Below are positions 1 through 64,000 of a DNA stretch of 64,000 nt, piece by piece. The notes beneath the pieces are model-generated. The model did no database searches. It saw nothing but the letters and a program-made list of their open reading frames with translations, and was not told the DNA's origin. How positions within the stretch are numbered: the stretch's first letter is position 1; every line of letters starts with the position of its first letter. This DNA comes from a candidate division FCPU426 bacterium (lineage in GTDB: Bacteria; Oederibacteriota; Muellerivitia; Muellerivitales; Muellerivitaceae): the NCBI GenBank assembly GCA_963847625.1, contig CAWKAR010000032.1:1-64000 (forward strand), read 5' to 3'. A program made the translations under genes and the position numbers.

Positions 1-902
1 TGAACGGCCTTCACGCCCAATTCGTGGAGGTCATAACCTACGGTCGTGAGGGCCGGCGTCACAAAAGAAGAAATCTCGATATCGCCAAAACCCATAACGG
101 CAAAAGCCCTTTCTTTTTTTGCGTTTTGAAGGGCTTTAAAAAACCCGATGGCCATCTCGTCATTGGCCGCGAAAATAGCTGTGGGGGGATGGGACATTTT
201 CAAAAATTTGTCGGCCACTTCCAATCCCGATTTGATGGTGTAATACCCTTGTTGAATAAGGCCCTCTTCAACTACGATGCCGGCCTCTTTCAGCGCCTGA
301 CGGTAGCCTTCCTCGCGATCCCACGAATCAGTGAGTTCGGGAGGGCCGGTGATAAAACCGATCCTCTTGTGGCCTTTTTGAATCAGGTATTCGGTCGCTT
401 GTTTTCCCCCGTTGAAGTTGTTGATAATGACCGAGGGAAGAATGTTCTCAAATCGCCTTTCATTGACCACCACCATGGGAAACTTGTGGTGGGCAAGTTC
501 GCGGATCAAGCTTTCCATCTGAAGGGGCGGAAGGATTACCAAAAGGCCTTCCACCACCGACGGCTCGGTCAAGTTTTGGATAATCTCCCGTTCCTCAACG
601 GTCCCATGAGTTAAGATCACGAGAATAAGAAACTTCCCCTGGCGCCTGGCTTCCTCTTCAATGCCCATGATGACCGCAGTCACATAGGGGTTCAGGGCAG
701 GAGTCACGACCCCCAGGAACCCTGTCTTGCGGGAGTTGGCCAAGCCCCGTGCGAAACGGTTGGGCCGGAACTTCGTCACCTCAATAATAGCCTTTACTTT
801 GCGCGCGGTTTCTTCCCTCACCGCCAACCCGTTCATGACCCGGGAGACCGTCGCCTCGGAGACACCCGCTTTCTGCGCGATTTGTTGGATTGTCACACCC
901 AT
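1..902 (-). CDS. LacI-family transcriptional regulator (partial, runs off the left edge)
   Basis: Not in the ORF track because its stop is outside the window. Manual translation from ATG at 902 gives MGVTIQQIAQKAGVSEATVSRVMNG...FRPNRFARGLA (LacI HTH), then ATEYLIQKGHKRIGFITGP (sugar-binding domain). Confidence 0.93.
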   Translation of the reverse strand, partial: MGVTIQQIAQKAGVSEATVSRVMNGLAVREETARKVKAIIEVTKFRPNRFARGLANSRKTGFLGVVTPALNPYVTAVIMGIEEEARRQGKFLILVILTHGTVEEREIIQNLTEPSVVEGLLVILPPLQMESLIRELAHHKFPMVVVNERRFENILPSVIINNFNGGKQATEYLIQKGHKRIGFITGPPELTDSWDREEGYRQALKEAGIVVEEGLIQQGYYTIKSGLEVADKFLKMSHPPTAIFAANDEMAIGFFKALQNAKKERAFAVMGFGDIEISSFVTPALTTVGYDLHELGVKAV

Positions 903-1027
903 TCATTTCCTTCCAGACATGCAACAAAATCAAACGTCAAAGGGTTTATCCTCTGTTTCTCCGTATAAATGTGGTGGCACCCTTCACGGGAAAATGGAAG
1001 CACACCACCTCCAGGGATATCTGATCG

Positions 1028-4000
1028 TTATTGCACCGCTAAATAATCCAGGTTGACGCACCCATCCCCTGTTTCCTTTTGGAGGACTACGCTGTTTGCT
1101 CCCTTTTTCAGGTCCAAATTCAATTCCAGGTTGCCCCAGGTTTCCCAATCCCCCAAGTCCTTGAACCCTAATTTGCCCATGGATTTCCCGTTCACCACGA
1201 GGGTCAAGGTTTGTTTGCTCCCCATGCCATTGGCGAAGCGGACAATACCGCGGTATTTTCCCCCGGCGGAAGCTGTCACAGTAAAGGCCGTCTTCTGGCC
1301 CAAGCCCTGGTAATAACCCGCCACGAAACCCTTGCCCAGGAAACCCTCGTGATCCGACGCCACTTCAGCCCCACCGGAGAGCGCCGCTTCCTCGGCCTCA
1401 TAAACCGTTCCCGCAGGCCTCAGAACCGGGATAGGCCGGCCGGTCGTGGTGACCGGCCCTATGCCATCGGCTGGGCGGTCCAATGCCAAAACGAGAAGCA
1501 TTTGGCGAGCCTTGGTATTTCCCGGATCAAGGAAAACATTGATCTTATGCACGGTTTGGATGAACCCGGCATGGCCGCCAGTGGACAAGGCAGCATAGAC
1601 GACCCGGGCGGGGATGGGAGGAAGCACCAGTGTCTTTTCCCGCCACCCATTCAGGTGGATATAGATTCTCTTGCCTTCATGCGTGGAGTGCCCATACTCA
1701 CCGGGCAGGAACGGCCCGGGTTTCTCCCCGCCCTTCGAAGCGGCGGGCAGAATGGACTGGGCCTTTAATTCCGGTACTAAAAACCAAGGGCCACCCTGGG
1801 CGTAGGACGTCACAGCATCCCCTCCCACGGAAATCCGATAGCGACTGGCTGTTTCCTCCAAACGAGCGTTGGATTTCGCGGGAGACCTTCCCAGTTCGTC
1901 GAAAACGGCCAAGCTGTTCTTGCCAACCTTCATCCAGCAGGAAGGCAGCCAGATACCTGTACAGCCCTTTAAAATTTCAGGATAACGCCCCAGGTTGTGG
2001 CCGTTGAGCCAAAGGCTTCCGCTGGAAAGCCCGTCGGTAGCGAATCGGTACACGAAACCCGTTTCCGGGAGCCGGACCAAATGGAAGGTCGTGCGGTAAA
2101 AGGCGGGCATCCCCTCGGCTTCGGCGGTTGTCGACCACTTGAGGCTTGGACTGTCGGGGTCCGCACCTCCCCTCATTTTCCAACCCGTTAGTGTCACCGA
2201 GCCGTCGCCGGACTCCACCGGCCCGGCCAGGCCCTTGCGCGCTGCCAGGAAATTCAGGTTGCCGGTATAGGGGTAAAACTTAGACCTTCCAGAATAAGCG
2301 GTAAAAATGGAAAGCGAATGGTCCCCAGGTGCGATGGTGACGGGCACCTCAAAGTTTTTTCCCATCGTCCCTGTGTCGTAATAGGCGGCCCACTTCCCAT
2401 CCACGAAAAGGGAGGCCCGGTCTCCGATTCGCTTGAATTTCAGCAGGCTGACCGGGCGGCTGTTGGAGACCCGGGTGGAATACCAGGCATAAGCCGAGGT
2501 ATCTCCGTCTTGGCCTATGGCGGGCGGAGCCCCATCCAGCAAGGAAAACCAGGCTTTGGGATCGATGGGGGAAGTGGCCAGGGCCATCTCCCATTGGGAC
2601 CATTGGACCTTTTCTGGGGAAGCGGAAGGGGCCGCCGGCACCCGAACCTTTTTCGCCCCTTCTTCCCCGTAAAGAGACAATTCAGAAGGCGCGGCGCTGC
2701 CATAAGGATGGTCCACGGTGAATTGTGGATCGCCGGAAGAACTCCAGTTGAATTCACCTAGATACGGGGTTCCCACAACGATTTGGCGGCCCACAGCGGC
2801 ATCCACGAACCAGGTCTTGTCGGCGGTTTCCTTACTCATCACCAGGATCCGGATTTTTGCCGTTCCGAAATTAAGCGTTTCTTCACCCACTCCCTTTGAC
2901 GGGAAAATAAAAGAAAGCGCGGTATTTGAACCGGGGTTGAGATGGAAACCCGCGTCTTGAATGGTCGCTCCGCTTCCGGCTTCCGCGCTTTCAAATCCGA
3001 CCCTCCCGGAATCACCGGCTTTGCCGAAACAAACCAGGGTCGTCATGTCCACTTGGGAGACCATCCCCAAGATCCGGCTGTCCGCTTGGGCCAAGGTCAC
3101 TCCCGAGGCAATGGGAACCTGGACAGCCAGTCCCGTGATTTCACCGGGAGCCATCTTGATCCTGGCGCCGTCCCTCAAGACCGCCGTAACCTCGGCGTTT
3201 CCGGGGTTGTCCAGGAATATTAGGGTTCCCCCCGGGCCGGTCCGGGCCGTCACCGAGACCCCTTGCGCGAAACCCTGGAAGTCGTCCGTCGCGTCATCGC
3301 TGCCAGCCAGGATGCCAGAGAAAGATCCGGCGAAATAGGCCAGGCGCTTAATACGGAAATAAAGCTCCCGTGTCTCCCCGGCCTGCCCGAGGAAGGTTCC
3401 GTAGTCGTAGCTGGACGCATTCTCGTCGTCGTTGAAGTAACCGAAATTGGTTCCGCCGTGGGCCATATAGAAGTTGAACCCGTTGCCGCCCCGGGCCAAT
3501 ATCTCCCACGGATGCCTTTCCCCGTTCTTAAGATCCTCGCCGACGTTCCCGAAACGGTCGAACCAGGTGGTCCAAAGTTCGGTGCTCATCCAGGGGCTTT
3601 TGCGAAAGGAGGAGTCCACCGGCGCTTCCGGAGCCGGGTCACCGCCATGGTGAAGGCCACTGAAGTACATCGGCACCTCCAGCCCGCTGCGGCGCGCCTG
3701 GCTAAGCAGGTGCCGGAAATATCCGCCGTCCATGTCCAGCCCCCAATGGCGCCCCTCGTCGGTGGCCATTTCGTTCTCCAACTGGATCAGGATGACGTTG
3801 CCGCCCTTGTGGATCTGCCGCTGGGCGATGATAGGCAGCAGGTGGTCGAACCATGCGTCCACGCATTTCAAGTACGGACGGTTGTACTTGCGGACCTCCA
3901 AGCCGGGCTTAAAGATCAACCAGGTCGGGAACCCTCCGTTTTCCCATTCGGCGCAGCAATAAGGTCCCACGCGGACAATGGCCCAAAGCCCGACGTCCTT

Positions 4001-4372
4001 GGCCGTGTCGAGGAAGGCCCCCAAGTCCCGGCTCTCAGTAGTGAAGTCGAACCGGCACTCTTGTGCCTCGTGGTAGTTCCAAAAGACGTAAGTCTCGACC
4101 GAATTGAAGCCCGCGCGTTTGAGCTTGAGCAGGATGTCGCGCCAGTTTTCCCTCGGCACCCTCGCGTAATGCACGCTGCCCGAGAGGAGGAAAGTGCGCT
4201 TTCCGTTGATGACAAAGCCCCGGCCATCGAAACGGATGGCGCGGGCCGCCGCCGGGGCTGGCGGCAGGATGTCGTCATTGGGGTGATAACTCCAATAGCC
4301 GGACCATCCGGCCATCGGCAGGAGCGCGGTAACAACCAGTGGCAGGAATAACTTTACACATCTTTTTTTCAT
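1028..4372 (-). CDS. Secreted GH35 beta-galactosidase with C-terminal CBM35/CBM6-like module
   Basis: SGSVHYARVP, ETYVFWNYHE, VRVGPYCCAEWENGGFP, QLENE and YMAHGGTNFG motifs; signal peptide after MKKR; C-terminal YEAE...NLDYL module. Start at 4372 or 4387. Confidence 0.92.
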   Translation of the reverse strand: MKKRCVKLFLPLVVTALLPMAGWSGYWSYHPNDDILPPAPAAARAIRFDGRGFVINGKRTFLLSGSVHYARVPRENWRDILLKLKRAGFNSVETYVFWNYHEAQECRFDFTTESRDLGAFLDTAKDVGLWAIVRVGPYCCAEWENGGFPTWLIFKPGLEVRKYNRPYLKCVDAWFDHLLPIIAQRQIHKGGNVILIQLENEMATDEGRHWGLDMDGGYFRHLLSQARRSGLEVPMYFSGLHHGGDPAPEAPVDSSFRKSPWMSTELWTTWFDRFGNVGEDLKNGERHPWEILARGGNGFNFYMAHGGTNFGYFNDDENASSYDYGTFLGQAGETRELYFRIKRLAYFAGSFSGILAGSDDATDDFQGFAQGVSVTARTGPGGTLIFLDNPGNAEVTAVLRDGARIKMAPGEITGLAVQVPIASGVTLAQADSRILGMVSQVDMTTLVCFGKAGDSGRVGFESAEAGSGATIQDAGFHLNPGSNTALSFIFPSKGVGEETLNFGTAKIRILVMSKETADKTWFVDAAVGRQIVVGTPYLGEFNWSSSGDPQFTVDHPYGSAAPSELSLYGEEGAKKVRVPAAPSASPEKVQWSQWEMALATSPIDPKAWFSLLDGAPPAIGQDGDTSAYAWYSTRVSNSRPVSLLKFKRIGDRASLFVDGKWAAYYDTGTMGKNFEVPVTIAPGDHSLSIFTAYSGRSKFYPYTGNLNFLAARKGLAGPVESGDGSVTLTGWKMRGGADPDSPSLKWSTTAEAEGMPAFYRTTFHLVRLPETGFVYRFATDGLSSGSLWLNGHNLGRYPEILKGCTGIWLPSCWMKVGKNSLAVFDELGRSPAKSNARLEETASRYRISVGGDAVTSYAQGGPWFLVPELKAQSILPAASKGGEKPGPFLPGEYGHSTHEGKRIYIHLNGWREKTLVLPPIPARVVYAALSTGGHAGFIQTVHKINVFLDPGNTKARQMLLVLALDRPADGIGPVTTTGRPIPVLRPAGTVYEAEEAALSGGAEVASDHEGFLGKGFVAGYYQGLGQKTAFTVTASAGGKYRGIVRFANGMGSKQTLTLVVNGKSMGKLGFKDLGDWETWGNLELNLDLKKGANSVVLQKETGDGCVNLDYLAVQ

Positions 4373-4403
4373 CCGGTTGATCCCCAATGAATCTTCTGCC
4401 TGG

Positions 4404-6554
4404 TTACTGGACCGTCAAATAATCCAGGTTGACGCACCCGTCTCCCTCTTCCTTACGCAACGAGACGGTGTTGACCCCCTGTTTCAAATTAAGTTCAAAG
4501 TCCAATTCGGCCCAGGTTTCCCAATCCGTCAGGTTCCGGAAACGCAGCCGTTTCACGTGCTTGCCGTTGACGTAGAGGCTTAAAGTCTGTTCTCCCCCCA
4601 TGGCATTGGAGAATCGGAGGGTGGCCTTGTGCACCCCGTCCTTTTCCACCTTCACCCTGAACTCTGTATTCTGGCCCAAGCCCTGGTAATAACCTGCCAC
4701 AAAGCCCTTGTCCGAATAGCCGTCGTGATCCATGGCGAGAGCGGCTCCCCCGGTTAAAACCGCATCCTCGGCCTCGTAGACGATCCCGATGGTTTTGGGA
4801 AGGGACCAATCATGTTCCGGGATCAGCGGCTCCTGGAAGGGCGCCGGCGACAAGTGCTTCCCGGTGATTTTGAGGGTGAGGGTGTAGTCCGAAACGTGTT
4901 TTGCCGGGAGCGCAACCCGAAGGCCTTCCGAGTCCTGTTTCCAGTCAAGCTTGCCTTCATAGCCCAGCAATTCCACATTTTGGAGCCTATTTTGGTTCTT
5001 GCCCGAAACCTTCGCCAAAGACCGGACGAGGACTTTCCTGTCCTGGGGCCAGGCCAGCACCGTGGCGTAGAGAACGCCATCCTTGGTGGTGAAACGGATA
5101 TCCGAGGGCTTGAAACGGATGGCCCGTTCGATGTTCATGCCCGCCCGGGCCTTGTTGGGGCCCTCCCCGAAAACCTTCCAGGGCCGGGTGCCGAATATGC
5201 TCTCCTGGTTGACCTTCATCCACCGGGCCATTCCCTTGAGGAACTCGACCTCGTCGGGGTCTAGCGTGCCGTCGCCCTTCACGGGCACGGAAAGCAGCAG
5301 GTTTCCGTTCTTGGACACGATGTCCAACAGCATATGCACGACCTGGTCCACGGTTTTATACTTATGTTTCTCGAACACGCCCCGGTCGTAGTGCCAGTTC
5401 CCGATGCACGTGTCCGTCTGCCAGGGAAGGGTCTGGATGCCACCCGCACCGCCGCGCTCGTTGTCCTGCACCACTGCGAGGAGGTGTTCCGTCTGCACCC
5501 GCTTGCATGTCAGGACGGCTTCCAGCTTTCCCCCGTGGTTGGCCATATTGGAGTTGTAATAGTCCGCGGTGATATCCAAGCCCGCCTTCCCCAAGGGAAG
5601 CTCCGTGTCGTCGAGATAGAAGAGATCCGGATGGTATTTTTCCACGAGCTCCTGGGCCCGGAGGTACCACTTGTCCATGTAATAGGAATCATGTGGCGGC
5701 GGCGGTACGTTCCCGTCAATGAAGTGTTGCGTGTGCCATGCCTCCATGTCCTGGTTGGTCTTGATTGAGTTAGGCGGCACGAAAAAGGGGCCCCCGTACA
5801 GCTCCTGCGGGTCCAGCCCTTCCCACCACTTCCCCTTGCCATCCGCCTGGGTCAGCCAACCGTCGTACCGGATGCCGGCCTTGGGCCCCGTTGGGTCGTA
5901 GCCGTAGGCGGACTGGAACCAGAACCAGGTGCGCGAAGAATGGTTGGAAACGCCGAAACGCAACCCGGTTGCCCGGGCCGTCTTTTCCCAGGTGCCCACG
6001 ATGTCCTTGTGGGGGCCTATGTGAACCGAGTTCCATTCCTGGTAGGTCGAGTCGTAGCAGTCGAAATTATCGTGGTGGTTGGCGAGGGCCACGAAATACT
6101 TGGCACCGGCGTCTTTATAGAGGGCCATAAGTTTCTCCGGGTCCCAATGCTCGGCATGCCAGATGTTGTCGATATCCTTGAAGCCGAATTCGGAAGGGTG
6201 CCCGTAGCGCTTTAAATGGTCGTTGTAATGGTAATTACCTGGGATGTACATTTGCCGCGCGTACCAATCCCCTTGCTCGGGCTGGCACTGGGCGCTCCAA
6301 TGGGCCCAAATTCCGAACTTAGCATCCCGGAACCAAGCCGGGCACTTGTAATTTTTTACCAGCGAACCCCAGTTCGGCTCAAAAAGACCGGATACGACTG
6401 TTCGTTTCGGCAGGGGCTTGGATGGTGCCTTGGGCATGGCACGGCCTTTGGCATCGGTGATTTGGCCATCCGTTCCCCCTGAAATCCTTGACGCCAGCAT
6501 AACGGCGGCCAACCCTAGGCAGAACTTGAATGCCCATTTATAGGGATCTTTCAT
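4404..6554 (-). CDS. Secreted GH29 alpha-L-fucosidase with C-terminal CBM35/CBM6-like module
   Basis: WFRDAKFGIWAHW, AGAKYFVALANHHDNF, WQTDTCIGNWHY, DIVSKNGNLLL and IFGTRPW motifs; signal peptide. Confidence 0.95.
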   Translation of the reverse strand: MKDPYKWAFKFCLGLAAVMLASRISGGTDGQITDAKGRAMPKAPSKPLPKRTVVSGLFEPNWGSLVKNYKCPAWFRDAKFGIWAHWSAQCQPEQGDWYARQMYIPGNYHYNDHLKRYGHPSEFGFKDIDNIWHAEHWDPEKLMALYKDAGAKYFVALANHHDNFDCYDSTYQEWNSVHIGPHKDIVGTWEKTARATGLRFGVSNHSSRTWFWFQSAYGYDPTGPKAGIRYDGWLTQADGKGKWWEGLDPQELYGGPFFVPPNSIKTNQDMEAWHTQHFIDGNVPPPPHDSYYMDKWYLRAQELVEKYHPDLFYLDDTELPLGKAGLDITADYYNSNMANHGGKLEAVLTCKRVQTEHLLAVVQDNERGGAGGIQTLPWQTDTCIGNWHYDRGVFEKHKYKTVDQVVHMLLDIVSKNGNLLLSVPVKGDGTLDPDEVEFLKGMARWMKVNQESIFGTRPWKVFGEGPNKARAGMNIERAIRFKPSDIRFTTKDGVLYATVLAWPQDRKVLVRSLAKVSGKNQNRLQNVELLGYEGKLDWKQDSEGLRVALPAKHVSDYTLTLKITGKHLSPAPFQEPLIPEHDWSLPKTIGIVYEAEDAVLTGGAALAMDHDGYSDKGFVAGYYQGLGQNTEFRVKVEKDGVHKATLRFSNAMGGEQTLSLYVNGKHVKRLRFRNLTDWETWAELDFELNLKQGVNTVSLRKEEGDGCVNLDYLTVQ

Positions 6555-6674
6555 GCCTTAAATTCCCCTTTTGATTCCTTCCGTGATATTGCTTCAGCCT
6601 TTGAAGCCGATTTTCCCGCGAAGGGTGCGATTGATTTCCGCGGGTTTTTCAATCGTTTCACCCTGAAATATGAA

Positions 6675-9248
6675 TCATTGGGCGACCACCAATTTCGCCG
6701 AAAAAGCGGGAACAAGGATTTTAAGTTCCGACCCTGAAATACTTTGAGGGCCCGAATCCACTAACCGTTTTCCAGAACTCTCGGAGATGGTGTAGGTGTT
6801 GTATGAAGTGACGGAGTCCGGAAGGGCAATGGTGGTATCGATGGACGTATCATGATTCTTGTTGACCAAAACCACGAAAGTCTTGGTGGCGTCTTTGGCG
6901 CCGAAGGAATAAAGGTCCGGCGAGGAACTGGTGGCGCCCACGGTGTTCCCATCCACCTTGGACCCCTTGCCGTCGTAGTTTCCGAAAAGACGGTGGGCGA
7001 GAAACAGGAAATTGTCCGGTTGTGCCCCACTCCAATCGCAGGCAATGTCCACCCCTTCCCGCATGAAGATGCCGAGTTTGACGGTTTCCAGCAGGCCCCC
7101 ATGGTATTGGTGCTGAGCGGCGGGATAGTATTCGGTTATGGAATACTTGGTACCGGGATAATTCTCCGCGATGATCTTTTTCATTTTGGGGATCATCCCC
7201 ACGAAGGGGTCCCACAGATAAGGCTTGTTGCCCGGGTTCGCGCACCAGCTGTAGGGATCCTCGAGGGTCGGGTCCCACCAAACCCTCAGGGCCTCGAACT
7301 GCTTGTGCGTGACCACCGGATCGTAGGGATAGTCCCCCGACATGCTGATCGTGCTGCCTTTGCCGTCGGTATCCCAAACATCGGGGCAGCCGTGGTTGTC
7401 CAGGAAGTCGATGAGCCGAATGCCCGCCTTGTCCGAGAGCTCCTTCATTTGTCTCAGGTAATAAACCACCTGCGGAAGATCCCCGTGGGCCTTGCGGTCG
7501 GTCCACATTTCATGGCCCTTTTTCGCGCTGTCATCCAACTCAAATTCCTTGACGCCGCCGGGCATGTAGTCCCAGTTCGAGCCGGCCAGTTCCATGACCC
7601 CCCAGCCGCTCCAGCCGATCACTTGGGCGCTCGGATCCGCCTCTTTCACGGCGTGGGCGTACTTGGCGTTCAGGTCCACGAGATCGTCGTAGCCGACGCC
7701 CTTGGGCCAAACGTCGCGGTGGTTGGCTACCCAACATCCAGGCTCATTGTCCATCTGGTAGAACTTCACCCCACCCTGGGAGGCCGGCCCGAAGAGCTTC
7801 ACGATTGTTTGGACCCATTCCTTCTGGTATTCCGGGGTGGAAGGCACGTAGTTGAAGTTGGGGTCGTTGTCCATGATGTGCTTGTCCCCGGGCAATATGC
7901 CGTTGCCCGCGCCCTGCCCGTCGGTGGCCGTTTGGTTGGGATATTTGGAAGTCGGGAAGGAACAAAGTCTCGGCCCGTCTTTGTTTGTCGGTTTGGCCAC
8001 CCAGCCGGTGGTGGGTATGGTGATGATGGCCTGGCAGCCGGCCGAAAAAGCCTCTGCGATGAACTTGGCGTAACCCTTGTCCTTTTCCTGGCCGCTCGCC
8101 GGAGGGCCGCCTGAGTTCAGGAAATACCAGTCACCACCCCGGTTATCCGAGTCCTCTTTCCAGTTGTAGTTGGAGGTAGCGTTCCCTCCCCAGCGATTCA
8201 AGGTACCGCCCAATTGTTTCAGCTTTTCCCTGTCCTGGTAGTTGTAGCCCCAGAGGTAGGGCGAGATGGGATGGCCAAGCTCGGCTGCGAGAGAAACCGA
8301 GGCGGACTTGATCGAAACCGGGGCGACAGTCACGGTTACCGACTCGTAGGATGAAGTCTGTTTCTCGTTTTGCGCGGCCACGCCCACGACGTGCGGGCCC
8401 GCGCCCGGCAGTAAGGCGGACTCGAGCTTCACCTGCCGTTTGTCAGCTCCTTTCACCTGGCCGGTCGCCTTCCCGTCGATGGTCACCAGGTACCGCTGGA
8501 TGCCCTCGTCGCTGGCCTTGTCCCACAAGAGCATTACCCCGCCTGGCACCCGATACCACCCGAGGTTTTCCACCGGCGTGACCAGCGCGGTGTCGGTCAC
8601 GTAAATTTTGTCGAAATGCATGTAAACGGGCTTGTTCTCGGGATAATCCCCTGACAAGTTGAAATTAAGAGTTTTCATCTTGTCCTTGGTCATTTTGGAA
8701 AAATTCGGGAAGGAAGCAAAGGGAATGACCACCCGCGTCCATGTTTCGCCGATTTTCTTGCCTTCGGCATAGTTGCTGAGTTTGACCGAGCCGGAATCAA
8801 CATCGCCGGTAAGCGCCGCCTCGAAATCCACACCCGGAAAATTGGTCTTGGCGTAAAGCACGAGGTTTTTGGCCTGGGAAAAATCCTGGCTCGACCAGGA
8901 ATTGTTGAAAGCCAAACCGCCCCCTGCCCATTTTTTATCCCAATGCTTGTTGTCGCCCTCGGTAACCCAAGTGAACTCAAAGGAAAGGCAGTTGTCGTTG
9001 TTGGCCTCGCTGTCGAAAATGATCCAATTCGAATATCCGCTGTAGATCTTGGATTCCATCTTCTCCATGCAGGGGTCGGGCCGCAAAAGAAATTTGTGTT
9101 GGTCGCCCAAACAAATGATGCTTACGCCCCCTTTCCCGTCCTTGCCCGAAGAGTCGGCCCAGCAAGGGCCGTAAAAGGTGATGTCCTCGTCGCTCCAGGC
9201 GGCTGTGGAAATGCATGCAAGAAAAATAATAAAAGAGATCTTTCGCAT
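6675..9248 (-). CDS. Secreted GH44 endoglucanase/xyloglucanase with N-terminal carbohydrate-binding-type and Fn3-like domains
   Basis: PISPYLWGYN, RWGGNATSNYNW, GGDWYF, YQMDNEP, YPGTKYSITEY and NYDGKGS motifs typical of GH44; N-terminal WTRVVIPFASF...FDKIY domain. Confidence 0.88.
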   Translation of the reverse strand: MRKISFIIFLACISTAAWSDEDITFYGPCWADSSGKDGKGGVSIICLGDQHKFLLRPDPCMEKMESKIYSGYSNWIIFDSEANNDNCLSFEFTWVTEGDNKHWDKKWAGGGLAFNNSWSSQDFSQAKNLVLYAKTNFPGVDFEAALTGDVDSGSVKLSNYAEGKKIGETWTRVVIPFASFPNFSKMTKDKMKTLNFNLSGDYPENKPVYMHFDKIYVTDTALVTPVENLGWYRVPGGVMLLWDKASDEGIQRYLVTIDGKATGQVKGADKRQVKLESALLPGAGPHVVGVAAQNEKQTSSYESVTVTVAPVSIKSASVSLAAELGHPISPYLWGYNYQDREKLKQLGGTLNRWGGNATSNYNWKEDSDNRGGDWYFLNSGGPPASGQEKDKGYAKFIAEAFSAGCQAIITIPTTGWVAKPTNKDGPRLCSFPTSKYPNQTATDGQGAGNGILPGDKHIMDNDPNFNYVPSTPEYQKEWVQTIVKLFGPASQGGVKFYQMDNEPGCWVANHRDVWPKGVGYDDLVDLNAKYAHAVKEADPSAQVIGWSGWGVMELAGSNWDYMPGGVKEFELDDSAKKGHEMWTDRKAHGDLPQVVYYLRQMKELSDKAGIRLIDFLDNHGCPDVWDTDGKGSTISMSGDYPYDPVVTHKQFEALRVWWDPTLEDPYSWCANPGNKPYLWDPFVGMIPKMKKIIAENYPGTKYSITEYYPAAQHQYHGGLLETVKLGIFMREGVDIACDWSGAQPDNFLFLAHRLFGNYDGKGSKVDGNTVGATSSSPDLYSFGAKDATKTFVVLVNKNHDTSIDTTIALPDSVTSYNTYTISESSGKRLVDSGPQSISGSELKILVPAFSAKLVVAQ

Positions 9249-9827
9249 TAGTGCTCCTTGGATTTTTTCACCACTCCAAAATGTAACAGATATTTCTCTG
9301 GCCGCTTAGGAAAGTTTGGCACAATTGCTGTTGTTGGTATTTATCCTCTGCCGCATAAACCATCGTAACGTTCCTGGAGTCGGAGACGGTACTCACATCC
9401 CCGAAATAATCGACTTGGCCGTCACCAAACATATCAATCAAGTGTATAAACCGTCTGCCGTCTGATGGAACTTTTCAAACGATAAAAACCGCCAATTTCA
9501 GTGCGCACGTAAAGGGGCTTGGATAAACTGGTATGACATCGGCCCCTTAACGAAACCGCTACTCATAATGACCTCGTTGCTCAAGGTGCCGGCTTGTACT
9601 GAATCCGAGGAGATAAGACCGAAAAAAATCTATGCTAAGCGAGAAAGGCCCTGAAATTAATTCCAGTGATAGAACATGGAAATTTAATACATACATGATT
9701 GAGTAATCACATATATCCCCCGAGTTGTCAGCGAAGATAAAAATGGAATGTTTTTAAAGAAGATACTCGAAAAATAAAAGTTATAATTTATAAAATAAAA
9801 ATATTTAATTTATATTTATTAAATGGT

Positions 9828-11651
9828 TTATAAGCTTTCTTTTTCGCGGTAAATTTGCGGAGATAAACCGGTTGCCCGCTTGAAAGCCTGGATGAAATAA
9901 CTAGAAGAGTTGAACCCGCTTTCCTGGGCTACACGCTCGACAGAAAGAGGACTAGTCCGCAAAAGGCGCTTGGCCTCCTCCAAGCGCAGGCCCTGGAGGT
10001 ATTTTGAAAAACCCAGCCCCGTCGTCCTGCGGAAGCCCTTCAAGAAGGTGGGCACGGAAAGGCCTGTTCGTTCCACCAAATCCTTCAATTTAACTTCCTT
10101 GGTGAAATTTCGGTCCATGAATTGCTTCACTTCCTCCATGCGCGCCAGGCGCCTTCCCTCGGAGGGACGGTCCCCGACTTTCCCGATTTTCTCCAGACCC
10201 TCGCGGAACAGTGAGAGCATCTCTTGGATGGTGGGAGCCTTGAGCAGACGTTCTTCCAGCGAATCGGCCAGCACGTCCAATTCCTGTTCCGAAACAAAAC
10301 AGCTGCGAAGGGAATCCGTCATGATGAAGAAGGCCTCCAGCAGGCAGAGCCGAAGGCTTTCGTTCTGCTCGTTGGAGTAAATGAGCGCCTGGCGAATGAA
10401 TTCCGCCCGGGCCGCTTCCCGTTCCTGATGCGAACCTCCCCGGTAGGCCTTTCGAAGCCAGGCTAGCGCCGGGCGGAGGCCCTGGCCCTGCCGAATCGGT
10501 ACTTTTTCCGCGTAATCCTCGTAAAAAATCAAGGAGCGCCCCATCGAGGAGCAAAGGTTCATGGCCATCACTGCCTGCAGACGAGATTCCACAAGCTTGA
10601 CCCCGGGCGCCAGGGTGGAGCCGATGCCAACCAGAAGTTCCATGCCGGTCTTTTTCTCCAGGCGGCGGCAAATGGCCTCCACGCGTTCTCGGATTTCCAA
10701 CTTGGCCTGCACCTTGGTCTTCGAGGGCGACGCCGAGGTCACGAACAGCACACCGTAATCCTCCAGTTTGCCGGCGACGGTCTCGGGAAATTCCCGGGCC
10801 ACGCTTAAGGCCTCCCATTGTAACCGGTTCGCGCAAACCATGGATTTCAATGTGGACCATTGCTCCAGAGCCGGAGCATGGTGGGTGACCGCCAGTACGG
10901 TCGTGGGGTAGCGTGTGATTCCCAGTTCCTCTTTTTCCCATTTGTGCGAGACTTCGCCAACGCTCACCCTCGGATGGAACTTATCCAGTCCCAGCATGAA
11001 GTCCATCCAAATGAAATGCGGCAGGCAGTGGGAAATACAGCCTTTTCGCAACACTTCCAGCCGTTCCGCCATTTGTTCATCCGCCCGGCCGCACAAGTAG
11101 TCCGCGAGGATTTCTAGAAGCTCCTGGCTTCCTTCCAAGGCGGGTGGAGTCAGCACAACGGTATCAAGCGCCATGCGGGCGTAATCCAGGAAATCCGGGT
11201 CTGGAGCATCAGCGCGCCGGCCGGAAAGGGAGGTCCATTGCGTGCAAATCTCGGTTTCCGTGAAGAATTTCTTCACAAAGGACCCGGTTGCCAGGAAGCC
11301 GTGAAAGGTGTCATCGGTGACCACCGGGATAAAAATTTCGTTGAACCCGCGGTGTTTCCCTATCAGGGTTCTTCTTTCCTTCTTCAGCCGAGAGAAATAC
11401 AGGTTGTTGAACTGCTCTCGGTCACCGGTCTTCCCGAAAAGAGATTCAAAGTGAGTGGGATTATGTAGGAAATTGTGGCTGTAGAAAAGGGGTCTCCAAT
11501 CGGAATAATTCCCGGCCGGGACAAAGAAACAGTTCAGGTTCAAGTAAGTAGCGAAGAGATTGTAGATACGCATGTAGATAGTGAAATAAAGGTCCCGATT
11601 GACGCTGGGAGGAAGGAAAATCGGTTTGGAATTCCGGCCTGTAGAGCTCAC
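9828..11651 (-). CDS. AraC-family regulator with large N-terminal sensor region (PocR-like)
   Basis: C-terminal double HTH (FSKYLQGLRLEEAKRLL...VAQESGFNSSSYFIQAFKRATGLSP); N-terminal HRGFNEIFIPVV...GFLATG. Confidence 0.88.
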   Translation of the reverse strand: MSSTGRNSKPIFLPPSVNRDLYFTIYMRIYNLFATYLNLNCFFVPAGNYSDWRPLFYSHNFLHNPTHFESLFGKTGDREQFNNLYFSRLKKERRTLIGKHRGFNEIFIPVVTDDTFHGFLATGSFVKKFFTETEICTQWTSLSGRRADAPDPDFLDYARMALDTVVLTPPALEGSQELLEILADYLCGRADEQMAERLEVLRKGCISHCLPHFIWMDFMLGLDKFHPRVSVGEVSHKWEKEELGITRYPTTVLAVTHHAPALEQWSTLKSMVCANRLQWEALSVAREFPETVAGKLEDYGVLFVTSASPSKTKVQAKLEIRERVEAICRRLEKKTGMELLVGIGSTLAPGVKLVESRLQAVMAMNLCSSMGRSLIFYEDYAEKVPIRQGQGLRPALAWLRKAYRGGSHQEREAARAEFIRQALIYSNEQNESLRLCLLEAFFIMTDSLRSCFVSEQELDVLADSLEERLLKAPTIQEMLSLFREGLEKIGKVGDRPSEGRRLARMEEVKQFMDRNFTKEVKLKDLVERTGLSVPTFLKGFRRTTGLGFSKYLQGLRLEEAKRLLRTSPLSVERVAQESGFNSSSYFIQAFKRATGLSPQIYREKESL

Positions 11652-12109
11652 ATCACCCCCGGCGCAGGCAGCAGGTTACCGTTGTTGGATTGGAAATTCC
11701 AATAGCTGGCTAATCCGACCTGCTGCAGAAAAGCAGTCAAAACAAGCGGGCGGAACAGTTTTTTACCCAAATTTTCATTCAACATGCTCCCCAAGTTTTT
11801 ACATGACTTAAAAAATTTGTAATAAAACCTTCGCGATATCAAAAGCAATTCAACAAAATCCATGCCAATTCGCCATTAATTTATATTGTTGCCATATTCC
11901 CCTTCACAACATCGTATGCTTCTTTCGAATAAAATTTATCGTATAGGAAAAATAAAGCTTAAAACCCGTTTAATAAATATTAACACAAAATTTGTTTTTT
12001 ATAAATTATTTCATCTATCCTTTGAGTATCATCATTGAAGTTTCGATTTTCTTCGCACAGGACATATTTGGTTGTTCCCAAAAAGAATGATTCACTAGGA
12101 GGAAGGCAA

Positions 12110-13042
12110 ATGAAGCAATCACCTTGGATGGTCCTAGTCTTGTTTTTAATCTTGCAGTCGGTCTGGATTTCCTTTGAGGGTTGCCACAATGGGGCTTCCC
12201 CGACCATTCCTCCCATTCTTACATCCACGCCCACCAAAACCCTGACTCCAACCCCCACGTTTACCTTGACCTTGACCATTACCAACTCACGCACAAACAC
12301 TCCGACCGCCACTCCCACTCCCACAACCACTAATACCAACACCCCATGGCCGACAAATGTTCCTACTTCGACTTTTACCATTACATCTACTGATACCGAT
12401 ACTCCAACCATTACCGAAACCCCGACCAATACCAACACACAGATCTATACACCGACAGTTACCTTAACAAACACTCCCACCAACACGTTCACTTCAGTCG
12501 CACCTGCAAACTGCACCTCCACCTCCACGCCCGCCCTCATCGATGATTTTGAGGCCAACACAAGTTCCAACACGTCCATCCTACAGGATCAATGTCGCAC
12601 AGGTTATTATTTCTGGTACGGAAATCCGAGTCCGAGCGTCGTTGTTGCCTCACCCGGAACAGGATTCGCTTGTACGAGTGGAACCAGCGCCAATGCCCTT
12701 CATTATACCAGTGGACCGGTGACTGGTTATGGATCCGTTTTCGCTATTGCTTCCATTTCAGGAGGAGAACCTTATGACATCAGCAGTTTCACGGGGATTC
12801 ATTTCTGTGGAATGTTGGGAAGCACAGCCGCAGCCATCGGGCCGGGTACCCTGGAAATTGATGATGCGAGTGGCGGCAATAGTAAGTCCACGATTCCCAC
12901 TTTTACAACTTCTTGGCAACAGATCCAAATTGCCTTTCCACTCACCGGCGCAAACCTTCACCAGGTTACGACAATACTCTGGACCGATGGAACGACCACT
13001 TCCCCAGTGGACTATTGGTTAGATAACATTTCTTTCTATTAA
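12110..13042 (+). CDS. Lipoprotein with long Thr/Pro linker and CBM11/CIA30-like domain
   Basis: RBS AGGAGG before ATG 12110; FEGC lipobox; about 100 aa T/P/N-rich linker; LIDDFE...YDISSFTGIHF...WQQIQIAF...YWLDNISFY. Confidence 0.75.
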   Translation: MKQSPWMVLVLFLILQSVWISFEGCHNGASPTIPPILTSTPTKTLTPTPTFTLTLTITNSRTNTPTATPTPTTTNTNTPWPTNVPTSTFTITSTDTDTPTITETPTNTNTQIYTPTVTLTNTPTNTFTSVAPANCTSTSTPALIDDFEANTSSNTSILQDQCRTGYYFWYGNPSPSVVVASPGTGFACTSGTSANALHYTSGPVTGYGSVFAIASISGGEPYDISSFTGIHFCGMLGSTAAAIGPGTLEIDDASGGNSKSTIPTFTTSWQQIQIAFPLTGANLHQVTTILWTDGTTTSPVDYWLDNISFY

Positions 13043-13224
13043 AAAAGTTAGATGCTTCATCGTGTAGCCCCAATGACGCGCCTCCAGTTGTTGAAGCACC
13101 GATAAAGTCACTCTATAAACTCAGTTAGTTGAGGTCGTCATAGGCTTGAAGTTGCTGTTGGGCCCCATGTGGACACTTTTCGTGCCGATGTTTTGCCGAA
13201 CCGAACATTTAAATTAAGGTGGTT

Positions 13225-13998
13225 ATGAACCAGAGAAAATATCCTATCCTCTTTCCCGTTTTTTTCGCGCTAGGGTTGTTTGCCGGTTGCGGGGCGGTGC
13301 TGGTTAATAAAGGCTCAAAGGACGAACCCCTTTCAGCCGGGTTGAAAAACCCCGAAACCACCCTGCCCAAGATCATCGTGCCGGCCGAGCAAAAGCTCAT
13401 CGGGAATTTCGAGGACGGCACGGTCCACATGAACCCCAACCTTTACGGAACCAAGGGCGCGGGCCTTTGGAGCGTCAACACCTACGGCGGAAGCACCATC
13501 AACGAGGTGTTCGTGGTTCCCGGCGGGGCCAACGGCACCAAGATGGCCGCCCATATTTTCGGTAAATTGGTGAACAAGGGAGACGGAGCCTATCCTTCCT
13601 TTCTCCTGGACGGCAAGTTCAAACCCAACGGTTACTTCGACGCCAGCCCCTTCAACGGAATCCGTTTCTATTACAAGGCGGCCTCCAGCGACCAGGCCCC
13701 TTCCAGGCGCTTTACCATCCCCATCGCACCCACTATGCCCTCCTCCGCGGGAGGAACCTGCACCGACAACTGTTACAACAATTTCGGCTGGGACCTTTCC
13801 TCCAAGGGGGATTGGGCCCTCATCACCCTTCCATTCAGCAACCTCACCCGGCAGTCGGGATGGGGAAATCCCATCACGCCGCCTGAGTTCACAGAGCACT
13901 TGAATGAGATACTGGGCATAGAGTGGTCCCATAACGCGGGCAACACCGCGGGAACTTATAACATCGATTACTGGGTGGATGAGGTCGAGTTTTTTTAA
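13225..13998 (+). CDS. Lipoprotein, CIA30/CBM11-like carbohydrate-binding domain
   Basis: FAGC lipobox; LIGNFEDG, FDASPFNGIRFYYK, WALITLPFSNLTRQSGWG, YWVDEVEFF. Confidence 0.78.
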   Translation: MNQRKYPILFPVFFALGLFAGCGAVLVNKGSKDEPLSAGLKNPETTLPKIIVPAEQKLIGNFEDGTVHMNPNLYGTKGAGLWSVNTYGGSTINEVFVVPGGANGTKMAAHIFGKLVNKGDGAYPSFLLDGKFKPNGYFDASPFNGIRFYYKAASSDQAPSRRFTIPIAPTMPSSAGGTCTDNCYNNFGWDLSSKGDWALITLPFSNLTRQSGWGNPITPPEFTEHLNEILGIEWSHNAGNTAGTYNIDYWVDEVEFF

Positions 13999-14070
13999 TA
14001 AAAATTTCGGAAGACAAGTTCCGGGTATTGAAAAGTTGAAACTGGTTTAATTTGTTGATGCGAGGTTATT

Positions 14071-16896
14071 TTGATTCTTAGATTCAAGACAACATTCAAG
14101 GGCTTCCTTTTCTTAGCCCTTCTATATATAGGCCCTCTGGCTACAGGCCTTTGGGCGAATCCTTCGGATAATGTGACTTCCGACGAACCCCTTTACCAGC
14201 GCGTGAAGGCGTTGGAAGCCTACGGCCTTTTGGATTCCCAAGACCAGGCAGTCCTCGACCAGGGCCGGGTGGTGACGAAACTGGAGTTGGATTTCTTCAC
14301 GGAAAAGGCCAAGGCCAACTACCAGGCTTCCCAAGGGTTGCAGGTCGCCCTGGCGTCCCAGGCCGCGTCCACTTCCGCCTCTAAAGCTACTCCGGCTCCA
14401 ACGGCGGTAACGGCGACAACACCGGCCACGGATCCGGATTTCGTGCAAGGGTTCTCTCTTTACCAGCAAAAGCAGTACGCCCAAGCCGTTCCCAAATTCC
14501 AGGCTGTCATCCAGCAAAACCCGAATAACGCGATGGCCTACTATTACTTGGGTTATTGCCAGGTCATGGCGGGGAACACAAAGGAAGGCGCGGTGGCTTT
14601 GACCCTGTTCCTTCAGAAACAACCCAATCCTTCCATCCAGGATTACCTCACACGAGTGAAGGCCAAGCTGACGCCAGCGGACCAGCAATGGGTTGACGCG
14701 CAAACGGCCGCCACATCGAATCTAACTCAACCCGCCAACGCCGATCTCGAGCGGGAAATCAACGCACTCCTCAAGATCCTCGATGAGGAATCGGATTATC
14801 TCAAGACGAGAATGGCTTTGGACGACTACCGTTTGCAAGAACAGGAAAAGGAACTGGAGGCCTTGCAAACCACACAGGATGACGTCAACTCGGTCTTCCG
14901 GAAGTCCAACAAGTCCTCCGGCTCCCCCCATTTCACCTATACGGCGGACAACCGGACGGAAAACCTTCACCTGTCGGGCATCACCGTGGTGGGCGCTACC
15001 CATAGCTATTACGAGTTCACCTTGGGAGTCTGGAGCGACTTGGGAGGGGAAGGCGCATTTACCATGAATATCAACGGAAGCGTCCCGGATTGGAACTCTT
15101 CCTCGGCCCCGGTCTCCTTTTCCGTAAATTCCTCGTCCTTGAATTTCAATGTGGACGGAATGCTGGGACACTGGAGCAACACCGTGGCGGTGGAAGCCTA
15201 CTCCTTCGACACGGATTTGGGGGATTTCACCAGGGGCGCTGGCACGAATTCCCTGCGTTTCGAGGATCCCTTCGACATCAAGAGGTATTCGGGCGACAAG
15301 AACCAAAAATGCTGGGACGATTACATGACAAACCTGGGGTTCGTCCCCAGTACGGCCTCCTGGACCAATCAGAACCAGAGTATGGAGGTTTTCGACGGCC
15401 TCTACATGGTTGGAACCAAATTGCCCCTGGTCAGTAAGGACGCGAAACTGAACCTGCTCGTCGGCAGGACGGACGGTGACCCCCACCGATGGGAAGAAGG
15501 GCTCAGGTACAGCCAGCCCTGGGCCAACGGCTTGTTGCAGACTTCCCTGTCAACCGAGTGGGTGAACGAGGACGAGCTGAACGCCTCGGTAACCCAGGCG
15601 AATATGGGCATGAAATCCTGCGCAGGGTACTTCGGTTTAGACTTTAAGCCCGTGGTTTTGGGTTTTGAGCTTGGATACAGCCATTTATATACCGGCATAT
15701 ATAATTCCAGCGTTACGAGTTACGCCCCTAACGGCAACATTAAACCCCTCACCTATGACGCCCCTGCCGGCCAGACCTCCTTGAACCTTTACCCCTTGAC
15801 GTTTTATTACACGGCCATCAGCGATGAATTCTCGAATTTCCAAAGCAAGGTTGTCCTCGGAGGAATCCAGTTCTGGAAGTTCGGTTTTCCCGGCCAGCCC
15901 GTAATGGACGACAATTTCGGGTATGTGGGCCTACCGGGTGACCTTGTCAGCGACCGATACGGCTGGCGGGTCAACCTGGGATGGAAGGGGCGCCAGGAAA
16001 GCTGGACCAAGCCCCTGCCAGATTTCCTGGATGACATAATCATCAACTTGGACGTTGCCCAGAGAACCGAGTACCAATCCATGCAGGACGAATTGGGCTA
16101 TTACCCCGTGGAGGCCTACAACCTCATCTCGGTTTTTTATCCGGAGGACAACGGCATATTCGGAACCATGTGGTCCAACTGGGGGACGACGCATTTTGCT
16201 GGCCAAGAATACGTCAATAATATTGAAGGCCTCCGCAACGACGGGAATAACTTCGGGCAATACGTCATCAACTTTGGCCCGCCTGTTTCTGAGCGAATCC
16301 CGTTGATTATCGCGGCAGATAGCAATTATCAGCCAGTCCCTGTTGGAACCTCCCCAGCGACGCATCCTGTAACTACGATATCCGGGGGTCCCACAACCAT
16401 CAGCAATTACGTCTATCTCTCCAATTTGAAGACATACCATTACGTTACCCTGACCTTAAAACCTCAGCTGAACAAAATTTTTAAAATTAACACCCCGTTT
16501 TATGCCGGCCTCTTCTTCACCGATAACCAAGTCGCAGGAACCTCCGGCGATCCATCATTGGAAAAAATGCCGGATCCCAACCGGCCAGGCCAAACCCTGG
16601 GGAACATTCCTAACCTGTTCGAACAAACCGTTTACGACGCAGCCTTTTTATATGGGGTTTTCAACCACGTCAACCTCCTTGTGGATTACGGGCTGGAGCT
16701 GTGGAAATCCAACTATACCTATCCCAGGGTTGATTACCGGACGGATTCCGTGGGAACCGGGTTCGCTTACGACATCCCTTGGAGCGGATGTAAATGGGAA
16801 TTTCGCTATAAACATATCAATTTCCGGGACCTATATGTCTCGGCCAACAGCTACCAAGCGGACCAGGTTTATTCCTTTTTCCTCTTCCAGTTTTAA
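14071..16896 (+). CDS. Large outer-membrane protein A: SLH-like N-terminus, TPR, coiled coil, predicted beta-barrel
   Basis: Signal peptide; SDNVTSDEPLYQRVKALEAYGLL; TPR (YAQAVPKFQAVIQQNPNNAMAYYYLG); heptad segment; amphipathic strands; ends FFLFQF. Confidence 0.7.
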   Translation: MILRFKTTFKGFLFLALLYIGPLATGLWANPSDNVTSDEPLYQRVKALEAYGLLDSQDQAVLDQGRVVTKLELDFFTEKAKANYQASQGLQVALASQAASTSASKATPAPTAVTATTPATDPDFVQGFSLYQQKQYAQAVPKFQAVIQQNPNNAMAYYYLGYCQVMAGNTKEGAVALTLFLQKQPNPSIQDYLTRVKAKLTPADQQWVDAQTAATSNLTQPANADLEREINALLKILDEESDYLKTRMALDDYRLQEQEKELEALQTTQDDVNSVFRKSNKSSGSPHFTYTADNRTENLHLSGITVVGATHSYYEFTLGVWSDLGGEGAFTMNINGSVPDWNSSSAPVSFSVNSSSLNFNVDGMLGHWSNTVAVEAYSFDTDLGDFTRGAGTNSLRFEDPFDIKRYSGDKNQKCWDDYMTNLGFVPSTASWTNQNQSMEVFDGLYMVGTKLPLVSKDAKLNLLVGRTDGDPHRWEEGLRYSQPWANGLLQTSLSTEWVNEDELNASVTQANMGMKSCAGYFGLDFKPVVLGFELGYSHLYTGIYNSSVTSYAPNGNIKPLTYDAPAGQTSLNLYPLTFYYTAISDEFSNFQSKVVLGGIQFWKFGFPGQPVMDDNFGYVGLPGDLVSDRYGWRVNLGWKGRQESWTKPLPDFLDDIIINLDVAQRTEYQSMQDELGYYPVEAYNLISVFYPEDNGIFGTMWSNWGTTHFAGQEYVNNIEGLRNDGNNFGQYVINFGPPVSERIPLIIAADSNYQPVPVGTSPATHPVTTISGGPTTISNYVYLSNLKTYHYVTLTLKPQLNKIFKINTPFYAGLFFTDNQVAGTSGDPSLEKMPDPNRPGQTLGNIPNLFEQTVYDAAFLYGVFNHVNLLVDYGLELWKSNYTYPRVDYRTDSVGTGFAYDIPWSGCKWEFRYKHINFRDLYVSANSYQADQVYSFFLFQF

Positions 16897-16949
16897 AGGG
16901 AAAACGCCGGGCTAGGGAGGCCCGGAAAAATTCAAGGGAAAGAAGAAAC

Positions 16950-19142
16950 GTGAAAAAAATATCCATCAATTTAATTGTAACCGCCTTTTTCACCGGATTG
17001 GCCTTTAACGCTTGGGCCGGCCATGGGGTCTTGACCTCCACGGAACGGGATCCCTGGGTGAACCAGACCGTCCAGGATTTGGTGGACGCAGGTTTGGTTG
17101 TCCAACCCCAGAAACCCGTGGGCCAGTTGACCAACTTGGAAGTGGCCCAATTGACCCACTTAGCCGTCCAATCCTGGCTGTCCCAGGATCAGGAAGCCCT
17201 GACTTCCGCCGGAACCAGAACCCAGGGCCCCGAACCCGCGGTGAGCCGAAGCCTGCAGAAACTGGCGGACGAGTTCCAGGATGAGCTAATAACCATGGGC
17301 CAGGACATGGCCCAACTTGAGGACAGGCTGTACGACTCCCAGCACCGAAACGAGATATTCAAAACCCTCCAGCAGGAATACCTGAAGCGAACTGGAACAA
17401 GCATGGCGGGATACGCCAGGGGCTATTTCAATACATACCGTGGTTCCGGGATCAACGCCCCTTACGGCCCGTGGGACAACAACGATATTCTGCTGGGGGA
17501 CATCATCCTGAAGAGCATCCCGGTTTCATTCCTTTTATTCAACACGGACTTGCGTGTAACCCGAACCAACGGCTTGATATACGCGGATCCGATCAATCCA
17601 ACGTTCAACCTGCGCTGGATTTCCCTCACCTACGCCAACGAGTTGGCCAATTTTACTGCCGGCGACTTTTTCCGGAGTTACACCCCCTTGACGCTCTGGA
17701 ACTATGAAATCCCGGTTTATACCCTGATCGAACCCAGTTCCTACCAAAGGGTCCGCAATGACATCGAGGGAATGATATTTATGGACCATGGGCCTAATTG
17801 GCACATGCGGGGTTTTGAGGGGACCTCGGACAAGGCCGTTACCAACAGCGATGTGTTCAGTTCCTTTCACTTGCAGGCCATGGGCGGGATCTTAACGCCG
17901 GAATCACAATATGTTTACGCTAATGATTACGCCGGAAGCGAAGCGGCCTTGGACTTGTTCGGGGACAAGCTGGAATTCAAAGGCGCCGGTTACCTTCTTT
18001 GGGTGGATACCAACAGCGTCAATTACATTTCGGGAATAACGCCGAACGGGGAGCAATATCAGGTGGGTAGCCTCTCGGCAAAGGGAACCCTGCCCCTGGG
18101 AAAATCCGTCACGCTGTCAGCCAACGGCGAATACGCCTCTAGCTACTACCAGGATGACGCCAACCAAAACCAGAATAACCTCAAGGATTGGGCAGTCCTC
18201 GCTGGCGGTTCCTTGGATTTCGAGGGTGCTCTATTAAGTGTTAAATACTTAAGCAACGGACCTAATTTTTATTCACCCGGGGCACAAACCAACCGCTTCA
18301 GCCCCGTTCCAAGTACCGCCGGTTATTTGAACGGGAACCAAAAGCTGGATGACGGCCTTTCAGGCTACCTGGATAATTACGTCTTCCAAGGTGTCGGCCA
18401 ACCTATGTTCGCCCCCTATGACCGCATGGCGGAGAATATCCTTCCATACGGCGACTCCACCCCAAACCGGGAGGGCCTAATCCTGGGGTTGAAAGCTGAT
18501 CTTGGAAAGGGAGGATGGCTCAAGCCCAAGGCGTCCATGGCGGTCAACATGCACGAAGTGCAGCCGGATATTCTGACCGTGGTTGAACATTATTACATTC
18601 CCGCGGATAGCCAGATCAATACGATAGCCGCGAGGAAATTCGGAGGATATGAGGGGGCTCTGGTCTTGGATTTGGGCAAGGTTCTCGAAGGGGCGCCTAA
18701 AACCTGTGCCTTATCCGGCGATTACAAGCACCAGAGTGTTGACCTGGGAACAGGGGCAAACCCATTTACGTTGGACAGTTATATCGCCAGCGCGGATATC
18801 GGCCCTTTCCCCCACGTACCCCTTTTTGAAGGACTGGTTCTTTCTGCGTCTTTTGAACAGGCAAAATCCAGCGGAAGCGAATTCGTTCTGAGTGAACCCG
18901 CCACAATACCCCCGACCCTGGCGGAATACGCCTCCTACTATGACACGTCCTTGATCGGAGGTTACATTTACCAGCCGCTGGATTTCACCCGCACATCCTG
19001 GGCTTTCGGCTTCAAATGTAATTTAAGCCGAACCTTTGAATTGCACGGGGATTGGTTCATCAACAAATACACCTGGTCCGATGTCCCAGGCTATGACCGT
19101 CGTGAACAGATTTGGAGGTTATCCGCAGATGTTTCTTTCTAA
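16950..19142 (+). CDS. Large outer-membrane protein B: SLH-like N-terminus, coiled coil, predicted beta-barrel
   Basis: Signal peptide (AWA); DPWVNQTVQDLVDAGLV...LTNLEVAQL; LQKLADEFQDEL; ends LSADVSF. Confidence 0.72.
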   Translation: MKKISINLIVTAFFTGLAFNAWAGHGVLTSTERDPWVNQTVQDLVDAGLVVQPQKPVGQLTNLEVAQLTHLAVQSWLSQDQEALTSAGTRTQGPEPAVSRSLQKLADEFQDELITMGQDMAQLEDRLYDSQHRNEIFKTLQQEYLKRTGTSMAGYARGYFNTYRGSGINAPYGPWDNNDILLGDIILKSIPVSFLLFNTDLRVTRTNGLIYADPINPTFNLRWISLTYANELANFTAGDFFRSYTPLTLWNYEIPVYTLIEPSSYQRVRNDIEGMIFMDHGPNWHMRGFEGTSDKAVTNSDVFSSFHLQAMGGILTPESQYVYANDYAGSEAALDLFGDKLEFKGAGYLLWVDTNSVNYISGITPNGEQYQVGSLSAKGTLPLGKSVTLSANGEYASSYYQDDANQNQNNLKDWAVLAGGSLDFEGALLSVKYLSNGPNFYSPGAQTNRFSPVPSTAGYLNGNQKLDDGLSGYLDNYVFQGVGQPMFAPYDRMAENILPYGDSTPNREGLILGLKADLGKGGWLKPKASMAVNMHEVQPDILTVVEHYYIPADSQINTIAARKFGGYEGALVLDLGKVLEGAPKTCALSGDYKHQSVDLGTGANPFTLDSYIASADIGPFPHVPLFEGLVLSASFEQAKSSGSEFVLSEPATIPPTLAEYASYYDTSLIGGYIYQPLDFTRTSWAFGFKCNLSRTFELHGDWFINKYTWSDVPGYDRREQIWRLSADVSF

Positions 19143-21495
19143 GAGCCAATACCTCCAGAAATTATTCATGACCGCCCTGATGGCCTCGGCGTTTTGCGGG
19201 ACTTCTTGGTGTTTTTCTTCCAGCGATCCTTTCACGATCGTGCCAGCGGGGGACCCCACTTATTCGGAATTAAAACAACTGGCCCGGGCTGGATGGTTGT
19301 CGGGAAAAGACGTTTCGTGGGCTTCCCTGACCCGGTATGACGTGGCCAAACTCATCCTGAAAGCGCAAAAGAATTCCAATGAAATAACCTTGGCCCAAGC
19401 GAACATCACCACACCCACCCCATCCAGCCAGGTGGGCACGCTCGAACCGTTACAGGAAACAGGAATCGCCCCGGTCACCGCTGCCGGGCCTGCTAAACAA
19501 TCCGCCGCCGAAATAGCCGCGGTCCGGGCCCAGGCCGCCAAATCCCTCCACAGCCTCCAGGAAGCCTACCAATACGAACTCAATGCTCTTAAAGAAAAGT
19601 TAAAAGCCCTCCAGGAAAAAGCCACCGAATTGGAGGCCCAGCAATACAACTTCAGAAAGAAGTTGATGGGCTTCAACCAAAACTCCAGCATAGCAATACA
19701 CGGCTTGGGACTTGCTTATGGTTATTCGCAACAATTCATTGGGAATTACCCGGTTTATATCAATGGAAATCCCGGTACCCGGACAACCCTGGGATACTTG
19801 GACTTGGAACCGATGGGAACCATCTCCAAGGAAGTCAGTTGGGACACGATCCTGAGGCTACAATCCTCACTGATGCCCAACGACACGCCCCAACTCGACC
19901 TACGCCGCATTAGGTTGGATTACAATCCATCTTGGCTTTCGGCCACTTTAGGCGATTTCGACGAGTCTTACACCCCCTTCACGATATGGAACAGAAACAG
20001 TCTTGACCTGGCCTATGCCCCGGAAATGTGGAGCCGCTGGGACAACAGAGTCAAATACGAGAACTTCTTCAATGACGAGCCCAACTGGCCGTTTCGCGGA
20101 TTGAGGGTGGGCGAGTCGGTGATGTGGCCTGACTCTGGCGCCCTGGATTCCCTGAAGTCCTCGGCCTTTATCCACATGATCCGCAACGGGTACAATTACA
20201 ACAGCGGCTCTTATTTCGGCCCCAACCAGTACACTGATTGGATTTTCGCGGGGACTGTGGGGTTGAAATCCAGGAAATGGTTCTTGGGCGGAACCTCCCT
20301 TCAGTTAGGGCTTGATTCCTACGGCATCATCCTGGATGAACCCCTTGATACGGAACAACCTGGTTCCCCCTACGACCCGGAGAATCCCGCGACTTGGGCG
20401 CACCAATACTTGATCGGCAGCCTCAAACCCGACATCAAGGTCGGGTTAGGGGACGATTGTTATGTCGGGGGAACTGGCGAGTACTCCTATTCCAATTACC
20501 AGGCCGACAAGAGGAACCCTGGCCGGGTGATCGGGGATTACGCGGTGATGGCCGGCCCTTACGTCAAGTTCGGCCATTCCACGCTTAGCGTGAATTACCT
20601 TAACGTCGGCCCCTACTATTATTCCCCCTTGGCACAGACCCGGCAGGACGGCGTCTCCTTAGTCAATGGACTCACGGCACCCTCCATGACCTCGCCCGAC
20701 CTCTTCTACCCCATGTTGAACTACCAGTATGTCTTGCAGGATGTGCCACGCCCCGGAGACATCTTCGGCTTTTACGACCGCACCCAGGATAATACCTTCC
20801 CCTACGGTATGGCCACCCCCAACCGGGAAGGATTCGGCCTGGAAACCGACCTGAAATTGCTTTGGAAGGAAACCCTATGGATCAAGGGTTCCGCCTACCG
20901 GGTCAAGGAAATATTCAGCAATATGGTCGTCAACAGCTCGCAAACGGGATATATTCCCGTGGACCTTCCTTTCAACACTGCCTTGATTCCCATCCGGAAT
21001 TTCACTTATGTCAACGCGGGCCCTTCATTTAATTTGGGGCCCTCTTTGGGCTGGGACCGGGACTTGGAAATTGGCTCCAACGTCCGTTATGAGCAAACCA
21101 CCAGCGACCTGGGGACCTTGACCAGTTCCTGGATCATCGGGGGGTTGAGGGTCGACCTTTTGCCGGTTTGGGAAATCGCCGCCGCCATCAGCCAGCAGAA
21201 CTCAAAGGGAACCGACGCAGGTTTTCAATACAAGGATAATGACGGAGTGTTTCACCAAACACTTTGGGCCCGTTATTCCTACGTGTATGACAACAAAGAC
21301 CTTGGGCATTACGCGCCTTTCACCGTCGACGGCAACATCATGAGCCTGAGGTTTTCCAGCATTATCAAGGCCAACCGCAATTCCAACATCTACTTGGATT
21401 ACGATTGGACAAAGGGGAACCTGATGCCCGGGAATCCCGTCCAAGGCACCGTCAATAATCAATTCATGGAGTTGAGTTATGAAATCCAATTTTAA
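19129..21495 (+). CDS. Large outer-membrane protein C: SLH-like N-terminus, coiled coil, predicted beta-barrel
   Basis: GGAGG before ATG 19129, overlapping the previous stop; FTIVPAGDPTYSELKQLARAGWL...LTRYDVAKLI; LQEAYQYELNALKEKLKALQEK; ends LSYEIQF. Confidence 0.72.
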   Translation: MFLSKSQYLQKLFMTALMASAFCGTSWCFSSSDPFTIVPAGDPTYSELKQLARAGWLSGKDVSWASLTRYDVAKLILKAQKNSNEITLAQANITTPTPSSQVGTLEPLQETGIAPVTAAGPAKQSAAEIAAVRAQAAKSLHSLQEAYQYELNALKEKLKALQEKATELEAQQYNFRKKLMGFNQNSSIAIHGLGLAYGYSQQFIGNYPVYINGNPGTRTTLGYLDLEPMGTISKEVSWDTILRLQSSLMPNDTPQLDLRRIRLDYNPSWLSATLGDFDESYTPFTIWNRNSLDLAYAPEMWSRWDNRVKYENFFNDEPNWPFRGLRVGESVMWPDSGALDSLKSSAFIHMIRNGYNYNSGSYFGPNQYTDWIFAGTVGLKSRKWFLGGTSLQLGLDSYGIILDEPLDTEQPGSPYDPENPATWAHQYLIGSLKPDIKVGLGDDCYVGGTGEYSYSNYQADKRNPGRVIGDYAVMAGPYVKFGHSTLSVNYLNVGPYYYSPLAQTRQDGVSLVNGLTAPSMTSPDLFYPMLNYQYVLQDVPRPGDIFGFYDRTQDNTFPYGMATPNREGFGLETDLKLLWKETLWIKGSAYRVKEIFSNMVVNSSQTGYIPVDLPFNTALIPIRNFTYVNAGPSFNLGPSLGWDRDLEIGSNVRYEQTTSDLGTLTSSWIIGGLRVDLLPVWEIAAAISQQNSKGTDAGFQYKDNDGVFHQTLWARYSYVYDNKDLGHYAPFTVDGNIMSLRFSSIIKANRNSNIYLDYDWTKGNLMPGNPVQGTVNNQFMELSYEIQF

Positions 21496-21556
21496 TAATG
21501 TACCGACCAGAGGGGACCTCCAACCCCGACCGGGGCAGGCGAAAGGAAGGGCGGCC

Positions 21557-22261
21557 GTGAAAAACTTGATATTGACGGCCATCAGCTTGGCCCTATTGGA
21601 ATTTTTGGCCCTGCTTACCCCGGGTTGCACAACCAAATTCCCTTCCATCACCACCATGTCACCTTGTTACCCTTATATTTTGCAGACTTTTAATAATTAT
21701 TCGGATTTAAGTAATATTAGTAATGGCGGGCAAACATTCGGAACAGGACCCGTCACTGGCGTTAATTCAGGAGTCACAGTCGTTTATTCCCTTTCGCCCC
21801 TATATGCCACTCAGGGAAATTTGTCCTTGGATGCCGATATCCTATCGGCCCCGATGACGAACGGCATGGTCGAAAATTGGAACGATAAGATATTCTTTTA
21901 TAACACTAAAAACATACCGGGAGCGAGCTGGAACGATTATTCCATGTTAATCTCGGATGTCTACATCGATGCTTCGGTAATCCAAGGGGCGGGATACCAA
22001 CAACTCCAACTTTGGGCCGACTCACCAGCAAGCAATAATTACTACCAACCCATCTGCCTCCCAAAGAACCAGCCCAACATTGCGTCCGGCCAGCAAGCCC
22101 TCACCTGGGTCATCGATTTTACAGCAGGTAAAATACCCCCTGGTTCACAACTCAGTGACATATATTTCATTCTCAACGCGAATACGACTAATGGAACGGG
22201 AAATATCTACATTGACGATATGCGGTTGGCTTATAAGGTCTGTCCGACTCCCACACCATAA
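21557..22261 (+). CDS. Lipoprotein, putative carbohydrate-binding beta-sandwich
   Basis: AAGGAAGG before GTG 21557; TPGC lipobox; ATQGNLSL, SWNDYSMLISDVY, GNIYIDDMRL; ends PTPTP. Confidence 0.68.
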   Translation: MKNLILTAISLALLEFLALLTPGCTTKFPSITTMSPCYPYILQTFNNYSDLSNISNGGQTFGTGPVTGVNSGVTVVYSLSPLYATQGNLSLDADILSAPMTNGMVENWNDKIFFYNTKNIPGASWNDYSMLISDVYIDASVIQGAGYQQLQLWADSPASNNYYQPICLPKNQPNIASGQQALTWVIDFTAGKIPPGSQLSDIYFILNANTTNGTGNIYIDDMRLAYKVCPTPTP

Positions 22262-22399
22262 TTTCCCGGAAAACAGTTCGCCATAGTTTCATCCCAGGAA
22301 GTTCATATTCTACCTGTTAAAATATTTACACACGAATAACAGCGGGCCTTTCCTTGAAGGAATAAATTCTCCACTGCCTGGGATGGATATGGAGGAATT

Positions 22400-25180
22400 T
22401 TGAAAAATCACGCGTTTACCCGGTTTTTGCTGGTTTCCGTTATCCTTTTGCCGCTGAAAGTAATGGGCCGCGAAGGAGTTGGGCGTGAACGCATCCTTAT
22501 GGATGCGGAGTGGCGATTCCGTTTGGGAACCATCAGCGGATCGGAGATTAATAACGGCATTGTGATCACTAACTGGCGTTATCAGGGGCCCTGGAAAACA
22601 AAACCCGCCGATATTGAGAAATCCCTGGACGCCACGGGAGTGAAAACCTCCGGATCGGATTGGAAGGATGCCGTCAACGGAAAGGACCTTTTCGACAACA
22701 AACCTGGATTCGCCTTGTGCCGGGCGGTTATGCCCGATTTCCCGGGCCCCCACCGGGTGCTTCATTTCGCGGGAGTGGACGACAACTGTACCGTTTACGT
22801 TAACGGAAAAAAAATGATTTACCACGAGGGGTGGAACGACTCCTTCGACATTGACCTGGACCCGGTTTGGAAGGAAGGTGGCTCCAATGAGGCGGCGGTC
22901 CTGGTCGAAAACATCTGGGGAGGAGGAAACATTAAAGAAGCCGATCTGTTATCCCCCGACAGGGTTGAAAAAATTCCGGATGCGGCCATGCCGGGTTACG
23001 ACACTAATGGATGGAAAAAAGTCCATATCCCCCACGATTTCGTGGTGGAAGGCACCTTCGATTTCAACGCCGACGGCAGCCACGGGTTCCTTCCCAAGAA
23101 CGCGGCTTGGTATCAAAAGACCTTCGACCTTCCGATTTCGGATAAGGGGAAGGCCTTGTGGATTGACTTCGACGGCATTTACCGGGACAGCCGCATTTGG
23201 CTGAACGGCAAGTTGTTGGGCCGCCATTTGAGCGGTTACACGGGTTTCCGCTACGACATCACGCAAGCCGCCAACTACGGAGGAAAGAACATTTTAACCG
23301 TGTACGTGGATGCGCGCGATTCCGAGGGCTGGTGGTATGAGGGAGGCGGCATCTACCGCCACGTTTGGCTTAACAAAGCCTACCCCTTGCATGTGGAACC
23401 TTGGGGCGTATGCGTGGTTTCCGCTCCCAACCGGGAATCCAACCCTACCCAAGCCTCCGTCCGGATCGAAACTTCCATGATCAATGAGGCTGGAGTGAAA
23501 AAGACTTTCCGCCTTGTTTCCCAGGTAAAGGATGCTCATGGCAAGATCGTCGGCAAGCTGTCGGGGGCCAAGATTTTGGGGGCCGGTTCTAAAACCGTTC
23601 TTTCCCAAAAGATCGCCTTGGCCCGGCCCCTCCTTTGGTCGTTGGAAGACCCATATCTTTATACCCTCGAGACAAATGTCATGGTGGGGTCCGATGTGGT
23701 GGACAGCGTTACGACCCCATTTGGCATTCGTACCATCCGCTTTGACACAGGGAAGGGGTTTTTCCTGAACGGCCGGCCCGTCAAGATCAAGGGAACCTGC
23801 AATCACCAGGATTTCGCGGGGATCGGAATCGCCATTCCCGACCGTATTTTTGCTTACCGGTTGGACCGCCTGAAAGATATGGGCTCCAACGCCTACCGAT
23901 GCTCGCACAATCCCCCGGCCGCCGAATTGCTCGACGAGTGCGACCGGAAGGGCGTGTTGGTGATGGATGAGAACCGCAAGCTGGGCGACACGCCGGAAAT
24001 TCTCGGCCAAGTACGCAGCATGGTCCTGAGGGACCGGAACCACCCCAGCGTCATCCTTTGGTCCCTGTGCAACGAGGAAGCCCTGCAGGGCTCGCCCACG
24101 GGACAAGCCAGGGGAGAAGCCATGAAAAAAATGATCATAGGTCTGGATAAGACCCGTCTCATTACCTGTGCCATGAACGGGGGATTCGGCTCCGGGCTCT
24201 CCAACGTGGTGGACCTCCAAGGCTTCAACTACCATCCTAAGGAATACGAACCCTATCACCAAAACCACCCCAAAATACCGCTTTTCGGCAGCGAGACTGG
24301 CAGTACGGTTTCCACGAGGGGTATCTACGCGGACGCCAAGGATAAGGGCTACGTGAGCGCCTACGACGTCAATCCCCCCGGGTGGGCCAACACGGCGGAA
24401 GAGACGTGGCAAGCCATCGACCGTCCCTACATGGCGGGCTGCTTTGTCTGGACGGGTTTCGACTATAGGGGCGAACCCACGCCTTATTGGTGGCCTTGCA
24501 TCAATTCCCATTTTGGGTTGATGGATATGTGCGGTTTCCCCAAGGATAACTTTTATTACTACCAGTCCGTTTGGACCGGCAAACCCATGGTGCATCTCCT
24601 TCCGCATTGGACTTGGAAGGGAAAAGAAGGCCGCGAAATCGCGGTTTGGGCCTACAGCAACTGCGATCAGGTGGAACTGTTCCTGAATGGCAAAAGCCTG
24701 GGTGTAAAGGACAACCCCAAAGACGGGCATATGGAGTGGAAAGTGAAGTACGGACCCGGCACGCTTTCCGCCAAGGGCAGCAAGGATGGAATGGTGGCGG
24801 CGGAAGACAAAGTGGAAACCACCGGTGCGCCCGCCAAAATCCGTTTGACGCCGTACCAAACGGGGCTTTTGGCGGATGGCGAGGATGAAATGCCCGTCAA
24901 GGTGGAAATACTCGACTCGGAGAACCGTATCGTGCCCACGGCGGGAAACGAGGTGACTTTCCGGGTGACTGGAGCCGGGCTGGTGGCAGGCGTGGCCAAC
25001 GGCGACCCCTCCAGCCATGAGCGGGACAAGGCGGGGGAAGGGCCCGCGCATCGCAAGGCGTTCAACGGACTTTGCATGGCCGTAGTCGGATCCACCAATG
25101 AGGCTGGCCCTGTCACCATTACCGCCGCTTCGGCCGGATTGGAGCCGGCTACGGTGGTTTTAACTTCCACGGTTCCTTGA
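22400..25180 (+). CDS. Secreted GH2 glycoside hydrolase (beta-galactosidase-like)
   Basis: WWYEGGGIYRHVWL, FGIRTIRFD, KGTCNHQD, NAYRCSHNP, RDRNHPSVILWSLCNEE, FVWTGFDYRGEPTP; extra N-terminal sugar-binding domain. Confidence 0.94.
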   Translation: MKNHAFTRFLLVSVILLPLKVMGREGVGRERILMDAEWRFRLGTISGSEINNGIVITNWRYQGPWKTKPADIEKSLDATGVKTSGSDWKDAVNGKDLFDNKPGFALCRAVMPDFPGPHRVLHFAGVDDNCTVYVNGKKMIYHEGWNDSFDIDLDPVWKEGGSNEAAVLVENIWGGGNIKEADLLSPDRVEKIPDAAMPGYDTNGWKKVHIPHDFVVEGTFDFNADGSHGFLPKNAAWYQKTFDLPISDKGKALWIDFDGIYRDSRIWLNGKLLGRHLSGYTGFRYDITQAANYGGKNILTVYVDARDSEGWWYEGGGIYRHVWLNKAYPLHVEPWGVCVVSAPNRESNPTQASVRIETSMINEAGVKKTFRLVSQVKDAHGKIVGKLSGAKILGAGSKTVLSQKIALARPLLWSLEDPYLYTLETNVMVGSDVVDSVTTPFGIRTIRFDTGKGFFLNGRPVKIKGTCNHQDFAGIGIAIPDRIFAYRLDRLKDMGSNAYRCSHNPPAAELLDECDRKGVLVMDENRKLGDTPEILGQVRSMVLRDRNHPSVILWSLCNEEALQGSPTGQARGEAMKKMIIGLDKTRLITCAMNGGFGSGLSNVVDLQGFNYHPKEYEPYHQNHPKIPLFGSETGSTVSTRGIYADAKDKGYVSAYDVNPPGWANTAEETWQAIDRPYMAGCFVWTGFDYRGEPTPYWWPCINSHFGLMDMCGFPKDNFYYYQSVWTGKPMVHLLPHWTWKGKEGREIAVWAYSNCDQVELFLNGKSLGVKDNPKDGHMEWKVKYGPGTLSAKGSKDGMVAAEDKVETTGAPAKIRLTPYQTGLLADGEDEMPVKVEILDSENRIVPTAGNEVTFRVTGAGLVAGVANGDPSSHERDKAGEGPAHRKAFNGLCMAVVGSTNEAGPVTITAASAGLEPATVVLTSTVP

Positions 25181-25358
25181 AAAACACGATCGTTCAAGAC
25201 TATTTCCCCGCAAGCCGCGAAAATAGCTTGTGGTGATAAATTGAAATGGTATTCCCGAAGGGTGTATTTATTCAAGCGGTGAATAAACGCATCATTCACC
25301 GCATAAAATACGGCGAATGTTTGTTGCAATCACCGCAGAATAAGCGGAGAATATAACC

Positions 25359-26468
25359 ATGAGCTACATACACGAAAATCCAGACTGGCCGAATTTAAGA
25401 TGGGATCATGCCAAGCTGTTGCCGTTGCTGGCGGATGTCCGGCACCGGCAAGGGCGTTTACTTGGAAGGATGGAGGGTCTTGGCTTTCGGCTTCGCACAG
25501 AAGCCAGTCTGACAACGCTGACTGCCGATGTAATCAAGTCGAGTGCGATTGAGGGGGCGCTACTAGATACCGCGCAGGTGCGATCTTCAATCGCGCGGCG
25601 GCTGGGTCTTGATTTTGTAGGCAATGTGCAGTCCAGCCGTGACGTTGAAGGTGTGGTTGAGATGATGTTGGACGCCACCCAAAAATACGCCGAGCCGTTG
25701 ACGTCTGAACGATTATTTAGCTGGCACGCCTCATTGTTTCCGACAGGACGAAGCGGTATGCGGCGAATCACGGTTGGTGCATGGCATCCGGCTGAAATCG
25801 GCCCAATGCAGGTTGTGTCCGGCCCGGTTGGCCGCGAGCAAGTTCATTTTGAAGCGCCGGCGGCTGACCGGCTTCAACGAGAGGTGTCGGTCTTCCTTGA
25901 CTGGTTTGGTGCGGCTAATGGAATTGATCCGGTGCTAAAGGCCGGTATAGCCCATTTCTGGTTCGTGACCATACATCCGTTTGAGGATGGCAACGGTCGC
26001 ATAAGCCGGGCGATAGCTGACATGTCGCTGGCACGGTCTGAGGGCACGATTGAACGGTTTTACAGCATGTCTACACAAATCGAAGCTGAAAAAAAACAGT
26101 ATTACTTGAAATTGGAGCAAAGCCAGAAGGGCGGAATGGATATAACTTCGTGGCTGGAATGGTTCTTGGGTTGTCTTGGACGTGCCATTGCGGGAGCAGA
26201 AGATAGTCTTGCGAGCGTTCTGCGTAAAGCGAAAGTTTGGGAACGCGTCAACCGCCAGTCACCGGTAAATGAAAGACAGCGCAAGGTGATCAATAGGCTA
26301 CTGGATGGTTTTGAAGGAAAACTCTCTACGTCAAAATATTCCAAGCTCGCCCAATGTTCCGGTGACACGGCATTGAGGGATATTAAAATTTTGCTTGACC
26401 GGGGCATTCTTATCCAAGACGAGGGCGGAGGCCGGAATACGAGTTACCGTTTGGTTGAGTCGGAATAA
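25359..26468 (+). CDS. Fic-family protein (DUF4172-type N-terminus, C-terminal HTH)
   Basis: Canonical Fic motif HPFEDGNGRISR; N-terminal YIHENPDWPNLRWD. Confidence 0.93.
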   Translation: MSYIHENPDWPNLRWDHAKLLPLLADVRHRQGRLLGRMEGLGFRLRTEASLTTLTADVIKSSAIEGALLDTAQVRSSIARRLGLDFVGNVQSSRDVEGVVEMMLDATQKYAEPLTSERLFSWHASLFPTGRSGMRRITVGAWHPAEIGPMQVVSGPVGREQVHFEAPAADRLQREVSVFLDWFGAANGIDPVLKAGIAHFWFVTIHPFEDGNGRISRAIADMSLARSEGTIERFYSMSTQIEAEKKQYYLKLEQSQKGGMDITSWLEWFLGCLGRAIAGAEDSLASVLRKAKVWERVNRQSPVNERQRKVINRLLDGFEGKLSTSKYSKLAQCSGDTALRDIKILLDRGILIQDEGGGRNTSYRLVESE

Positions 26469-26835
26469 TAGCCTATGCCATCCAGCCATGATGCAACACT
26501 TCCCGATTGCATCCCTTAACTAAACGATGATGCTCTCTTTGAAGTGGAGTGCAACCTGTGGAGGGTTGCATTCGAAAAAACAGTGGCACAGATTTGGCAC
26601 AGAAAGTTTGTCACACCCTGTCATTTTGTGGCAGTTTGTGGCACCTTCACCAGTGACATTTGATCAGGAAGCCGGGGCAAAAAATTTAGTTTTTTTCATT
26701 GCCGTCCAAATTAAACAAAAACCAAGGAACAAAGATAAATTAAATCAGAAGTTTTTAATTCTAAAAGGCGTTAAGCAAAACCAAGTCCTTTGCCACATGC
26801 CAATCTTCCATGATTCTTATAAAGGGATTGGTATG

Positions 26836-27060
26836 GTACCGATTTCATTAACTGCCTTATGGTGAATCGGCACAGATTCAGGGGATGCACTCGGATAGCC
26901 AAAACATTCATGAAAAACATGAATGAATTTTAAATTTTGAATTATGAATTTTTAATTTTAAGTAAATCCCATGTATCCCATGCATGCCAGCCATCAATAA
27001 TTCTTTTAATGAGGCTGGTAACGTACCGATTTCTTTAACTGTCTTAATGTGAATCGGCAC
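26836..27060. repeat. Two direct copies of a 38-bp imperfect palindrome (26836-26873, 27023-27060)
   Basis: GTACCGATTTCATTAACTGCCTTATGGTGAATCGGCAC vs GTACCGATTTCTTTAACTGTCTTAATGTGAATCGGCAC, 34/38 identical. Confidence 0.85.
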
Positions 27061-27128
27061 ATTGACCTTTCCCCCGAAAACTGATCCAAAAATATGTTAG
27101 TTTTGGATTATAGATCGGGAGGGGAAAG

Positions 27129-27398
27129 ATGGCAAAGAAACGGTTTTTATCTGAGCAGATAGTGGCTATTCTCCGCGAGGCGGAGAAAGCTCCCGCCGTT
27201 GAGGAAGTTCTCCGAAAGCATGGCATTTCCGAGCAGACTTACTACCGCTGGAAACGCATGTACGGAAGCCTTGGAGTTTCCGAAGTCCACCGCATCAAAC
27301 AGCTGGAAGAAGAAAACCGGAAACTCAAGCAGTTAGCGGGTGATCAGGCCCTGGCTATTCAGGTTCTCCAAGAGCACATAAAAAAAAAGGGGTATTGA
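27129..27398 (+). CDS. IS3 transposase OrfA
   Basis: HTH RKHGISEQTYYRWK and leucine zipper; A9GGGG slippery site near 27380 for a -1 frameshift. Confidence 0.93.
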   Translation: MAKKRFLSEQIVAILREAEKAPAVEEVLRKHGISEQTYYRWKRMYGSLGVSEVHRIKQLEEENRKLKQLAGDQALAIQVLQEHIKKKGY

Positions 27399-28225
27399 TC
27401 GAGGAGCAAAAAGGCATGGTGGAAGCCCTGAAGGCTCAGGAAGTACCGGAAAGACGAGCCTGTGATGTTCTTGGGGTAAATCGATCGAGTTTTCGATATG
27501 AGGCCCAGCCAGAAGATCCGTTGAACCAGGTGATCCTGCAGGAAATGGTTAAGTTAGCGCAAAGAAACCGACGTTTCGGAAGCCCTCGGATGTTGTGGAT
27601 GTTGGAACGCAGAGGCCTTGATGTGAATCACAAGCGGGTGGAGAGGCTCTACCAGGTAGCAGGGCTTCAATTACCGCGCAGGAGACCCAGGAAGAAGAGG
27701 GTTCCGACGGAATGGAGAAGGCCCCACCCGGCTTTGGGTTCCAACGAGGTGTGGACGATGGACTTCGTGCATGACCTGACATGGTTCGGGGGAAAGGTGA
27801 AGTTTTTGACGGTGTTGGATGAAGGATTTAGGGAATGCTTGGAGATCCGGGCGGAGAAGCGAATGAGAAGCCGGGACGTGCTGGAGACGCTGGACGAGTT
27901 GATGACGGAGTACGGGACACCAAAGTGCCTGCGGGTGGACAACGGGCCAGAGTTCGTGGCGAAAGAACTGAGGAACTGGCTTGAGGAGAAGGGCGTAGAG
28001 GTGCTATATATCGAACCAGGGAGTCCATGGCAGAATGGATTCATCGAAAGTTTCAACGGAAAGTTTAGGGATGAGTGCCTGAACCAAGAAATTTTTCTTT
28101 CAAAAGCGGAGGCCCAGGTAGTCGTGGATTGGTGGAGGCAGGTGTATAACTGGCAGAGACCGCACAGCAGTTTGGGGGGAAAAACCCCAATGGAAGCAAA
28201 GGCCGAAAAGTTGGGCCTTAACTAA
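27395..28225 (+). CDS. IS3 transposase OrfB (DDE)
   Basis: WTMDFVHD, DNGPEF, PGSPWQNGFIESFNGKFRDECL, RPHSSLG. Confidence 0.95.
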   Translation: MIEEQKGMVEALKAQEVPERRACDVLGVNRSSFRYEAQPEDPLNQVILQEMVKLAQRNRRFGSPRMLWMLERRGLDVNHKRVERLYQVAGLQLPRRRPRKKRVPTEWRRPHPALGSNEVWTMDFVHDLTWFGGKVKFLTVLDEGFRECLEIRAEKRMRSRDVLETLDELMTEYGTPKCLRVDNGPEFVAKELRNWLEEKGVEVLYIEPGSPWQNGFIESFNGKFRDECLNQEIFLSKAEAQVVVDWWRQVYNWQRPHSSLGGKTPMEAKAEKLGLN

Positions 28226-28258
28226 CTTAAATTTGGATCAAACATTGGGGGAAGGTCA

Positions 28259-29052
28259 ACATCAAGGTCATATTTAAGCGGCCTAAAATGATCAACCATA
28301 TCTCTTTGCCCTCGGCTATTCGAAAGTGCCCGCCAAACTTCCGTACGTAGGCTAACAATGCATTTAATATTGCTTATTTCTTCGGAAATTTTTCTTATGC
28401 CTAAAAGAAAACCCCAAATTTTACTCAAATCTTTTGCTAAATAACTTGGTACTATTTGATCCGTATCATCAAAAAGTAATAAGAATATTTTATTTTCTGG
28501 TGATAATTGGCTTTGTATTTTTCTTTGAACTTCTTTGTAATGTGCACCTTTTTGACTTGGAAGTAATTTTGATAAATCAATTTCAGCAAATTTATTGCCA
28601 ATAACCGATAACATTTTTGCCAATTTTTCGATTGAATCTCGATCTTTAAGACCATTTTCTATGGCCCGATCTCTAAAAAATTTTTGTTCAGAACTTAACA
28701 AACCATCAAATTGGGTACCCATTTGTGCTGCAATTGCAAAAAGTAAAGCAGCATATGCTTCTCTTTTCACATCCCCAATACTTATTGAATCTCCCTTTAT
28801 ACCTTTAAGAATAATTTCATCTGGTTTAATAAATAATGATTCCAAACCAGCATCTTCAGTTAATCTCTTTATCCTCAAAAATATAGCTGATTTCCCAGAC
28901 CCTTTTTTCCCAACAAGTAGAACAGGTGCATTGATTGATTTTTGAATTATTCCTTCTGCTTTTTCATCATTTACAAAAGCTTCATTTAAAAATTTCTTTT
29001 CTAATTCGGCTGTACCAATGCAATGGTCACTTAATAATTTTAAATTTTCCAT
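28259..29052 (-). pseudogene. AT-rich P-loop ATPase, C-terminally truncated
   Basis: Walker A GKKGSGKS, Walker B FLLLFDDTD, IVSLRTE; runs into the IS3 right end; markedly lower GC than its flanks. Confidence 0.75.
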
Positions 29053-29099
29053 AATCGCTTTTCCTTATCCCTTAAACATAATTTAAAAAGGAAAAAAAG

Positions 29100-29206
29100 A
29101 AACAAAGGGGTCAGACTCCACGCTCCGCAGCGTGTAGTAGGGTACATATTACATTTTAGGCTCGCCCCAAAACCTCCTGCAAAAAAACAGGCTCTTATTA
29201 TGCCAC
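29100..29206. repeat. About 105-bp non-coding repeat, copy 1 (intact IS110 target site)
   Basis: AAACAAAGGGGTCAGACTCCACGCTCCGCAGCGTGTAGTAGGGTACATATTACATTTTAGG...GGCTCTTATTATGCCAC; the second copy is 30569-30576 plus 32092-32220. Confidence 0.9.
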
Positions 29207-29337
29207 TATTTTTTTAGTTCGGAGTGAGGCATGAAGAAAAATGGGGAGTGCGGAGCCCATTCGACAGGCTCAGGGCAGGTTAGAAGTGAGAAATTGTGCA
29301 AAATTTGACTACAGCACAAAATCGATAATATAAGAAT

Positions 29338-29477
29338 CACTTATTTCAGGCTAAAAATCTCTCATTGTGCCAACCTTTAAACCAGTGAAAAATGGACAAT
29401 GGAAAATGAATAATGAAAATCAGAGAAAACAGTCCTGAAGCCACTTATTCAAGCCAAAAATCTCTCATTATGCCAAC
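29338..29477. repeat. Two direct repeats of about 37 bp flanking a heptamer tandem array
   Basis: CACTTATTTCAGGCTAAAAATCTCTCATTGTGCCAAC (29338-29374) and CACTTATTCAAGCCAAAAATCTCTCATTATGCCAAC (29442-29477), with AATGGAC/AATGGAA/AATGAAT units between them. Confidence 0.75.
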
Positions 29478-29890
29478 GGATAAAATCCAACCCCGGCTTT
29501 TCCTTAGGTTTCATCGGCACTACCTTCAAATCCTTCCCATGATAGGCATAGTAATCACGGCCGTTTTCAAATCCTTTGTTGATCCTACATGCTAAAAAAT
29601 ATCCAGGGGCCTACACCCACCGGACGTCCGCGGGAAGCAAGCTCGGGTAAATCCTGTTCCATCTCTTTTCAAATCCCCTCGTAAAAATCCAGCGGGCGAA
29701 AAATTTGAAAAGCATGAAAGGCTGTCAAAAAGGTGCCAAAAAAGGCGAAAATTTTCAAGGAAAAGGAAATACCAGGCGGAGCCGGTTCGGAGGATGCCTT
29801 AAAAAAAGCCGCTTTGGGTGAAATGTTAAAGCAGGGTGTTTTAGCCTTCCTTTGCCCAAACTTCCGAGGCCACCCCCCTCCACTCCGGAA

Positions 29891-29906
29891 TGGTACGGAT
29901 ATTGCA
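29891..29906 (+). promoter_or_regulatory. Putative sigma-54 promoter (-24/-12)
   Basis: TGGTACGGATATTGCA fits TGGYACGNNNNTTGCW and lies about 40 bp upstream of GTG 29949. Confidence 0.6.
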
Positions 29907-29948
29907 TATTTAATTGCAATTTCACTCATAAGCCTTGAAGGACTGCCG

Positions 29949-30566
29949 GTGAAAAAATATCTCGCGTTCATTTTTTTTGTAGGGACGGTTCTGGCCCCCT
30001 GGGCCTGTAACCGGCATGTGGCAGTGCCCACAGTACCGCAACCCACGGCTACCCCGACCGCCACTTCCACGCCCACGGTAAACCTGACCCCTGTTTGCGG
30101 GATGGGCTTGGTCAGTTTGCCGCCCCTCACATTTTACATTTACGCCTCGGTCCCCAACCCCCTCCGCACCCTGGCGGATTGGCAGACCTTTTGCGAAGCC
30201 GGGGGCTACGGCCCCTCGAACATCCCGGCGCCGCCCGTGGATTTCTCGACGCAGATGATTTTCTTCACCGGCACCCCCGTTTGCGCCCCTTACATCTCCA
30301 GCATCTGCAATGTGTGCGAAGGCCCCACGCAAACCGTCGTAACCGTGAACCAGCGAACCCTTTGGTACCAATGTTATGTGTACACCCCGTATTACGCGAG
30401 CCTGTCGGCCTGCTCCGCGCCCCAATACGACCAACCCGTTTCTTGGAACGTGACCAATGGATTCGGATGCCAGAATGGGGTGTGGATACAGTCAACCCCC
30501 ATCTGGACCCAAGTAGTGATTCCTCCGGCTCCGATTCCGACGGTTACGCCTACAGCGACGCCATAA
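29949..30566 (+). CDS. Cys-rich lipoprotein with Thr/Pro linkers and PrcB C-terminal-like domain
   Basis: GTG start, PWAC lipobox, PTATPTATSTPT linker, APPVDFSTQMIFF motif. Confidence 0.65.
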   Translation: MKKYLAFIFFVGTVLAPWACNRHVAVPTVPQPTATPTATSTPTVNLTPVCGMGLVSLPPLTFYIYASVPNPLRTLADWQTFCEAGGYGPSNIPAPPVDFSTQMIFFTGTPVCAPYISSICNVCEGPTQTVVTVNQRTLWYQCYVYTPYYASLSACSAPQYDQPVSWNVTNGFGCQNGVWIQSTPIWTQVVIPPAPIPTVTPTATP

Positions 30567-30687
30567 TAAAACAAAGATAGCATGTATGGGCCAGCAACCT
30601 ACGTAGTAGCTTTGATCAATAGTAGCTGATCAAAATAACGCGGGTTGCTCCTGGTAAGGAGCCTATCCGCATACGGAGGGCTGACCC

Positions 30688-31794
30688 ATGGGAAATAATA
30701 GCACGGTGGTAGGGCTGGATGTTCATAAGGAAACGATCACGATTGCAGTTTTAAGGCCCGACAAGGATCGTCCTGATCCCTCGGTTACGGTTGAAAATCA
30801 GCCATCAATCATTGAAAAGAAAGTACGGGAACTTAATCGCCGCCATGCCCCACTGGAATTCGTTTATGAGGCTGGGCCTGGGGGATTTGCTTTGTATAGG
30901 CAGATTACCCAATTGGGACACCCTTGTGCGGTGATTGCGCCCGCATGGATGCCGATGAAACCTGGGGACCGAGTCAAGACGGACCGAAAGGACGCAGAAA
31001 AGCTGTCTTGGTATTGGCGCATGAGGGATTTGAAAGAAGTCCGGGTACCCACGCCCGAAGAAGAATCCGTGAGGGATTTGCTGCGTGTCCGGGAAGATGT
31101 TCTCGCAAACCAGTTGAGAGCCCGTCATCGGTTATTGAAATTCCTGCTTAGGCAAGGCCGGATTTATCGGGGTGGCAAACACTGGACCCAAGCCCATAGG
31201 GAATGGTTGAGACACCAGAAGTTTGAGCTGCCAAATCTCGTAAAGACCTATGAAGCGAATTACCGAATTTTGGCTGAGATTGACGTGCACTTGGCTGATT
31301 TGAATTGTGAAGTTGAATTGCTGGCACAAGACGAGAAATATCGAATTGCTGTCAGCTATTTGAAATGCCTGAAAGGCGTTAACACACTCACGGCCATGAC
31401 TTTATTAGCAGAAAGCGGAGATTTCAGGCGGTTTAAAAACGCCCGCAGTTATATGCGATATACGGGAATGGTCAGTTGGGAAGACAGCACCGGAAGCCAT
31501 GTTTACCGGGGCGGGATTGTCAAATCCGGAAATGCCCATTTGAGGCGAGTGCTAGTCCAAGGGGCATGGACCTATCAGCTACGAAGCCTTGGGAGTCCAA
31601 CACTCGCTAAACGGAGAAAAGGTTGTCCCCCGGAAGTTATACATTTAGCACGAAAAGCTGATGAACGTTTGCATTTGAAGTTTCGGCGGATGGTAAGCCG
31701 AAACAAACGGTCTCAGGTGGCGGTAGTGGCCATCGCACGGGAATTGGCTGGCTTTATCTGGGCGATTGGACAGATGATCCCATCCGATCAGTAA
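30688..31794 (+). CDS. IS110 DEDD recombinase
   Basis: VGLDVHK, VYEAGP, RVKTDRKDA, EDSTG (catalytic Ser region), IVKSGNAHLR, AIARELAGFIW. Confidence 0.96.
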   Translation: MGNNSTVVGLDVHKETITIAVLRPDKDRPDPSVTVENQPSIIEKKVRELNRRHAPLEFVYEAGPGGFALYRQITQLGHPCAVIAPAWMPMKPGDRVKTDRKDAEKLSWYWRMRDLKEVRVPTPEEESVRDLLRVREDVLANQLRARHRLLKFLLRQGRIYRGGKHWTQAHREWLRHQKFELPNLVKTYEANYRILAEIDVHLADLNCEVELLAQDEKYRIAVSYLKCLKGVNTLTAMTLLAESGDFRRFKNARSYMRYTGMVSWEDSTGSHVYRGGIVKSGNAHLRRVLVQGAWTYQLRSLGSPTLAKRRKGCPPEVIHLARKADERLHLKFRRMVSRNKRSQVAVVAIARELAGFIWAIGQMIPSDQ

Positions 31795-31819
31795 TAGATC
31801 CGATGAGAAGAAAAAGAAG

Positions 31820-32030
31820 GACGAGCTCTGATTTCAGGAGCGTGGCGCGGCACGGAGAACCCTCGACGACCCCTTGTGCAATGAAGTCTTATTTCATGAC
31901 GCACGGACAAAGATCGAGGCAGCTCCCGACGACAGGTCATCATGCGTCCCTGCCCTTTGGGGTAATACGCGAATATCAGTTTGATCAACCGTCGGAAATG
32001 GCTACGCTCTTGGAATCAGGGCTCTGTCGT
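31820..32030 (+). ncRNA. Putative bridge/seek RNA in the IS110 3' non-coding end
   Basis: Outer stem GAGCTCTGATTTCAGGAGCGTGGC / GCTACGCTCTTGGAATCAGGGCTC encloses two internal-loop arms carrying target- and donor-matching segments. Confidence 0.8.
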
Positions 32031-32091
32031 GCTGGTCCGTGAAAAGACCAACACCCTAGAATCTGAAGGTTGACTGGCCCATACATATCAG

Positions 32092-32220
32092 GGGTCAGAC
32101 TCCACGCTCCTCTCCCTACGTCAAGACTTCGGGAGACGGGTCAGCGTGTAGTAGGGTACATATTACATTTTAGGCCCACCCAAAAACCCCACGCCAAAAA
32201 ACCGGCTCTTATTATGCCAC
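32092..32220. repeat. Non-coding repeat copy 2 (right part), with an extra hairpin of about 30 bp
   Basis: Matches 29108-29206; TCTCCCTACGTCAAGACTTCGGGAGACGGG sits in the loop of the CACGCT...AGCGTG hairpin. Confidence 0.88.
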
Positions 32221-32230
32221 CAAGAACCGA

Positions 32231-32333
32231 CAATGAATAATGGACAATGAATAATGAAAAATGGGGTAACACAACAAGGGATTAGGCATTGATTGAGAAA
32301 ACAATGAATAATGGACAATGAATAATGAAAAAT
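32231..32333. repeat. Duplicated heptamer array CAATGAATAATGGACAATGAATAATGAAAAA
   Basis: Two identical 31-bp blocks starting at 32231 and 32302. Confidence 0.8.
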
Positions 32334-32434
32334 TGTGGCAATAAATAATAAAACGAATATTCCAACACCTTTTCTATCTCTTCGTTGAATCTAGCGGTTA
32401 AGATTTCGGCCGTTAACGCGTCGAAGGTTTTTGT

Positions 32435-33106
32435 TCACCCTCCAACTATTTCCGTGACTCGATAACTTGATAATTGTTCCGACTCGTCAAAAAAAGTGTC
32501 AATCGTTATGGTGATATCAATTGAAACCCTTTTCCTTTTGATTTTTTTCTTCACTTTCTTGGAATACCAAAACATGAGTTCATTTTCAGCGGTTTGGTGG
32601 GCGGTACAAACATAATCCCCTTTTAATTTATAATCCGCGAGCAGGGCTTCCACCTCGTTGCGGGTAAGTCCCAAATGAAGTCCTTGGACATCGATATGCT
32701 CGATGTCGAATTTCAGCCTTTGTAATTTTTTCCGGTCAATTTCATTGCCCAGGCTCACGGCATAGGTCAATAAAATCCTTTTCCTACCCCCTAATTTCCC
32801 CGATCCGAATTCGATTTTTTCAGTCTCATTCCCCAAAATATAGCTGAGTTTATCCTCATAGCTCGTGCCGTCCTGGATTTCAAGAATGGCGGCTTTGCCC
32901 AATTCTTTTTTCGCGTCAAATATCGTGCTGATGCCCAATTTCAAGCCGAAGATCCGTGTAAAGTCGTCCGCCTTGAACGCAAAAATCCTTCCCGCGAGGG
33001 CAAAAAAGATTAATAAGAAAATACAAAGCCGCGGAATTTTATTGGATAAACCGTTGGAATTCTTGAAACATTCCGGACGGTTAAAAAAAATTCGCATAAC
33101 CTTCAT
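32435..33106 (-). CDS. Hypothetical exported protein
   Basis: 223-aa ORF with hydrophobic N-terminal segment and an internal GLxLG repeat; start uncertain. Confidence 0.6.
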   Translation of the reverse strand: MKVMRIFFNRPECFKNSNGLSNKIPRLCIFLLIFFALAGRIFAFKADDFTRIFGLKLGISTIFDAKKELGKAAILEIQDGTSYEDKLSYILGNETEKIEFGSGKLGGRKRILLTYAVSLGNEIDRKKLQRLKFDIEHIDVQGLHLGLTRNEVEALLADYKLKGDYVCTAHQTAENELMFWYSKKVKKKIKRKRVSIDITITIDTFFDESEQLSSYRVTEIVGG

Positions 33107-33321
33107 TCCTATTCGTTCCCGATGGAAAATGGCCCATCACGGTCCCTTGAGATTCCCACAGGTTAAAAGCAGGATTATCCTTTTGTAAAGATGTTTTCCG
33201 CGGAAAACCCAAGGCTTTGTTCCATATTGGTTTTTCGGCCTGCCGGGAGCTATATCCACCCGGAATCCCCATAAGAACCCAATGCAATATAAAAGGATGA
33301 TTTTTCAAATTATAAGAGCAT

Positions 33322-34416
33322 TCAAACATTAAACCGGAAATGAACCACGTCCCCATCCCTCATAACATATTCCTTCCCCTCGATGCGAAGTTTGCCGGCT
33401 TCCCGGGCCTTGGCCGTCGAGCCCGCGGCAACAAGGTCCTCGTAGGAATAAACTTCCGCGCGGATAAAACCTCTTTCAATATCAGAATGGATCTTCCCCG
33501 CCGCCACGGGGGCAGTGGTGCCTTTCGTTATGGTCCAAGCCTTGGATTCCACCGGTCCCGCTGTGAAAAACGAGATCAACCCCAGTGTTTCATAGGATTT
33601 CCGAATGATGGCGTGAAGGCCCCGCTCCCGGACGCCTAACCCGGCTAGGAATTGTTCAGCTTCCATGTCGGAAAGCTCCGCTACCTCGGATTCAATTTTG
33701 GCTGAAATCGGAAGGCAACTGGCCTTCAAGTTTTTTGTGTATTCCAGAAGCTTTTGGTAGTGCCGGTTCTTGGACAAATCCGCCAAATCCCCTTCGGCCA
33801 CATTGCCGATATAAAGAAATGACTTCCGGGTGAGAAGGCTCAGTTCCTTGAATTTTTTTTCCTGTTCCGGATCAGCTTCAACCGTTATGGCCGGCTTACC
33901 CCCGGCCAGGGCTTTCTTGGCAGCCAAGAAAAGCTCAAACTCCATGGCGGCCCCTTTATCCCCGGCACGCTTTCCTTTCTCGGATTTCAGCAGGCGTTTC
34001 TCCACCGTTTCCAAGTCCGCCAGGCAAAGCTCGGTCATAATTGTGTCGATATCCCGTAAAGAATCCACCGTGCCCTCAACATGGACGATATCGTCGTCCT
34101 CGAAACAGCGGACAACCATGGCGATGGCGTCTACTTCGCGGATATAGGAAAGAAATTTATTTCCCAGTCCCTGTCCCTGACTTGCGCCTTTCACCAATCC
34201 CGCGATGTCGACGAATTCCACGATGGCAGGAACCCTCTTGGCGCTATCCTCCATTTCCGCTAGCCGTTCAATCCGCTCATCCGGCACGGTCACAACGCCC
34301 ACGTTGGGATTGATCGTGCAAAACGGGTAATTTTCCGCTGGTGCCTTGGACTTGGTAATCGCGTTGAAAAAAGTTGATTTACCGACGTTGGGCAAGCCGA
34401 CTATTCCGATTTTCAT
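33322..34416 (-). CDS. ychF: Redox-regulated ATPase YchF
   Basis: [57 protein letters not shown]. Confidence 0.98.
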
Positions 34417-34494
34417 AGCAACTCCAAAATCTTTTTATTCCCGAAAAAATATTGAGGCCGGGTGAATTTAATTCCCGCCAAATTTATTGAATGA

Positions 34495-35337
34495 TTAAGG
34501 GAGCCTTTGGATAAACACCGGTACCTGTCCGGGTTTTGGAATGACCTGGATTTGCCACGGGCGGCTGACGGCGGAAGCCATGGGTTTTCCGCCGCCGGGT
34601 GGAATTTCTTCAAACCAGAGAACCGTCTTGTCCGTGTAGAACTCCATCCTTTTAAACTCCACGGAATAACCCGCGGTGTTTTTCTGCCCCGCAAATTGGA
34701 TGATGAGGGCGTTCTTGGAAAAATCAACCGGCGGCAGGGAAACCATCGGCTTTAAAAACATCCAAAAGACCCGGAAAGTACGGGGGTCCTTAATGTATTG
34801 CCCGTACTCAAATGCGACAGGCGCGGCGTTCCCCTCCCAATGCGGCAAGTTCGTGACATCCAAAACCAGTTCCAAAGTGGATTTCGCGCCAAATATCCCA
34901 AAACCGTGATTAGCCAGCCACCTCCGGGTTTCCCTGACAGTTTTATATTGGGTTCCATTCTGTACAAAGTGGGTCACCAGGATAGCGGTTATGAAAAATA
35001 AGACGATCCAAAGAATGTATCGCCCTGACCCCGGCGGCTTGGCGGTTTTCTTTTGATTTGGCCCGGGAGGATTTACATCCCAGGCTGGGGACTTTTCAGA
35101 ATGATCGGCAGATTCAGGAGTACGGAACATCCAATTAAGTATTTTTTGGTCCCAAGGCACCGAGAAAGAACCCATTTTCCAGAGTTGGGTCTTCCCTCCT
35201 TTTTTTTGAAGGTCCAAATCCCTTCGTGCGCCTGTGCAAAGGTTTAAATGCCGGGCCACCAACCTTTTCTCAGTCCCTGAGAGTTTATCATCCATAAAAC
35301 CTTTGAGAAGAGGGTGGATCTGTTCACATTCGTTCAT
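34495..35337 (-). CDS. Membrane protein: zf-HC2 anti-sigma-like N-terminus, TM helix, PrcB C-terminal-like domain
   Basis: MNECEQI...VARHLNLCTGAR; TM helix; LPPVDFSKNALIIQFAGQKNTAGYSV. Confidence 0.7.
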   Translation of the reverse strand: MNECEQIHPLLKGFMDDKLSGTEKRLVARHLNLCTGARRDLDLQKKGGKTQLWKMGSFSVPWDQKILNWMFRTPESADHSEKSPAWDVNPPGPNQKKTAKPPGSGRYILWIVLFFITAILVTHFVQNGTQYKTVRETRRWLANHGFGIFGAKSTLELVLDVTNLPHWEGNAAPVAFEYGQYIKDPRTFRVFWMFLKPMVSLPPVDFSKNALIIQFAGQKNTAGYSVEFKRMEFYTDKTVLWFEEIPPGGGKPMASAVSRPWQIQVIPKPGQVPVFIQRLP

Positions 35338-35647
35338 GATGACCTTTTCGAAGAGTTGACTTAGCCTTGGAGAAACATGGCCTTAGTGCCTTCTCATCAT
35401 GCATGAAAAACACTTGGAATCAAAACTAAAATTATGTTTCCCGGCAATAAAAGGCTTTTTAAAACTTCTTCCCCGTTTTTTTTACGTTATCAACGGAAGA
35501 TTTTCCTGGATTTTATCAGGCGTTAAATGCCCATTAACAAAAAAACCCCGGAAATCCAGGGCCTTTCTGATAATTTTGATTTTAGAAATTTTAACTGTTC
35601 AGCCAAACTTCTATTTTCAAATAAGACGCCATCTATTTATGAATGCT

Positions 35648-36208
35648 TCAATTCGCGATGGGCCGGATGTTCCCGTTAGGCCCCTCAAGGATTTCCTGAT
35701 TTTTATTCACCTTCTCTTTCATGAATTCCCGGAGATAGGTTTTCCGGACTATCTTAAAGAATTTTTCCAACTCCGGATCAGCATGGTTGTGTTCCAAGTT
35801 TAATAAGTTTAAGGCGATGCTAAAGGCCATTTCCACATAATCATGCCGCAAAGCGTAATTTTTTGCGGTAAATTCGTTATACCTTTTTATCCCTTTTAAG
35901 TAAATTTCAGCAGCTTTTTGGTCGTCCTGCCCTTGGTAATATTTTCCCATTAGGTAAAAAACTTCCAAATCAAGAACCTCCGAATGGTCAATGTTTTCGA
36001 ATTGATTGACCGCTTCGATCACATGTAATTGGGAGGTATTTTTATGATTGAAATAATGATTTAAGCAGAATTTAGCAAACCTGGCGCGAAGATAATGGTC
36101 GTTGGGATTCCGGCTGACAGCGTCTTTGAATTTGCTAAATTCGATCCTATGAACCAGTTTTAACAGGAAATTTAAGAATGGAGACGCGATTTTCATGAGT
36201 AATCCCAT
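35648..36208 (-). CDS. Hypothetical TPR-like protein
   Basis: 186-aa helical ORF, FYLMGKYYQ...KAAEIYLKGI. Confidence 0.6.
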   Translation of the reverse strand: MGLLMKIASPFLNFLLKLVHRIEFSKFKDAVSRNPNDHYLRARFAKFCLNHYFNHKNTSQLHVIEAVNQFENIDHSEVLDLEVFYLMGKYYQGQDDQKAAEIYLKGIKRYNEFTAKNYALRHDYVEMAFSIALNLLNLEHNHADPELEKFFKIVRKTYLREFMKEKVNKNQEILEGPNGNIRPIAN

Positions 36209-36795
36209 GCATGAATTTTACTTCGTTCTAAGCAATTGTCAAAATCTAACGGAAAAATTGCGAAAGATTCACAGCCTTTTTGGCGAAAATATTTTTTTAG
36301 CCGGGATTTTCTTTTTTGTAATAATTTTCTTCCCACTCGAACAAAACAAAACCAAGATAGTCCAAACTCATGGCGGAAATATAAATCATTTGAAAATTAA
36401 TTCCTAGCAAGGATTGCTCTTGTTCTTGAAACGTTTTCAGATGGATGCCCGATTTATTTTCAAAAATCAGCTTGATGAAATATTACACAATTTATTCAAG
36501 CTAAATTTTCGCGATTCAAAAAATATGCCCAAAAGCGGCGGTATTGAAGGCATTTTTAAACAGGGATAACAGTTTTGGATTGATCCATAAGCCTATTACC
36601 TAAAATCTTCCCTGCCATTTGAAATGCGCGCAAAGAAAAATTGATAGGGGAAGAAAGATTTAGGCCGGAATGAAAAGGGAAGGTTTTAAGGAAACTGCTT
36701 TTAAGGCTATAAAACGAATAACAAATTCAAGCCGGTAAAAACGCCCCGGGATTACACCGGAAATTAAATTACGTCCCGTCAGAAACAAAAGGAAA

Positions 36796-37254
36796 TCACG
36801 GGATGACGAAGATTTCTTTGCCTTCCAGAGCCTTTAATTGATCCGTCTGTTGGGGTGTCAAAATTTTCTTCTCGACTTCCAACATCGCCTTTGTTTGAAC
36901 GCTGTATTTCTTTCCCAGCAAAGCCCCGATTTCAGCGGTGATCAGGTCGATTTTCTCCAGGTCCGGTTCGGGCTTTTCCAATTCATTTTCCAGGTCAACT
37001 TTCTTGACCTTGATCTGCCCATCCAATTCCGCGGTCTTTTTTCGAAAATCAGCGCGGTTCTGGCGCAATAAACCCCTTTGTTCCCTGGTCACCTGGAGTT
37101 TATCGTATATTTCCCTGCGTGTTAAATGGGCCGAAGGAGTTTCCGTCGGCTTGGCTTTGGTTTGCGCCTCGGCGGCAGGTTCCGCGAGCATCATTCCGGG
37201 CAATATTAAGATGACAGCGAAAAAATACCCTAGTAACCGCTTTTGACTTTTCAT
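36796..37254 (-). CDS. Spy/CpxP-like periplasmic protein
   Basis: Signal peptide; KLQVTREQR and ILTPQQ (LTXXQ) motifs. Confidence 0.8.
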   Translation of the reverse strand: MKSQKRLLGYFFAVILILPGMMLAEPAAEAQTKAKPTETPSAHLTRREIYDKLQVTREQRGLLRQNRADFRKKTAELDGQIKVKKVDLENELEKPEPDLEKIDLITAEIGALLGKKYSVQTKAMLEVEKKILTPQQTDQLKALEGKEIFVIP

Positions 37255-37274
37255 GAGATCTCCCAATATTAAGG

Positions 37275-37703
37275 TTAAAGAAAAATCTCGTCGCCGGCTA
37301 AAGTTTCCGAGTGAAAATCATCCGAAAATTCCGGCACAGCGGATGAGGGCTCGCTTAAAAGCGCGGAAACTTTTGCGCCGTTCTGGTCGCGGGTGATGTT
37401 TTCCATGGGATTTAAACCGCAGACCAGGTAGGATGCCAATTCCGTCTTTTCGACTGTGACAGTTTGATCATGTTGATAATAAACGCCTGTAAAAGCCACG
37501 AAAAGAAAACAGGCCGCCACCACCCACCGGATCGGGTGACCCCATGGTCTCCAAACCCTATGTTCCCGAAAGTCCTTCGGGGACTCGGTCAGGCGATTTT
37601 CAATGTGCATCCAAGCCCTTTCGGGCCAGGCGCCTTCGCGGCCAGTCTCCGCCAGATCCTTGAAAATCTTAGAAATGTCCTTGTCTTCCCAATTTGTTCT
37701 CAT
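37275..37703 (-). CDS. Putative anti-sigma factor
   Basis: Single-TM protein between an ECF sigma and a Spy/CpxP gene; PERAWMHIENRL. Confidence 0.65.
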   Translation of the reverse strand: MRTNWEDKDISKIFKDLAETGREGAWPERAWMHIENRLTESPKDFREHRVWRPWGHPIRWVVAACFLFVAFTGVYYQHDQTVTVEKTELASYLVCGLNPMENITRDQNGAKVSALLSEPSSAVPEFSDDFHSETLAGDEIFL

Positions 37704-37725
37704 TTTACTACCGCCTTAATCATCG

Positions 37726-38274
37726 TTAAACGTCTTCGGGTGTTATCCCGTGTTTTTCAAGATAATCTTTTAAAAAAACCTTCGCCCGGTGGATATTGGA
37801 CTTAACCGCGCCCAGTGAAAAACCCAGGGCCTTGGCGATTTCCTCATAACTCAGGTCTTCCATTTCTTTCATCAATAGGCAAGCCCTTTGTTTATCCGGA
37901 AGCTTTTCAAGGGCCAGGGTGATCGTTGGGCTTAAGCCTAGATGCTCCGGCCTTCCTCCTTCCTTCTTGTCCTCAACCTCCGGGGCATTTTCAAACCCCA
38001 GGAAGGAAATAATTTTGCGCCGCCTTAAAATATCAAGGCAATGATTAGTCGTCATCCGGTAAAGCCAGGTACTAAAAGCCGAATCACCCCGGTAATTCTT
38101 GACGCGGTCGAAAATTTTAATGAAAATTTCCTGTAACGCATCCTCGGCGTCATGCGGTGAACCCAACATTCTCCAGGAAAGGTTATATACTTTCGTCCGG
38201 TGTAGTTCGTATAAAACATGAAGTCCGGCGATATCCCCTGCCCGGCAAAGGTTAATCGCTTCGGTTTCAGTCAT
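37726..38274 (-). CDS. ECF RNA polymerase sigma factor
   Basis: DAEDALQEIFI, FSTWLYRMTTNHCLD, LSYEEIA...GAVKSNIHRA. Confidence 0.95.
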   Translation of the reverse strand: MTETEAINLCRAGDIAGLHVLYELHRTKVYNLSWRMLGSPHDAEDALQEIFIKIFDRVKNYRGDSAFSTWLYRMTTNHCLDILRRRKIISFLGFENAPEVEDKKEGGRPEHLGLSPTITLALEKLPDKQRACLLMKEMEDLSYEEIAKALGFSLGAVKSNIHRAKVFLKDYLEKHGITPEDV

Positions 38275-38530
38275 GTTTCACCTGGATTACCTACTATTCT
38301 GACGGTTTATGAGCCCAATTGGTTACAAAGAATTTTCAAGAAAACTGAAGATCCCGGAAAAAAACATAGTCAAATCCATTGAATTTCCAAGCAAAAAGCA
38401 AGCTTTTTAGGGATAACTTATGTCAGTTACATTTCAACTGAAGATTTAAAATGGGCAAATCTGGATTTTCTGTGATTTAAAGCCTCTTTAATTTTGGCGC
38501 CAGTGTTTTTTGGGGTCAAAGCCCAGGCTT

Positions 38531-40006
38531 CTATTCATTTTTCAAAAAGGTTAATAAAGACCTGATGATTACACCGGTTCCACCAAAAGTCAGATAAGGC
38601 ACTGCGGAAAACTCCCTTTCCAAAAAGGCCGGTCCGGCGATATCCAGATGAACCCAGGGGGTTTCCCCGACAAATTCCTGCAAAAACAACCCACCTATGA
38701 TGGAGCCCGCTTCCCCGGAACCGGTGTTTTTAATATCCGCAATTTTGCTTTTGATATCGTCCTTATATTCCTTGACCAGAGGTAATTCCCAGATGGGCTC
38801 ACCTTCGGTATCAGTGGCTTTTTTTAAGCGTTGGAAAAGATCAGAATTATTGGTCATGGCACCGGCGAGGAGAGAACCCAATGCGGTGACGCAAGCCCCC
38901 GTAAGCGTGGCCAGGTCCACAATCTCATCCACTTTTTGTTTATTGGCGTAGGAAAGGGCGTCCGAAAGGATTAAACGCCCTTCAGCGTCCGTGTTTAATA
39001 CTTCCATTGTCTTTCCATTCAAGGCTTTTAAGACATCGCCTGGCTTACAAGCCCTACCACCGGGCATATTCTCCGTTGTGGGAATAATTCCATGGACTTC
39101 CACTTGCGGCCTGACTTTTGAGAGTTGGCTGAAAACGCCCAAAACCGCCGCAGCGCCGGACATATCCGATTTCATGGTTTCCATTTTCCCAGCTGACTTT
39201 AATGACAATCCTCCGGAATCAAAGGTAATCCCCTTCCCAACAATGGCCACTGATTTTTTATGTTTTCCGGTGGGTTTGTAATGCAAATGGATTAAAAAGG
39301 GTTCTTGCGCGCTACCGTTATTGACGCCGAGAATTCCCCCCGCGCCCATTCTCTTGAGTTCCTTCCGGGAATAGAGCCTCAAATGGATGGGGCCCTTGGC
39401 TAATTTGCGGGCTTGGTCCGCCAAAACTTTTGGAGTAATGTCGCTTGGCGCCCCGTTCACTAAATCCCTGGCGAGAATAACCGCTTGGCAATATACACCT
39501 GCGGTTTGCAAAGCTGACTTCATGTTGGCAATTGTTTCCGATGAAAATCTAAATACGAAACTTTCCAGACTCTTTGGGGTCTCCTTGTTTTGGGTCTTAT
39601 AGCGATTGAACTGGTAAGCCCCAAGAATAAGCCCCTCGGCAAAAGCTTTAACATATCCGGCGTTAAGGGAGCGGGGCCAGTCGATGGAAGCCGTATCCAG
39701 TCGAATTTCCCTTGCCTTTCTAGCTAACCGCCCACCCGCTCGACGCAAATTTTCCTCATCAACATCAGACTTGGGGCCTAATCCCAGAAGAACGACTTTG
39801 GAAGGAAAAAAGCCCTCCGTAGGGTGAACCACTGCTGCCTGTCCTTGTTTTCCGGAAAAGCCCTCTTCCTCGGCGGCTTTGCGAATACGGTCACCTTCTT
39901 TTCCCGGCAAGTTGAAGAGGCCTTCTTCCTTTTCATACCCCAAAAGGATCCAAGTTTGGGACCGATTTAATTTTTTGGAATTCGGGATGACAGAAAATTG
40001 GACCAC
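38531..40006 (-). CDS. pepA: Leucyl aminopeptidase (M17)
   Basis: VGKGITFDSGG, MKSDMSGAA, NTDAEGRL, WVHLDIAG; AAGGAGG before GTG 40006. Confidence 0.96.
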   Translation of the reverse strand: MVQFSVIPNSKKLNRSQTWILLGYEKEEGLFNLPGKEGDRIRKAAEEEGFSGKQGQAAVVHPTEGFFPSKVVLLGLGPKSDVDEENLRRAGGRLARKAREIRLDTASIDWPRSLNAGYVKAFAEGLILGAYQFNRYKTQNKETPKSLESFVFRFSSETIANMKSALQTAGVYCQAVILARDLVNGAPSDITPKVLADQARKLAKGPIHLRLYSRKELKRMGAGGILGVNNGSAQEPFLIHLHYKPTGKHKKSVAIVGKGITFDSGGLSLKSAGKMETMKSDMSGAAAVLGVFSQLSKVRPQVEVHGIIPTTENMPGGRACKPGDVLKALNGKTMEVLNTDAEGRLILSDALSYANKQKVDEIVDLATLTGACVTALGSLLAGAMTNNSDLFQRLKKATDTEGEPIWELPLVKEYKDDIKSKIADIKNTGSGEAGSIIGGLFLQEFVGETPWVHLDIAGPAFLEREFSAVPYLTFGGTGVIIRSLLTFLKNE

Positions 40007-40198
40007 GAGGGCCTCCTTATTTTTTAAAACTATAAAAGCATCTAAACGCATTCCAAATTAAATGGCCATCATTTTAGCCAGGGTTTACCGTTTGTTACAA
40101 CCGGTAGTCGTTGCCACTTTATGAGAGACTCTAAAAGTATGAATGCTCATTCCTAAAAATTAATCCCTTTGTTAAACCGGAATGTCTTTTTAAAGGTG

Positions 40199-40860
40199 TT
40201 AAACCTCTTGATCCTCGCCATTTATTTTTCGATCAGCCCGAAAAAATGCGTATAAATTTTGTCGTCGGAGCCGTTTTTTAATGAGTCGGAAAGCACCCTT
40301 AAGCTTTTCACCATTTCCCGGAAGATAAGGCCAAGGGCTGGCCCCCGAAGGATGTGGTATTGGGATAATCCAAGCGGATCCCCCCGGCAGCTGCTTTTTA
40401 AACTCTTTACCGATAGACTCGGAAAAAGAGCGTGGCCCCAAAACACGTTCAATGGCCAAGCCGCCAATCAGGATTACAATCGATGGTTTGAGCAGTCGGA
40501 GGGCTTCAAGGAGGTAAGGCTCGCAGTTTTCAATTTCCTTGGGATTTGGTTTTCTGTCGCCTTTCCCATTGGAGGCCTTCCCAGGGTAACATTTAGTCAC
40601 TGCGGTGATATAGGCTTTTTGACGAATATTTTTCTCCGTCAGGCCAATTGTTTCAAACCATTGAAATAAACGCTTTCCCGCTAACCAGGCAAAATTTTTC
40701 TGGGCCACAGGCTCCCGGATACCCGGCGCTTGTCCGATCAGGAAAAGTCCGTGTTGTTTGGCTAAACCCGTACCCGCCACTGGACAATTTTCCCCCAGGG
40801 GAAAACACTTGGAACAACTCCGAATACGATGGTGTAACTGGTCCAGGGAGACTTTTATAT
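40199..40860 (-). CDS. Uracil-DNA glycosylase family protein
   Basis: LIGQAPG, AVTKCYPG, PHPSGAS; the frame extends upstream of the track start 40780 through a CxxC, so the true start is uncertain. Confidence 0.85.
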
Positions 40861-40902
40861 TTAATGGATTTCTATGGATTTCAATTCTCGCCAGTGATTT
40901 TT

Positions 40903-41952
40903 TTATTTGAGCGTCCCTGTCCCGGTATCCTTTTGAGTCCTCGCATCCGCCGGAGTGCTTTCCTCTGACTCCGCCTCTTCATCCTTGTCTTCCTTAATTG
41001 CATAAGCCTTCGCCGCCTCGGAATCCACGCCTTTCAACTCCTCCAAAGCCATTTTTAAATTCTCGTTGTGGAAAGATGGGTCTACAGCGTTGGCCTTGTA
41101 AAAAGCGTTTACGGATTTCTTCAGGTCGTCCGCGTTGCCTTTCCCCGAATCATAGTAAACCCAATAACTAAAACCCAAATTGTTGAGAAAAACTTTTTCA
41201 TTGGGTTGGAATTTAACAGCTCTCTCAAAGTAAGGGATGGATTCGCTTGGACGCCTGGCGTCCAAGAGAACCTTGCCTTGCCGGTTAGCGGCGGCGCCTT
41301 TAGCCGCGGGTGAAATCCCGACTTCCTCAGCCCTTTTAAAAATTTTCAACGCTATTCCAAACCGCCCTTCGGTTTGGGCTTTATCCCCCAACGCGGTTAA
41401 GGCCTTGTAATTCAATCCTTCCCACTTGGATTCGGGTTGCGGCGTCACTTGAGTGTAACTTTCCTCACGAGTTCGAGCTCCCTTGGCCCTCTCCAATTCC
41501 TCCGCGTCACCCACCCCTTCCAAGTTTTTTATAGCCTCATCAAGCACATCCAAACCGGAGAAACCGTAATCATAAAGGCGGAAACAGGCTAAACCCAGAT
41601 TCTTCATCGCGATTTTATAGCCGGGGTCAGCTTGAACGGAGCGTTCCAAGACTTCTTTGGCCTCTTTCCATTTTTTTTCTTTTAGCAAAGCCCAACCTTG
41701 GGCGTTTAACGCCTGACTTTTTCCCTTATCGCTCGTGGCGAGATTTTCCGCTTGGAGATAAGCTTCAACAGCTTTATTCCATTTTTTTTCTTTCAGGGAT
41801 TGATTCCCTGCAGCAAAGGCTTCCTTAAAGGTTTTGAAATGGAGGGTATTTTCAGCGCGGGTGGCTGCCGGCGTCGGCGTTTGGCCCTGAAGTAGCCAAC
41901 CCCAGAGAAATACTATTAGAATAAAAACGATTCCAACTAATTTTTTCATCAT
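40903..41952 (-). CDS. Exported TPR protein
   Basis: Signal/anchor, two TPR blocks, acidic tail. Confidence 0.8.
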   Translation of the reverse strand: MMKKLVGIVFILIVFLWGWLLQGQTPTPAATRAENTLHFKTFKEAFAAGNQSLKEKKWNKAVEAYLQAENLATSDKGKSQALNAQGWALLKEKKWKEAKEVLERSVQADPGYKIAMKNLGLACFRLYDYGFSGLDVLDEAIKNLEGVGDAEELERAKGARTREESYTQVTPQPESKWEGLNYKALTALGDKAQTEGRFGIALKIFKRAEEVGISPAAKGAAANRQGKVLLDARRPSESIPYFERAVKFQPNEKVFLNNLGFSYWVYYDSGKGNADDLKKSVNAFYKANAVDPSFHNENLKMALEELKGVDSEAAKAYAIKEDKDEEAESEESTPADARTQKDTGTGTLK

Positions 41953-42161
41953 GACCTCCTAGACCCTGAAAAAAAGAATTACTCTATGAAAACCGCAAAA
42001 CCCCGGCGACGCACCAAAAAAGGTTTACTGTTTTCATGAAATGATACTTTAAAAGTTTCATCACATATACTTATAAAACCATTTCAATTATTATGGATTT
42101 TCATGCAAAATACTGCATCTGTTTCCAATTCGATCAGGAAAAAATTATATGTTCGAGTAGA

Positions 42162-42267
42162 TACCCACGGGCATAGCCCGTGGTACTAAAATCAAAATTC
42201 AAGCAAATTACGCTTGCCGTGCCTTTGGCACAGTGGCCATTCACCCACGGGCGTAGCCCGTGGAACT
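42162..42267. repeat. Paired hairpins resembling IS200/IS605 ends or REP (non-autonomous relic)
   Basis: CCCACGGGCATAGCCCGTGG and CCCACGGGCGTAGCCCGTGG about 80 bp apart, with a GTGCCTTTGGCAC hairpin between. Confidence 0.65.
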
Positions 42268-42500
42268 CAAATCGGCTGGATTAGAACAAAGAAACTGGTT
42301 CGGCTTCGCACTCATAGTGTTTTCTCCCGGGGTAAGAATCGATAATTCATGAGACCTGCGCTTATTTTGCTTGGGGAATATTTTTTTAATCAAAATACTT
42401 CTGCGGCTATTTTATATCCAGGCTACAATTTCTTTGTATTGCCGGGCAAAATGTATTATTTTTCGGGATATCCAATTCCGACACCTGGAGTGGGAGATCA

Positions 42501-43538
42501 ATGTTAACTCGCAAACGTACATGGATCAGCTTGTTTTTCATTGTATTTACGTTTTATTTCCTGTTTCGAAACATCAAAATGAACGACTTAATCTCCTCCT
42601 TCACCCATTTTCAATTTATTTGGCTTCTTCCAGCTCTTTTCATTTACCTTTTTGGTTATGTCATCCGCGGCTTTCGTTGGGTGATTCTCCTGTCTCCCGT
42701 TAAAAAATGCACTTTTAAAAGCCTATTCCCGACCCTCATCATCGGTTTTATGGCGAATAACGTCCTCCCGGCTAGAGCCGGGGAATTTGTCCGGGCCCAC
42801 CTGAACGGCAAAAAGGAGAACATCAGCCGGAGCGCATCCTTCGCAACGATCGTTTTGGAACGTCTTTTTGATGGTTTGACCATGATCATCCTGCTCTGGG
42901 CGGCCTTGGGTTTCGGCCACCTCCCAGTGCAGGAACAGTCCATGCCCGCGGCTATCCAACATGCCATCGACTTCTCTCCCTATGTATTCGGCGCCGCTTT
43001 CCTTTTCCTTTTCGCCCTTCTGTTGTTCAAGGAAACCGCCGTCAAATTCATCACTTATTTCACCGCAAAAGCCCCTCGAAAGCTGAGGGATCCCCTTGAA
43101 AAAATCACTCATACCTTTTTTGACGGCCTCAAAATCCTGAAAAACGCCAGGCAATCCTTGATAGTCCTTTTCGCTTCCCTGGCGGCCTGGTCTTGCGAAT
43201 TCATCACTTATTACTTTTTGGCTTGCGGAATGGGTATTGCGCCGAATCCGTTGACCCTTGGGTCAGCCGCCCTGATGATGGCCATCGTCAACCTGGGAAT
43301 CCTCATCCCCAACGCTCCGGGCGGAATCGGCCTCTTCGAGTTTATCGGCGTGGCCCTTCTGATTCCTTTCAAGTTGACCAAGGAAATTGCCGTTGGATAC
43401 ATGTTTTTGGTCCATTTTGTAGTTCTTGTTCCCATCACCTTGATGGGTTTCTATTATTTAACTCAGGAAAACTTGAGCCTCGGCAACTTGGAAGCCGAGA
43501 GGAACCAAAATGATAAAAATAGCGAGGTTACACCATGA
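42501..43538 (+). CDS. Lysylphosphatidylglycerol synthase TM / UPF0104 flippase-like protein
   Basis: IGFMANNVLPARAGEFVRA, ATIVLERLFD, PNAPGGIGLFE. Confidence 0.9.
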   Translation: MLTRKRTWISLFFIVFTFYFLFRNIKMNDLISSFTHFQFIWLLPALFIYLFGYVIRGFRWVILLSPVKKCTFKSLFPTLIIGFMANNVLPARAGEFVRAHLNGKKENISRSASFATIVLERLFDGLTMIILLWAALGFGHLPVQEQSMPAAIQHAIDFSPYVFGAAFLFLFALLLFKETAVKFITYFTAKAPRKLRDPLEKITHTFFDGLKILKNARQSLIVLFASLAAWSCEFITYYFLACGMGIAPNPLTLGSAALMMAIVNLGILIPNAPGGIGLFEFIGVALLIPFKLTKEIAVGYMFLVHFVVLVPITLMGFYYLTQENLSLGNLEAERNQNDKNSEVTP

Positions 43539-44857
43539 GAATAGCGGTCATTGGAGCTGGAATAGCAGGTTTGACTGCGGGTTATCGCCTGGCCAAGCTG
43601 GGCCACGAAATCGAGATTTTCGAAGCTTCTGACCATGTTGGGGGGCTCGCGGCCGGGTTCCAAGTGGCCGGGACCTCCTTGGAAAAGTATTACCACCATA
43701 TATTCACCAGTGATGTCCAAATCCGATCTCTGGTTGAAGAGCTGGGCATCCGCAATGATCTCCATTGGCTGACCAGCCAAATGGGGTTCTTCCACGAGAG
43801 CAAAATATATCTCTTTGGAACAGCCTTACAACTGCTGACCTTCAAGCCCTTGCCTTTCCTCGACCGCATCCGTTTCGGCCTGCAGGCGTTGTACCTAGGA
43901 AAGGTCGATGACTGGAAAAAATACGAGAAAGTCACTGCTTACGCTTGGCTTAAAAAATATGCGGGCCCCCATATTCTAAAAGTCATCTGGGAACCCCTTC
44001 TTCGCTCAAAGTTCGGCGAGTATTTTGACAAGGTCGCCATGGCCTGGTTCTGGGCCAGGATCCATGTCCGGGCGAAATCGCGCAAGGGATCCGTGGAAAA
44101 ATTGGGGTACTTCAAAGGCGGTTTCGAAGTATTCAATCGTCGTTTGACCGCAGCCTTTCAGGAAAAAGGAGGTAAGCTGCGTTTGAACACTTATGTGGAA
44201 AAAATATCTTCCGCAAATGGAAAATTGGAAGGGCTCGTAGTCAACGGTCAAAATCAGAAATACGACCGTTTGGTCTTCACCGCCGCCACACCGGTTTTCC
44301 TCAAGGCTTGTCCGGGTTTGCCGAAGAACTACTTGGACCGGCTTTCCCAGCTTCATTTCATATCGGCCCAGTGCCTGATCCTGGTCATGAAAAAACCCTT
44401 CAGTCCCATTTACTGGATGAATATTTCCGATATGGATATCCCTTTCCTGGCCCTGGTGGAACACACAAATTTCGCACCCTCGGATTGGTACCAAGGCAAG
44501 CACATCATGTATATCGGCAATTACCTCCCTAAAACTCACAGGCTTTTCAACCTGACCAAGGAGCAACTGTTGGCGGAGTTTATGCCTCATATCCGGAAAA
44601 TCAATCCCGAATTCGACCCCACAGTGCTTGAGGAAACCTTCCTTTTCCGCGACACTTACGCCCAACCCGTCGTACCACTGAACTACAGCGAAATCATGCC
44701 CGACTTTCAAACGCCGGTCGAAAACATTTTCCTAGCCAACATGTCCATGGTTTATCCGGAAGACCGGGGAACCAATTACGCCGTGGATGTCGGAAACAAG
44801 GTCGCACGTCTGGTCGATCCACAGGTTGCCATCCCGGATTTTAAAGAAAACCAATAG
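43535..44857 (+). CDS. NAD(P)/FAD-dependent oxidoreductase (amine-oxidase fold)
   Basis: IGAGIAGLTA, LEKYYHHIF, VYPEDRGTNYA. Confidence 0.88.
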   Translation: MRIAVIGAGIAGLTAGYRLAKLGHEIEIFEASDHVGGLAAGFQVAGTSLEKYYHHIFTSDVQIRSLVEELGIRNDLHWLTSQMGFFHESKIYLFGTALQLLTFKPLPFLDRIRFGLQALYLGKVDDWKKYEKVTAYAWLKKYAGPHILKVIWEPLLRSKFGEYFDKVAMAWFWARIHVRAKSRKGSVEKLGYFKGGFEVFNRRLTAAFQEKGGKLRLNTYVEKISSANGKLEGLVVNGQNQKYDRLVFTAATPVFLKACPGLPKNYLDRLSQLHFISAQCLILVMKKPFSPIYWMNISDMDIPFLALVEHTNFAPSDWYQGKHIMYIGNYLPKTHRLFNLTKEQLLAEFMPHIRKINPEFDPTVLEETFLFRDTYAQPVVPLNYSEIMPDFQTPVENIFLANMSMVYPEDRGTNYAVDVGNKVARLVDPQVAIPDFKENQ

Positions 44858-44922
44858 TTCCCCTTCACATCCCTCACGTGCGGGTTGTAAGATACTCCGC
44901 ATCAATAACCCAGGAGTCATCG

Positions 44923-45618
44923 ATGCCAAAGGTTTCCTCTTTATCCATTTTTTTTCCGGCATACAACGAAGAAGCCAACGTGGAAAACATGATCCGCCTG
45001 GCCCAGAAAGTACTTCCCGAGGTGGCTGTTCAATGGGAAATCATTCCCGTCAACGACGGAAGCAAGGATAAAACAGGCGAAATCATCGACCGGCTGGCCA
45101 AGGAAGACCCCAAGATCCATCCCGTCCATCATGAAAAGAACAAAGGATATGGAGGCGCGGTCATTTCCGGTTATAACGCGTCCAAATACGACTTCATTTT
45201 TTTCACGGACGGTGACCTCCAATTCGACCTCCGGGAAATCACACTGCTGATCGAGAAACTGGACGAAGGGGACCTGGTCCTGGGGTACCGAAAGAACCGG
45301 AGGGATTCCTGGCTCCGTAAATTGAACGCCTTCATGTGGGGTTCTTTGGTGAAAATGCTGTTTGGCTTTAAGGTACGTGACGTGGATTGCGCTTTCAAAA
45401 TGTTCAAACGCAAGGTCGTAAACAAGGTCCAACTCACCGCTGGTGGCGCGATGGTTTCCACCGAACTTCTGGCAAAAGCCTGGAAGGAAAAATTCCGATT
45501 TGTTGAGGTAGGAGTAACTCATTATCCACGCGTTGCGGGCGCTCAAACAGGGGCTAAGCTCTCAGTCATTTTGAGGGCTTTCAAGGAACTCTTTAAACTC
45601 TACCGCAAGCTAAAATAA
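44923..45618 (+). CDS. GT2 polyprenol-phosphate glycosyltransferase (DPM1-like)
   Basis: PAYNEE, VNDGSKDKT, NKGYGGA, FTDGDLQFD, DVDCAFK. Confidence 0.92.
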   Translation: MPKVSSLSIFFPAYNEEANVENMIRLAQKVLPEVAVQWEIIPVNDGSKDKTGEIIDRLAKEDPKIHPVHHEKNKGYGGAVISGYNASKYDFIFFTDGDLQFDLREITLLIEKLDEGDLVLGYRKNRRDSWLRKLNAFMWGSLVKMLFGFKVRDVDCAFKMFKRKVVNKVQLTAGGAMVSTELLAKAWKEKFRFVEVGVTHYPRVAGAQTGAKLSVILRAFKELFKLYRKLK

Positions 45619-45647
45619 ACGGCTTCCCCCGGTTTTGGGATCCGGGA

Positions 45648-46625
45648 TTAGCTTTGGGCTTGAAGAGCGTTTAGGTGGGCCTTGGCGTTTTGAAGAAGTT
45701 CGGCATTATTTGAGAATTGCAAAACCTTCTGCCAGTATTCCTCGGCTTCTGGTTTTCTTCCCAATTTCTCGTAAGTTAACGCCAAATCATTGTAAATATC
45801 GGGATCATCTGGTTTTAAAGCGGATGCTTTTTGAAAGGCTTGCAGGGCATCTTCCATTTGGTTCTTGTCATAGTAAAGGTTTCCCAAATTATACTCATAA
45901 ATGGCATTTTGGCTGTCTAGGCTTATGGCCTTTTGGTACATTTCAAGCGCGTCATCATAATTACCAGCCCGATAATACATAAAAGCCAAATTGTGAATGG
46001 ATTGCGCGTAATTCGGATCAAAATCCACTGCTTTTTTGTACATTCGAATGGCTGTGTCATCCATATTAAATCGGGCATATAGATAACCTAAACCGAAATA
46101 AGCCTTTGCAAAGGTCGGGTCCACTTCCAGAGCCTGGCGAAGGTAATTAAAAGAAGTATGGTAATTTCTTTTATCGAATTCCATCTTCCCCTTGTTATAG
46201 AAAGTCTCAGCAGTGCCATATTGAACGACTTTTTGTTCAGTGATGGATTTGGAAACGATAGTTGTGATAGGGGTGGTGGTTTTGCGGGCCGGCATATGTT
46301 TTTTGGGTTTGGAGGCGACAACTGTGGCCACCGGAGTGGCAATAGGTTGGATTAATATGGCCTCTTCTTTTTCAGTCAAACGGAAGGTCCATCGGGTGGC
46401 TTGACCGAAAAAAACAAAAATAACCAGGGCCATAATAATTAAAAGAATAACCGCATCGGCCATATCCCTTCCCATATCCTTCACGCCAAAAGTTGTTGCT
46501 TGGGGCGCAAGTACCGGACCCCTTGGGCCGGTTTTTTCGGGAGGTTTCGGAAGTTCCGTCGCACATTTAACGCAGATTTTCGTGCCGTCCGGATTCTCCG
46601 CACCACATGCAAGGCATTTGACCAT
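45648..46625 (-). CDS. Zinc-ribbon + TM + TPR protein
   Basis: CLACGAENPDGTKICVKCA; TM helix; several canonical TPRs. Confidence 0.85.
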   Translation of the reverse strand: MVKCLACGAENPDGTKICVKCATELPKPPEKTGPRGPVLAPQATTFGVKDMGRDMADAVILLIIMALVIFVFFGQATRWTFRLTEKEEAILIQPIATPVATVVASKPKKHMPARKTTTPITTIVSKSITEQKVVQYGTAETFYNKGKMEFDKRNYHTSFNYLRQALEVDPTFAKAYFGLGYLYARFNMDDTAIRMYKKAVDFDPNYAQSIHNLAFMYYRAGNYDDALEMYQKAISLDSQNAIYEYNLGNLYYDKNQMEDALQAFQKASALKPDDPDIYNDLALTYEKLGRKPEAEEYWQKVLQFSNNAELLQNAKAHLNALQAQS

Positions 46626-46719
46626 GAAAAACCTCTGTTTATAGCAATGTAATGATTATACGACCGTTACTTATGCCCAGCCGAAGCGTAGGTACTTTAA
46701 CCCGACACACCAAAACCTG

Positions 46720-47943
46720 TCAACTTAATCCCGGTTGATCAGGCGAAAAAGGATTTTCAGGTTTTTCCACAATTGCCTTCAACTTTTTAGATGTTTTTTG
46801 AACCTGATCCAAAGCCTTTTGAGCAATATCGAACTTATCACTCACCTGTCCCCCGGCCGAATTAATCTTCTGGAGAAGTTGAACGAGCAACTCATTGTCG
46901 TTTCTTTGGTCGTCCAAGGCCTGCGATATCTCCCCTAATAGACTGCCCGCTTTACGGATGGATTTGACGATGTTTAAAAAAACATCCCCTGCATTGTAAA
47001 CCACATTCACGTTTTCCTCGATTTTACCCGTCGTGCTGATCAAGGAAATGGCATTGCTGGTTTTCAGCCGGATATCATCCACCAAATGTTTTACGTCCCC
47101 CGCGGCCTTGGCCGACGCTTCGGCCAGGGTCTTGATTTCAGCGGCGACAACTGCGAAGCCCTGTCCATGTTCCCCGGCCCGGGCAGCTTCGATCCCCGCG
47201 TTCAAGGCCAGTAGATTAGTCTTGCGCGCAATGGAAGTAATGGTGGCCAGAAAATCACCGATCTGTTCCGAAGAAAGGTTTAACTGCCGAATCACCTCCG
47301 CGGAGGAACCGATGGTGGCTTTGATCTCCGTCATGGCTTTTATTTCCTTGCCGACGGATTTAATACCGTCCGTCGCCGATTTGGCAGCCGAGTCGGTGTC
47401 TTGGGCCACTTTTTTGCTGTCGTTTACAATAAGTTCATTCAATTGGAGCAGGGATTTATTGATCCGGCTAGCCTTCTCGATATTGGAGGCCCAATCATGA
47501 ATTAAATCTTTAAAATCATAAAAGGATTGGTTGGCTAATGTCATTTCGCGGGTCAAATTATCCAAATTTTCATTAATAAGCGGCTCAGAGGAATGAGAAT
47601 TCGAAGATTCGGCCTTCAGCTCATTCTCAAGGTTGTTGATTTTTTCGGCCAGTTTTTCGATTAAATTTTTTGTGGGATCGGCAGAATCCTTCACCGAGGC
47701 CAAAATGGAAGGAATGGAGGAATCTGGAATAAGAGAAATGCCGGATAGGTCCTGTTCGAAACTTTTTTGAATTTGTTCCTTGGGCCGGATAATCATGACA
47801 ACCGCCCATAAAAGAAATGCGCCGATTCCCAAGGCCCAAATCCGGTCAAAATTTAAATACGTCAAACCCACACCCATGCATCCCCCGACTAAAAAAAACC
47901 AATACCAATGGGGAAAAAAGATTTTCCGGAAACTAATAGTCAT
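46720..47943 (-). CDS. Methyl-accepting chemotaxis protein
   Basis: TNLLALNAGIEAARAGEHGQGFAVVA; two N-terminal TMs. Confidence 0.92.
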   Translation of the reverse strand: MTISFRKIFFPHWYWFFLVGGCMGVGLTYLNFDRIWALGIGAFLLWAVVMIIRPKEQIQKSFEQDLSGISLIPDSSIPSILASVKDSADPTKNLIEKLAEKINNLENELKAESSNSHSSEPLINENLDNLTREMTLANQSFYDFKDLIHDWASNIEKASRINKSLLQLNELIVNDSKKVAQDTDSAAKSATDGIKSVGKEIKAMTEIKATIGSSAEVIRQLNLSSEQIGDFLATITSIARKTNLLALNAGIEAARAGEHGQGFAVVAAEIKTLAEASAKAAGDVKHLVDDIRLKTSNAISLISTTGKIEENVNVVYNAGDVFLNIVKSIRKAGSLLGEISQALDDQRNDNELLVQLLQKINSAGGQVSDKFDIAQKALDQVQKTSKKLKAIVEKPENPFSPDQPGLS

Positions 47944-47950
47944 TGATATG

Positions 47951-48322
47951 TCATTTAGGTGAGGAAATTTGGTTGATATAATTCTTGAGGGATTCCACAT
48001 CTTCCTCTTTCATCGCTAAAAAGTGGAGACCTCCTCCCGTTTCATTGGACCATACCACTTCCGCGAAAGCCGAAATAAGGGATGATTGGCTAGGTATGGA
48101 TATGTCAAGCCGAAGGATGCTGCCCACCGCGAGCGTCTGGTCGGCCACCAAGTACAGGCCCCCGAGGCTTAAGTCCATGGTGCGGCTTGTTTGTTCCTTC
48201 TTTTTCCGCTCAAAAACCGAATCGATTTCCTTTTGGTCCTCGATCACCCGGTACTTGACCGGCATTTTGACCGAAACGCGGGGATAAACCCGTTTTTCCA
48301 TAAACATATTTGCTTCCGGCAT
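47951..48322 (-). CDS. PilZ-domain protein
   Basis: EKRVYPR and DLSLGG motifs. Confidence 0.9.
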   Translation of the reverse strand: MPEANMFMEKRVYPRVSVKMPVKYRVIEDQKEIDSVFERKKKEQTSRTMDLSLGGLYLVADQTLAVGSILRLDISIPSQSSLISAFAEVVWSNETGGGLHFLAMKEEDVESLKNYINQISSPK

Positions 48323-48351
48323 AAAACTTCTCCTTGGTGAAACAAAATAGA

Positions 48352-49341
48352 TTAGATGGGCCTAAACAGGAGGGACAAATTGAACAACATCCCTTGGCTA
48401 GGCCGATCGGCAACCAACTCATCAGGAAAATCGGTCAACTGAACCAAGGCGGAAAAGGTCTTATCCGCCCTCACCTCCATACCCAAGCTGGAATCGAACA
48501 GCATGTCCGTAGACCTTGCCTGGTTATCACCGTAATTATTACCGTAATATAAGTTTTGGTTATTCATTTTCATAAAACCGCTTTTTCTCAACCGTAATTC
48601 ATAATAGAAAGAAACAAGCCGTTGGGCCCTGTGAAAAACCTCATACTCAATTCTTCCGGTGGCGAACCAATTATCGGGCCACTGGAATATTCCCGCTCCA
48701 AAAATAGATGTATTGGAAAGCGCTATCGGATCGGTTTTTTCATAGTGTATACTTTGGAAAAAGGAAAATCCACCCGCATGTTGACCCATCACCAATCCAA
48801 GCGCCTCCCGGTTCGCTCCTTTTCCGCTGGAAAGAAGGGGATATGCTATTGTAAAAGGGTTCGAACCCGTGGCGAAACAATACCACCCATCCAATCCGAT
48901 GAAATTTCCTTTTCTCTTGTTCCCAATAAAAAGATAAGTGCCGTTTAATTCGATATCCCCAAGTTTTTCTAAACTATGTGTGGCGTTTTCATTGCTGCTT
49001 ACGGGCAGGGTGCTTTGTTCCAAAGCGTTCGCCTCAAAGGGAATGGTCGCGCTCACCTGGATTTGGTCGGAGAGCCAGCCGCTGGCTCCGAAACCATACT
49101 CAATGCCATTCACAGAGTAAGTAAGGGGAGATGCGACTGTCTGGCTGACGCCCTGGAAAAAAGCGTTGGGAAGACCGACATTCACCCAATAAAAGCTGGG
49201 CTTTTCTTCCCGGAAAAAGGAAATGAAAAAATCGTCCCGATTGGAAAGTGCTGATGGAAAAGGGTCCAATTCAAGCGCCGGCAGGGGTACGGCTGAAAAA
49301 AACAGTAATAACTCAAAAAAAATGAATGAAATATTTTTCAT
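48352..49341 (-). CDS. Putative outer-membrane beta-barrel (MetA-pathway/transporter-like)
   Basis: Signal peptide; LGDIEL...ATG...LSSG pattern; amphipathic strands. Confidence 0.55.
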   Translation of the reverse strand: MKNISFIFFELLLFFSAVPLPALELDPFPSALSNRDDFFISFFREEKPSFYWVNVGLPNAFFQGVSQTVASPLTYSVNGIEYGFGASGWLSDQIQVSATIPFEANALEQSTLPVSSNENATHSLEKLGDIELNGTYLFIGNKRKGNFIGLDGWYCFATGSNPFTIAYPLLSSGKGANREALGLVMGQHAGGFSFFQSIHYEKTDPIALSNTSIFGAGIFQWPDNWFATGRIEYEVFHRAQRLVSFYYELRLRKSGFMKMNNQNLYYGNNYGDNQARSTDMLFDSSLGMEVRADKTFSALVQLTDFPDELVADRPSQGMLFNLSLLFRPI

Positions 49342-49384
49342 GGGTGAAACCGGTAAAGGTCAAGGAAGGATTTCATAGTTACTG

Positions 49385-49966
49385 TTAAAACATAAAAGCT
49401 AGTGTTGCTTGGGGCCGGGGTATTATGCCGAAACTAAGATCCAAGTTGTTCCTTTTGTTAAAGCCAGCAGCCGTATCAAAAGCATCCTGAATTCCAAACC
49501 CGTAAACCGCCAAAGTAGCAAAACCGATAAGCTCTCCAGCCTCTTCGTTCTTAGACTTAACTTTGGACCCATACGCATTTGACGGATCGGGAACCAATTG
49601 CAGATTATCGAAAGTTTGCCAAAATCCCACACCAAAAAGAGCGGCGAAAGCAATGCCTTTAAGGGCGTCTCCCGCGTAAACTTGCCCTGAACCGGGAATA
49701 ACCATTGAAAAAAGAGCGGCTTTCGTCGGGTTTTTAGTGGAAAGCCCTGGCACCGATGTTGGAGTGGGACTAGGAACCCCCAAGAAAGGAGCGGGCACCG
49801 GCGTGGGTGTGGCTGTCTGGAATTGGACCGGTTCTTCCAATTGTTGGATGGGAGGCGGTTCTGGTGGGGTTGGTGTCTGCTTCGATTTCCAAAAATTGGG
49901 TGAAGCATAGGTGATGGAAAATCCAAAATAAAGGAGGATACCTAAAGGTATTCGAAGGCTTTTCAT
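49385..49966 (-). CDS. DUF5683-like membrane protein
   Basis: KNPTKAALFSMVIPGSGQVY after a P/T linker. Confidence 0.65.
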   Translation of the reverse strand: MKSLRIPLGILLYFGFSITYASPNFWKSKQTPTPPEPPPIQQLEEPVQFQTATPTPVPAPFLGVPSPTPTSVPGLSTKNPTKAALFSMVIPGSGQVYAGDALKGIAFAALFGVGFWQTFDNLQLVPDPSNAYGSKVKSKNEEAGELIGFATLAVYGFGIQDAFDTAAGFNKRNNLDLSFGIIPRPQATLAFMF

Positions 49967-50018
49967 AGGCTTTAAATTATCGTTCCTCCCCATACCTGTC
50001 AAGGAATCCGGGTTCTTT

Positions 50019-51608
50019 TTAAAATCGGATGAACTTTAAATCCTGTATATAGGGTATTTGCCTTAAATCGGACATGACTTTTTCAGGAACTTCGTTGTCC
50101 ACATTCACCATGGCGATAGCCATTCCTCCCACTTCCTGGCGGCCCACATGAAGGCCCGCGATATTGACATTATTGGAACCCAGGATGGAACCCAACTTTC
50201 CAACAATTCCCGGGCGGTCCTGATGGGCCATCCAAATCATGTTCCCGGCGGGGGTGAAATCCGTGGAATTCCCGTCCAGATTGACGATCCGAAGTTCTTT
50301 TTTGCTGAATACTGTTCCGGAAACCGAATGGGAGCCTTTCTCGTTTTTAACGGTTACTGTGATCAGGGATGAGAAATCCCGCGCGCTGTTGCTGTTAGTC
50401 TCGGAAATCTCGTAACCCTTTTCCCGGGCCATCACCATTGCGTTTACGTAATTGACGGTTTCACTCATTCCCTTTTCCAGCATTCCCTTCAGCAAGCTCA
50501 AGGTAAGGGGCTTGGTGTCGAATTGGGCGACATCACCGCTGTATTCCACATTGATGTTTTTAATATAAGATTCCGCCAATTGGGAATGAAAGGAACCGAT
50601 TTTTTCAACGAGAATAAGATAGGGTTTAAGCTCCTCAAGAAGTTTAGGATCCAAGGAAGGCATGTTAACCGCGTTCCGGACCCTTCCTCCCCTCAAGGCC
50701 TCCACCATTTGCTCCGCCACAACCACTGCCACGTTGACCTGCGCTTCCTTGGTCGCCGCCCCCAAGTGGGGGACGTAAACAACGTTGCTCAAGGTCAAAA
50801 GGGGATTTTCAGTAGGGGGTTCTTTCTCGAAAACATCCAGGGCGGCGCCGGCGATTTTTCCGCTTTTAAGGCCATCCAACAGGGCTGATTCGTCGATAAT
50901 CCCTCCACGGGCGCAGTTCACCAAGCGAACCCCGTTTTTCATCGCGGCGATTTCCTTCTTGCCAATGAGTCCCCGCGTTTCAGGGGTGAGAGGGGTATGG
51001 ACCGTTATAAAATCAGCTCTTTTAATGGCGTCCTCAAAGGTCACGATCTCAAAATCATGGCCCGAAGCCTTGGCCGGATCGACATAGGGATCAAAGGCCA
51101 GGACACGCATTCCCAATCCCATGGCCTTGCGGGCCACGTTGGTTCCGATTCGGCCGAGGCCAATCACGCTCAAGATCTTTTCATTCAGCTCACAGCCGGT
51201 GAATTTGCTTCTTTCCCATTTGCCTTCTTTCACGGACTGCATGGCTTGGGGAATCAAACGGGCCATCGACATGAGCATGGCGATGGTATGCTCGGCTGTT
51301 GATATGGTGTTCCCATCGGGAGTATTCATCACGATAATCCCGCGCTTGGTGGCCGATTTTAAATCAACATTGTCCACCCCGACCCCGGCGCGGCCGATAA
51401 TCTTTAATTTCTTGGCCGCTTCGATGAGTTCGGCCGTGGCGGTGGTTCCGCTCCGTATCGCCCAGCCATCATAGTTCTCGATAACACTCTTAAGCTGTTC
51501 CGGCGTCTTGTTGAGAAGCTCATCCACCTGGAAGTCTTTTTCTTTCTTAAAGACTTGCAACCCTTCATCGGACAGCTTGTCGGAAACGAGGATTTTAAAC
51601 ATGGTCAA
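50019..51608 (-). CDS. serA: D-3-phosphoglycerate dehydrogenase
   Basis: GRAGVGVDNVD, NTISTAEH, NCARGG, PHLGAAT; ASB and ACT domains. Confidence 0.97.
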   Translation of the reverse strand: MTMFKILVSDKLSDEGLQVFKKEKDFQVDELLNKTPEQLKSVIENYDGWAIRSGTTATAELIEAAKKLKIIGRAGVGVDNVDLKSATKRGIIVMNTPDGNTISTAEHTIAMLMSMARLIPQAMQSVKEGKWERSKFTGCELNEKILSVIGLGRIGTNVARKAMGLGMRVLAFDPYVDPAKASGHDFEIVTFEDAIKRADFITVHTPLTPETRGLIGKKEIAAMKNGVRLVNCARGGIIDESALLDGLKSGKIAGAALDVFEKEPPTENPLLTLSNVVYVPHLGAATKEAQVNVAVVVAEQMVEALRGGRVRNAVNMPSLDPKLLEELKPYLILVEKIGSFHSQLAESYIKNINVEYSGDVAQFDTKPLTLSLLKGMLEKGMSETVNYVNAMVMAREKGYEISETNSNSARDFSSLITVTVKNEKGSHSVSGTVFSKKELRIVNLDGNSTDFTPAGNMIWMAHQDRPGIVGKLGSILGSNNVNIAGLHVGRQEVGGMAIAMVNVDNEVPEKVMSDLRQIPYIQDLKFIRF

Positions 51609-51653
51609 TCCTTTGTGTAACCCTTTTTCCCAACTCTAATCTTCTGCTTTTAA

Positions 51654-52808
51654 TTATAGATTTTCAGCCAGGAGCACTTCCTGCGCGGCCTTGACACCTG
51701 CTCCCAAGGGGACCTTTTTCCCCACCTTATGCAGGACCATTTCCAGGGTGGCGATGGCCAGCAGAATATCCGACCCGTCCACGTAACCCAAATGTCCGAT
51801 CCGGAAGATCTTTCCCTTCAGTTTGCCCTGTCCGCCCACAATGCTGATGCCGTACACATCACGGAAAGTCTTATTGATCAGTCCGCTATCGATTCCGTCG
51901 GGCGAGTTAACAGATGTGATGGAATTGGAAGGGGCGCTGGGCGCGAAAAGTTTCAACCCCAGGGCCTGAACCGCCGTCCGGGTGGCCTTCGCCAGTCCGG
52001 CGTGGCGCTTCCAGATGTTTTCCATGCCTTCCTGCCTGATCAAATCCAGGGCCTTCTTGAGCTGGATCACCAATGAAACGGCCGGAGTGAACGGCGTGTC
52101 CGGCATTTTTTCCTCGGTTAATTTTTTAACGGCCTTATCGTAGCTGAAATAGTAACGGGGATTCTTGGCGGTCTTGGTTTTTTCCTCCGCGGCCGGAGAA
52201 AGGGAAACAAAACCGAGCCCGGGTGGAATCATGAAACCTTTCTGGGATCCGGCCAGGATCAAATCCACTCCCCAGGCTTCTGTTTCGCAGGGCATGGCCC
52301 CCAGGCCCGAAATGGCGTCCACCGCGATCAGGGCGCCTGCTTCATGGACCGCTTTGGTCAAAGCCTGGACATCATTGGTAACGCCTGTTGAAGTTTCATT
52401 GAGGGTTGTAAAGACCAGCTTGATGCCTGGCGCGGCCTTGAGCCTTTTTGTTATTTCCGCCGGATCAACCGCTTGCCCCCACTCCACTTCATAATGTTCG
52501 ACCTCCACCTGGTATGCCTTGCAGATTTCCCTCCAACGGTTCCCAAAATGGCCCGAGGAAGCCACGAGAACCTTCTCGCCCGGCGAAGTCATGTTGGATA
52601 CGGCTGATTCCATAACGCCGGTACCCACCGAGGAAAACGTCAAGACGGGCTGCTTCGTTCGAAAAACAAATTGCAACCCCTCGTTGGCTTCCTTGAAAAT
52701 AACCTGGAATTGGGGGGTCCGGTGGTGGATGATCGGCATACTGGCTTCCGCCAGTACTTCCGGTGGAATGGGAGTGGGACCTGGGGCCATTATGTATTTT
52801 TTTCTCAT
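51654..52808 (-). CDS. Class V PLP aminotransferase (AGT/serine-pyruvate type; likely acts as phosphoserine aminotransferase next to serA)
   Basis: PGPTP, NETSTGV, VDAISG, GSQKGFMIPPGL, FRIGHLG. Confidence 0.92.
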   Translation of the reverse strand: MRKKYIMAPGPTPIPPEVLAEASMPIIHHRTPQFQVIFKEANEGLQFVFRTKQPVLTFSSVGTGVMESAVSNMTSPGEKVLVASSGHFGNRWREICKAYQVEVEHYEVEWGQAVDPAEITKRLKAAPGIKLVFTTLNETSTGVTNDVQALTKAVHEAGALIAVDAISGLGAMPCETEAWGVDLILAGSQKGFMIPPGLGFVSLSPAAEEKTKTAKNPRYYFSYDKAVKKLTEEKMPDTPFTPAVSLVIQLKKALDLIRQEGMENIWKRHAGLAKATRTAVQALGLKLFAPSAPSNSITSVNSPDGIDSGLINKTFRDVYGISIVGGQGKLKGKIFRIGHLGYVDGSDILLAIATLEMVLHKVGKKVPLGAGVKAAQEVLLAENL

Positions 52809-53023
52809 GTAATACCTCTATTTAGGATTAAATGCCGAAAATTCAAAAATCCCGATATGAAAATGAAAAACGCCGGCCTATCAGGAAAAGTCTGGGTAGT
52901 TTAACTTTAGCAAGGACTCTGTCAAGAGGTTTTGGGGTGCTTCCCAGGGAACGGAAACGTTAAAAACTTCAAGGGATTCAGAAAACTTTGCAGAGGACAA
53001 TCTAAAAAAACCGGTGAAACCAG

Positions 53024-54289
53024 CTAGGCCGTGTTTTCGCCGAAGCCTTTTTGGTAAACCAGGATGGGCTCTTCCCTTTTGAGAATGGCTCCTTCCGTGA
53101 TGACCACTTCCTTGATGTCCTTCCGGGATGGAATCTCATACATCAGGTTCATCACGACTTCCTCCAGGATGGAGCGCAAACCCCGGGCGCCCGATTGGCG
53201 TTTGATGGCCTCCTCGGCGACCGCCTGCAGGGCTTCGGGTGTGAACTTCAACTTCACGTTTTCCATCTCGAAATAACGCTGGTACTGCTTGGTCAAGGCG
53301 TTCTTGGGTTCGGTCAGCACCCGTACCAATGCCGCTTCATCCAGCTCATGCAGGGCGGAAACGATCGGAAGGCGGCCCACGAACTCAGGAATGAGTCCGA
53401 ACTTGATCAGGTCCTCCGGTTGGGTCTTCTCAAAAAGCTCGCCAAGTTTTTTCTCCTTGCGGCTCAAAGCCTCTCCCTTGAAACCGATGTTCCTGCGGCC
53501 AATCCTGTTTTCGATGATTTTTTCCAGGCCCACGAAGGCTCCCCCGCAAATAAAGAGGATATTGGTGGAATCCACCTTGATGTATTCCTGGTGGGGATGT
53601 TTGCGGCCGCCCTGGGGCGGGACGTTCACTTCCGTTCCCTCAATGATCTTGAGGAGGGCCTGCTGGACGCCTTCCCCCGAGACGTCACGGGTGATGCTGG
53701 GGTTCTCCGATTTGCGGCTGATCTTGTCGATCTCGTCGATATAAACGATCCCGCGTTCGGCCTTGGAAACGTCGAATTCGGCGTTTTGAAGGAGCTTGAG
53801 GATGATGTTTTCCACATCTTCCCCGACGTAGCCCGCCTCGGTCAGGGTGGTGGCATCCGCCACCGCGAAAGGAACGTCCAGGATCCGGGCGAGTGTTTGC
53901 GCGAGGAGGGTTTTCCCCACGCCGGTGGGCCCGATCAAGAGAACGTTGCTTTTCTGGAGCTCAACGTCCTGGGGGCCTTGTTTCACAGTCAGGCGTTTAT
54001 AGTGGTTGTGGACCGCCACGGATAGAATTTTCTTGGCACGTTCCTGTCCAATGACGTATTCGTCCAGGGTGCCCTTAATTTCCGCGGGTTTCGGCACCAC
54101 GACCTTGGTTTTAGCCATTCCACCCTTGGCGTCTCCCTTGATCTCTTCTTTTAAAATGTCATTGCAAAGTGCCACGCACTCATTGCAGATCCAAACAGTC
54201 GGGCCGGCCACCAACTTTTTAATCTCGTCCTGGCTCTTCCCGCAGAAGGAACACCTTAAAAAAGAAGTTTTTTCTCGGTCACCCGCCAT
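53024..54289 (-). CDS. clpX: Clp protease ATP-binding subunit ClpX
   Basis: CSFCGK zinc finger, [22 protein letters not shown]. Confidence 0.99.
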
Positions 54290-54304
54290 TGAACTCTCCT
54301 AAAG

Positions 54305-54904
54305 TTACTTTTTCTTCGGTTCCGGTCTTTTAGTCAAGATTTCATCGATCAGGCCGTATTCCTTGGCCTCCTCCGCCGACATAAAAAAGTCCCGTTCCAC
54401 GTCCTGCGCGATCGTCTCCACGGGCTTACCCGTATGGTGGGCCAGGATGAAGTTCAAGCGTTCCCGGATCTTCAGGATTTCCTTGGCTTGGATCTCGATG
54501 TCCGTAGCCTGGCCTTGGGTGCCTCCCGAGGGTTGGTGGATCATGATCCGCGAATTCGGGAGACTAAACCTCTTTCCCTTGCTTCCGGCGGCCAAGAGAA
54601 CGGCGCCCATGCTGGCGGCCTGCCCCACACAGATGGTGGAAACCGGGGCGCGCATGTACTGGATGGTGTCGTAAATCGCCAGTCCCGAGGTCACTACTCC
54701 TCCCGGACAGTTGACGTAAAGGTTGATGTCCTTGTCCGGATCCTCGGATTCCAGGAACAGAAGTTGAGCGATGATGGTATTGGCTACGTCATCATTCACC
54801 GGAGTCCCCAAAATGACGATGCGGTCCTTTAAAAGCCGGGAATAGATGTCATAGGACCTTTCTCCCCGGTTTGTTTGCTCCACGACTATCGGAATCAGCG
54901 CCAT
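54305..54904 (-). CDS. clpP: Clp protease proteolytic subunit
   Basis: [24 protein letters not shown]. Confidence 0.99.
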
Positions 54905-54940
54905 AAATCCTCCGTAATTTTTATTAAGGTTCTCTATGCT

Positions 54941-56224
54941 TTAGGCCGTTTCCACTTTCGAGACGGAAATCAGGTAATCCAGGGTCTTCTCATATCGGAT
55001 CCAGTCCCGGACCGAGTCAAGATTACCTTGCTTTTGGATGTATTGCTTCACCGATTCCGGCGGTTGGTTCGTGTTCTTGGAGAGGCGGTCCACATAGGCC
55101 ACGAAATCCTTCTCTTCGCAGCGGATGTTTTCAGTCTCGGCGATCTTCTCCACCAGGAGGGCCATACGGACGTTCTTTTGGGCCACAGGCCTCAGGTTCT
55201 CGACGAACTGCTTCTTTTGCGCGTCCGACAACTTGGCCGCGTCGATCCCCTGGCCCCGCAGCTTCTCAACCCCCTGTTGCACGAGCCTTTGCTGTTCCAA
55301 ATCCACCAGCGAAACCGGGATGTCGAAAGGATGTCCCTCGATCAATTTCTCGCCAATTTGCTCGACCATTTTCACCCGCTGCTCCACTTCCTTGTGGGCC
55401 TTGATTTCCTTTTCCAGCCTTTCCCGGAGTTCCTTGACCGTCCCGACCTTGGCCGTCCGCTTCGCGAAATCGTTGTCCACCAGCGGCAGCTTTTTTTCCT
55501 TGATTTCATGGAGCGTTACGGTGAATTCGGCTTCTTTTCCTTCGAGCTCTTTTTTACCGTAATTCTCGGGGAACGTGATCTTGAAGATCTTGGATTCCCC
55601 CTTCTTGACGCCCACCAGGTTTGTCTCAAAATCCTTCAGGAGATTCTGGCTTCCCAGAAGAACGTGGTACCGGTTGGCTTTTCCCCCCTCGAAGGTCTTT
55701 CCGTCGATTTTTCCCTCGAAATCAATGAGGACCAGGTCCCCTTCCCGGGCCGGGCGGTCTTCCACGGGGTTAAATTGGGCTAGATGTTCCCTCAAACCCT
55801 CCAGCGCCTTGTCCACGTCCTCTTCCTTCACCTTCGTGTGTTCCTTGGTGATCTTGAAGCCCTTGTAGTTTTTCAACTCGAATTTCGGCTTGATATCCAC
55901 CATCCCGATGAATTTCATGGGGGATCCTTCCTCGAATTGAAGGTGGGTGACCTGGGGCTGGGATACGGGGTCGATTTTTTCATCAAGCAGAGCTGTCTTG
56001 AAGTATTCCGGAAGCTCCCTGCGGACCATTTCTTCCCGAACCGCGCTTTTATATTGTTTTTTAATCACATCCATTGGCGCCTTCCCCTTGCGAAAACCCG
56101 GAAGTTTCGCTTCCTGAATGATTCGCTGGTAAATTCCATCCACCTTGGCTTGTATCGTTTCGGCCGGGATCTCCACGTGGACTTCCTTGCTGCACCCTGA
56201 TATGTCTTTTACGGTGACTTTCAC
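54941..56224 (-). CDS. tig: Trigger factor
   Basis: PGFRKGKAP, FKBP domain; synteny with clpPX. Confidence 0.97.
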   Translation of the reverse strand: MKVTVKDISGCSKEVHVEIPAETIQAKVDGIYQRIIQEAKLPGFRKGKAPMDVIKKQYKSAVREEMVRRELPEYFKTALLDEKIDPVSQPQVTHLQFEEGSPMKFIGMVDIKPKFELKNYKGFKITKEHTKVKEEDVDKALEGLREHLAQFNPVEDRPAREGDLVLIDFEGKIDGKTFEGGKANRYHVLLGSQNLLKDFETNLVGVKKGESKIFKITFPENYGKKELEGKEAEFTVTLHEIKEKKLPLVDNDFAKRTAKVGTVKELRERLEKEIKAHKEVEQRVKMVEQIGEKLIEGHPFDIPVSLVDLEQQRLVQQGVEKLRGQGIDAAKLSDAQKKQFVENLRPVAQKNVRMALLVEKIAETENIRCEEKDFVAYVDRLSKNTNQPPESVKQYIQKQGNLDSVRDWIRYEKTLDYLISVSKVETA

Positions 56225-56303
56225 GCAATTCCTTTCTTTATTGTTAAGGAAAAATTAGAGCCCTACGGTCAAGGCCGTGGTCTCACGCAAAGCAAAATAC
56301 AAA

Positions 56304-56388
56304 TGGTGCGAGGGGGGGGAGTTGAACCCCCATGGGTTGCCCCGCCAGAACCTAAATCTGGTGCGTCTGCCAGTTTCGCCACCCTCGC
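56304..56388 (-). tRNA. tRNA-Leu(TAG)
   Basis: GCGAGGGTGGCGAAACTGGCAGACGCACCAGATTTAGGTTCTGG...GGTTCAACTCC...CTCGCACCA; long variable arm; encoded CCA. Confidence 0.96.
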
Positions 56389-56552
56389 ATTTTTCTCACT
56401 GGGCAAACAACCCTTTGCGAATGGGCATGCCAATAAACCGGAACATCTTACCGGGGCCTTCAAATCCCGTCAATTTGCGGGGACACTATTTTCATAAAAA
56501 AAGCTGGTAATCTTAGGTAAAACCTGGCCAAATTGACCTATTCTCCCTGAGG

Positions 56553-58139
56553 ATGGATATTATGAAGTCCCCCAAATTATCTCAAGTGGACATGGCAATT
56601 ATCGGCGGCGGCATCAATGGAGCGGGTTTGGCTTTCCAAGCCGCCCAGGCCGGCCTGAAGGTGGCGCTATTTGAGAAAGGGGACTTTGGCTCAGGCACTT
56701 CCAGCAAGTCCACGAAATTGATCCACGGTGGAATCCGGTACTTGGAGCAATTCCATTTCTCCCTGGTATTCGAATCCCTTCACGAACGTCACCGCCTGCT
56801 CCAGATCGCGCCCCATTTGGTCCACCGCATTCCCTTTCTTCTTCCCTTATATAAAGGCGATAGCCGCCCACCCTGGATGCTCCGAGTCGGTTTGTGGCTC
56901 TATGACTTCCTGGCGGGGTCCAAAAATATCAACCGCCACCGGTGGCTCTATCCTGACGAGGCCCTCCAAAAAGCACCCTCCTTGCGATCCGAAGGTTTGA
57001 TGGGTTGCGGCCTTTATTATGACGCGCAGGTCAACGACTCGCGCCTGGTCTTCGAGAACATCCTCGCGGCCGAAAATCATGGGGCCCTTTGCATGAACTA
57101 TTGCGCCGTCACCCAATTAGACAGGGGCCAAGACAAGGTTCGGGTTTTCTACCGTGATTTACGGACCAAGGGAAGGGGCATCCTGGAAGCTTCCTGCCTG
57201 GTCAATGCCTCCGGGCCTTGGGCGAACGAGACCCTACGGCTTCTGGATGAAAACGCCCTCAAGGTGGTCCGCCCCACCCGGGGCAGCCATATCGTCGTCC
57301 CGGAAGTCCTCCCCACCCACGCGGTCCTGATCACGAGCCTAAAGGACAAAAGGATCATTTTCGTCATACCCTGGAGGGGATACAGCCTGGTGGGAACGAC
57401 CGACTTGGATGATGACGGGGACCCGGACAAGGTAAAGCCCACCGAGGAGGAAATTAACTACCTTCTCGAGGAGGCATCCCGTATCTTTCCAAAATACCAA
57501 TGGTCCCGTGAAAGGGTTCTCTCCGCTTTCTCGGGCCTCCGGACCCTGGCCTGGTCCGGGAACGAATCCGCCTCTTCCGTTTCCCGGGAGGACAAAATCT
57601 TGTCCGAGGGAAACGTCCTGACGATCGTCGGGGGCAAGCTGACAACCTATCGGTCCATGGCGGAAAAAGCACTCCGCAAAGCCTTGAAGATCCTTAAGCG
57701 TAAATCCGATGGAAACCTTTCCTATGATTTACCCGGAACGCCTAATCAACCTTGGGACGTGTTTTTCAGGCAGGAAACAGCCAAGTGGGTTTCAAAGTAT
57801 GGGATCAGCCAAACCCAAGCCGCGCATTTGGCCAATCTTTACGGCCAGAGGGCCGGTGAAGTTTTGCAACTCTTGAAAAAGAACCCCGGATTGAAGAAAC
57901 CATTGCACCCGGACAGGCCCGAAATATTGGCCCAGGTTGCGTTCGCGGTCCAGAAGGAAAAAGCGGTTCACTTGGACGACGTCCTGCTTCGAAGGCTGGA
58001 AATCGGTTACACCCCCCAACGTTGGGGTGAAGCCTCGGAAAAAGCCGCCCGCTTGGTGGGAAGTCTCTTAAAGTGGAAGCCATCCACCAAGAAAGCAGAA
58101 CTGGAAGCTTATCGCCTACAGCTTTTTCCTGCGCCCTAA
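56553..58139 (+). CDS. glpD: FAD-dependent glycerol-3-phosphate dehydrogenase
   Basis: IGGGINGAG, GTSSKSTKLIHGGIRYL, GGKLTTYRSMAE. Confidence 0.95.
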   Translation: MDIMKSPKLSQVDMAIIGGGINGAGLAFQAAQAGLKVALFEKGDFGSGTSSKSTKLIHGGIRYLEQFHFSLVFESLHERHRLLQIAPHLVHRIPFLLPLYKGDSRPPWMLRVGLWLYDFLAGSKNINRHRWLYPDEALQKAPSLRSEGLMGCGLYYDAQVNDSRLVFENILAAENHGALCMNYCAVTQLDRGQDKVRVFYRDLRTKGRGILEASCLVNASGPWANETLRLLDENALKVVRPTRGSHIVVPEVLPTHAVLITSLKDKRIIFVIPWRGYSLVGTTDLDDDGDPDKVKPTEEEINYLLEEASRIFPKYQWSRERVLSAFSGLRTLAWSGNESASSVSREDKILSEGNVLTIVGGKLTTYRSMAEKALRKALKILKRKSDGNLSYDLPGTPNQPWDVFFRQETAKWVSKYGISQTQAAHLANLYGQRAGEVLQLLKKNPGLKKPLHPDRPEILAQVAFAVQKEKAVHLDDVLLRRLEIGYTPQRWGEASEKAARLVGSLLKWKPSTKKAELEAYRLQLFPAP

Positions 58140-58218
58140 CCGGCTTACAACCTTGACTTTACCCATCGTAAATTCTTAGGTTAACTCATTAATCGTTCAA
58201 TCATTCTTGGAGGAAGTC

Positions 58219-59145
58219 ATGGAAAAAGTGGTCATCATCGGTTCCGGCCCGGCCGGCTATACCGCGGCCCTTTATGCGTCACGGGCTAATTTGAGTCCCC
58301 TTCTGATCGACGGGCCCCAACCGGGCGGCCAATTGACCACGACCACCTGCGTCGAGAACTTCCCGGGCTTTCCCGAGGGCATCCAGGGCCCGCAGTTGAT
58401 GGACAACATGAAACAACAGGCGGCTTCTTTCGGGACCCGCTACAAGACAGGGTTGGTGGCCAAAGTTGATTTTTCCAAGAGGCCTTTTCAAATTTGGTTG
58501 GACAATAATGAAAAGATCGAATCTGAGGCCGTGATCATTTCCACCGGCGCTTCCGCCAAGTACGGGGGTGTCCCCCGGGAAATGGAAATGGTGGGACATG
58601 GCGTCTCGGCCTGCGCCACATGCGACGGGTTTTTCTTCAAGAACCAGGACATCGCCGTCGTGGGCGGGGGCGACTCGGCCATGGAGGAAGCCAACTTCCT
58701 GACTAAATTCGCCAGGACCGTGACCCTCATCCACCGCCGGGACGAATTCCGGTGCTCCAAAATCATGCTACCCAGGACTAAAGCGAACCCCATGATTAAG
58801 TGGCTAACCAGTTCCGTCGTCACGGAGTTATTGGGTGATAAAGAACTGACCGGAGTGAAGGTCAAGAACCTGAAAACCAATGAGGAAAAAATCCATCCCT
58901 TCACGGGACTTTTCTTCGCCATCGGTCATACGCCAAACACTTCGCTCTTCAAGGGCCAATTGGACATGGATGAGGTGGGATATTTAAAACTGCCGAACCC
59001 GCCCCGGACGATGACGAATATCCCGGGCGTTTTCGCGGCCGGCGACGTAGCTGACCACTTCTATCGCCAGGCCGTCTCCGCCGCTGGAATGGGCTGTATG
59101 GCCGCGATCGAAGCCGAAAGATGGCTCTCCAGCCAGGGAAAATAA
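58219..59145 (+). CDS. trxB: Thioredoxin reductase
   Basis: GSGPAGYTAA, CATCDG, GGGDSAMEEA, FAAGDV. Confidence 0.98.
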   Translation: MEKVVIIGSGPAGYTAALYASRANLSPLLIDGPQPGGQLTTTTCVENFPGFPEGIQGPQLMDNMKQQAASFGTRYKTGLVAKVDFSKRPFQIWLDNNEKIESEAVIISTGASAKYGGVPREMEMVGHGVSACATCDGFFFKNQDIAVVGGGDSAMEEANFLTKFARTVTLIHRRDEFRCSKIMLPRTKANPMIKWLTSSVVTELLGDKELTGVKVKNLKTNEEKIHPFTGLFFAIGHTPNTSLFKGQLDMDEVGYLKLPNPPRTMTNIPGVFAAGDVADHFYRQAVSAAGMGCMAAIEAERWLSSQGK

Positions 59146-59346
59146 ACAGTTTTTTACTTCCCTTCCCCTTCATCAAATTTTTACCACTCCACTTTAAAGC
59201 TCAGTTGGAACGATAAAACAAATTTTATTGTTTAATTTCAGAAATCCGGGAATAAATCCGATCTCTTTCACACTATTAGTAAAGGGCATTTCGTTCCCAA
59301 TCCACAAAATGAAGGTCTTTACTAATAGATTTTCGGAATTATGCAC

Positions 59347-59375
59347 TTGACAAACCCACTGTAATTTCGTATAAT
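59347..59375 (+). promoter_or_regulatory. Consensus sigma-70 promoter inside the IS1595 left end
   Basis: TTGACA-17 bp-TATAAT. Confidence 0.8.
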
Positions 59376-59451
59376 ACTCTTAGAAATCAAGTTCATGGTT
59401 ATATTATAACCAGCAATTCAGATTTCAAAAATTATTGGAGGCCTTTCAAAT

Positions 59452-60393
59452 ATGAAGTTTCAACCACCCCGGTTTACAAGTCTAAACGATATGGCCGCTA
59501 TAGACGTTGGCCGTCTATCTGAGGACGAAGCACGAAAAGTCCTAGAGCAAATCCGTTGGCCTGAAGGCCCAGCCTGTGCCCACTGCGACTCCAAGAAGGT
59601 TATCAGACTAGAGACCGAGGCAGTTAGGGACGGCCTACTTAAGTGCTTAGACTGCCGTCAACAGTTCACCGTCTCGGTCGGTACGGTCCTTCATGGAAGC
59701 CACATAACATTAAGACAATGGGTACAAGCTTTCTATAGCCTTTGTGCCCATAAAAAGGGGGTTTCGGCTCTACAACTTCAAAGAGACCTGGGACTTGGCT
59801 CCTATAGGTCGGCTTGGCACCTAGCCCATAGGATCAGACTGGCCATGAAGCAAGACCCCTTGGCCTCTAAACTTAAGGGCGTGGTTGAAGTAGACGAAAC
59901 CTATATTGGCGGTAAGCCTCGTAGAGGTGGCCCAAAGTCTAAGCGGGGTCGTGGGACTAGGAAGACCCCAGTAATGGTCTTGGTTGAGAGAAACGGTAAA
60001 TCCGTCTCCCATCCTCTAGCTAACGTCACAAGTCAGACCCTTAAGACTGCCATTAAAGATAACGTAACTAAGGATTCCACCATAATGACCGATGAATTCC
60101 TATCCTATAACGGGGTAGGTAAGGATTTTGAGGGCGGTCATCAGGTGGTTAATCATGGCCGTGGGGAGTACGTCAACGGCCTAGCCAATACCAACACGGC
60201 GGAAAGCTACTTTGCCCTTCTAAAACGTGGCGTACATGGCACTTTCCACCATATTTCTAAGACTCATTTACCTAGATATTGTGATGAATTCTCGTTTAGG
60301 TGGAATAACAGGACCGTTGAAGATGGTGAAAGAGCCGTAAACGCTATTAAGGGAATGGTTGGGAAGAGACTGGTTTATAAGAATCCTGCCTGA
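59452..60393 (+). CDS. IS1595 transposase
   Basis: IRWPEGPACAHC zinc ribbon, VEVDETYIGG, IMTDE, NTNTAESYF, YCDEFSFRWN. Confidence 0.95.
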   Translation: MKFQPPRFTSLNDMAAIDVGRLSEDEARKVLEQIRWPEGPACAHCDSKKVIRLETEAVRDGLLKCLDCRQQFTVSVGTVLHGSHITLRQWVQAFYSLCAHKKGVSALQLQRDLGLGSYRSAWHLAHRIRLAMKQDPLASKLKGVVEVDETYIGGKPRRGGPKSKRGRGTRKTPVMVLVERNGKSVSHPLANVTSQTLKTAIKDNVTKDSTIMTDEFLSYNGVGKDFEGGHQVVNHGRGEYVNGLANTNTAESYFALLKRGVHGTFHHISKTHLPRYCDEFSFRWNNRTVEDGERAVNAIKGMVGKRLVYKNPA

Positions 60394-60437
60394 TTAAAAT
60401 AACGAACGGAAAATTTAGTTAAATTGTTTTCGTTTTC

Positions 60438-60803
60438 ATGGAAGCCAAAAAAACTGAACCTTGTAAAGGGAAGACTACTATGAATTCTGGGTTTTATACT
60501 GTGACTTCTGAGACCCGCCAATGGGATTTGGATGTGCTTGATAAACACGCTAAATACCAAAACATAAATATTGTTTTAGACCCCCGTTTCGGGCCACTCG
60601 ACAAGCAATTTACCAAATGGCGTAAAAAATTCATGCAATATTTATTGGACGATAAAGATAAAGCTTTTATGAAAAAGGTTTATGCGGATCGAAAAAACAT
60701 CCGTGTATATAAAATCCCGCAAAAAAATGCCGTGGGATTTTTTAAAAATAAAGAAGAGTTGGAAAAAACCGGGGTTAGGACAATTCCTGGAATAATTGGT
60801 TAG
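60438..60803 (+). CDS. Hypothetical passenger protein
   Basis: 121-aa basic ORF, no recognised motif. Confidence 0.5.
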   Translation: MEAKKTEPCKGKTTMNSGFYTVTSETRQWDLDVLDKHAKYQNINIVLDPRFGPLDKQFTKWRKKFMQYLLDDKDKAFMKKVYADRKNIRVYKIPQKNAVGFFKNKEELEKTGVRTIPGIIG

Positions 60804-60994
60804 GGTAGTTCGGCGACTTTAAAGAGATTCACTAGATTTCCACATACAGAATTAGGGCACACTAAAGTTATTATCCCATCCGAATTTTTATCCCTCAGTT
60901 GCTTTTTTGTAAAGCTATTAGGAATAATTTGTTTACATTTCCCGCATTGAAATACTGGGATTGTTTCGTCTGTGTTTATGCTTATTTCTGTCAT
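60800..60994 (-). CDS. Small zinc-finger-like protein
   Basis: CGKC...CPNSVC; AAAGGGA upstream. Confidence 0.55.
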   Translation of the reverse strand: MTEISINTDETIPVFQCGKCKQIIPNSFTKKQLRDKNSDGIITLVCPNSVCGNLVNLFKVAELP

Positions 60995-61005
60995 TTATTA
61001 TCCCT

Positions 61006-61221
61006 TTATCCAATTCCTTTAAATAAATCCGTAATCTCACAATCCAGAACCTTACTCATTTTCAATAACTGAAGCGTAGGAATGTTTATCTTTCCACGTT
61101 CCATCATGCTTACAGTATTTAAGTGGGCTTCCAGTAGTTCCGCGAATTTCATCTGGGAATAACCAGCTTTTTCCCTTAAGAGCTTTATGTTCTTGCCTAT
61201 TTTTTGAAGGTCATTTTCCAT
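61006..61221 (-). CDS. XRE-family HTH regulator
   Basis: IGKNIKLLREKAGYSQMKFAELL...SMMERGKINI. Confidence 0.88.
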   Translation of the reverse strand: MENDLQKIGKNIKLLREKAGYSQMKFAELLEAHLNTVSMMERGKINIPTLQLLKMSKVLDCEITDLFKGIG

Positions 61222-61305
61222 GACCCCAAAATAAAGCCTCTACCAACAAAATACTGCACAACCGTACTGGTTACAATATAATTGTGTTGTCTCGGGAGGT
61301 TGGTT

Positions 61306-61666
61306 ATGGGACTCAGAAAATGGGTAGTTTTGCTAGGCTTAAGCCTTATTGGATTAATGCTTGCTTCGTGTAGCCAAGCAGAGCGAGCTTTCCCGGGCTA
61401 TAAAGGAATTCCTTGGGGCATTCCAGTGAAAAGCACACAATTTAAAGGCGCTACACCTTTCAAACTAGAGGGCCAAGAGGAACCTTTGTTTGAAGAAGGA
61501 CAGGCATCTGTGCCTATAAATTTGATTGATAATGCGCCTTTCTATTACATTTTGGGCGTGCCATTAAATCAAGAATATCACATATACGAAGAGAAATTTT
61601 TCCCGATTGACGACATAAAGCGCTATGACGATTTGAATAACGGAATAGTTTATGTTTTTTATAAAG
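61306..61666 (+). pseudogene. Lipoprotein interrupted by IS30
   Basis: GGGAGG RBS, LASC lipobox, GYKGIPWG; sequence after about 61667 is antisense IS30. Confidence 0.65.
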
Positions 61667-61937
61667 GCCGAATTCACGGAGTAAGTGCAACACTTCGCCG
61701 GAAGACTTCCGCCGGAGTTTTAAAGCCCAAACATTTCCTGGGCCTGTTATTGAGCCATCTTTCTATGGTCCTGAATTCTTTGAAGGACACTTTAGCAAGA
61801 TCAGTCTTTTTAGGCAAATGGCGGCGGACAAGACCGATAGTATTTTCCACCGTACCTTTTTCCCAACTGTGGAAAGGGGCGCAGAAAAAGGATTTTGTAC
61901 CAAGCACGTGGTTGGTTTCCAAGTGGTTGGTGTTTCG
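61667..61937 (-). mobile_element. IS30-family remnant (transposase C-terminus and right end)
   Basis: FCAPFHSWEKGTVENTIGLVRRHLPKKTD...LNNRPRKCLGFKTPAEVF; end GTTGCACTTACTCCGTGAATTCGGCC. Confidence 0.88.
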
Positions 61938-62270
61938 CGTGACCGACGGCAGGGCGCCGGGCCTTCTGTAGCTTTCGGTGCGGGCCGTGGCGATGTCCAC
62001 CTTGCCGAATCCCGGCACCACGACGATGCAGGTGCCGAATCCAGTGAAGGCTTCCAAGCGGGCGCCGGTTATTTTCGCCAGGCTTTCCGCGATACTGATG
62101 CCGTCGCCTTCGACGGCAATGTCGATATCCACGCCCGGACGTCCGAGAAACAGGTCCCGCACGAAACCGCCCACGGCGTAGGCGGCTTCTCCACGTTCGT
62201 GGGCCAGCCGGCCGATCCTCTTCAGCAAAACCAGGGTTTTGTGCGGAATTTTGGATTCAATGTTTTTCAT
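61938..62270 (-). pseudogene. N-terminal fragment of CCA-adding enzyme / poly(A) polymerase family
   Basis: YAVGGFVRDLFLG...DIDIAVEGDG...DIATARTESY...GALP; breaks off before the RRDFT motif. Confidence 0.85.
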
Positions 62271-62365
62271 CTCGGTTCCTTCCCGTGGATTTGCAAATCA
62301 TTCCGGACTTGGGTGACAACCGTAGGCTCCATGGCCGAGGTGCCCCTTCATAAGTTGCTTCGCGC

Positions 62366-62737
62366 CCCGCCGGTAGATCCTGGCCAAAGACAATCCGATG
62401 GCCGTCAGGAGTTGTAACCACGATCTCCCGCATCCCGTAATGCCGGTCCGCCGGCGGCGTACAGGCCGCGCCGCGTGCGCTCAGGTCCGCATACAGCCCA
62501 TCGAGGTCATCGACGCTCAAATAGCCACTCAAGCCATGGGCACCGATGTCCGCTGCCGGCTTTTCGTCGGGGCAATGGCCTGACATTTAGGCGTACGGTA
62601 TCGCGCTCGACCAGACGCCAATCGGCGCCCTCCTCCAAAAACACCCGAAAGCCAAGCACATCCCGGAACCACGCCGCGCTGGCTTGCAGATCCTGGACCG
62701 CCAGGACAAAGGCCCAGGGAGCAATCTTTACCGCCAT
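62366..62737 (-). pseudogene. VOC/glyoxalase-family gene with a frameshift near 62586
   Basis: FVLAVQDLQASAAWFRDVLGF in one frame; YLSVDDLDGLY...YGMREIVVTTPDGHRIVFGQ in another. Confidence 0.8.
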
Positions 62738-62870
62738 GTCCGGCCTCATTGATCCATCAGTCCTCGACCAGCTTACCTACGGCGGCCGGGACAACAAGCT
62801 CCCTCCCGTGGCGCCCTCGCGAGCGCCCTTGACAGGCCGGGAATATTATAGCAATGTCATCCTTGCTTTA

Positions 62871-63543
62871 ATGAGTGCGGCAATGAAAACACCAACTCCG
62901 GCCACGCTATCCTGTTCCAGCTGAAAAGCCTCGGTGACGCGCAGGCGGAAACGCCGGCAAAACGGCTGCGGATCAGCGTGCAGGCGGTGCGGCAACGGTT
63001 GGAGCGGCTGCTCGCCGAGCAACTGGTGGAATTTACCGATGAGCCGCGCGGGCGAGGACGGCCGCGCCGGATGTGGTCGCTGACAGCGCAGGCAGCATCG
63101 CTGTTCCCCGTGATGCATGCGAAACTGACCGTCGATCTGATTGGCTCGATCCGCGCGGAACTCGGCGAGACCGCGTTTACCCGGCTGCTGGACCGGCGCG
63201 CGCAGGAAATCACCGCAGCCTACCGCAAGAAACTGGACCGGGAGCCGGATGTCGCCGGTGAACTCCGGACCCTGGCAGAAACACGCTTGGCGGAAGGCTA
63301 CATGGCTCGGCTCGAGGTACGATTGCTGGATGAGACCTGGCTGCTGGTCGAGGACCACTGTCCGATCTGCGCCGCGGCGACCGTTTGTCGGAAAGGTATT
63401 CCGGCAGCATCGAACTCCAGGTGTTTCGCAGCCTGCTGGGACCGGACTTTCAGGTTGACCGGCAGGATCACCTGTTGGCGGGCGCCCGCCGCTGCACGTA
63501 TCGGATTGCCCGCACAGCGGACACTTCACGGAGGGCAGCATGA
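62871..63543 (+). pseudogene. HTH metalloregulator (ArsR/SufR-like) with at least two frameshifts
   Basis: ILFQLKS...AVRQRLERL...GRGRPRRMWSLT...EDHCPICAAA, then ELQVFRSLLG...HLLAGARRCTYRI in another frame, ending at the ATGA overlap at 63540. Confidence 0.8.
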
Positions 63544-63869
63544 TCCACCAACTGCGCATCTACGAAATCTTCGACGAGAACAAGGCGCTGTTCCCCACAC
63601 GCTTTCGCGATCACGCGGCCCGCATCATGCGGCGGCACGGATTGAACATCGCAGCAATGTGGGGAAGCCCGCACACAGCAGCGCACGGAATTATCTATTT
63701 ACTGAAATGGCCGGACGAACACGCCAAAACCGCCGCCTGGGCGGCGTTCATGGCGAATCCTGAATGGGCGGAGATCAAACGCGTCACGCGACCGGCGCAC
63801 GGCAGTCTCGTCGGAGAGATTGCGGACCGGCTGTTGGTCCCGACGGATTATTCTCCCGCTCTGGATTGA
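63540..63869 (+). CDS. NIPSNAP-family protein
   Basis: MIHQLRIYEI...RFRDHA...AWAAFMANPEW...LVPTDYSP. Confidence 0.88.
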   Translation: MIHQLRIYEIFDENKALFPTRFRDHAARIMRRHGLNIAAMWGSPHTAAHGIIYLLKWPDEHAKTAAWAAFMANPEWAEIKRVTRPAHGSLVGEIADRLLVPTDYSPALD

Positions 63870-64000
63870 TCCGCTGTTTCGAAAGCTGCCGATGAGCAAT
63901 GACGCCACATCGCCGGTCGTCGCTCCTCCCTTCGCTTCAACCTGGGCGGCGCTGTTCACGCGCTACACCGGGCCTCGATCGGCGATGCTGGCCGGCGGCG

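Follow-up and report, generated by a model that had tools for sequence, protein, structure and literature searches.

How fragments of plant polysaccharides might enter a cell whose hydrolase genes lie beside three large outer membrane proteins (OMPs) is the question raised by this locus. In the window (the whole stretch of 64,000 nucleotides analysed) we confirmed seven co-directional ORFs, LP1, LP2, OMP-A, OMP-B, OMP-C, LP3 and GH2, divergent from genes for an AraC-family regulator and for GH44, GH29 and GH35 enzymes (Table 1). The places and shared direction of this run, given in a preliminary description made from the sequence alone, were borne out by our sequence check. The ATG of OMP-C is preceded by GGAGG, and the start of LP3 overlaps the end of OMP-C. 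Phe is the terminal residue of each OMP. Additional features are the TPR insert of OMP-A, the CBM35 tails, the CHU_1279-like module of GH44 and the LacI gene, which the preliminary description did not include. A promoter and terminator scan gave chance-level counts (13 versus 13.0 expected, and 26 versus 25.5), and Pfam and NCBIfam hold no family for the barrels, for the C. hutchinsonii protein P0400 discussed below or for the lipoproteins.

Table 1. Features of the cassette and its surroundings, in window coordinates, with the basis of each assignment.
Feature	Coordinates	Strand	Length (aa)	Description	Basis
LP1	12110..13042	+		lipoprotein, Thr/Pro-rich stalk, LP2-family C-terminal domain	sequence, HMM, hhalign
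LP2	13225..13998 (alternative start 13219)	+		conserved lipoprotein directly 5' of OMP-A; predicted CBM-like domain	
OMP-A	14071..16896	+	941	CHU_1276-family homologue	AF2 model, hhalign, Pfam TPR
OMP-B	16950..19142	+	730	CHU_1277-family homologue	AF2 model, VIA-align, hhalign
OMP-C	19129..21495	+	788	second CHU_1277-family member	BLAST, hhalign, SLH match
LP3	21479..22261	+		lipoprotein, predicted CBM-like domain	sequence, ESM Atlas
GH2	22400..25180	+		beta-galactosidase (GalA type), signal peptide	NCBIfam, PDB
GH44	6675..9248	-		endoglucanase/xyloglucanase, signal peptide, CHU_1279-like N-terminal module	Pfam, PDB, HMM
GH29	4404..6554	-		alpha-L-fucosidase with CBM35	Pfam
GH35	1028..4387	-		beta-galactosidase with CBM35	Pfam, PDB
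AraC	9828..11651	-		large AraC-family regulator, divergent from cassette	Pfam
LacI	1..902	-		LacI-family regulator, truncated by contig start	translation

AF2 models were obtained for OMP-A and OMP-B. In OMP-A (mean pLDDT 78) a signal peptide is followed by an SLH-like domain (residues ~29-93), a low-confidence linker, the insert at ~129-213 recognised as TPR by Pfam, a coiled coil (224-279) and a plugless barrel (287-941). OMP-B (mean pLDDT 88) has a signal peptide, an SLH-like domain (~26-85), a coiled coil (96-146) and a plugless barrel (150-730) in which strands 5 and 13 are each followed by a long loop, a pattern that the OMP-A model shares. DSSP counts 22 strands in each barrel, and in both models the coiled coil runs straight into strand 1. 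The signal peptide, SLH domain, coiled coil and barrel of OMP-C, a paralogue of OMP-B (26% identity by BLAST), are assigned from its sequence. Lack of a barrel, or a standard TonB plug, had been named in the preliminary description as an outcome that would speak against its reading; the two models contain a barrel and no plug.

The stalks are nearly constant in length, with 58 residues in 68 of 72 A proteins, 50 in 108 of 110 B proteins and 50 in 53 of 55 C proteins, which is compatible with a trimer held by a triple coiled coil. A predicted complex of the three stalks (B 24-150, C ~30-188, A 29-285) scored 0.00, which is uninformative either way. Foldseek returned generic large-barrel matches only (TM at most ~0.38). 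The best VIA-align rows were 5t3r (Z 14.3, rmsd 4.4, 321 aligned) and FyuA (Z 13.9, rmsd 5.0, 380 aligned); since Z values are tied across TonB-dependent transporters (TBDTs), ushers and unrelated porins, the match reflects barrel size rather than descent. SlpA is missing among the rows listed, which does not exclude a likeness to it.

The preliminary description had interpreted the three proteins as a repurposed OmpM scaffold, an interpretation that holds for the SLH domain and fails for the barrel. The degenerate SLH-like segment it quoted is real and belongs to OMP-C; by consensus, its motif reads TRLE in A proteins, TNLE in B proteins and TRFE in C proteins, and Pfam SLH has no match anywhere in the genome. 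The OMP-C family profile matches OmpM1 of Veillonella parvula (8bys) over profile positions 10-81 only (E 7.6e-5), and the OMP-B model superposes on the SLH domain of OmpM1 (8bz2) with VIA-align Z 9.8 and rmsd 2.3 over 78 residues; no similarity to the OmpM1 barrel was detected by sequence with the OMP-C profile. The order SLH, coiled coil, barrel in one chain is shared with OmpM1 (8bys, 8bym, 8bz2) and with Deinococcus radiodurans SlpA, and the SLH domain is homologous to that of OmpM1. However, OmpM1 and SlpA are homotrimers of 16 and 30 strands, respectively (PMC10628300), whereas here there are 22 strands, three different chains and barrels homologous to CHU_1276/1277. OmpM paralogues were thus ruled out, the barrel family being a different one. 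The proteins fit OmpM only in the loose architectural sense of 16-30 strands (PMC10628300, available sections), and those sections do not describe OmpM genes within CAZyme loci.

A TonB-dependent receptor that has lost its annotation was likewise ruled out, because the plug is absent. Among the best five matches per protein for the 33 ORFs of the window there is no TonB receptor, SusD or ABC family, and the cassette genes have no match to Pfam Plug or TonB_dep_Rec. SusD (PF07980) was not found in the genome, which is 94% complete, and its six Plug-bearing genes all lie on contigs other than the cassette contigs. The earlier statement that no ABC transporter is present stands for the window; beyond it, a sugar-binding-protein gene occurs in 12 of 22 accessory loci, described below. 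The cassette resembles SusC/SusD utilisomes and TBDTs (e.g. BT1763, 5t3r) in barrel size class, with 22 strands, in its predicted surface glycan-binding lipoproteins and in the clustering with hydrolases and a regulator, but differs in that plug and SusD are absent and identity is only 7-13%.

Profile comparisons indicate that OMP-A is a homologue of CHU_1276, and OMP-B and OMP-C of CHU_1277, of Cytophaga hutchinsonii. The preliminary description had pointed to these proteins for comparison, rightly so because the barrels are their homologues, and this homology supports its proposal of SusC/D-independent glycan capture and uptake. With hhalign the CHU_1277 family was matched at 99.85% by OMP-B (E 1.5e-30, 481 columns) and at 99.89% by OMP-C (E 1e-32, 505 columns). 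Homology of OMP-A to the CHU_1276 family is moderate, at 91.8% (E 7.3e-7, 395 columns) with an alignment excluding 11 unplaced proteins and 68% without CHU_1276 itself; bridging proteins from the same phylum are matched by both the OMP-A and CHU_1276 profiles (e.g. L208:6856-9192, 1.2e-11 and 2.4e-17). Against 8804 genome ORFs the CHU_1277 profile matched exactly the six B/C ORFs, with reciprocal HMM matches. In a separate search with this profile the sole match was a barrel fragment of OprF (E 1e-5), which we regard as a generic likeness between strands. The homologous barrels have loop motifs of the CHU_1277 alignment in common, and the first mature residues of CHU_1277 fall straight on strand 1; an SLH signal was looked for in CHU_1276/1277, and none was found. 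We identified P0400, which is labelled a CHU_1277 family protein of C. hutchinsonii, from this label, from a 100% genome match, from the arrangement of neighbouring genes and from a residue check: locus L206, where it lies, shows the same arrangement of five genes as chu_1276-1280, and 10 of 10 residues checked in the 375-aa product of the fourth gene match those named for CHU_1279 (PMC12016534).

The cassette is an SLH-bearing variant of the known, mechanistically unsolved CHU_1276-1280 type. The available sections of PMC12016534 describe chu_1276-1280 as a genetically essential "atypical PUL" lacking SusC/D, co-induced by cellulose and required for its use; direct conduction of oligosaccharides by CHU_1276/1277 is not demonstrated in them. 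Both clusters have tandem genes for a CHU_1276-type and then a CHU_1277-type barrel, flanking lipoproteins (CBM-like by prediction here) and a linked endoglucanase (here the divergently transcribed GH44), and both lack SusD. They differ in the SLH domain and coiled coil that stand N-terminal to every barrel here, in the number of CHU_1277-type barrels (two here, one in Cytophaga), in the lipoproteins, which here form a different, single-domain family, in the enzymes, which are of xyloglucan type here (GH44, GH2, GH35, GH29) and GH9 there, and in phylum. The literature covered, which does not extend to the original chu_1276/chu_1277 studies, holds no description of SLH-bearing CHU_1276/1277 homologues or of this cassette.

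LP2 has a visible lipobox and a conserved gene position. A CBM-like fold is predicted for LP2 and LP3 from language-model neighbours, as ESM Atlas places both near CBM30, SGBP_B_XBD and ExoP_C clusters (0.90-0.91 for LP2, 0.91-0.92 for LP3). With the LP2 family HMM, a CBM11 protein scores no better than E 1e-3; Pfam gave no relevant match for 38 LP2-family members, and a PDB sequence search with LP2 nothing significant. The C-terminal domain of LP1 belongs to the LP2 family (HMM E 4.5e-7, hhalign 96.7%). No profile homology links LP2 to the CHU_1278 and CHU_1279 families (hhalign ~6%); it is residues 70-200 of GH44 that the CHU_1279-family HMM matches (E 2.8e-7), relating this module to the CHU_1279 C-terminal domain family. 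PDB matches of GH44 are GH44 cellulases and a xyloglucanase, while GH2 scores 1007 bits with NCBIfam NF041462 (cut-off 900), its PDB matches being beta-galactosidases. According to a home-made profile, the C-terminal sorting domain (CTD) is absent from the window's GH44, GH2, GH29 and GH35 and present in 4/4 GH74 of the genome, from which we infer a periplasmic location for the cassette enzymes. GH31 and GH3 are missing from the window, and two secretins in the genome could export cassette enzymes.

Relatives were recovered with an alignment as query, the single OMP-B sequence giving none. The barrel family is present in 65 of 99 genomes of the host phylum, usually as an SLH-bearing pair, with the triplet form in the host's taxonomic family, where all 30 other genomes contain OMP-B relatives. 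This and the near-invariant stalk lengths indicate that the cassette is not a chance arrangement. The barrel family is likewise present in 39 of the 41 genomes from the family containing C. hutchinsonii, and records labelled Saprospiraceae or Flavobacteriales contain it too. SLH-less barrel pairs exist in the host phylum too (e.g. L223), which, together with the SLH-less CHU_1276/1277 homologues, suggests that barrel pair and lipoproteins form the conserved core of the system.

In the host family we distinguish a core copy from accessory copies, counting loci whose flank spans at least 8 kb; the related genomes they come from are not independent samples. A glycoside hydrolase lies within 10 kb in 1/27 core and 16/22 accessory loci, against a genome baseline of 1406/7982 placements (18%). 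The neighbourhood check proposed earlier, that homologous triplets should mostly accompany CAZymes or CBM lipoproteins, comes out half against the preliminary reading, as only 17 of 49 cassette loci in the host family have a glycoside hydrolase within this distance. The low overall linkage is due to the core copy, which is universal and has housekeeping genes as neighbours, in most genomes lacI/rlmD and lepA-hrcA-grpE-dnaK on either side. The core copy nevertheless retains lipoproteins predicted to be CBM-like; the C-terminal part of an RlmD fusion beside it has no PDB match that would tie the core locus to glycans. Among the six accessory loci scored by script as lacking a hydrolase, one is core-like and one carries a GH42-like fragment. 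In other families of the phylum 14 of 20 loci have a glycoside hydrolase within 10 kb.

OMP-B of the window falls within a 20-member accessory clade (FastTree support 99), and this clade is linked to xyloglucan-type enzymes. The recurring set comprises GH44 or GH74, GH31, GH2/35, GH29, an esterase, a galactokinase and a xylose-isomerase-like gene; one GH31 is nearest to the alpha-xylosidase BoGH31A, and GH9 is found in other cassette loci of the phylum. At a locus from another family (L218), GH44, GH35 and GH29 are 82, 76 and 69% identical to those of the window, but the barrels only 22-31% (local alignments). The same enzymes would thus apparently have been paired independently with this barrel family.

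Plugless, wall-anchored barrels probably import plant-sugar fragments here without SusC/D or TonB. Our preferred reading, at a probability of roughly 0.65, is a wall-tethered, TonB-free channel complex that is served by lipoproteins of CBM-like type and brings in xyloglucan oligosaccharides as substrates of GH44, GH2, GH35 and GH29 in the periplasm; transport, substrate and heterotrimeric assembly we infer. Large secreted GH74/GH5 enzymes with a CTD, encoded elsewhere in the genome, would cut xyloglucan outside the cell, and the surface lipoproteins would catch the fragments and may also stabilise the complex, as CHU_1279 does. The barrels would pass the fragments on, the long loops after strands 5, 13 and 15 being a likely selectivity filter; because the plug is absent, passage would be facilitated diffusion rather than TonB-driven. 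The CTD-less enzymes would then hydrolyse the fragments in the periplasm, and this hydrolysis, along with sugar-binding proteins, would keep up the gradient. The SLH-coiled-coil stalks would hold three barrels together and fasten them to the wall, an A-B-C heterotrimer being the simplest arrangement.

The complex might instead be a surface scaffold rather than a pore, gripping the polymer and placing lipoproteins and hydrolases for contact-dependent digestion while sugars use other porins. NCBI names CHU_1277 a cellulose-binding protein, the long conserved loops of the models could fill the lumen, and a wall tether would withstand pulling forces. We nevertheless consider this unlikely, as the enzymes of the cassette do not carry the sorting domain seen in secreted ones, accessory loci encode sugar-binding proteins, and the poor growth of chu_1276 and chu_1279 mutants on 0.1% glucose (PMC12016534, available sections) points to permeation. 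That defect of the chu_1276 mutant, together with the lack of a visible plug or energy coupling, could suit a high-affinity porin for mono- and disaccharides only, scavenging dilute small sugars once polymers have been completely degraded outside; such a task would require a barrel far smaller than one of 22 strands, and an endo-acting GH44 without sorting domain implies large periplasmic substrates, making such a porin very improbable.

The SLH-coiled coil-barrel architecture, the housekeeping surroundings of the core copy with its near-absence of hydrolases and the dual role of OmpM as wall tether and porin (PMC10628300, available sections) would agree with an OmpM-like envelope tether and general porin to which CAZyme linkage is secondary. 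As a full explanation this seems quite improbable, since the barrels are homologous to SLH-less proteins, the phylum also has barrel pairs without SLH, OmpA-type wall-binding domains (6 matches) are already present in five ORFs of the genome, and the additional copies accompany CAZymes. Besides importing, the complex is likely to have a tethering role, above all in the case of the core copy.

C. hutchinsonii uses neither SusC/D nor free cellulases nor cellulosomes in taking up cellulose; its mechanism is said to be still largely unclear, and chu_1276-1280 is reported only from Cytophaga, Sporocytophaga and close kin (PMC12016534, available sections). Here the barrel family is seen in another phylum and is tied to glycans of other kinds, a distribution that suggests a general alternative to SusC/D, which PUL finders relying on SusC/D would overlook. 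Only tentatively do we suggest that an obligate A-B-C heterotrimer of 22-stranded plugless barrels, with a three-chain SLH/coiled-coil wall stalk and its own lipoprotein cap, might be a second, TonB-independent class of outer membrane polysaccharide importer, parallel to SusC/D and common to the host phylum and Cytophaga-type Bacteroidota, that lets long pieces of glucan, or the ends of chains, through to the periplasm. If so, the stalks would reveal a hidden architecture in Cytophaga, one CHU_1276 with two CHU_1277, and gene duplication would have made substrate-specific copies for cellulose, xyloglucan and xylan. The tethered form offers a structural handle, with a stalk that predicts stoichiometry; xyloglucan is soluble and easier to assay than crystalline cellulose, and core and accessory copies within one genome would allow specificity loops to be mapped.

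The AraC and LacI regulators would probably control induction. Paralogues of this AraC regulator adjoin GH74/GH5 genes elsewhere in the genome, and a genome of the same genus has a LacI-cluster gene in the matching position.

The preliminary description had listed a run of lipoproteins and three outer-membrane proteins (OMP-A, OMP-B and OMP-C) beside glycoside hydrolase genes, and every gene it named was recovered in place among the window ORFs. Pfam searches of 33 window ORFs bore out GH35 and GH29 (each with CBM35), GH44, AraC and GH2, the last also scoring above the NCBIfam cut-off for GalA beta-galactosidase; in the same scan the lipoproteins LP1-LP3, OMP-B and OMP-C matched no Pfam family, and TPR was the sole type of match in OMP-A. 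OMP-C most plausibly starts at the ATG at 19129, giving a protein of 788 aa. The genome (G000; 4.43 Mb, 94% complete), of which the window is contig C32, contains three A-B-C cassettes, and its content, rich in GH5, GH9, GH44 and CBM11, agrees with Goldbacteria/FCPU426 as described in excerpts of PMC7031533, a label taken here as probable.

Coordinates of features in the window, in other contigs of its genome (C-numbers) and at loci of related genomes (L-numbers)
Sequence	Coordinates	Strand	Feature
Window	1028-4387	-	GH35
Window	4404-6554	-	GH29
Window	6675-9248	-	GH44
Window	8649-9041		GH44 N-terminal module, residues 70-200
Window	1028-9248		GH44-GH29-GH35 block, likely transferred horizontally
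L218 (genome G125)	1-6636		Counterpart of this block
Window	14071-16896		OMP-A
Window	14455-14709		TPR module in OMP-A stalk; 71% identity to a separate TPR protein, contig C50
Window	16950-19142		OMP-B
Window	19129-21495		OMP-C
Window	22400-25180	+	GH2
Window	25359-31794, 59452-60393		Mobile region
Window	28-30 kb		GC down to 0.39, 3' of cassette
Window	29733-30566		Pro/Thr-rich predicted lipoprotein, no Pfam match
Window	34495-35337		zf-HC2 + PrcB_C protein, anti-sigma-factor-like
C45	149549-149812		Weak SprA_N match
L031	5790-9935		Genes upstream of core cassette
L223	7742-11494		SLH-less CHU_1276/1277-type pair
L227 (genome G035)	7610-15026		Triplet in another family

The AlphaFold2 model of OMP-B (110-sequence alignment, mean pLDDT 88) begins with a signal peptide, followed by SLH-like helices, a coiled coil up to residue 146 and a barrel. 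In the DSSP list we counted 22 long strands for this barrel; strands 5 and 13 are each followed by a long loop, strand 15 by a shorter one. The OMP-A model (72 sequences, pLDDT 78) also has 22 strands and the same loop pattern, plus a TPR insert, which is found in just 2 of the 72 aligned A proteins and is probably a recent insertion. In both models the coiled coil passes straight into strand 1, and there is therefore no plug. Structure searches returned TBDT barrels, ushers and porins with tied scores, which indicates the size of the barrel only. Structure and sequence both back the SLH assignment: the SLH region of the OMP-B model matched 8bz2 (Z 9.8, rmsd 2.3, 78 aligned), and the OMP-C profile matched OmpM1 at the sequence level (E 7.6e-5), the match being confined to positions 10-81. 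Between the beginning of the coiled coil and strand 1 lie 58 residues in A proteins (68/72 aligned rows) and 50 in both B (108/110) and C (53/55), near-constant lengths that in-register assembly of the stalks would give. In OmpM the binding unit is formed by three SLH domains, one from each of three chains (excerpts of PMC10628300). Together with the presence of three genes with stalks of fixed length, this leads us to hypothesize an A-B-C heterotrimer that descends from an A-B-B ancestor.

Using the OMP-B alignment to search genome contigs and protein representatives, we reached proteins of approximately 570-620 aa in records labelled as Bacteroidota. A profile match below 1e-6 was obtained at 37 of 38 distant loci, with a co-directional barrel-sized gene upstream in 33 of these 37 and a lipoprotein-sized gene downstream in 34. 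A search with one of these distant proteins retrieved P0400, which carries the NCBI name 'CHU_1277 family cellulose-binding protein [Cytophaga hutchinsonii]'. Its genome locus (L206 in genome G068, 100% match) carries genes of 747, 606, 380, 375 and 598 aa, the fourth of which agrees with CHU_1279, as given in the excerpted PMC12016534, at 10/10 residues checked. In profile-profile comparisons the CHU_1277 family was matched by OMP-B (99.85%, E 1.5e-30, 481 columns) and by OMP-C (99.89%, E 1e-32, 505 columns starting at strand 1), and the CHU_1277 profile matched precisely the six B and C genes of G000. OMP-A matched the CHU_1276 family at 91.8% (E 7.3e-7, 395 columns), or at 68% with an alignment that did not contain CHU_1276, and some proteins of the same phylum are matched by the OMP-A and CHU_1276 profiles alike.

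According to excerpts of PMC12016534, chu_1276-1280 is co-induced by cellulose; cellulose use does not involve the SusC/D homologues, and chu_1276, 1277, 1279 and 1280 are each important or essential to it; CHU_1276 is a predicted TBDT-like barrel; and CHU_1279's C-terminal domain is CBM11-like in fold and binds to cellulose. CHU_1276 and CHU_1277 are also among the indispensable proteins in the part of PMC5891637 consulted. The cassette is homologous to this 'atypical PUL' and would work alike. It differs from SusC/D systems in having neither plug nor SusD, and from OmpM in the strict sense in its barrel.

OMP-B relatives are encoded in all 30 other genomes of the family of G000 and in the one genome (1/1) from the order's other family, and the CHU_1277 profile detected the barrel family in 65/99 genomes of the phylum. 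A P0400 search detected it in 39/41 genomes of the family around G062, with at most eight matches each. Clusters of the CHU_1276/1277 type (L164-L201) sit in records labelled Saprospiraceae, Crocinitomicaceae and Flavobacteriales. The 20 loci from other families of the phylum hold mainly A+B pairs, many showing an SLH signal; at L223 an SLH-less pair with sizes like the Bacteroidota forms is followed by LP-family and CBM11 genes. The triplet at L227 lies in a housekeeping context without hydrolases. In the FastTree phylogeny of barrel domains, whose long branches call for care, B and C are sister groups within the family of G000, and the two B-type genes of L227 group together outside that split; triplets may have arisen twice.

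We mapped 61 cassette loci or fragments in G000 and 31 relatives, excluding the window's own locus, and annotated neighbors by Pfam on cluster representatives (224/435 clusters) and by a BLAST sweep of all neighbors. Core and accessory classes were defined by housekeeping neighbors: core copies lie between lacI/rlmD and what we take from sequence to be lepA-lepB-hemW-hrcA-grpE-dnaK. With flanks of at least 8 kb (11 accessory loci and one core locus with short flanks excluded), a hydrolase occurs within 10 kb at 1/27 core and 16/22 accessory loci, the baseline in G000 being 1406/7982 placements (17.6%), and a sugar-binding protein at 12/22 accessory loci; because the classes rest on housekeeping neighbors and kin are non-independent samples, no P value is attached to these counts. 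The window's OMP-B falls in an all-accessory clade of 20 members (support 99; same long-branched tree). Recurring neighbors of accessory copies are GH44, GH2, GH31, GH29, a SASA esterase, galactokinase, a xylose-isomerase-like gene and ABC parts. One of the GH31 proteins is nearest to the xyloglucan alpha-xylosidases BoGH31A and Xyl31A, and one locus carries a xylan-type set (GH30/GH67). In other families of the phylum a hydrolase was present in the fetched DNA of 14/20 loci, either GH9/GH8 or GH74 with GH2/GH29/GH31. Upstream of the core cassette, most genomes encode an RlmD fusion of 1240-1540 aa, whose fused domain has no Pfam or PDB match, a small conserved unannotated gene and LacI, often with a 500-aa unannotated gene.

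Identity between the window and L218, a locus of a genome from another family, is 82% for GH44, 76% for GH35 and 69% for GH29, the barrels being merely 22-31% alike, and GH44s of the family from outside the genus show 57-63% identity to that of the window. The window block thus resembles that of L218 far more than it does those GH44s; it likely moved horizontally between lineages, and in both it lies beside members of this barrel family.

LP1 and LP2 are members of a single family, which is also represented in the phylum beyond the family of G000 and inside larger proteins; it has a weak link to CBM11 (E 1e-3) and no homology to CHU_1278/1279 detectable by profile comparison. In the ESM Atlas, LP2 and LP3 have unnamed clusters and those of CBM30, SGBP_B_XBD and ExoP_C (0.90-0.92) as neighbors, a lead towards a galactose-binding-type sandwich. 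The N-terminal module of the window GH44 is matched by the CHU_1279 family profile (E 2.8e-7), as is that of its homologues, which relates it to the family of cellulose-binding C-terminal domains found in CHU_1279. A home-made profile of a C-terminal sorting-like, FlgD-Ig-like domain (CTD) marked 114 ORFs in G000, including 4/4 GH74 and 7/9 GH5 matches; it left unmarked all four window hydrolases and also the five close to the second accessory cassette (C39). Signal peptides without this domain suggest that the window hydrolases act in the periplasm; their export is possible, as G000 encodes two secretins. The weak SprA_N match (E 0.0014, below cut-off) lies in an ORF of 2016 aa; this ORF and the roughly 114 CTD ORFs point to a secretion system resembling type IX in a lineage other than Bacteroidota.

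From the computed architecture, homology and gene linkage we infer transport, substrate, localisation and stoichiometry as follows, with a probability of roughly 0.65 for the whole mechanism: wall-tethered, plugless barrels import xyloglucan fragments for periplasmic enzymes. Secreted GH74 and GH5 would release the fragments, surface lipoproteins would capture them, and facilitated diffusion would carry them through the barrels, along a gradient kept by periplasmic GH44, GH2, GH35 and GH29 and sugar-binding proteins, while SLH stalks would anchor the complex to the wall. G000 has nine sugar-binding-protein genes; its six Plug-bearing and two TonB genes all lie off the cassette contigs, and SusD had no match in this 94% complete genome. 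The complex might instead be a surface scaffold, which we consider unlikely. That it is a plain tether and porin is more doubtful still, though likelier for the core copy, and a small-sugar porin is the least probable of these readings. New relative to the literature searched are the SLH-coiled-coil stalk borne by barrels of the CHU_1276/1277 family, the presence of a third barrel, the division into core and accessory copies, the xyloglucan and xylan contexts, and a distribution that extends past Cytophaga.

The mobile region adjoining the accessory locus contains a Fic-domain gene and integrase-core, IS110 and IS1595 transposase genes. The 600-aa AraC regulator has five paralogues in G000 (on C27, C35, C49 and C50), each adjoining a large secreted-type protein, and four of these five proteins are GH5 or GH74.
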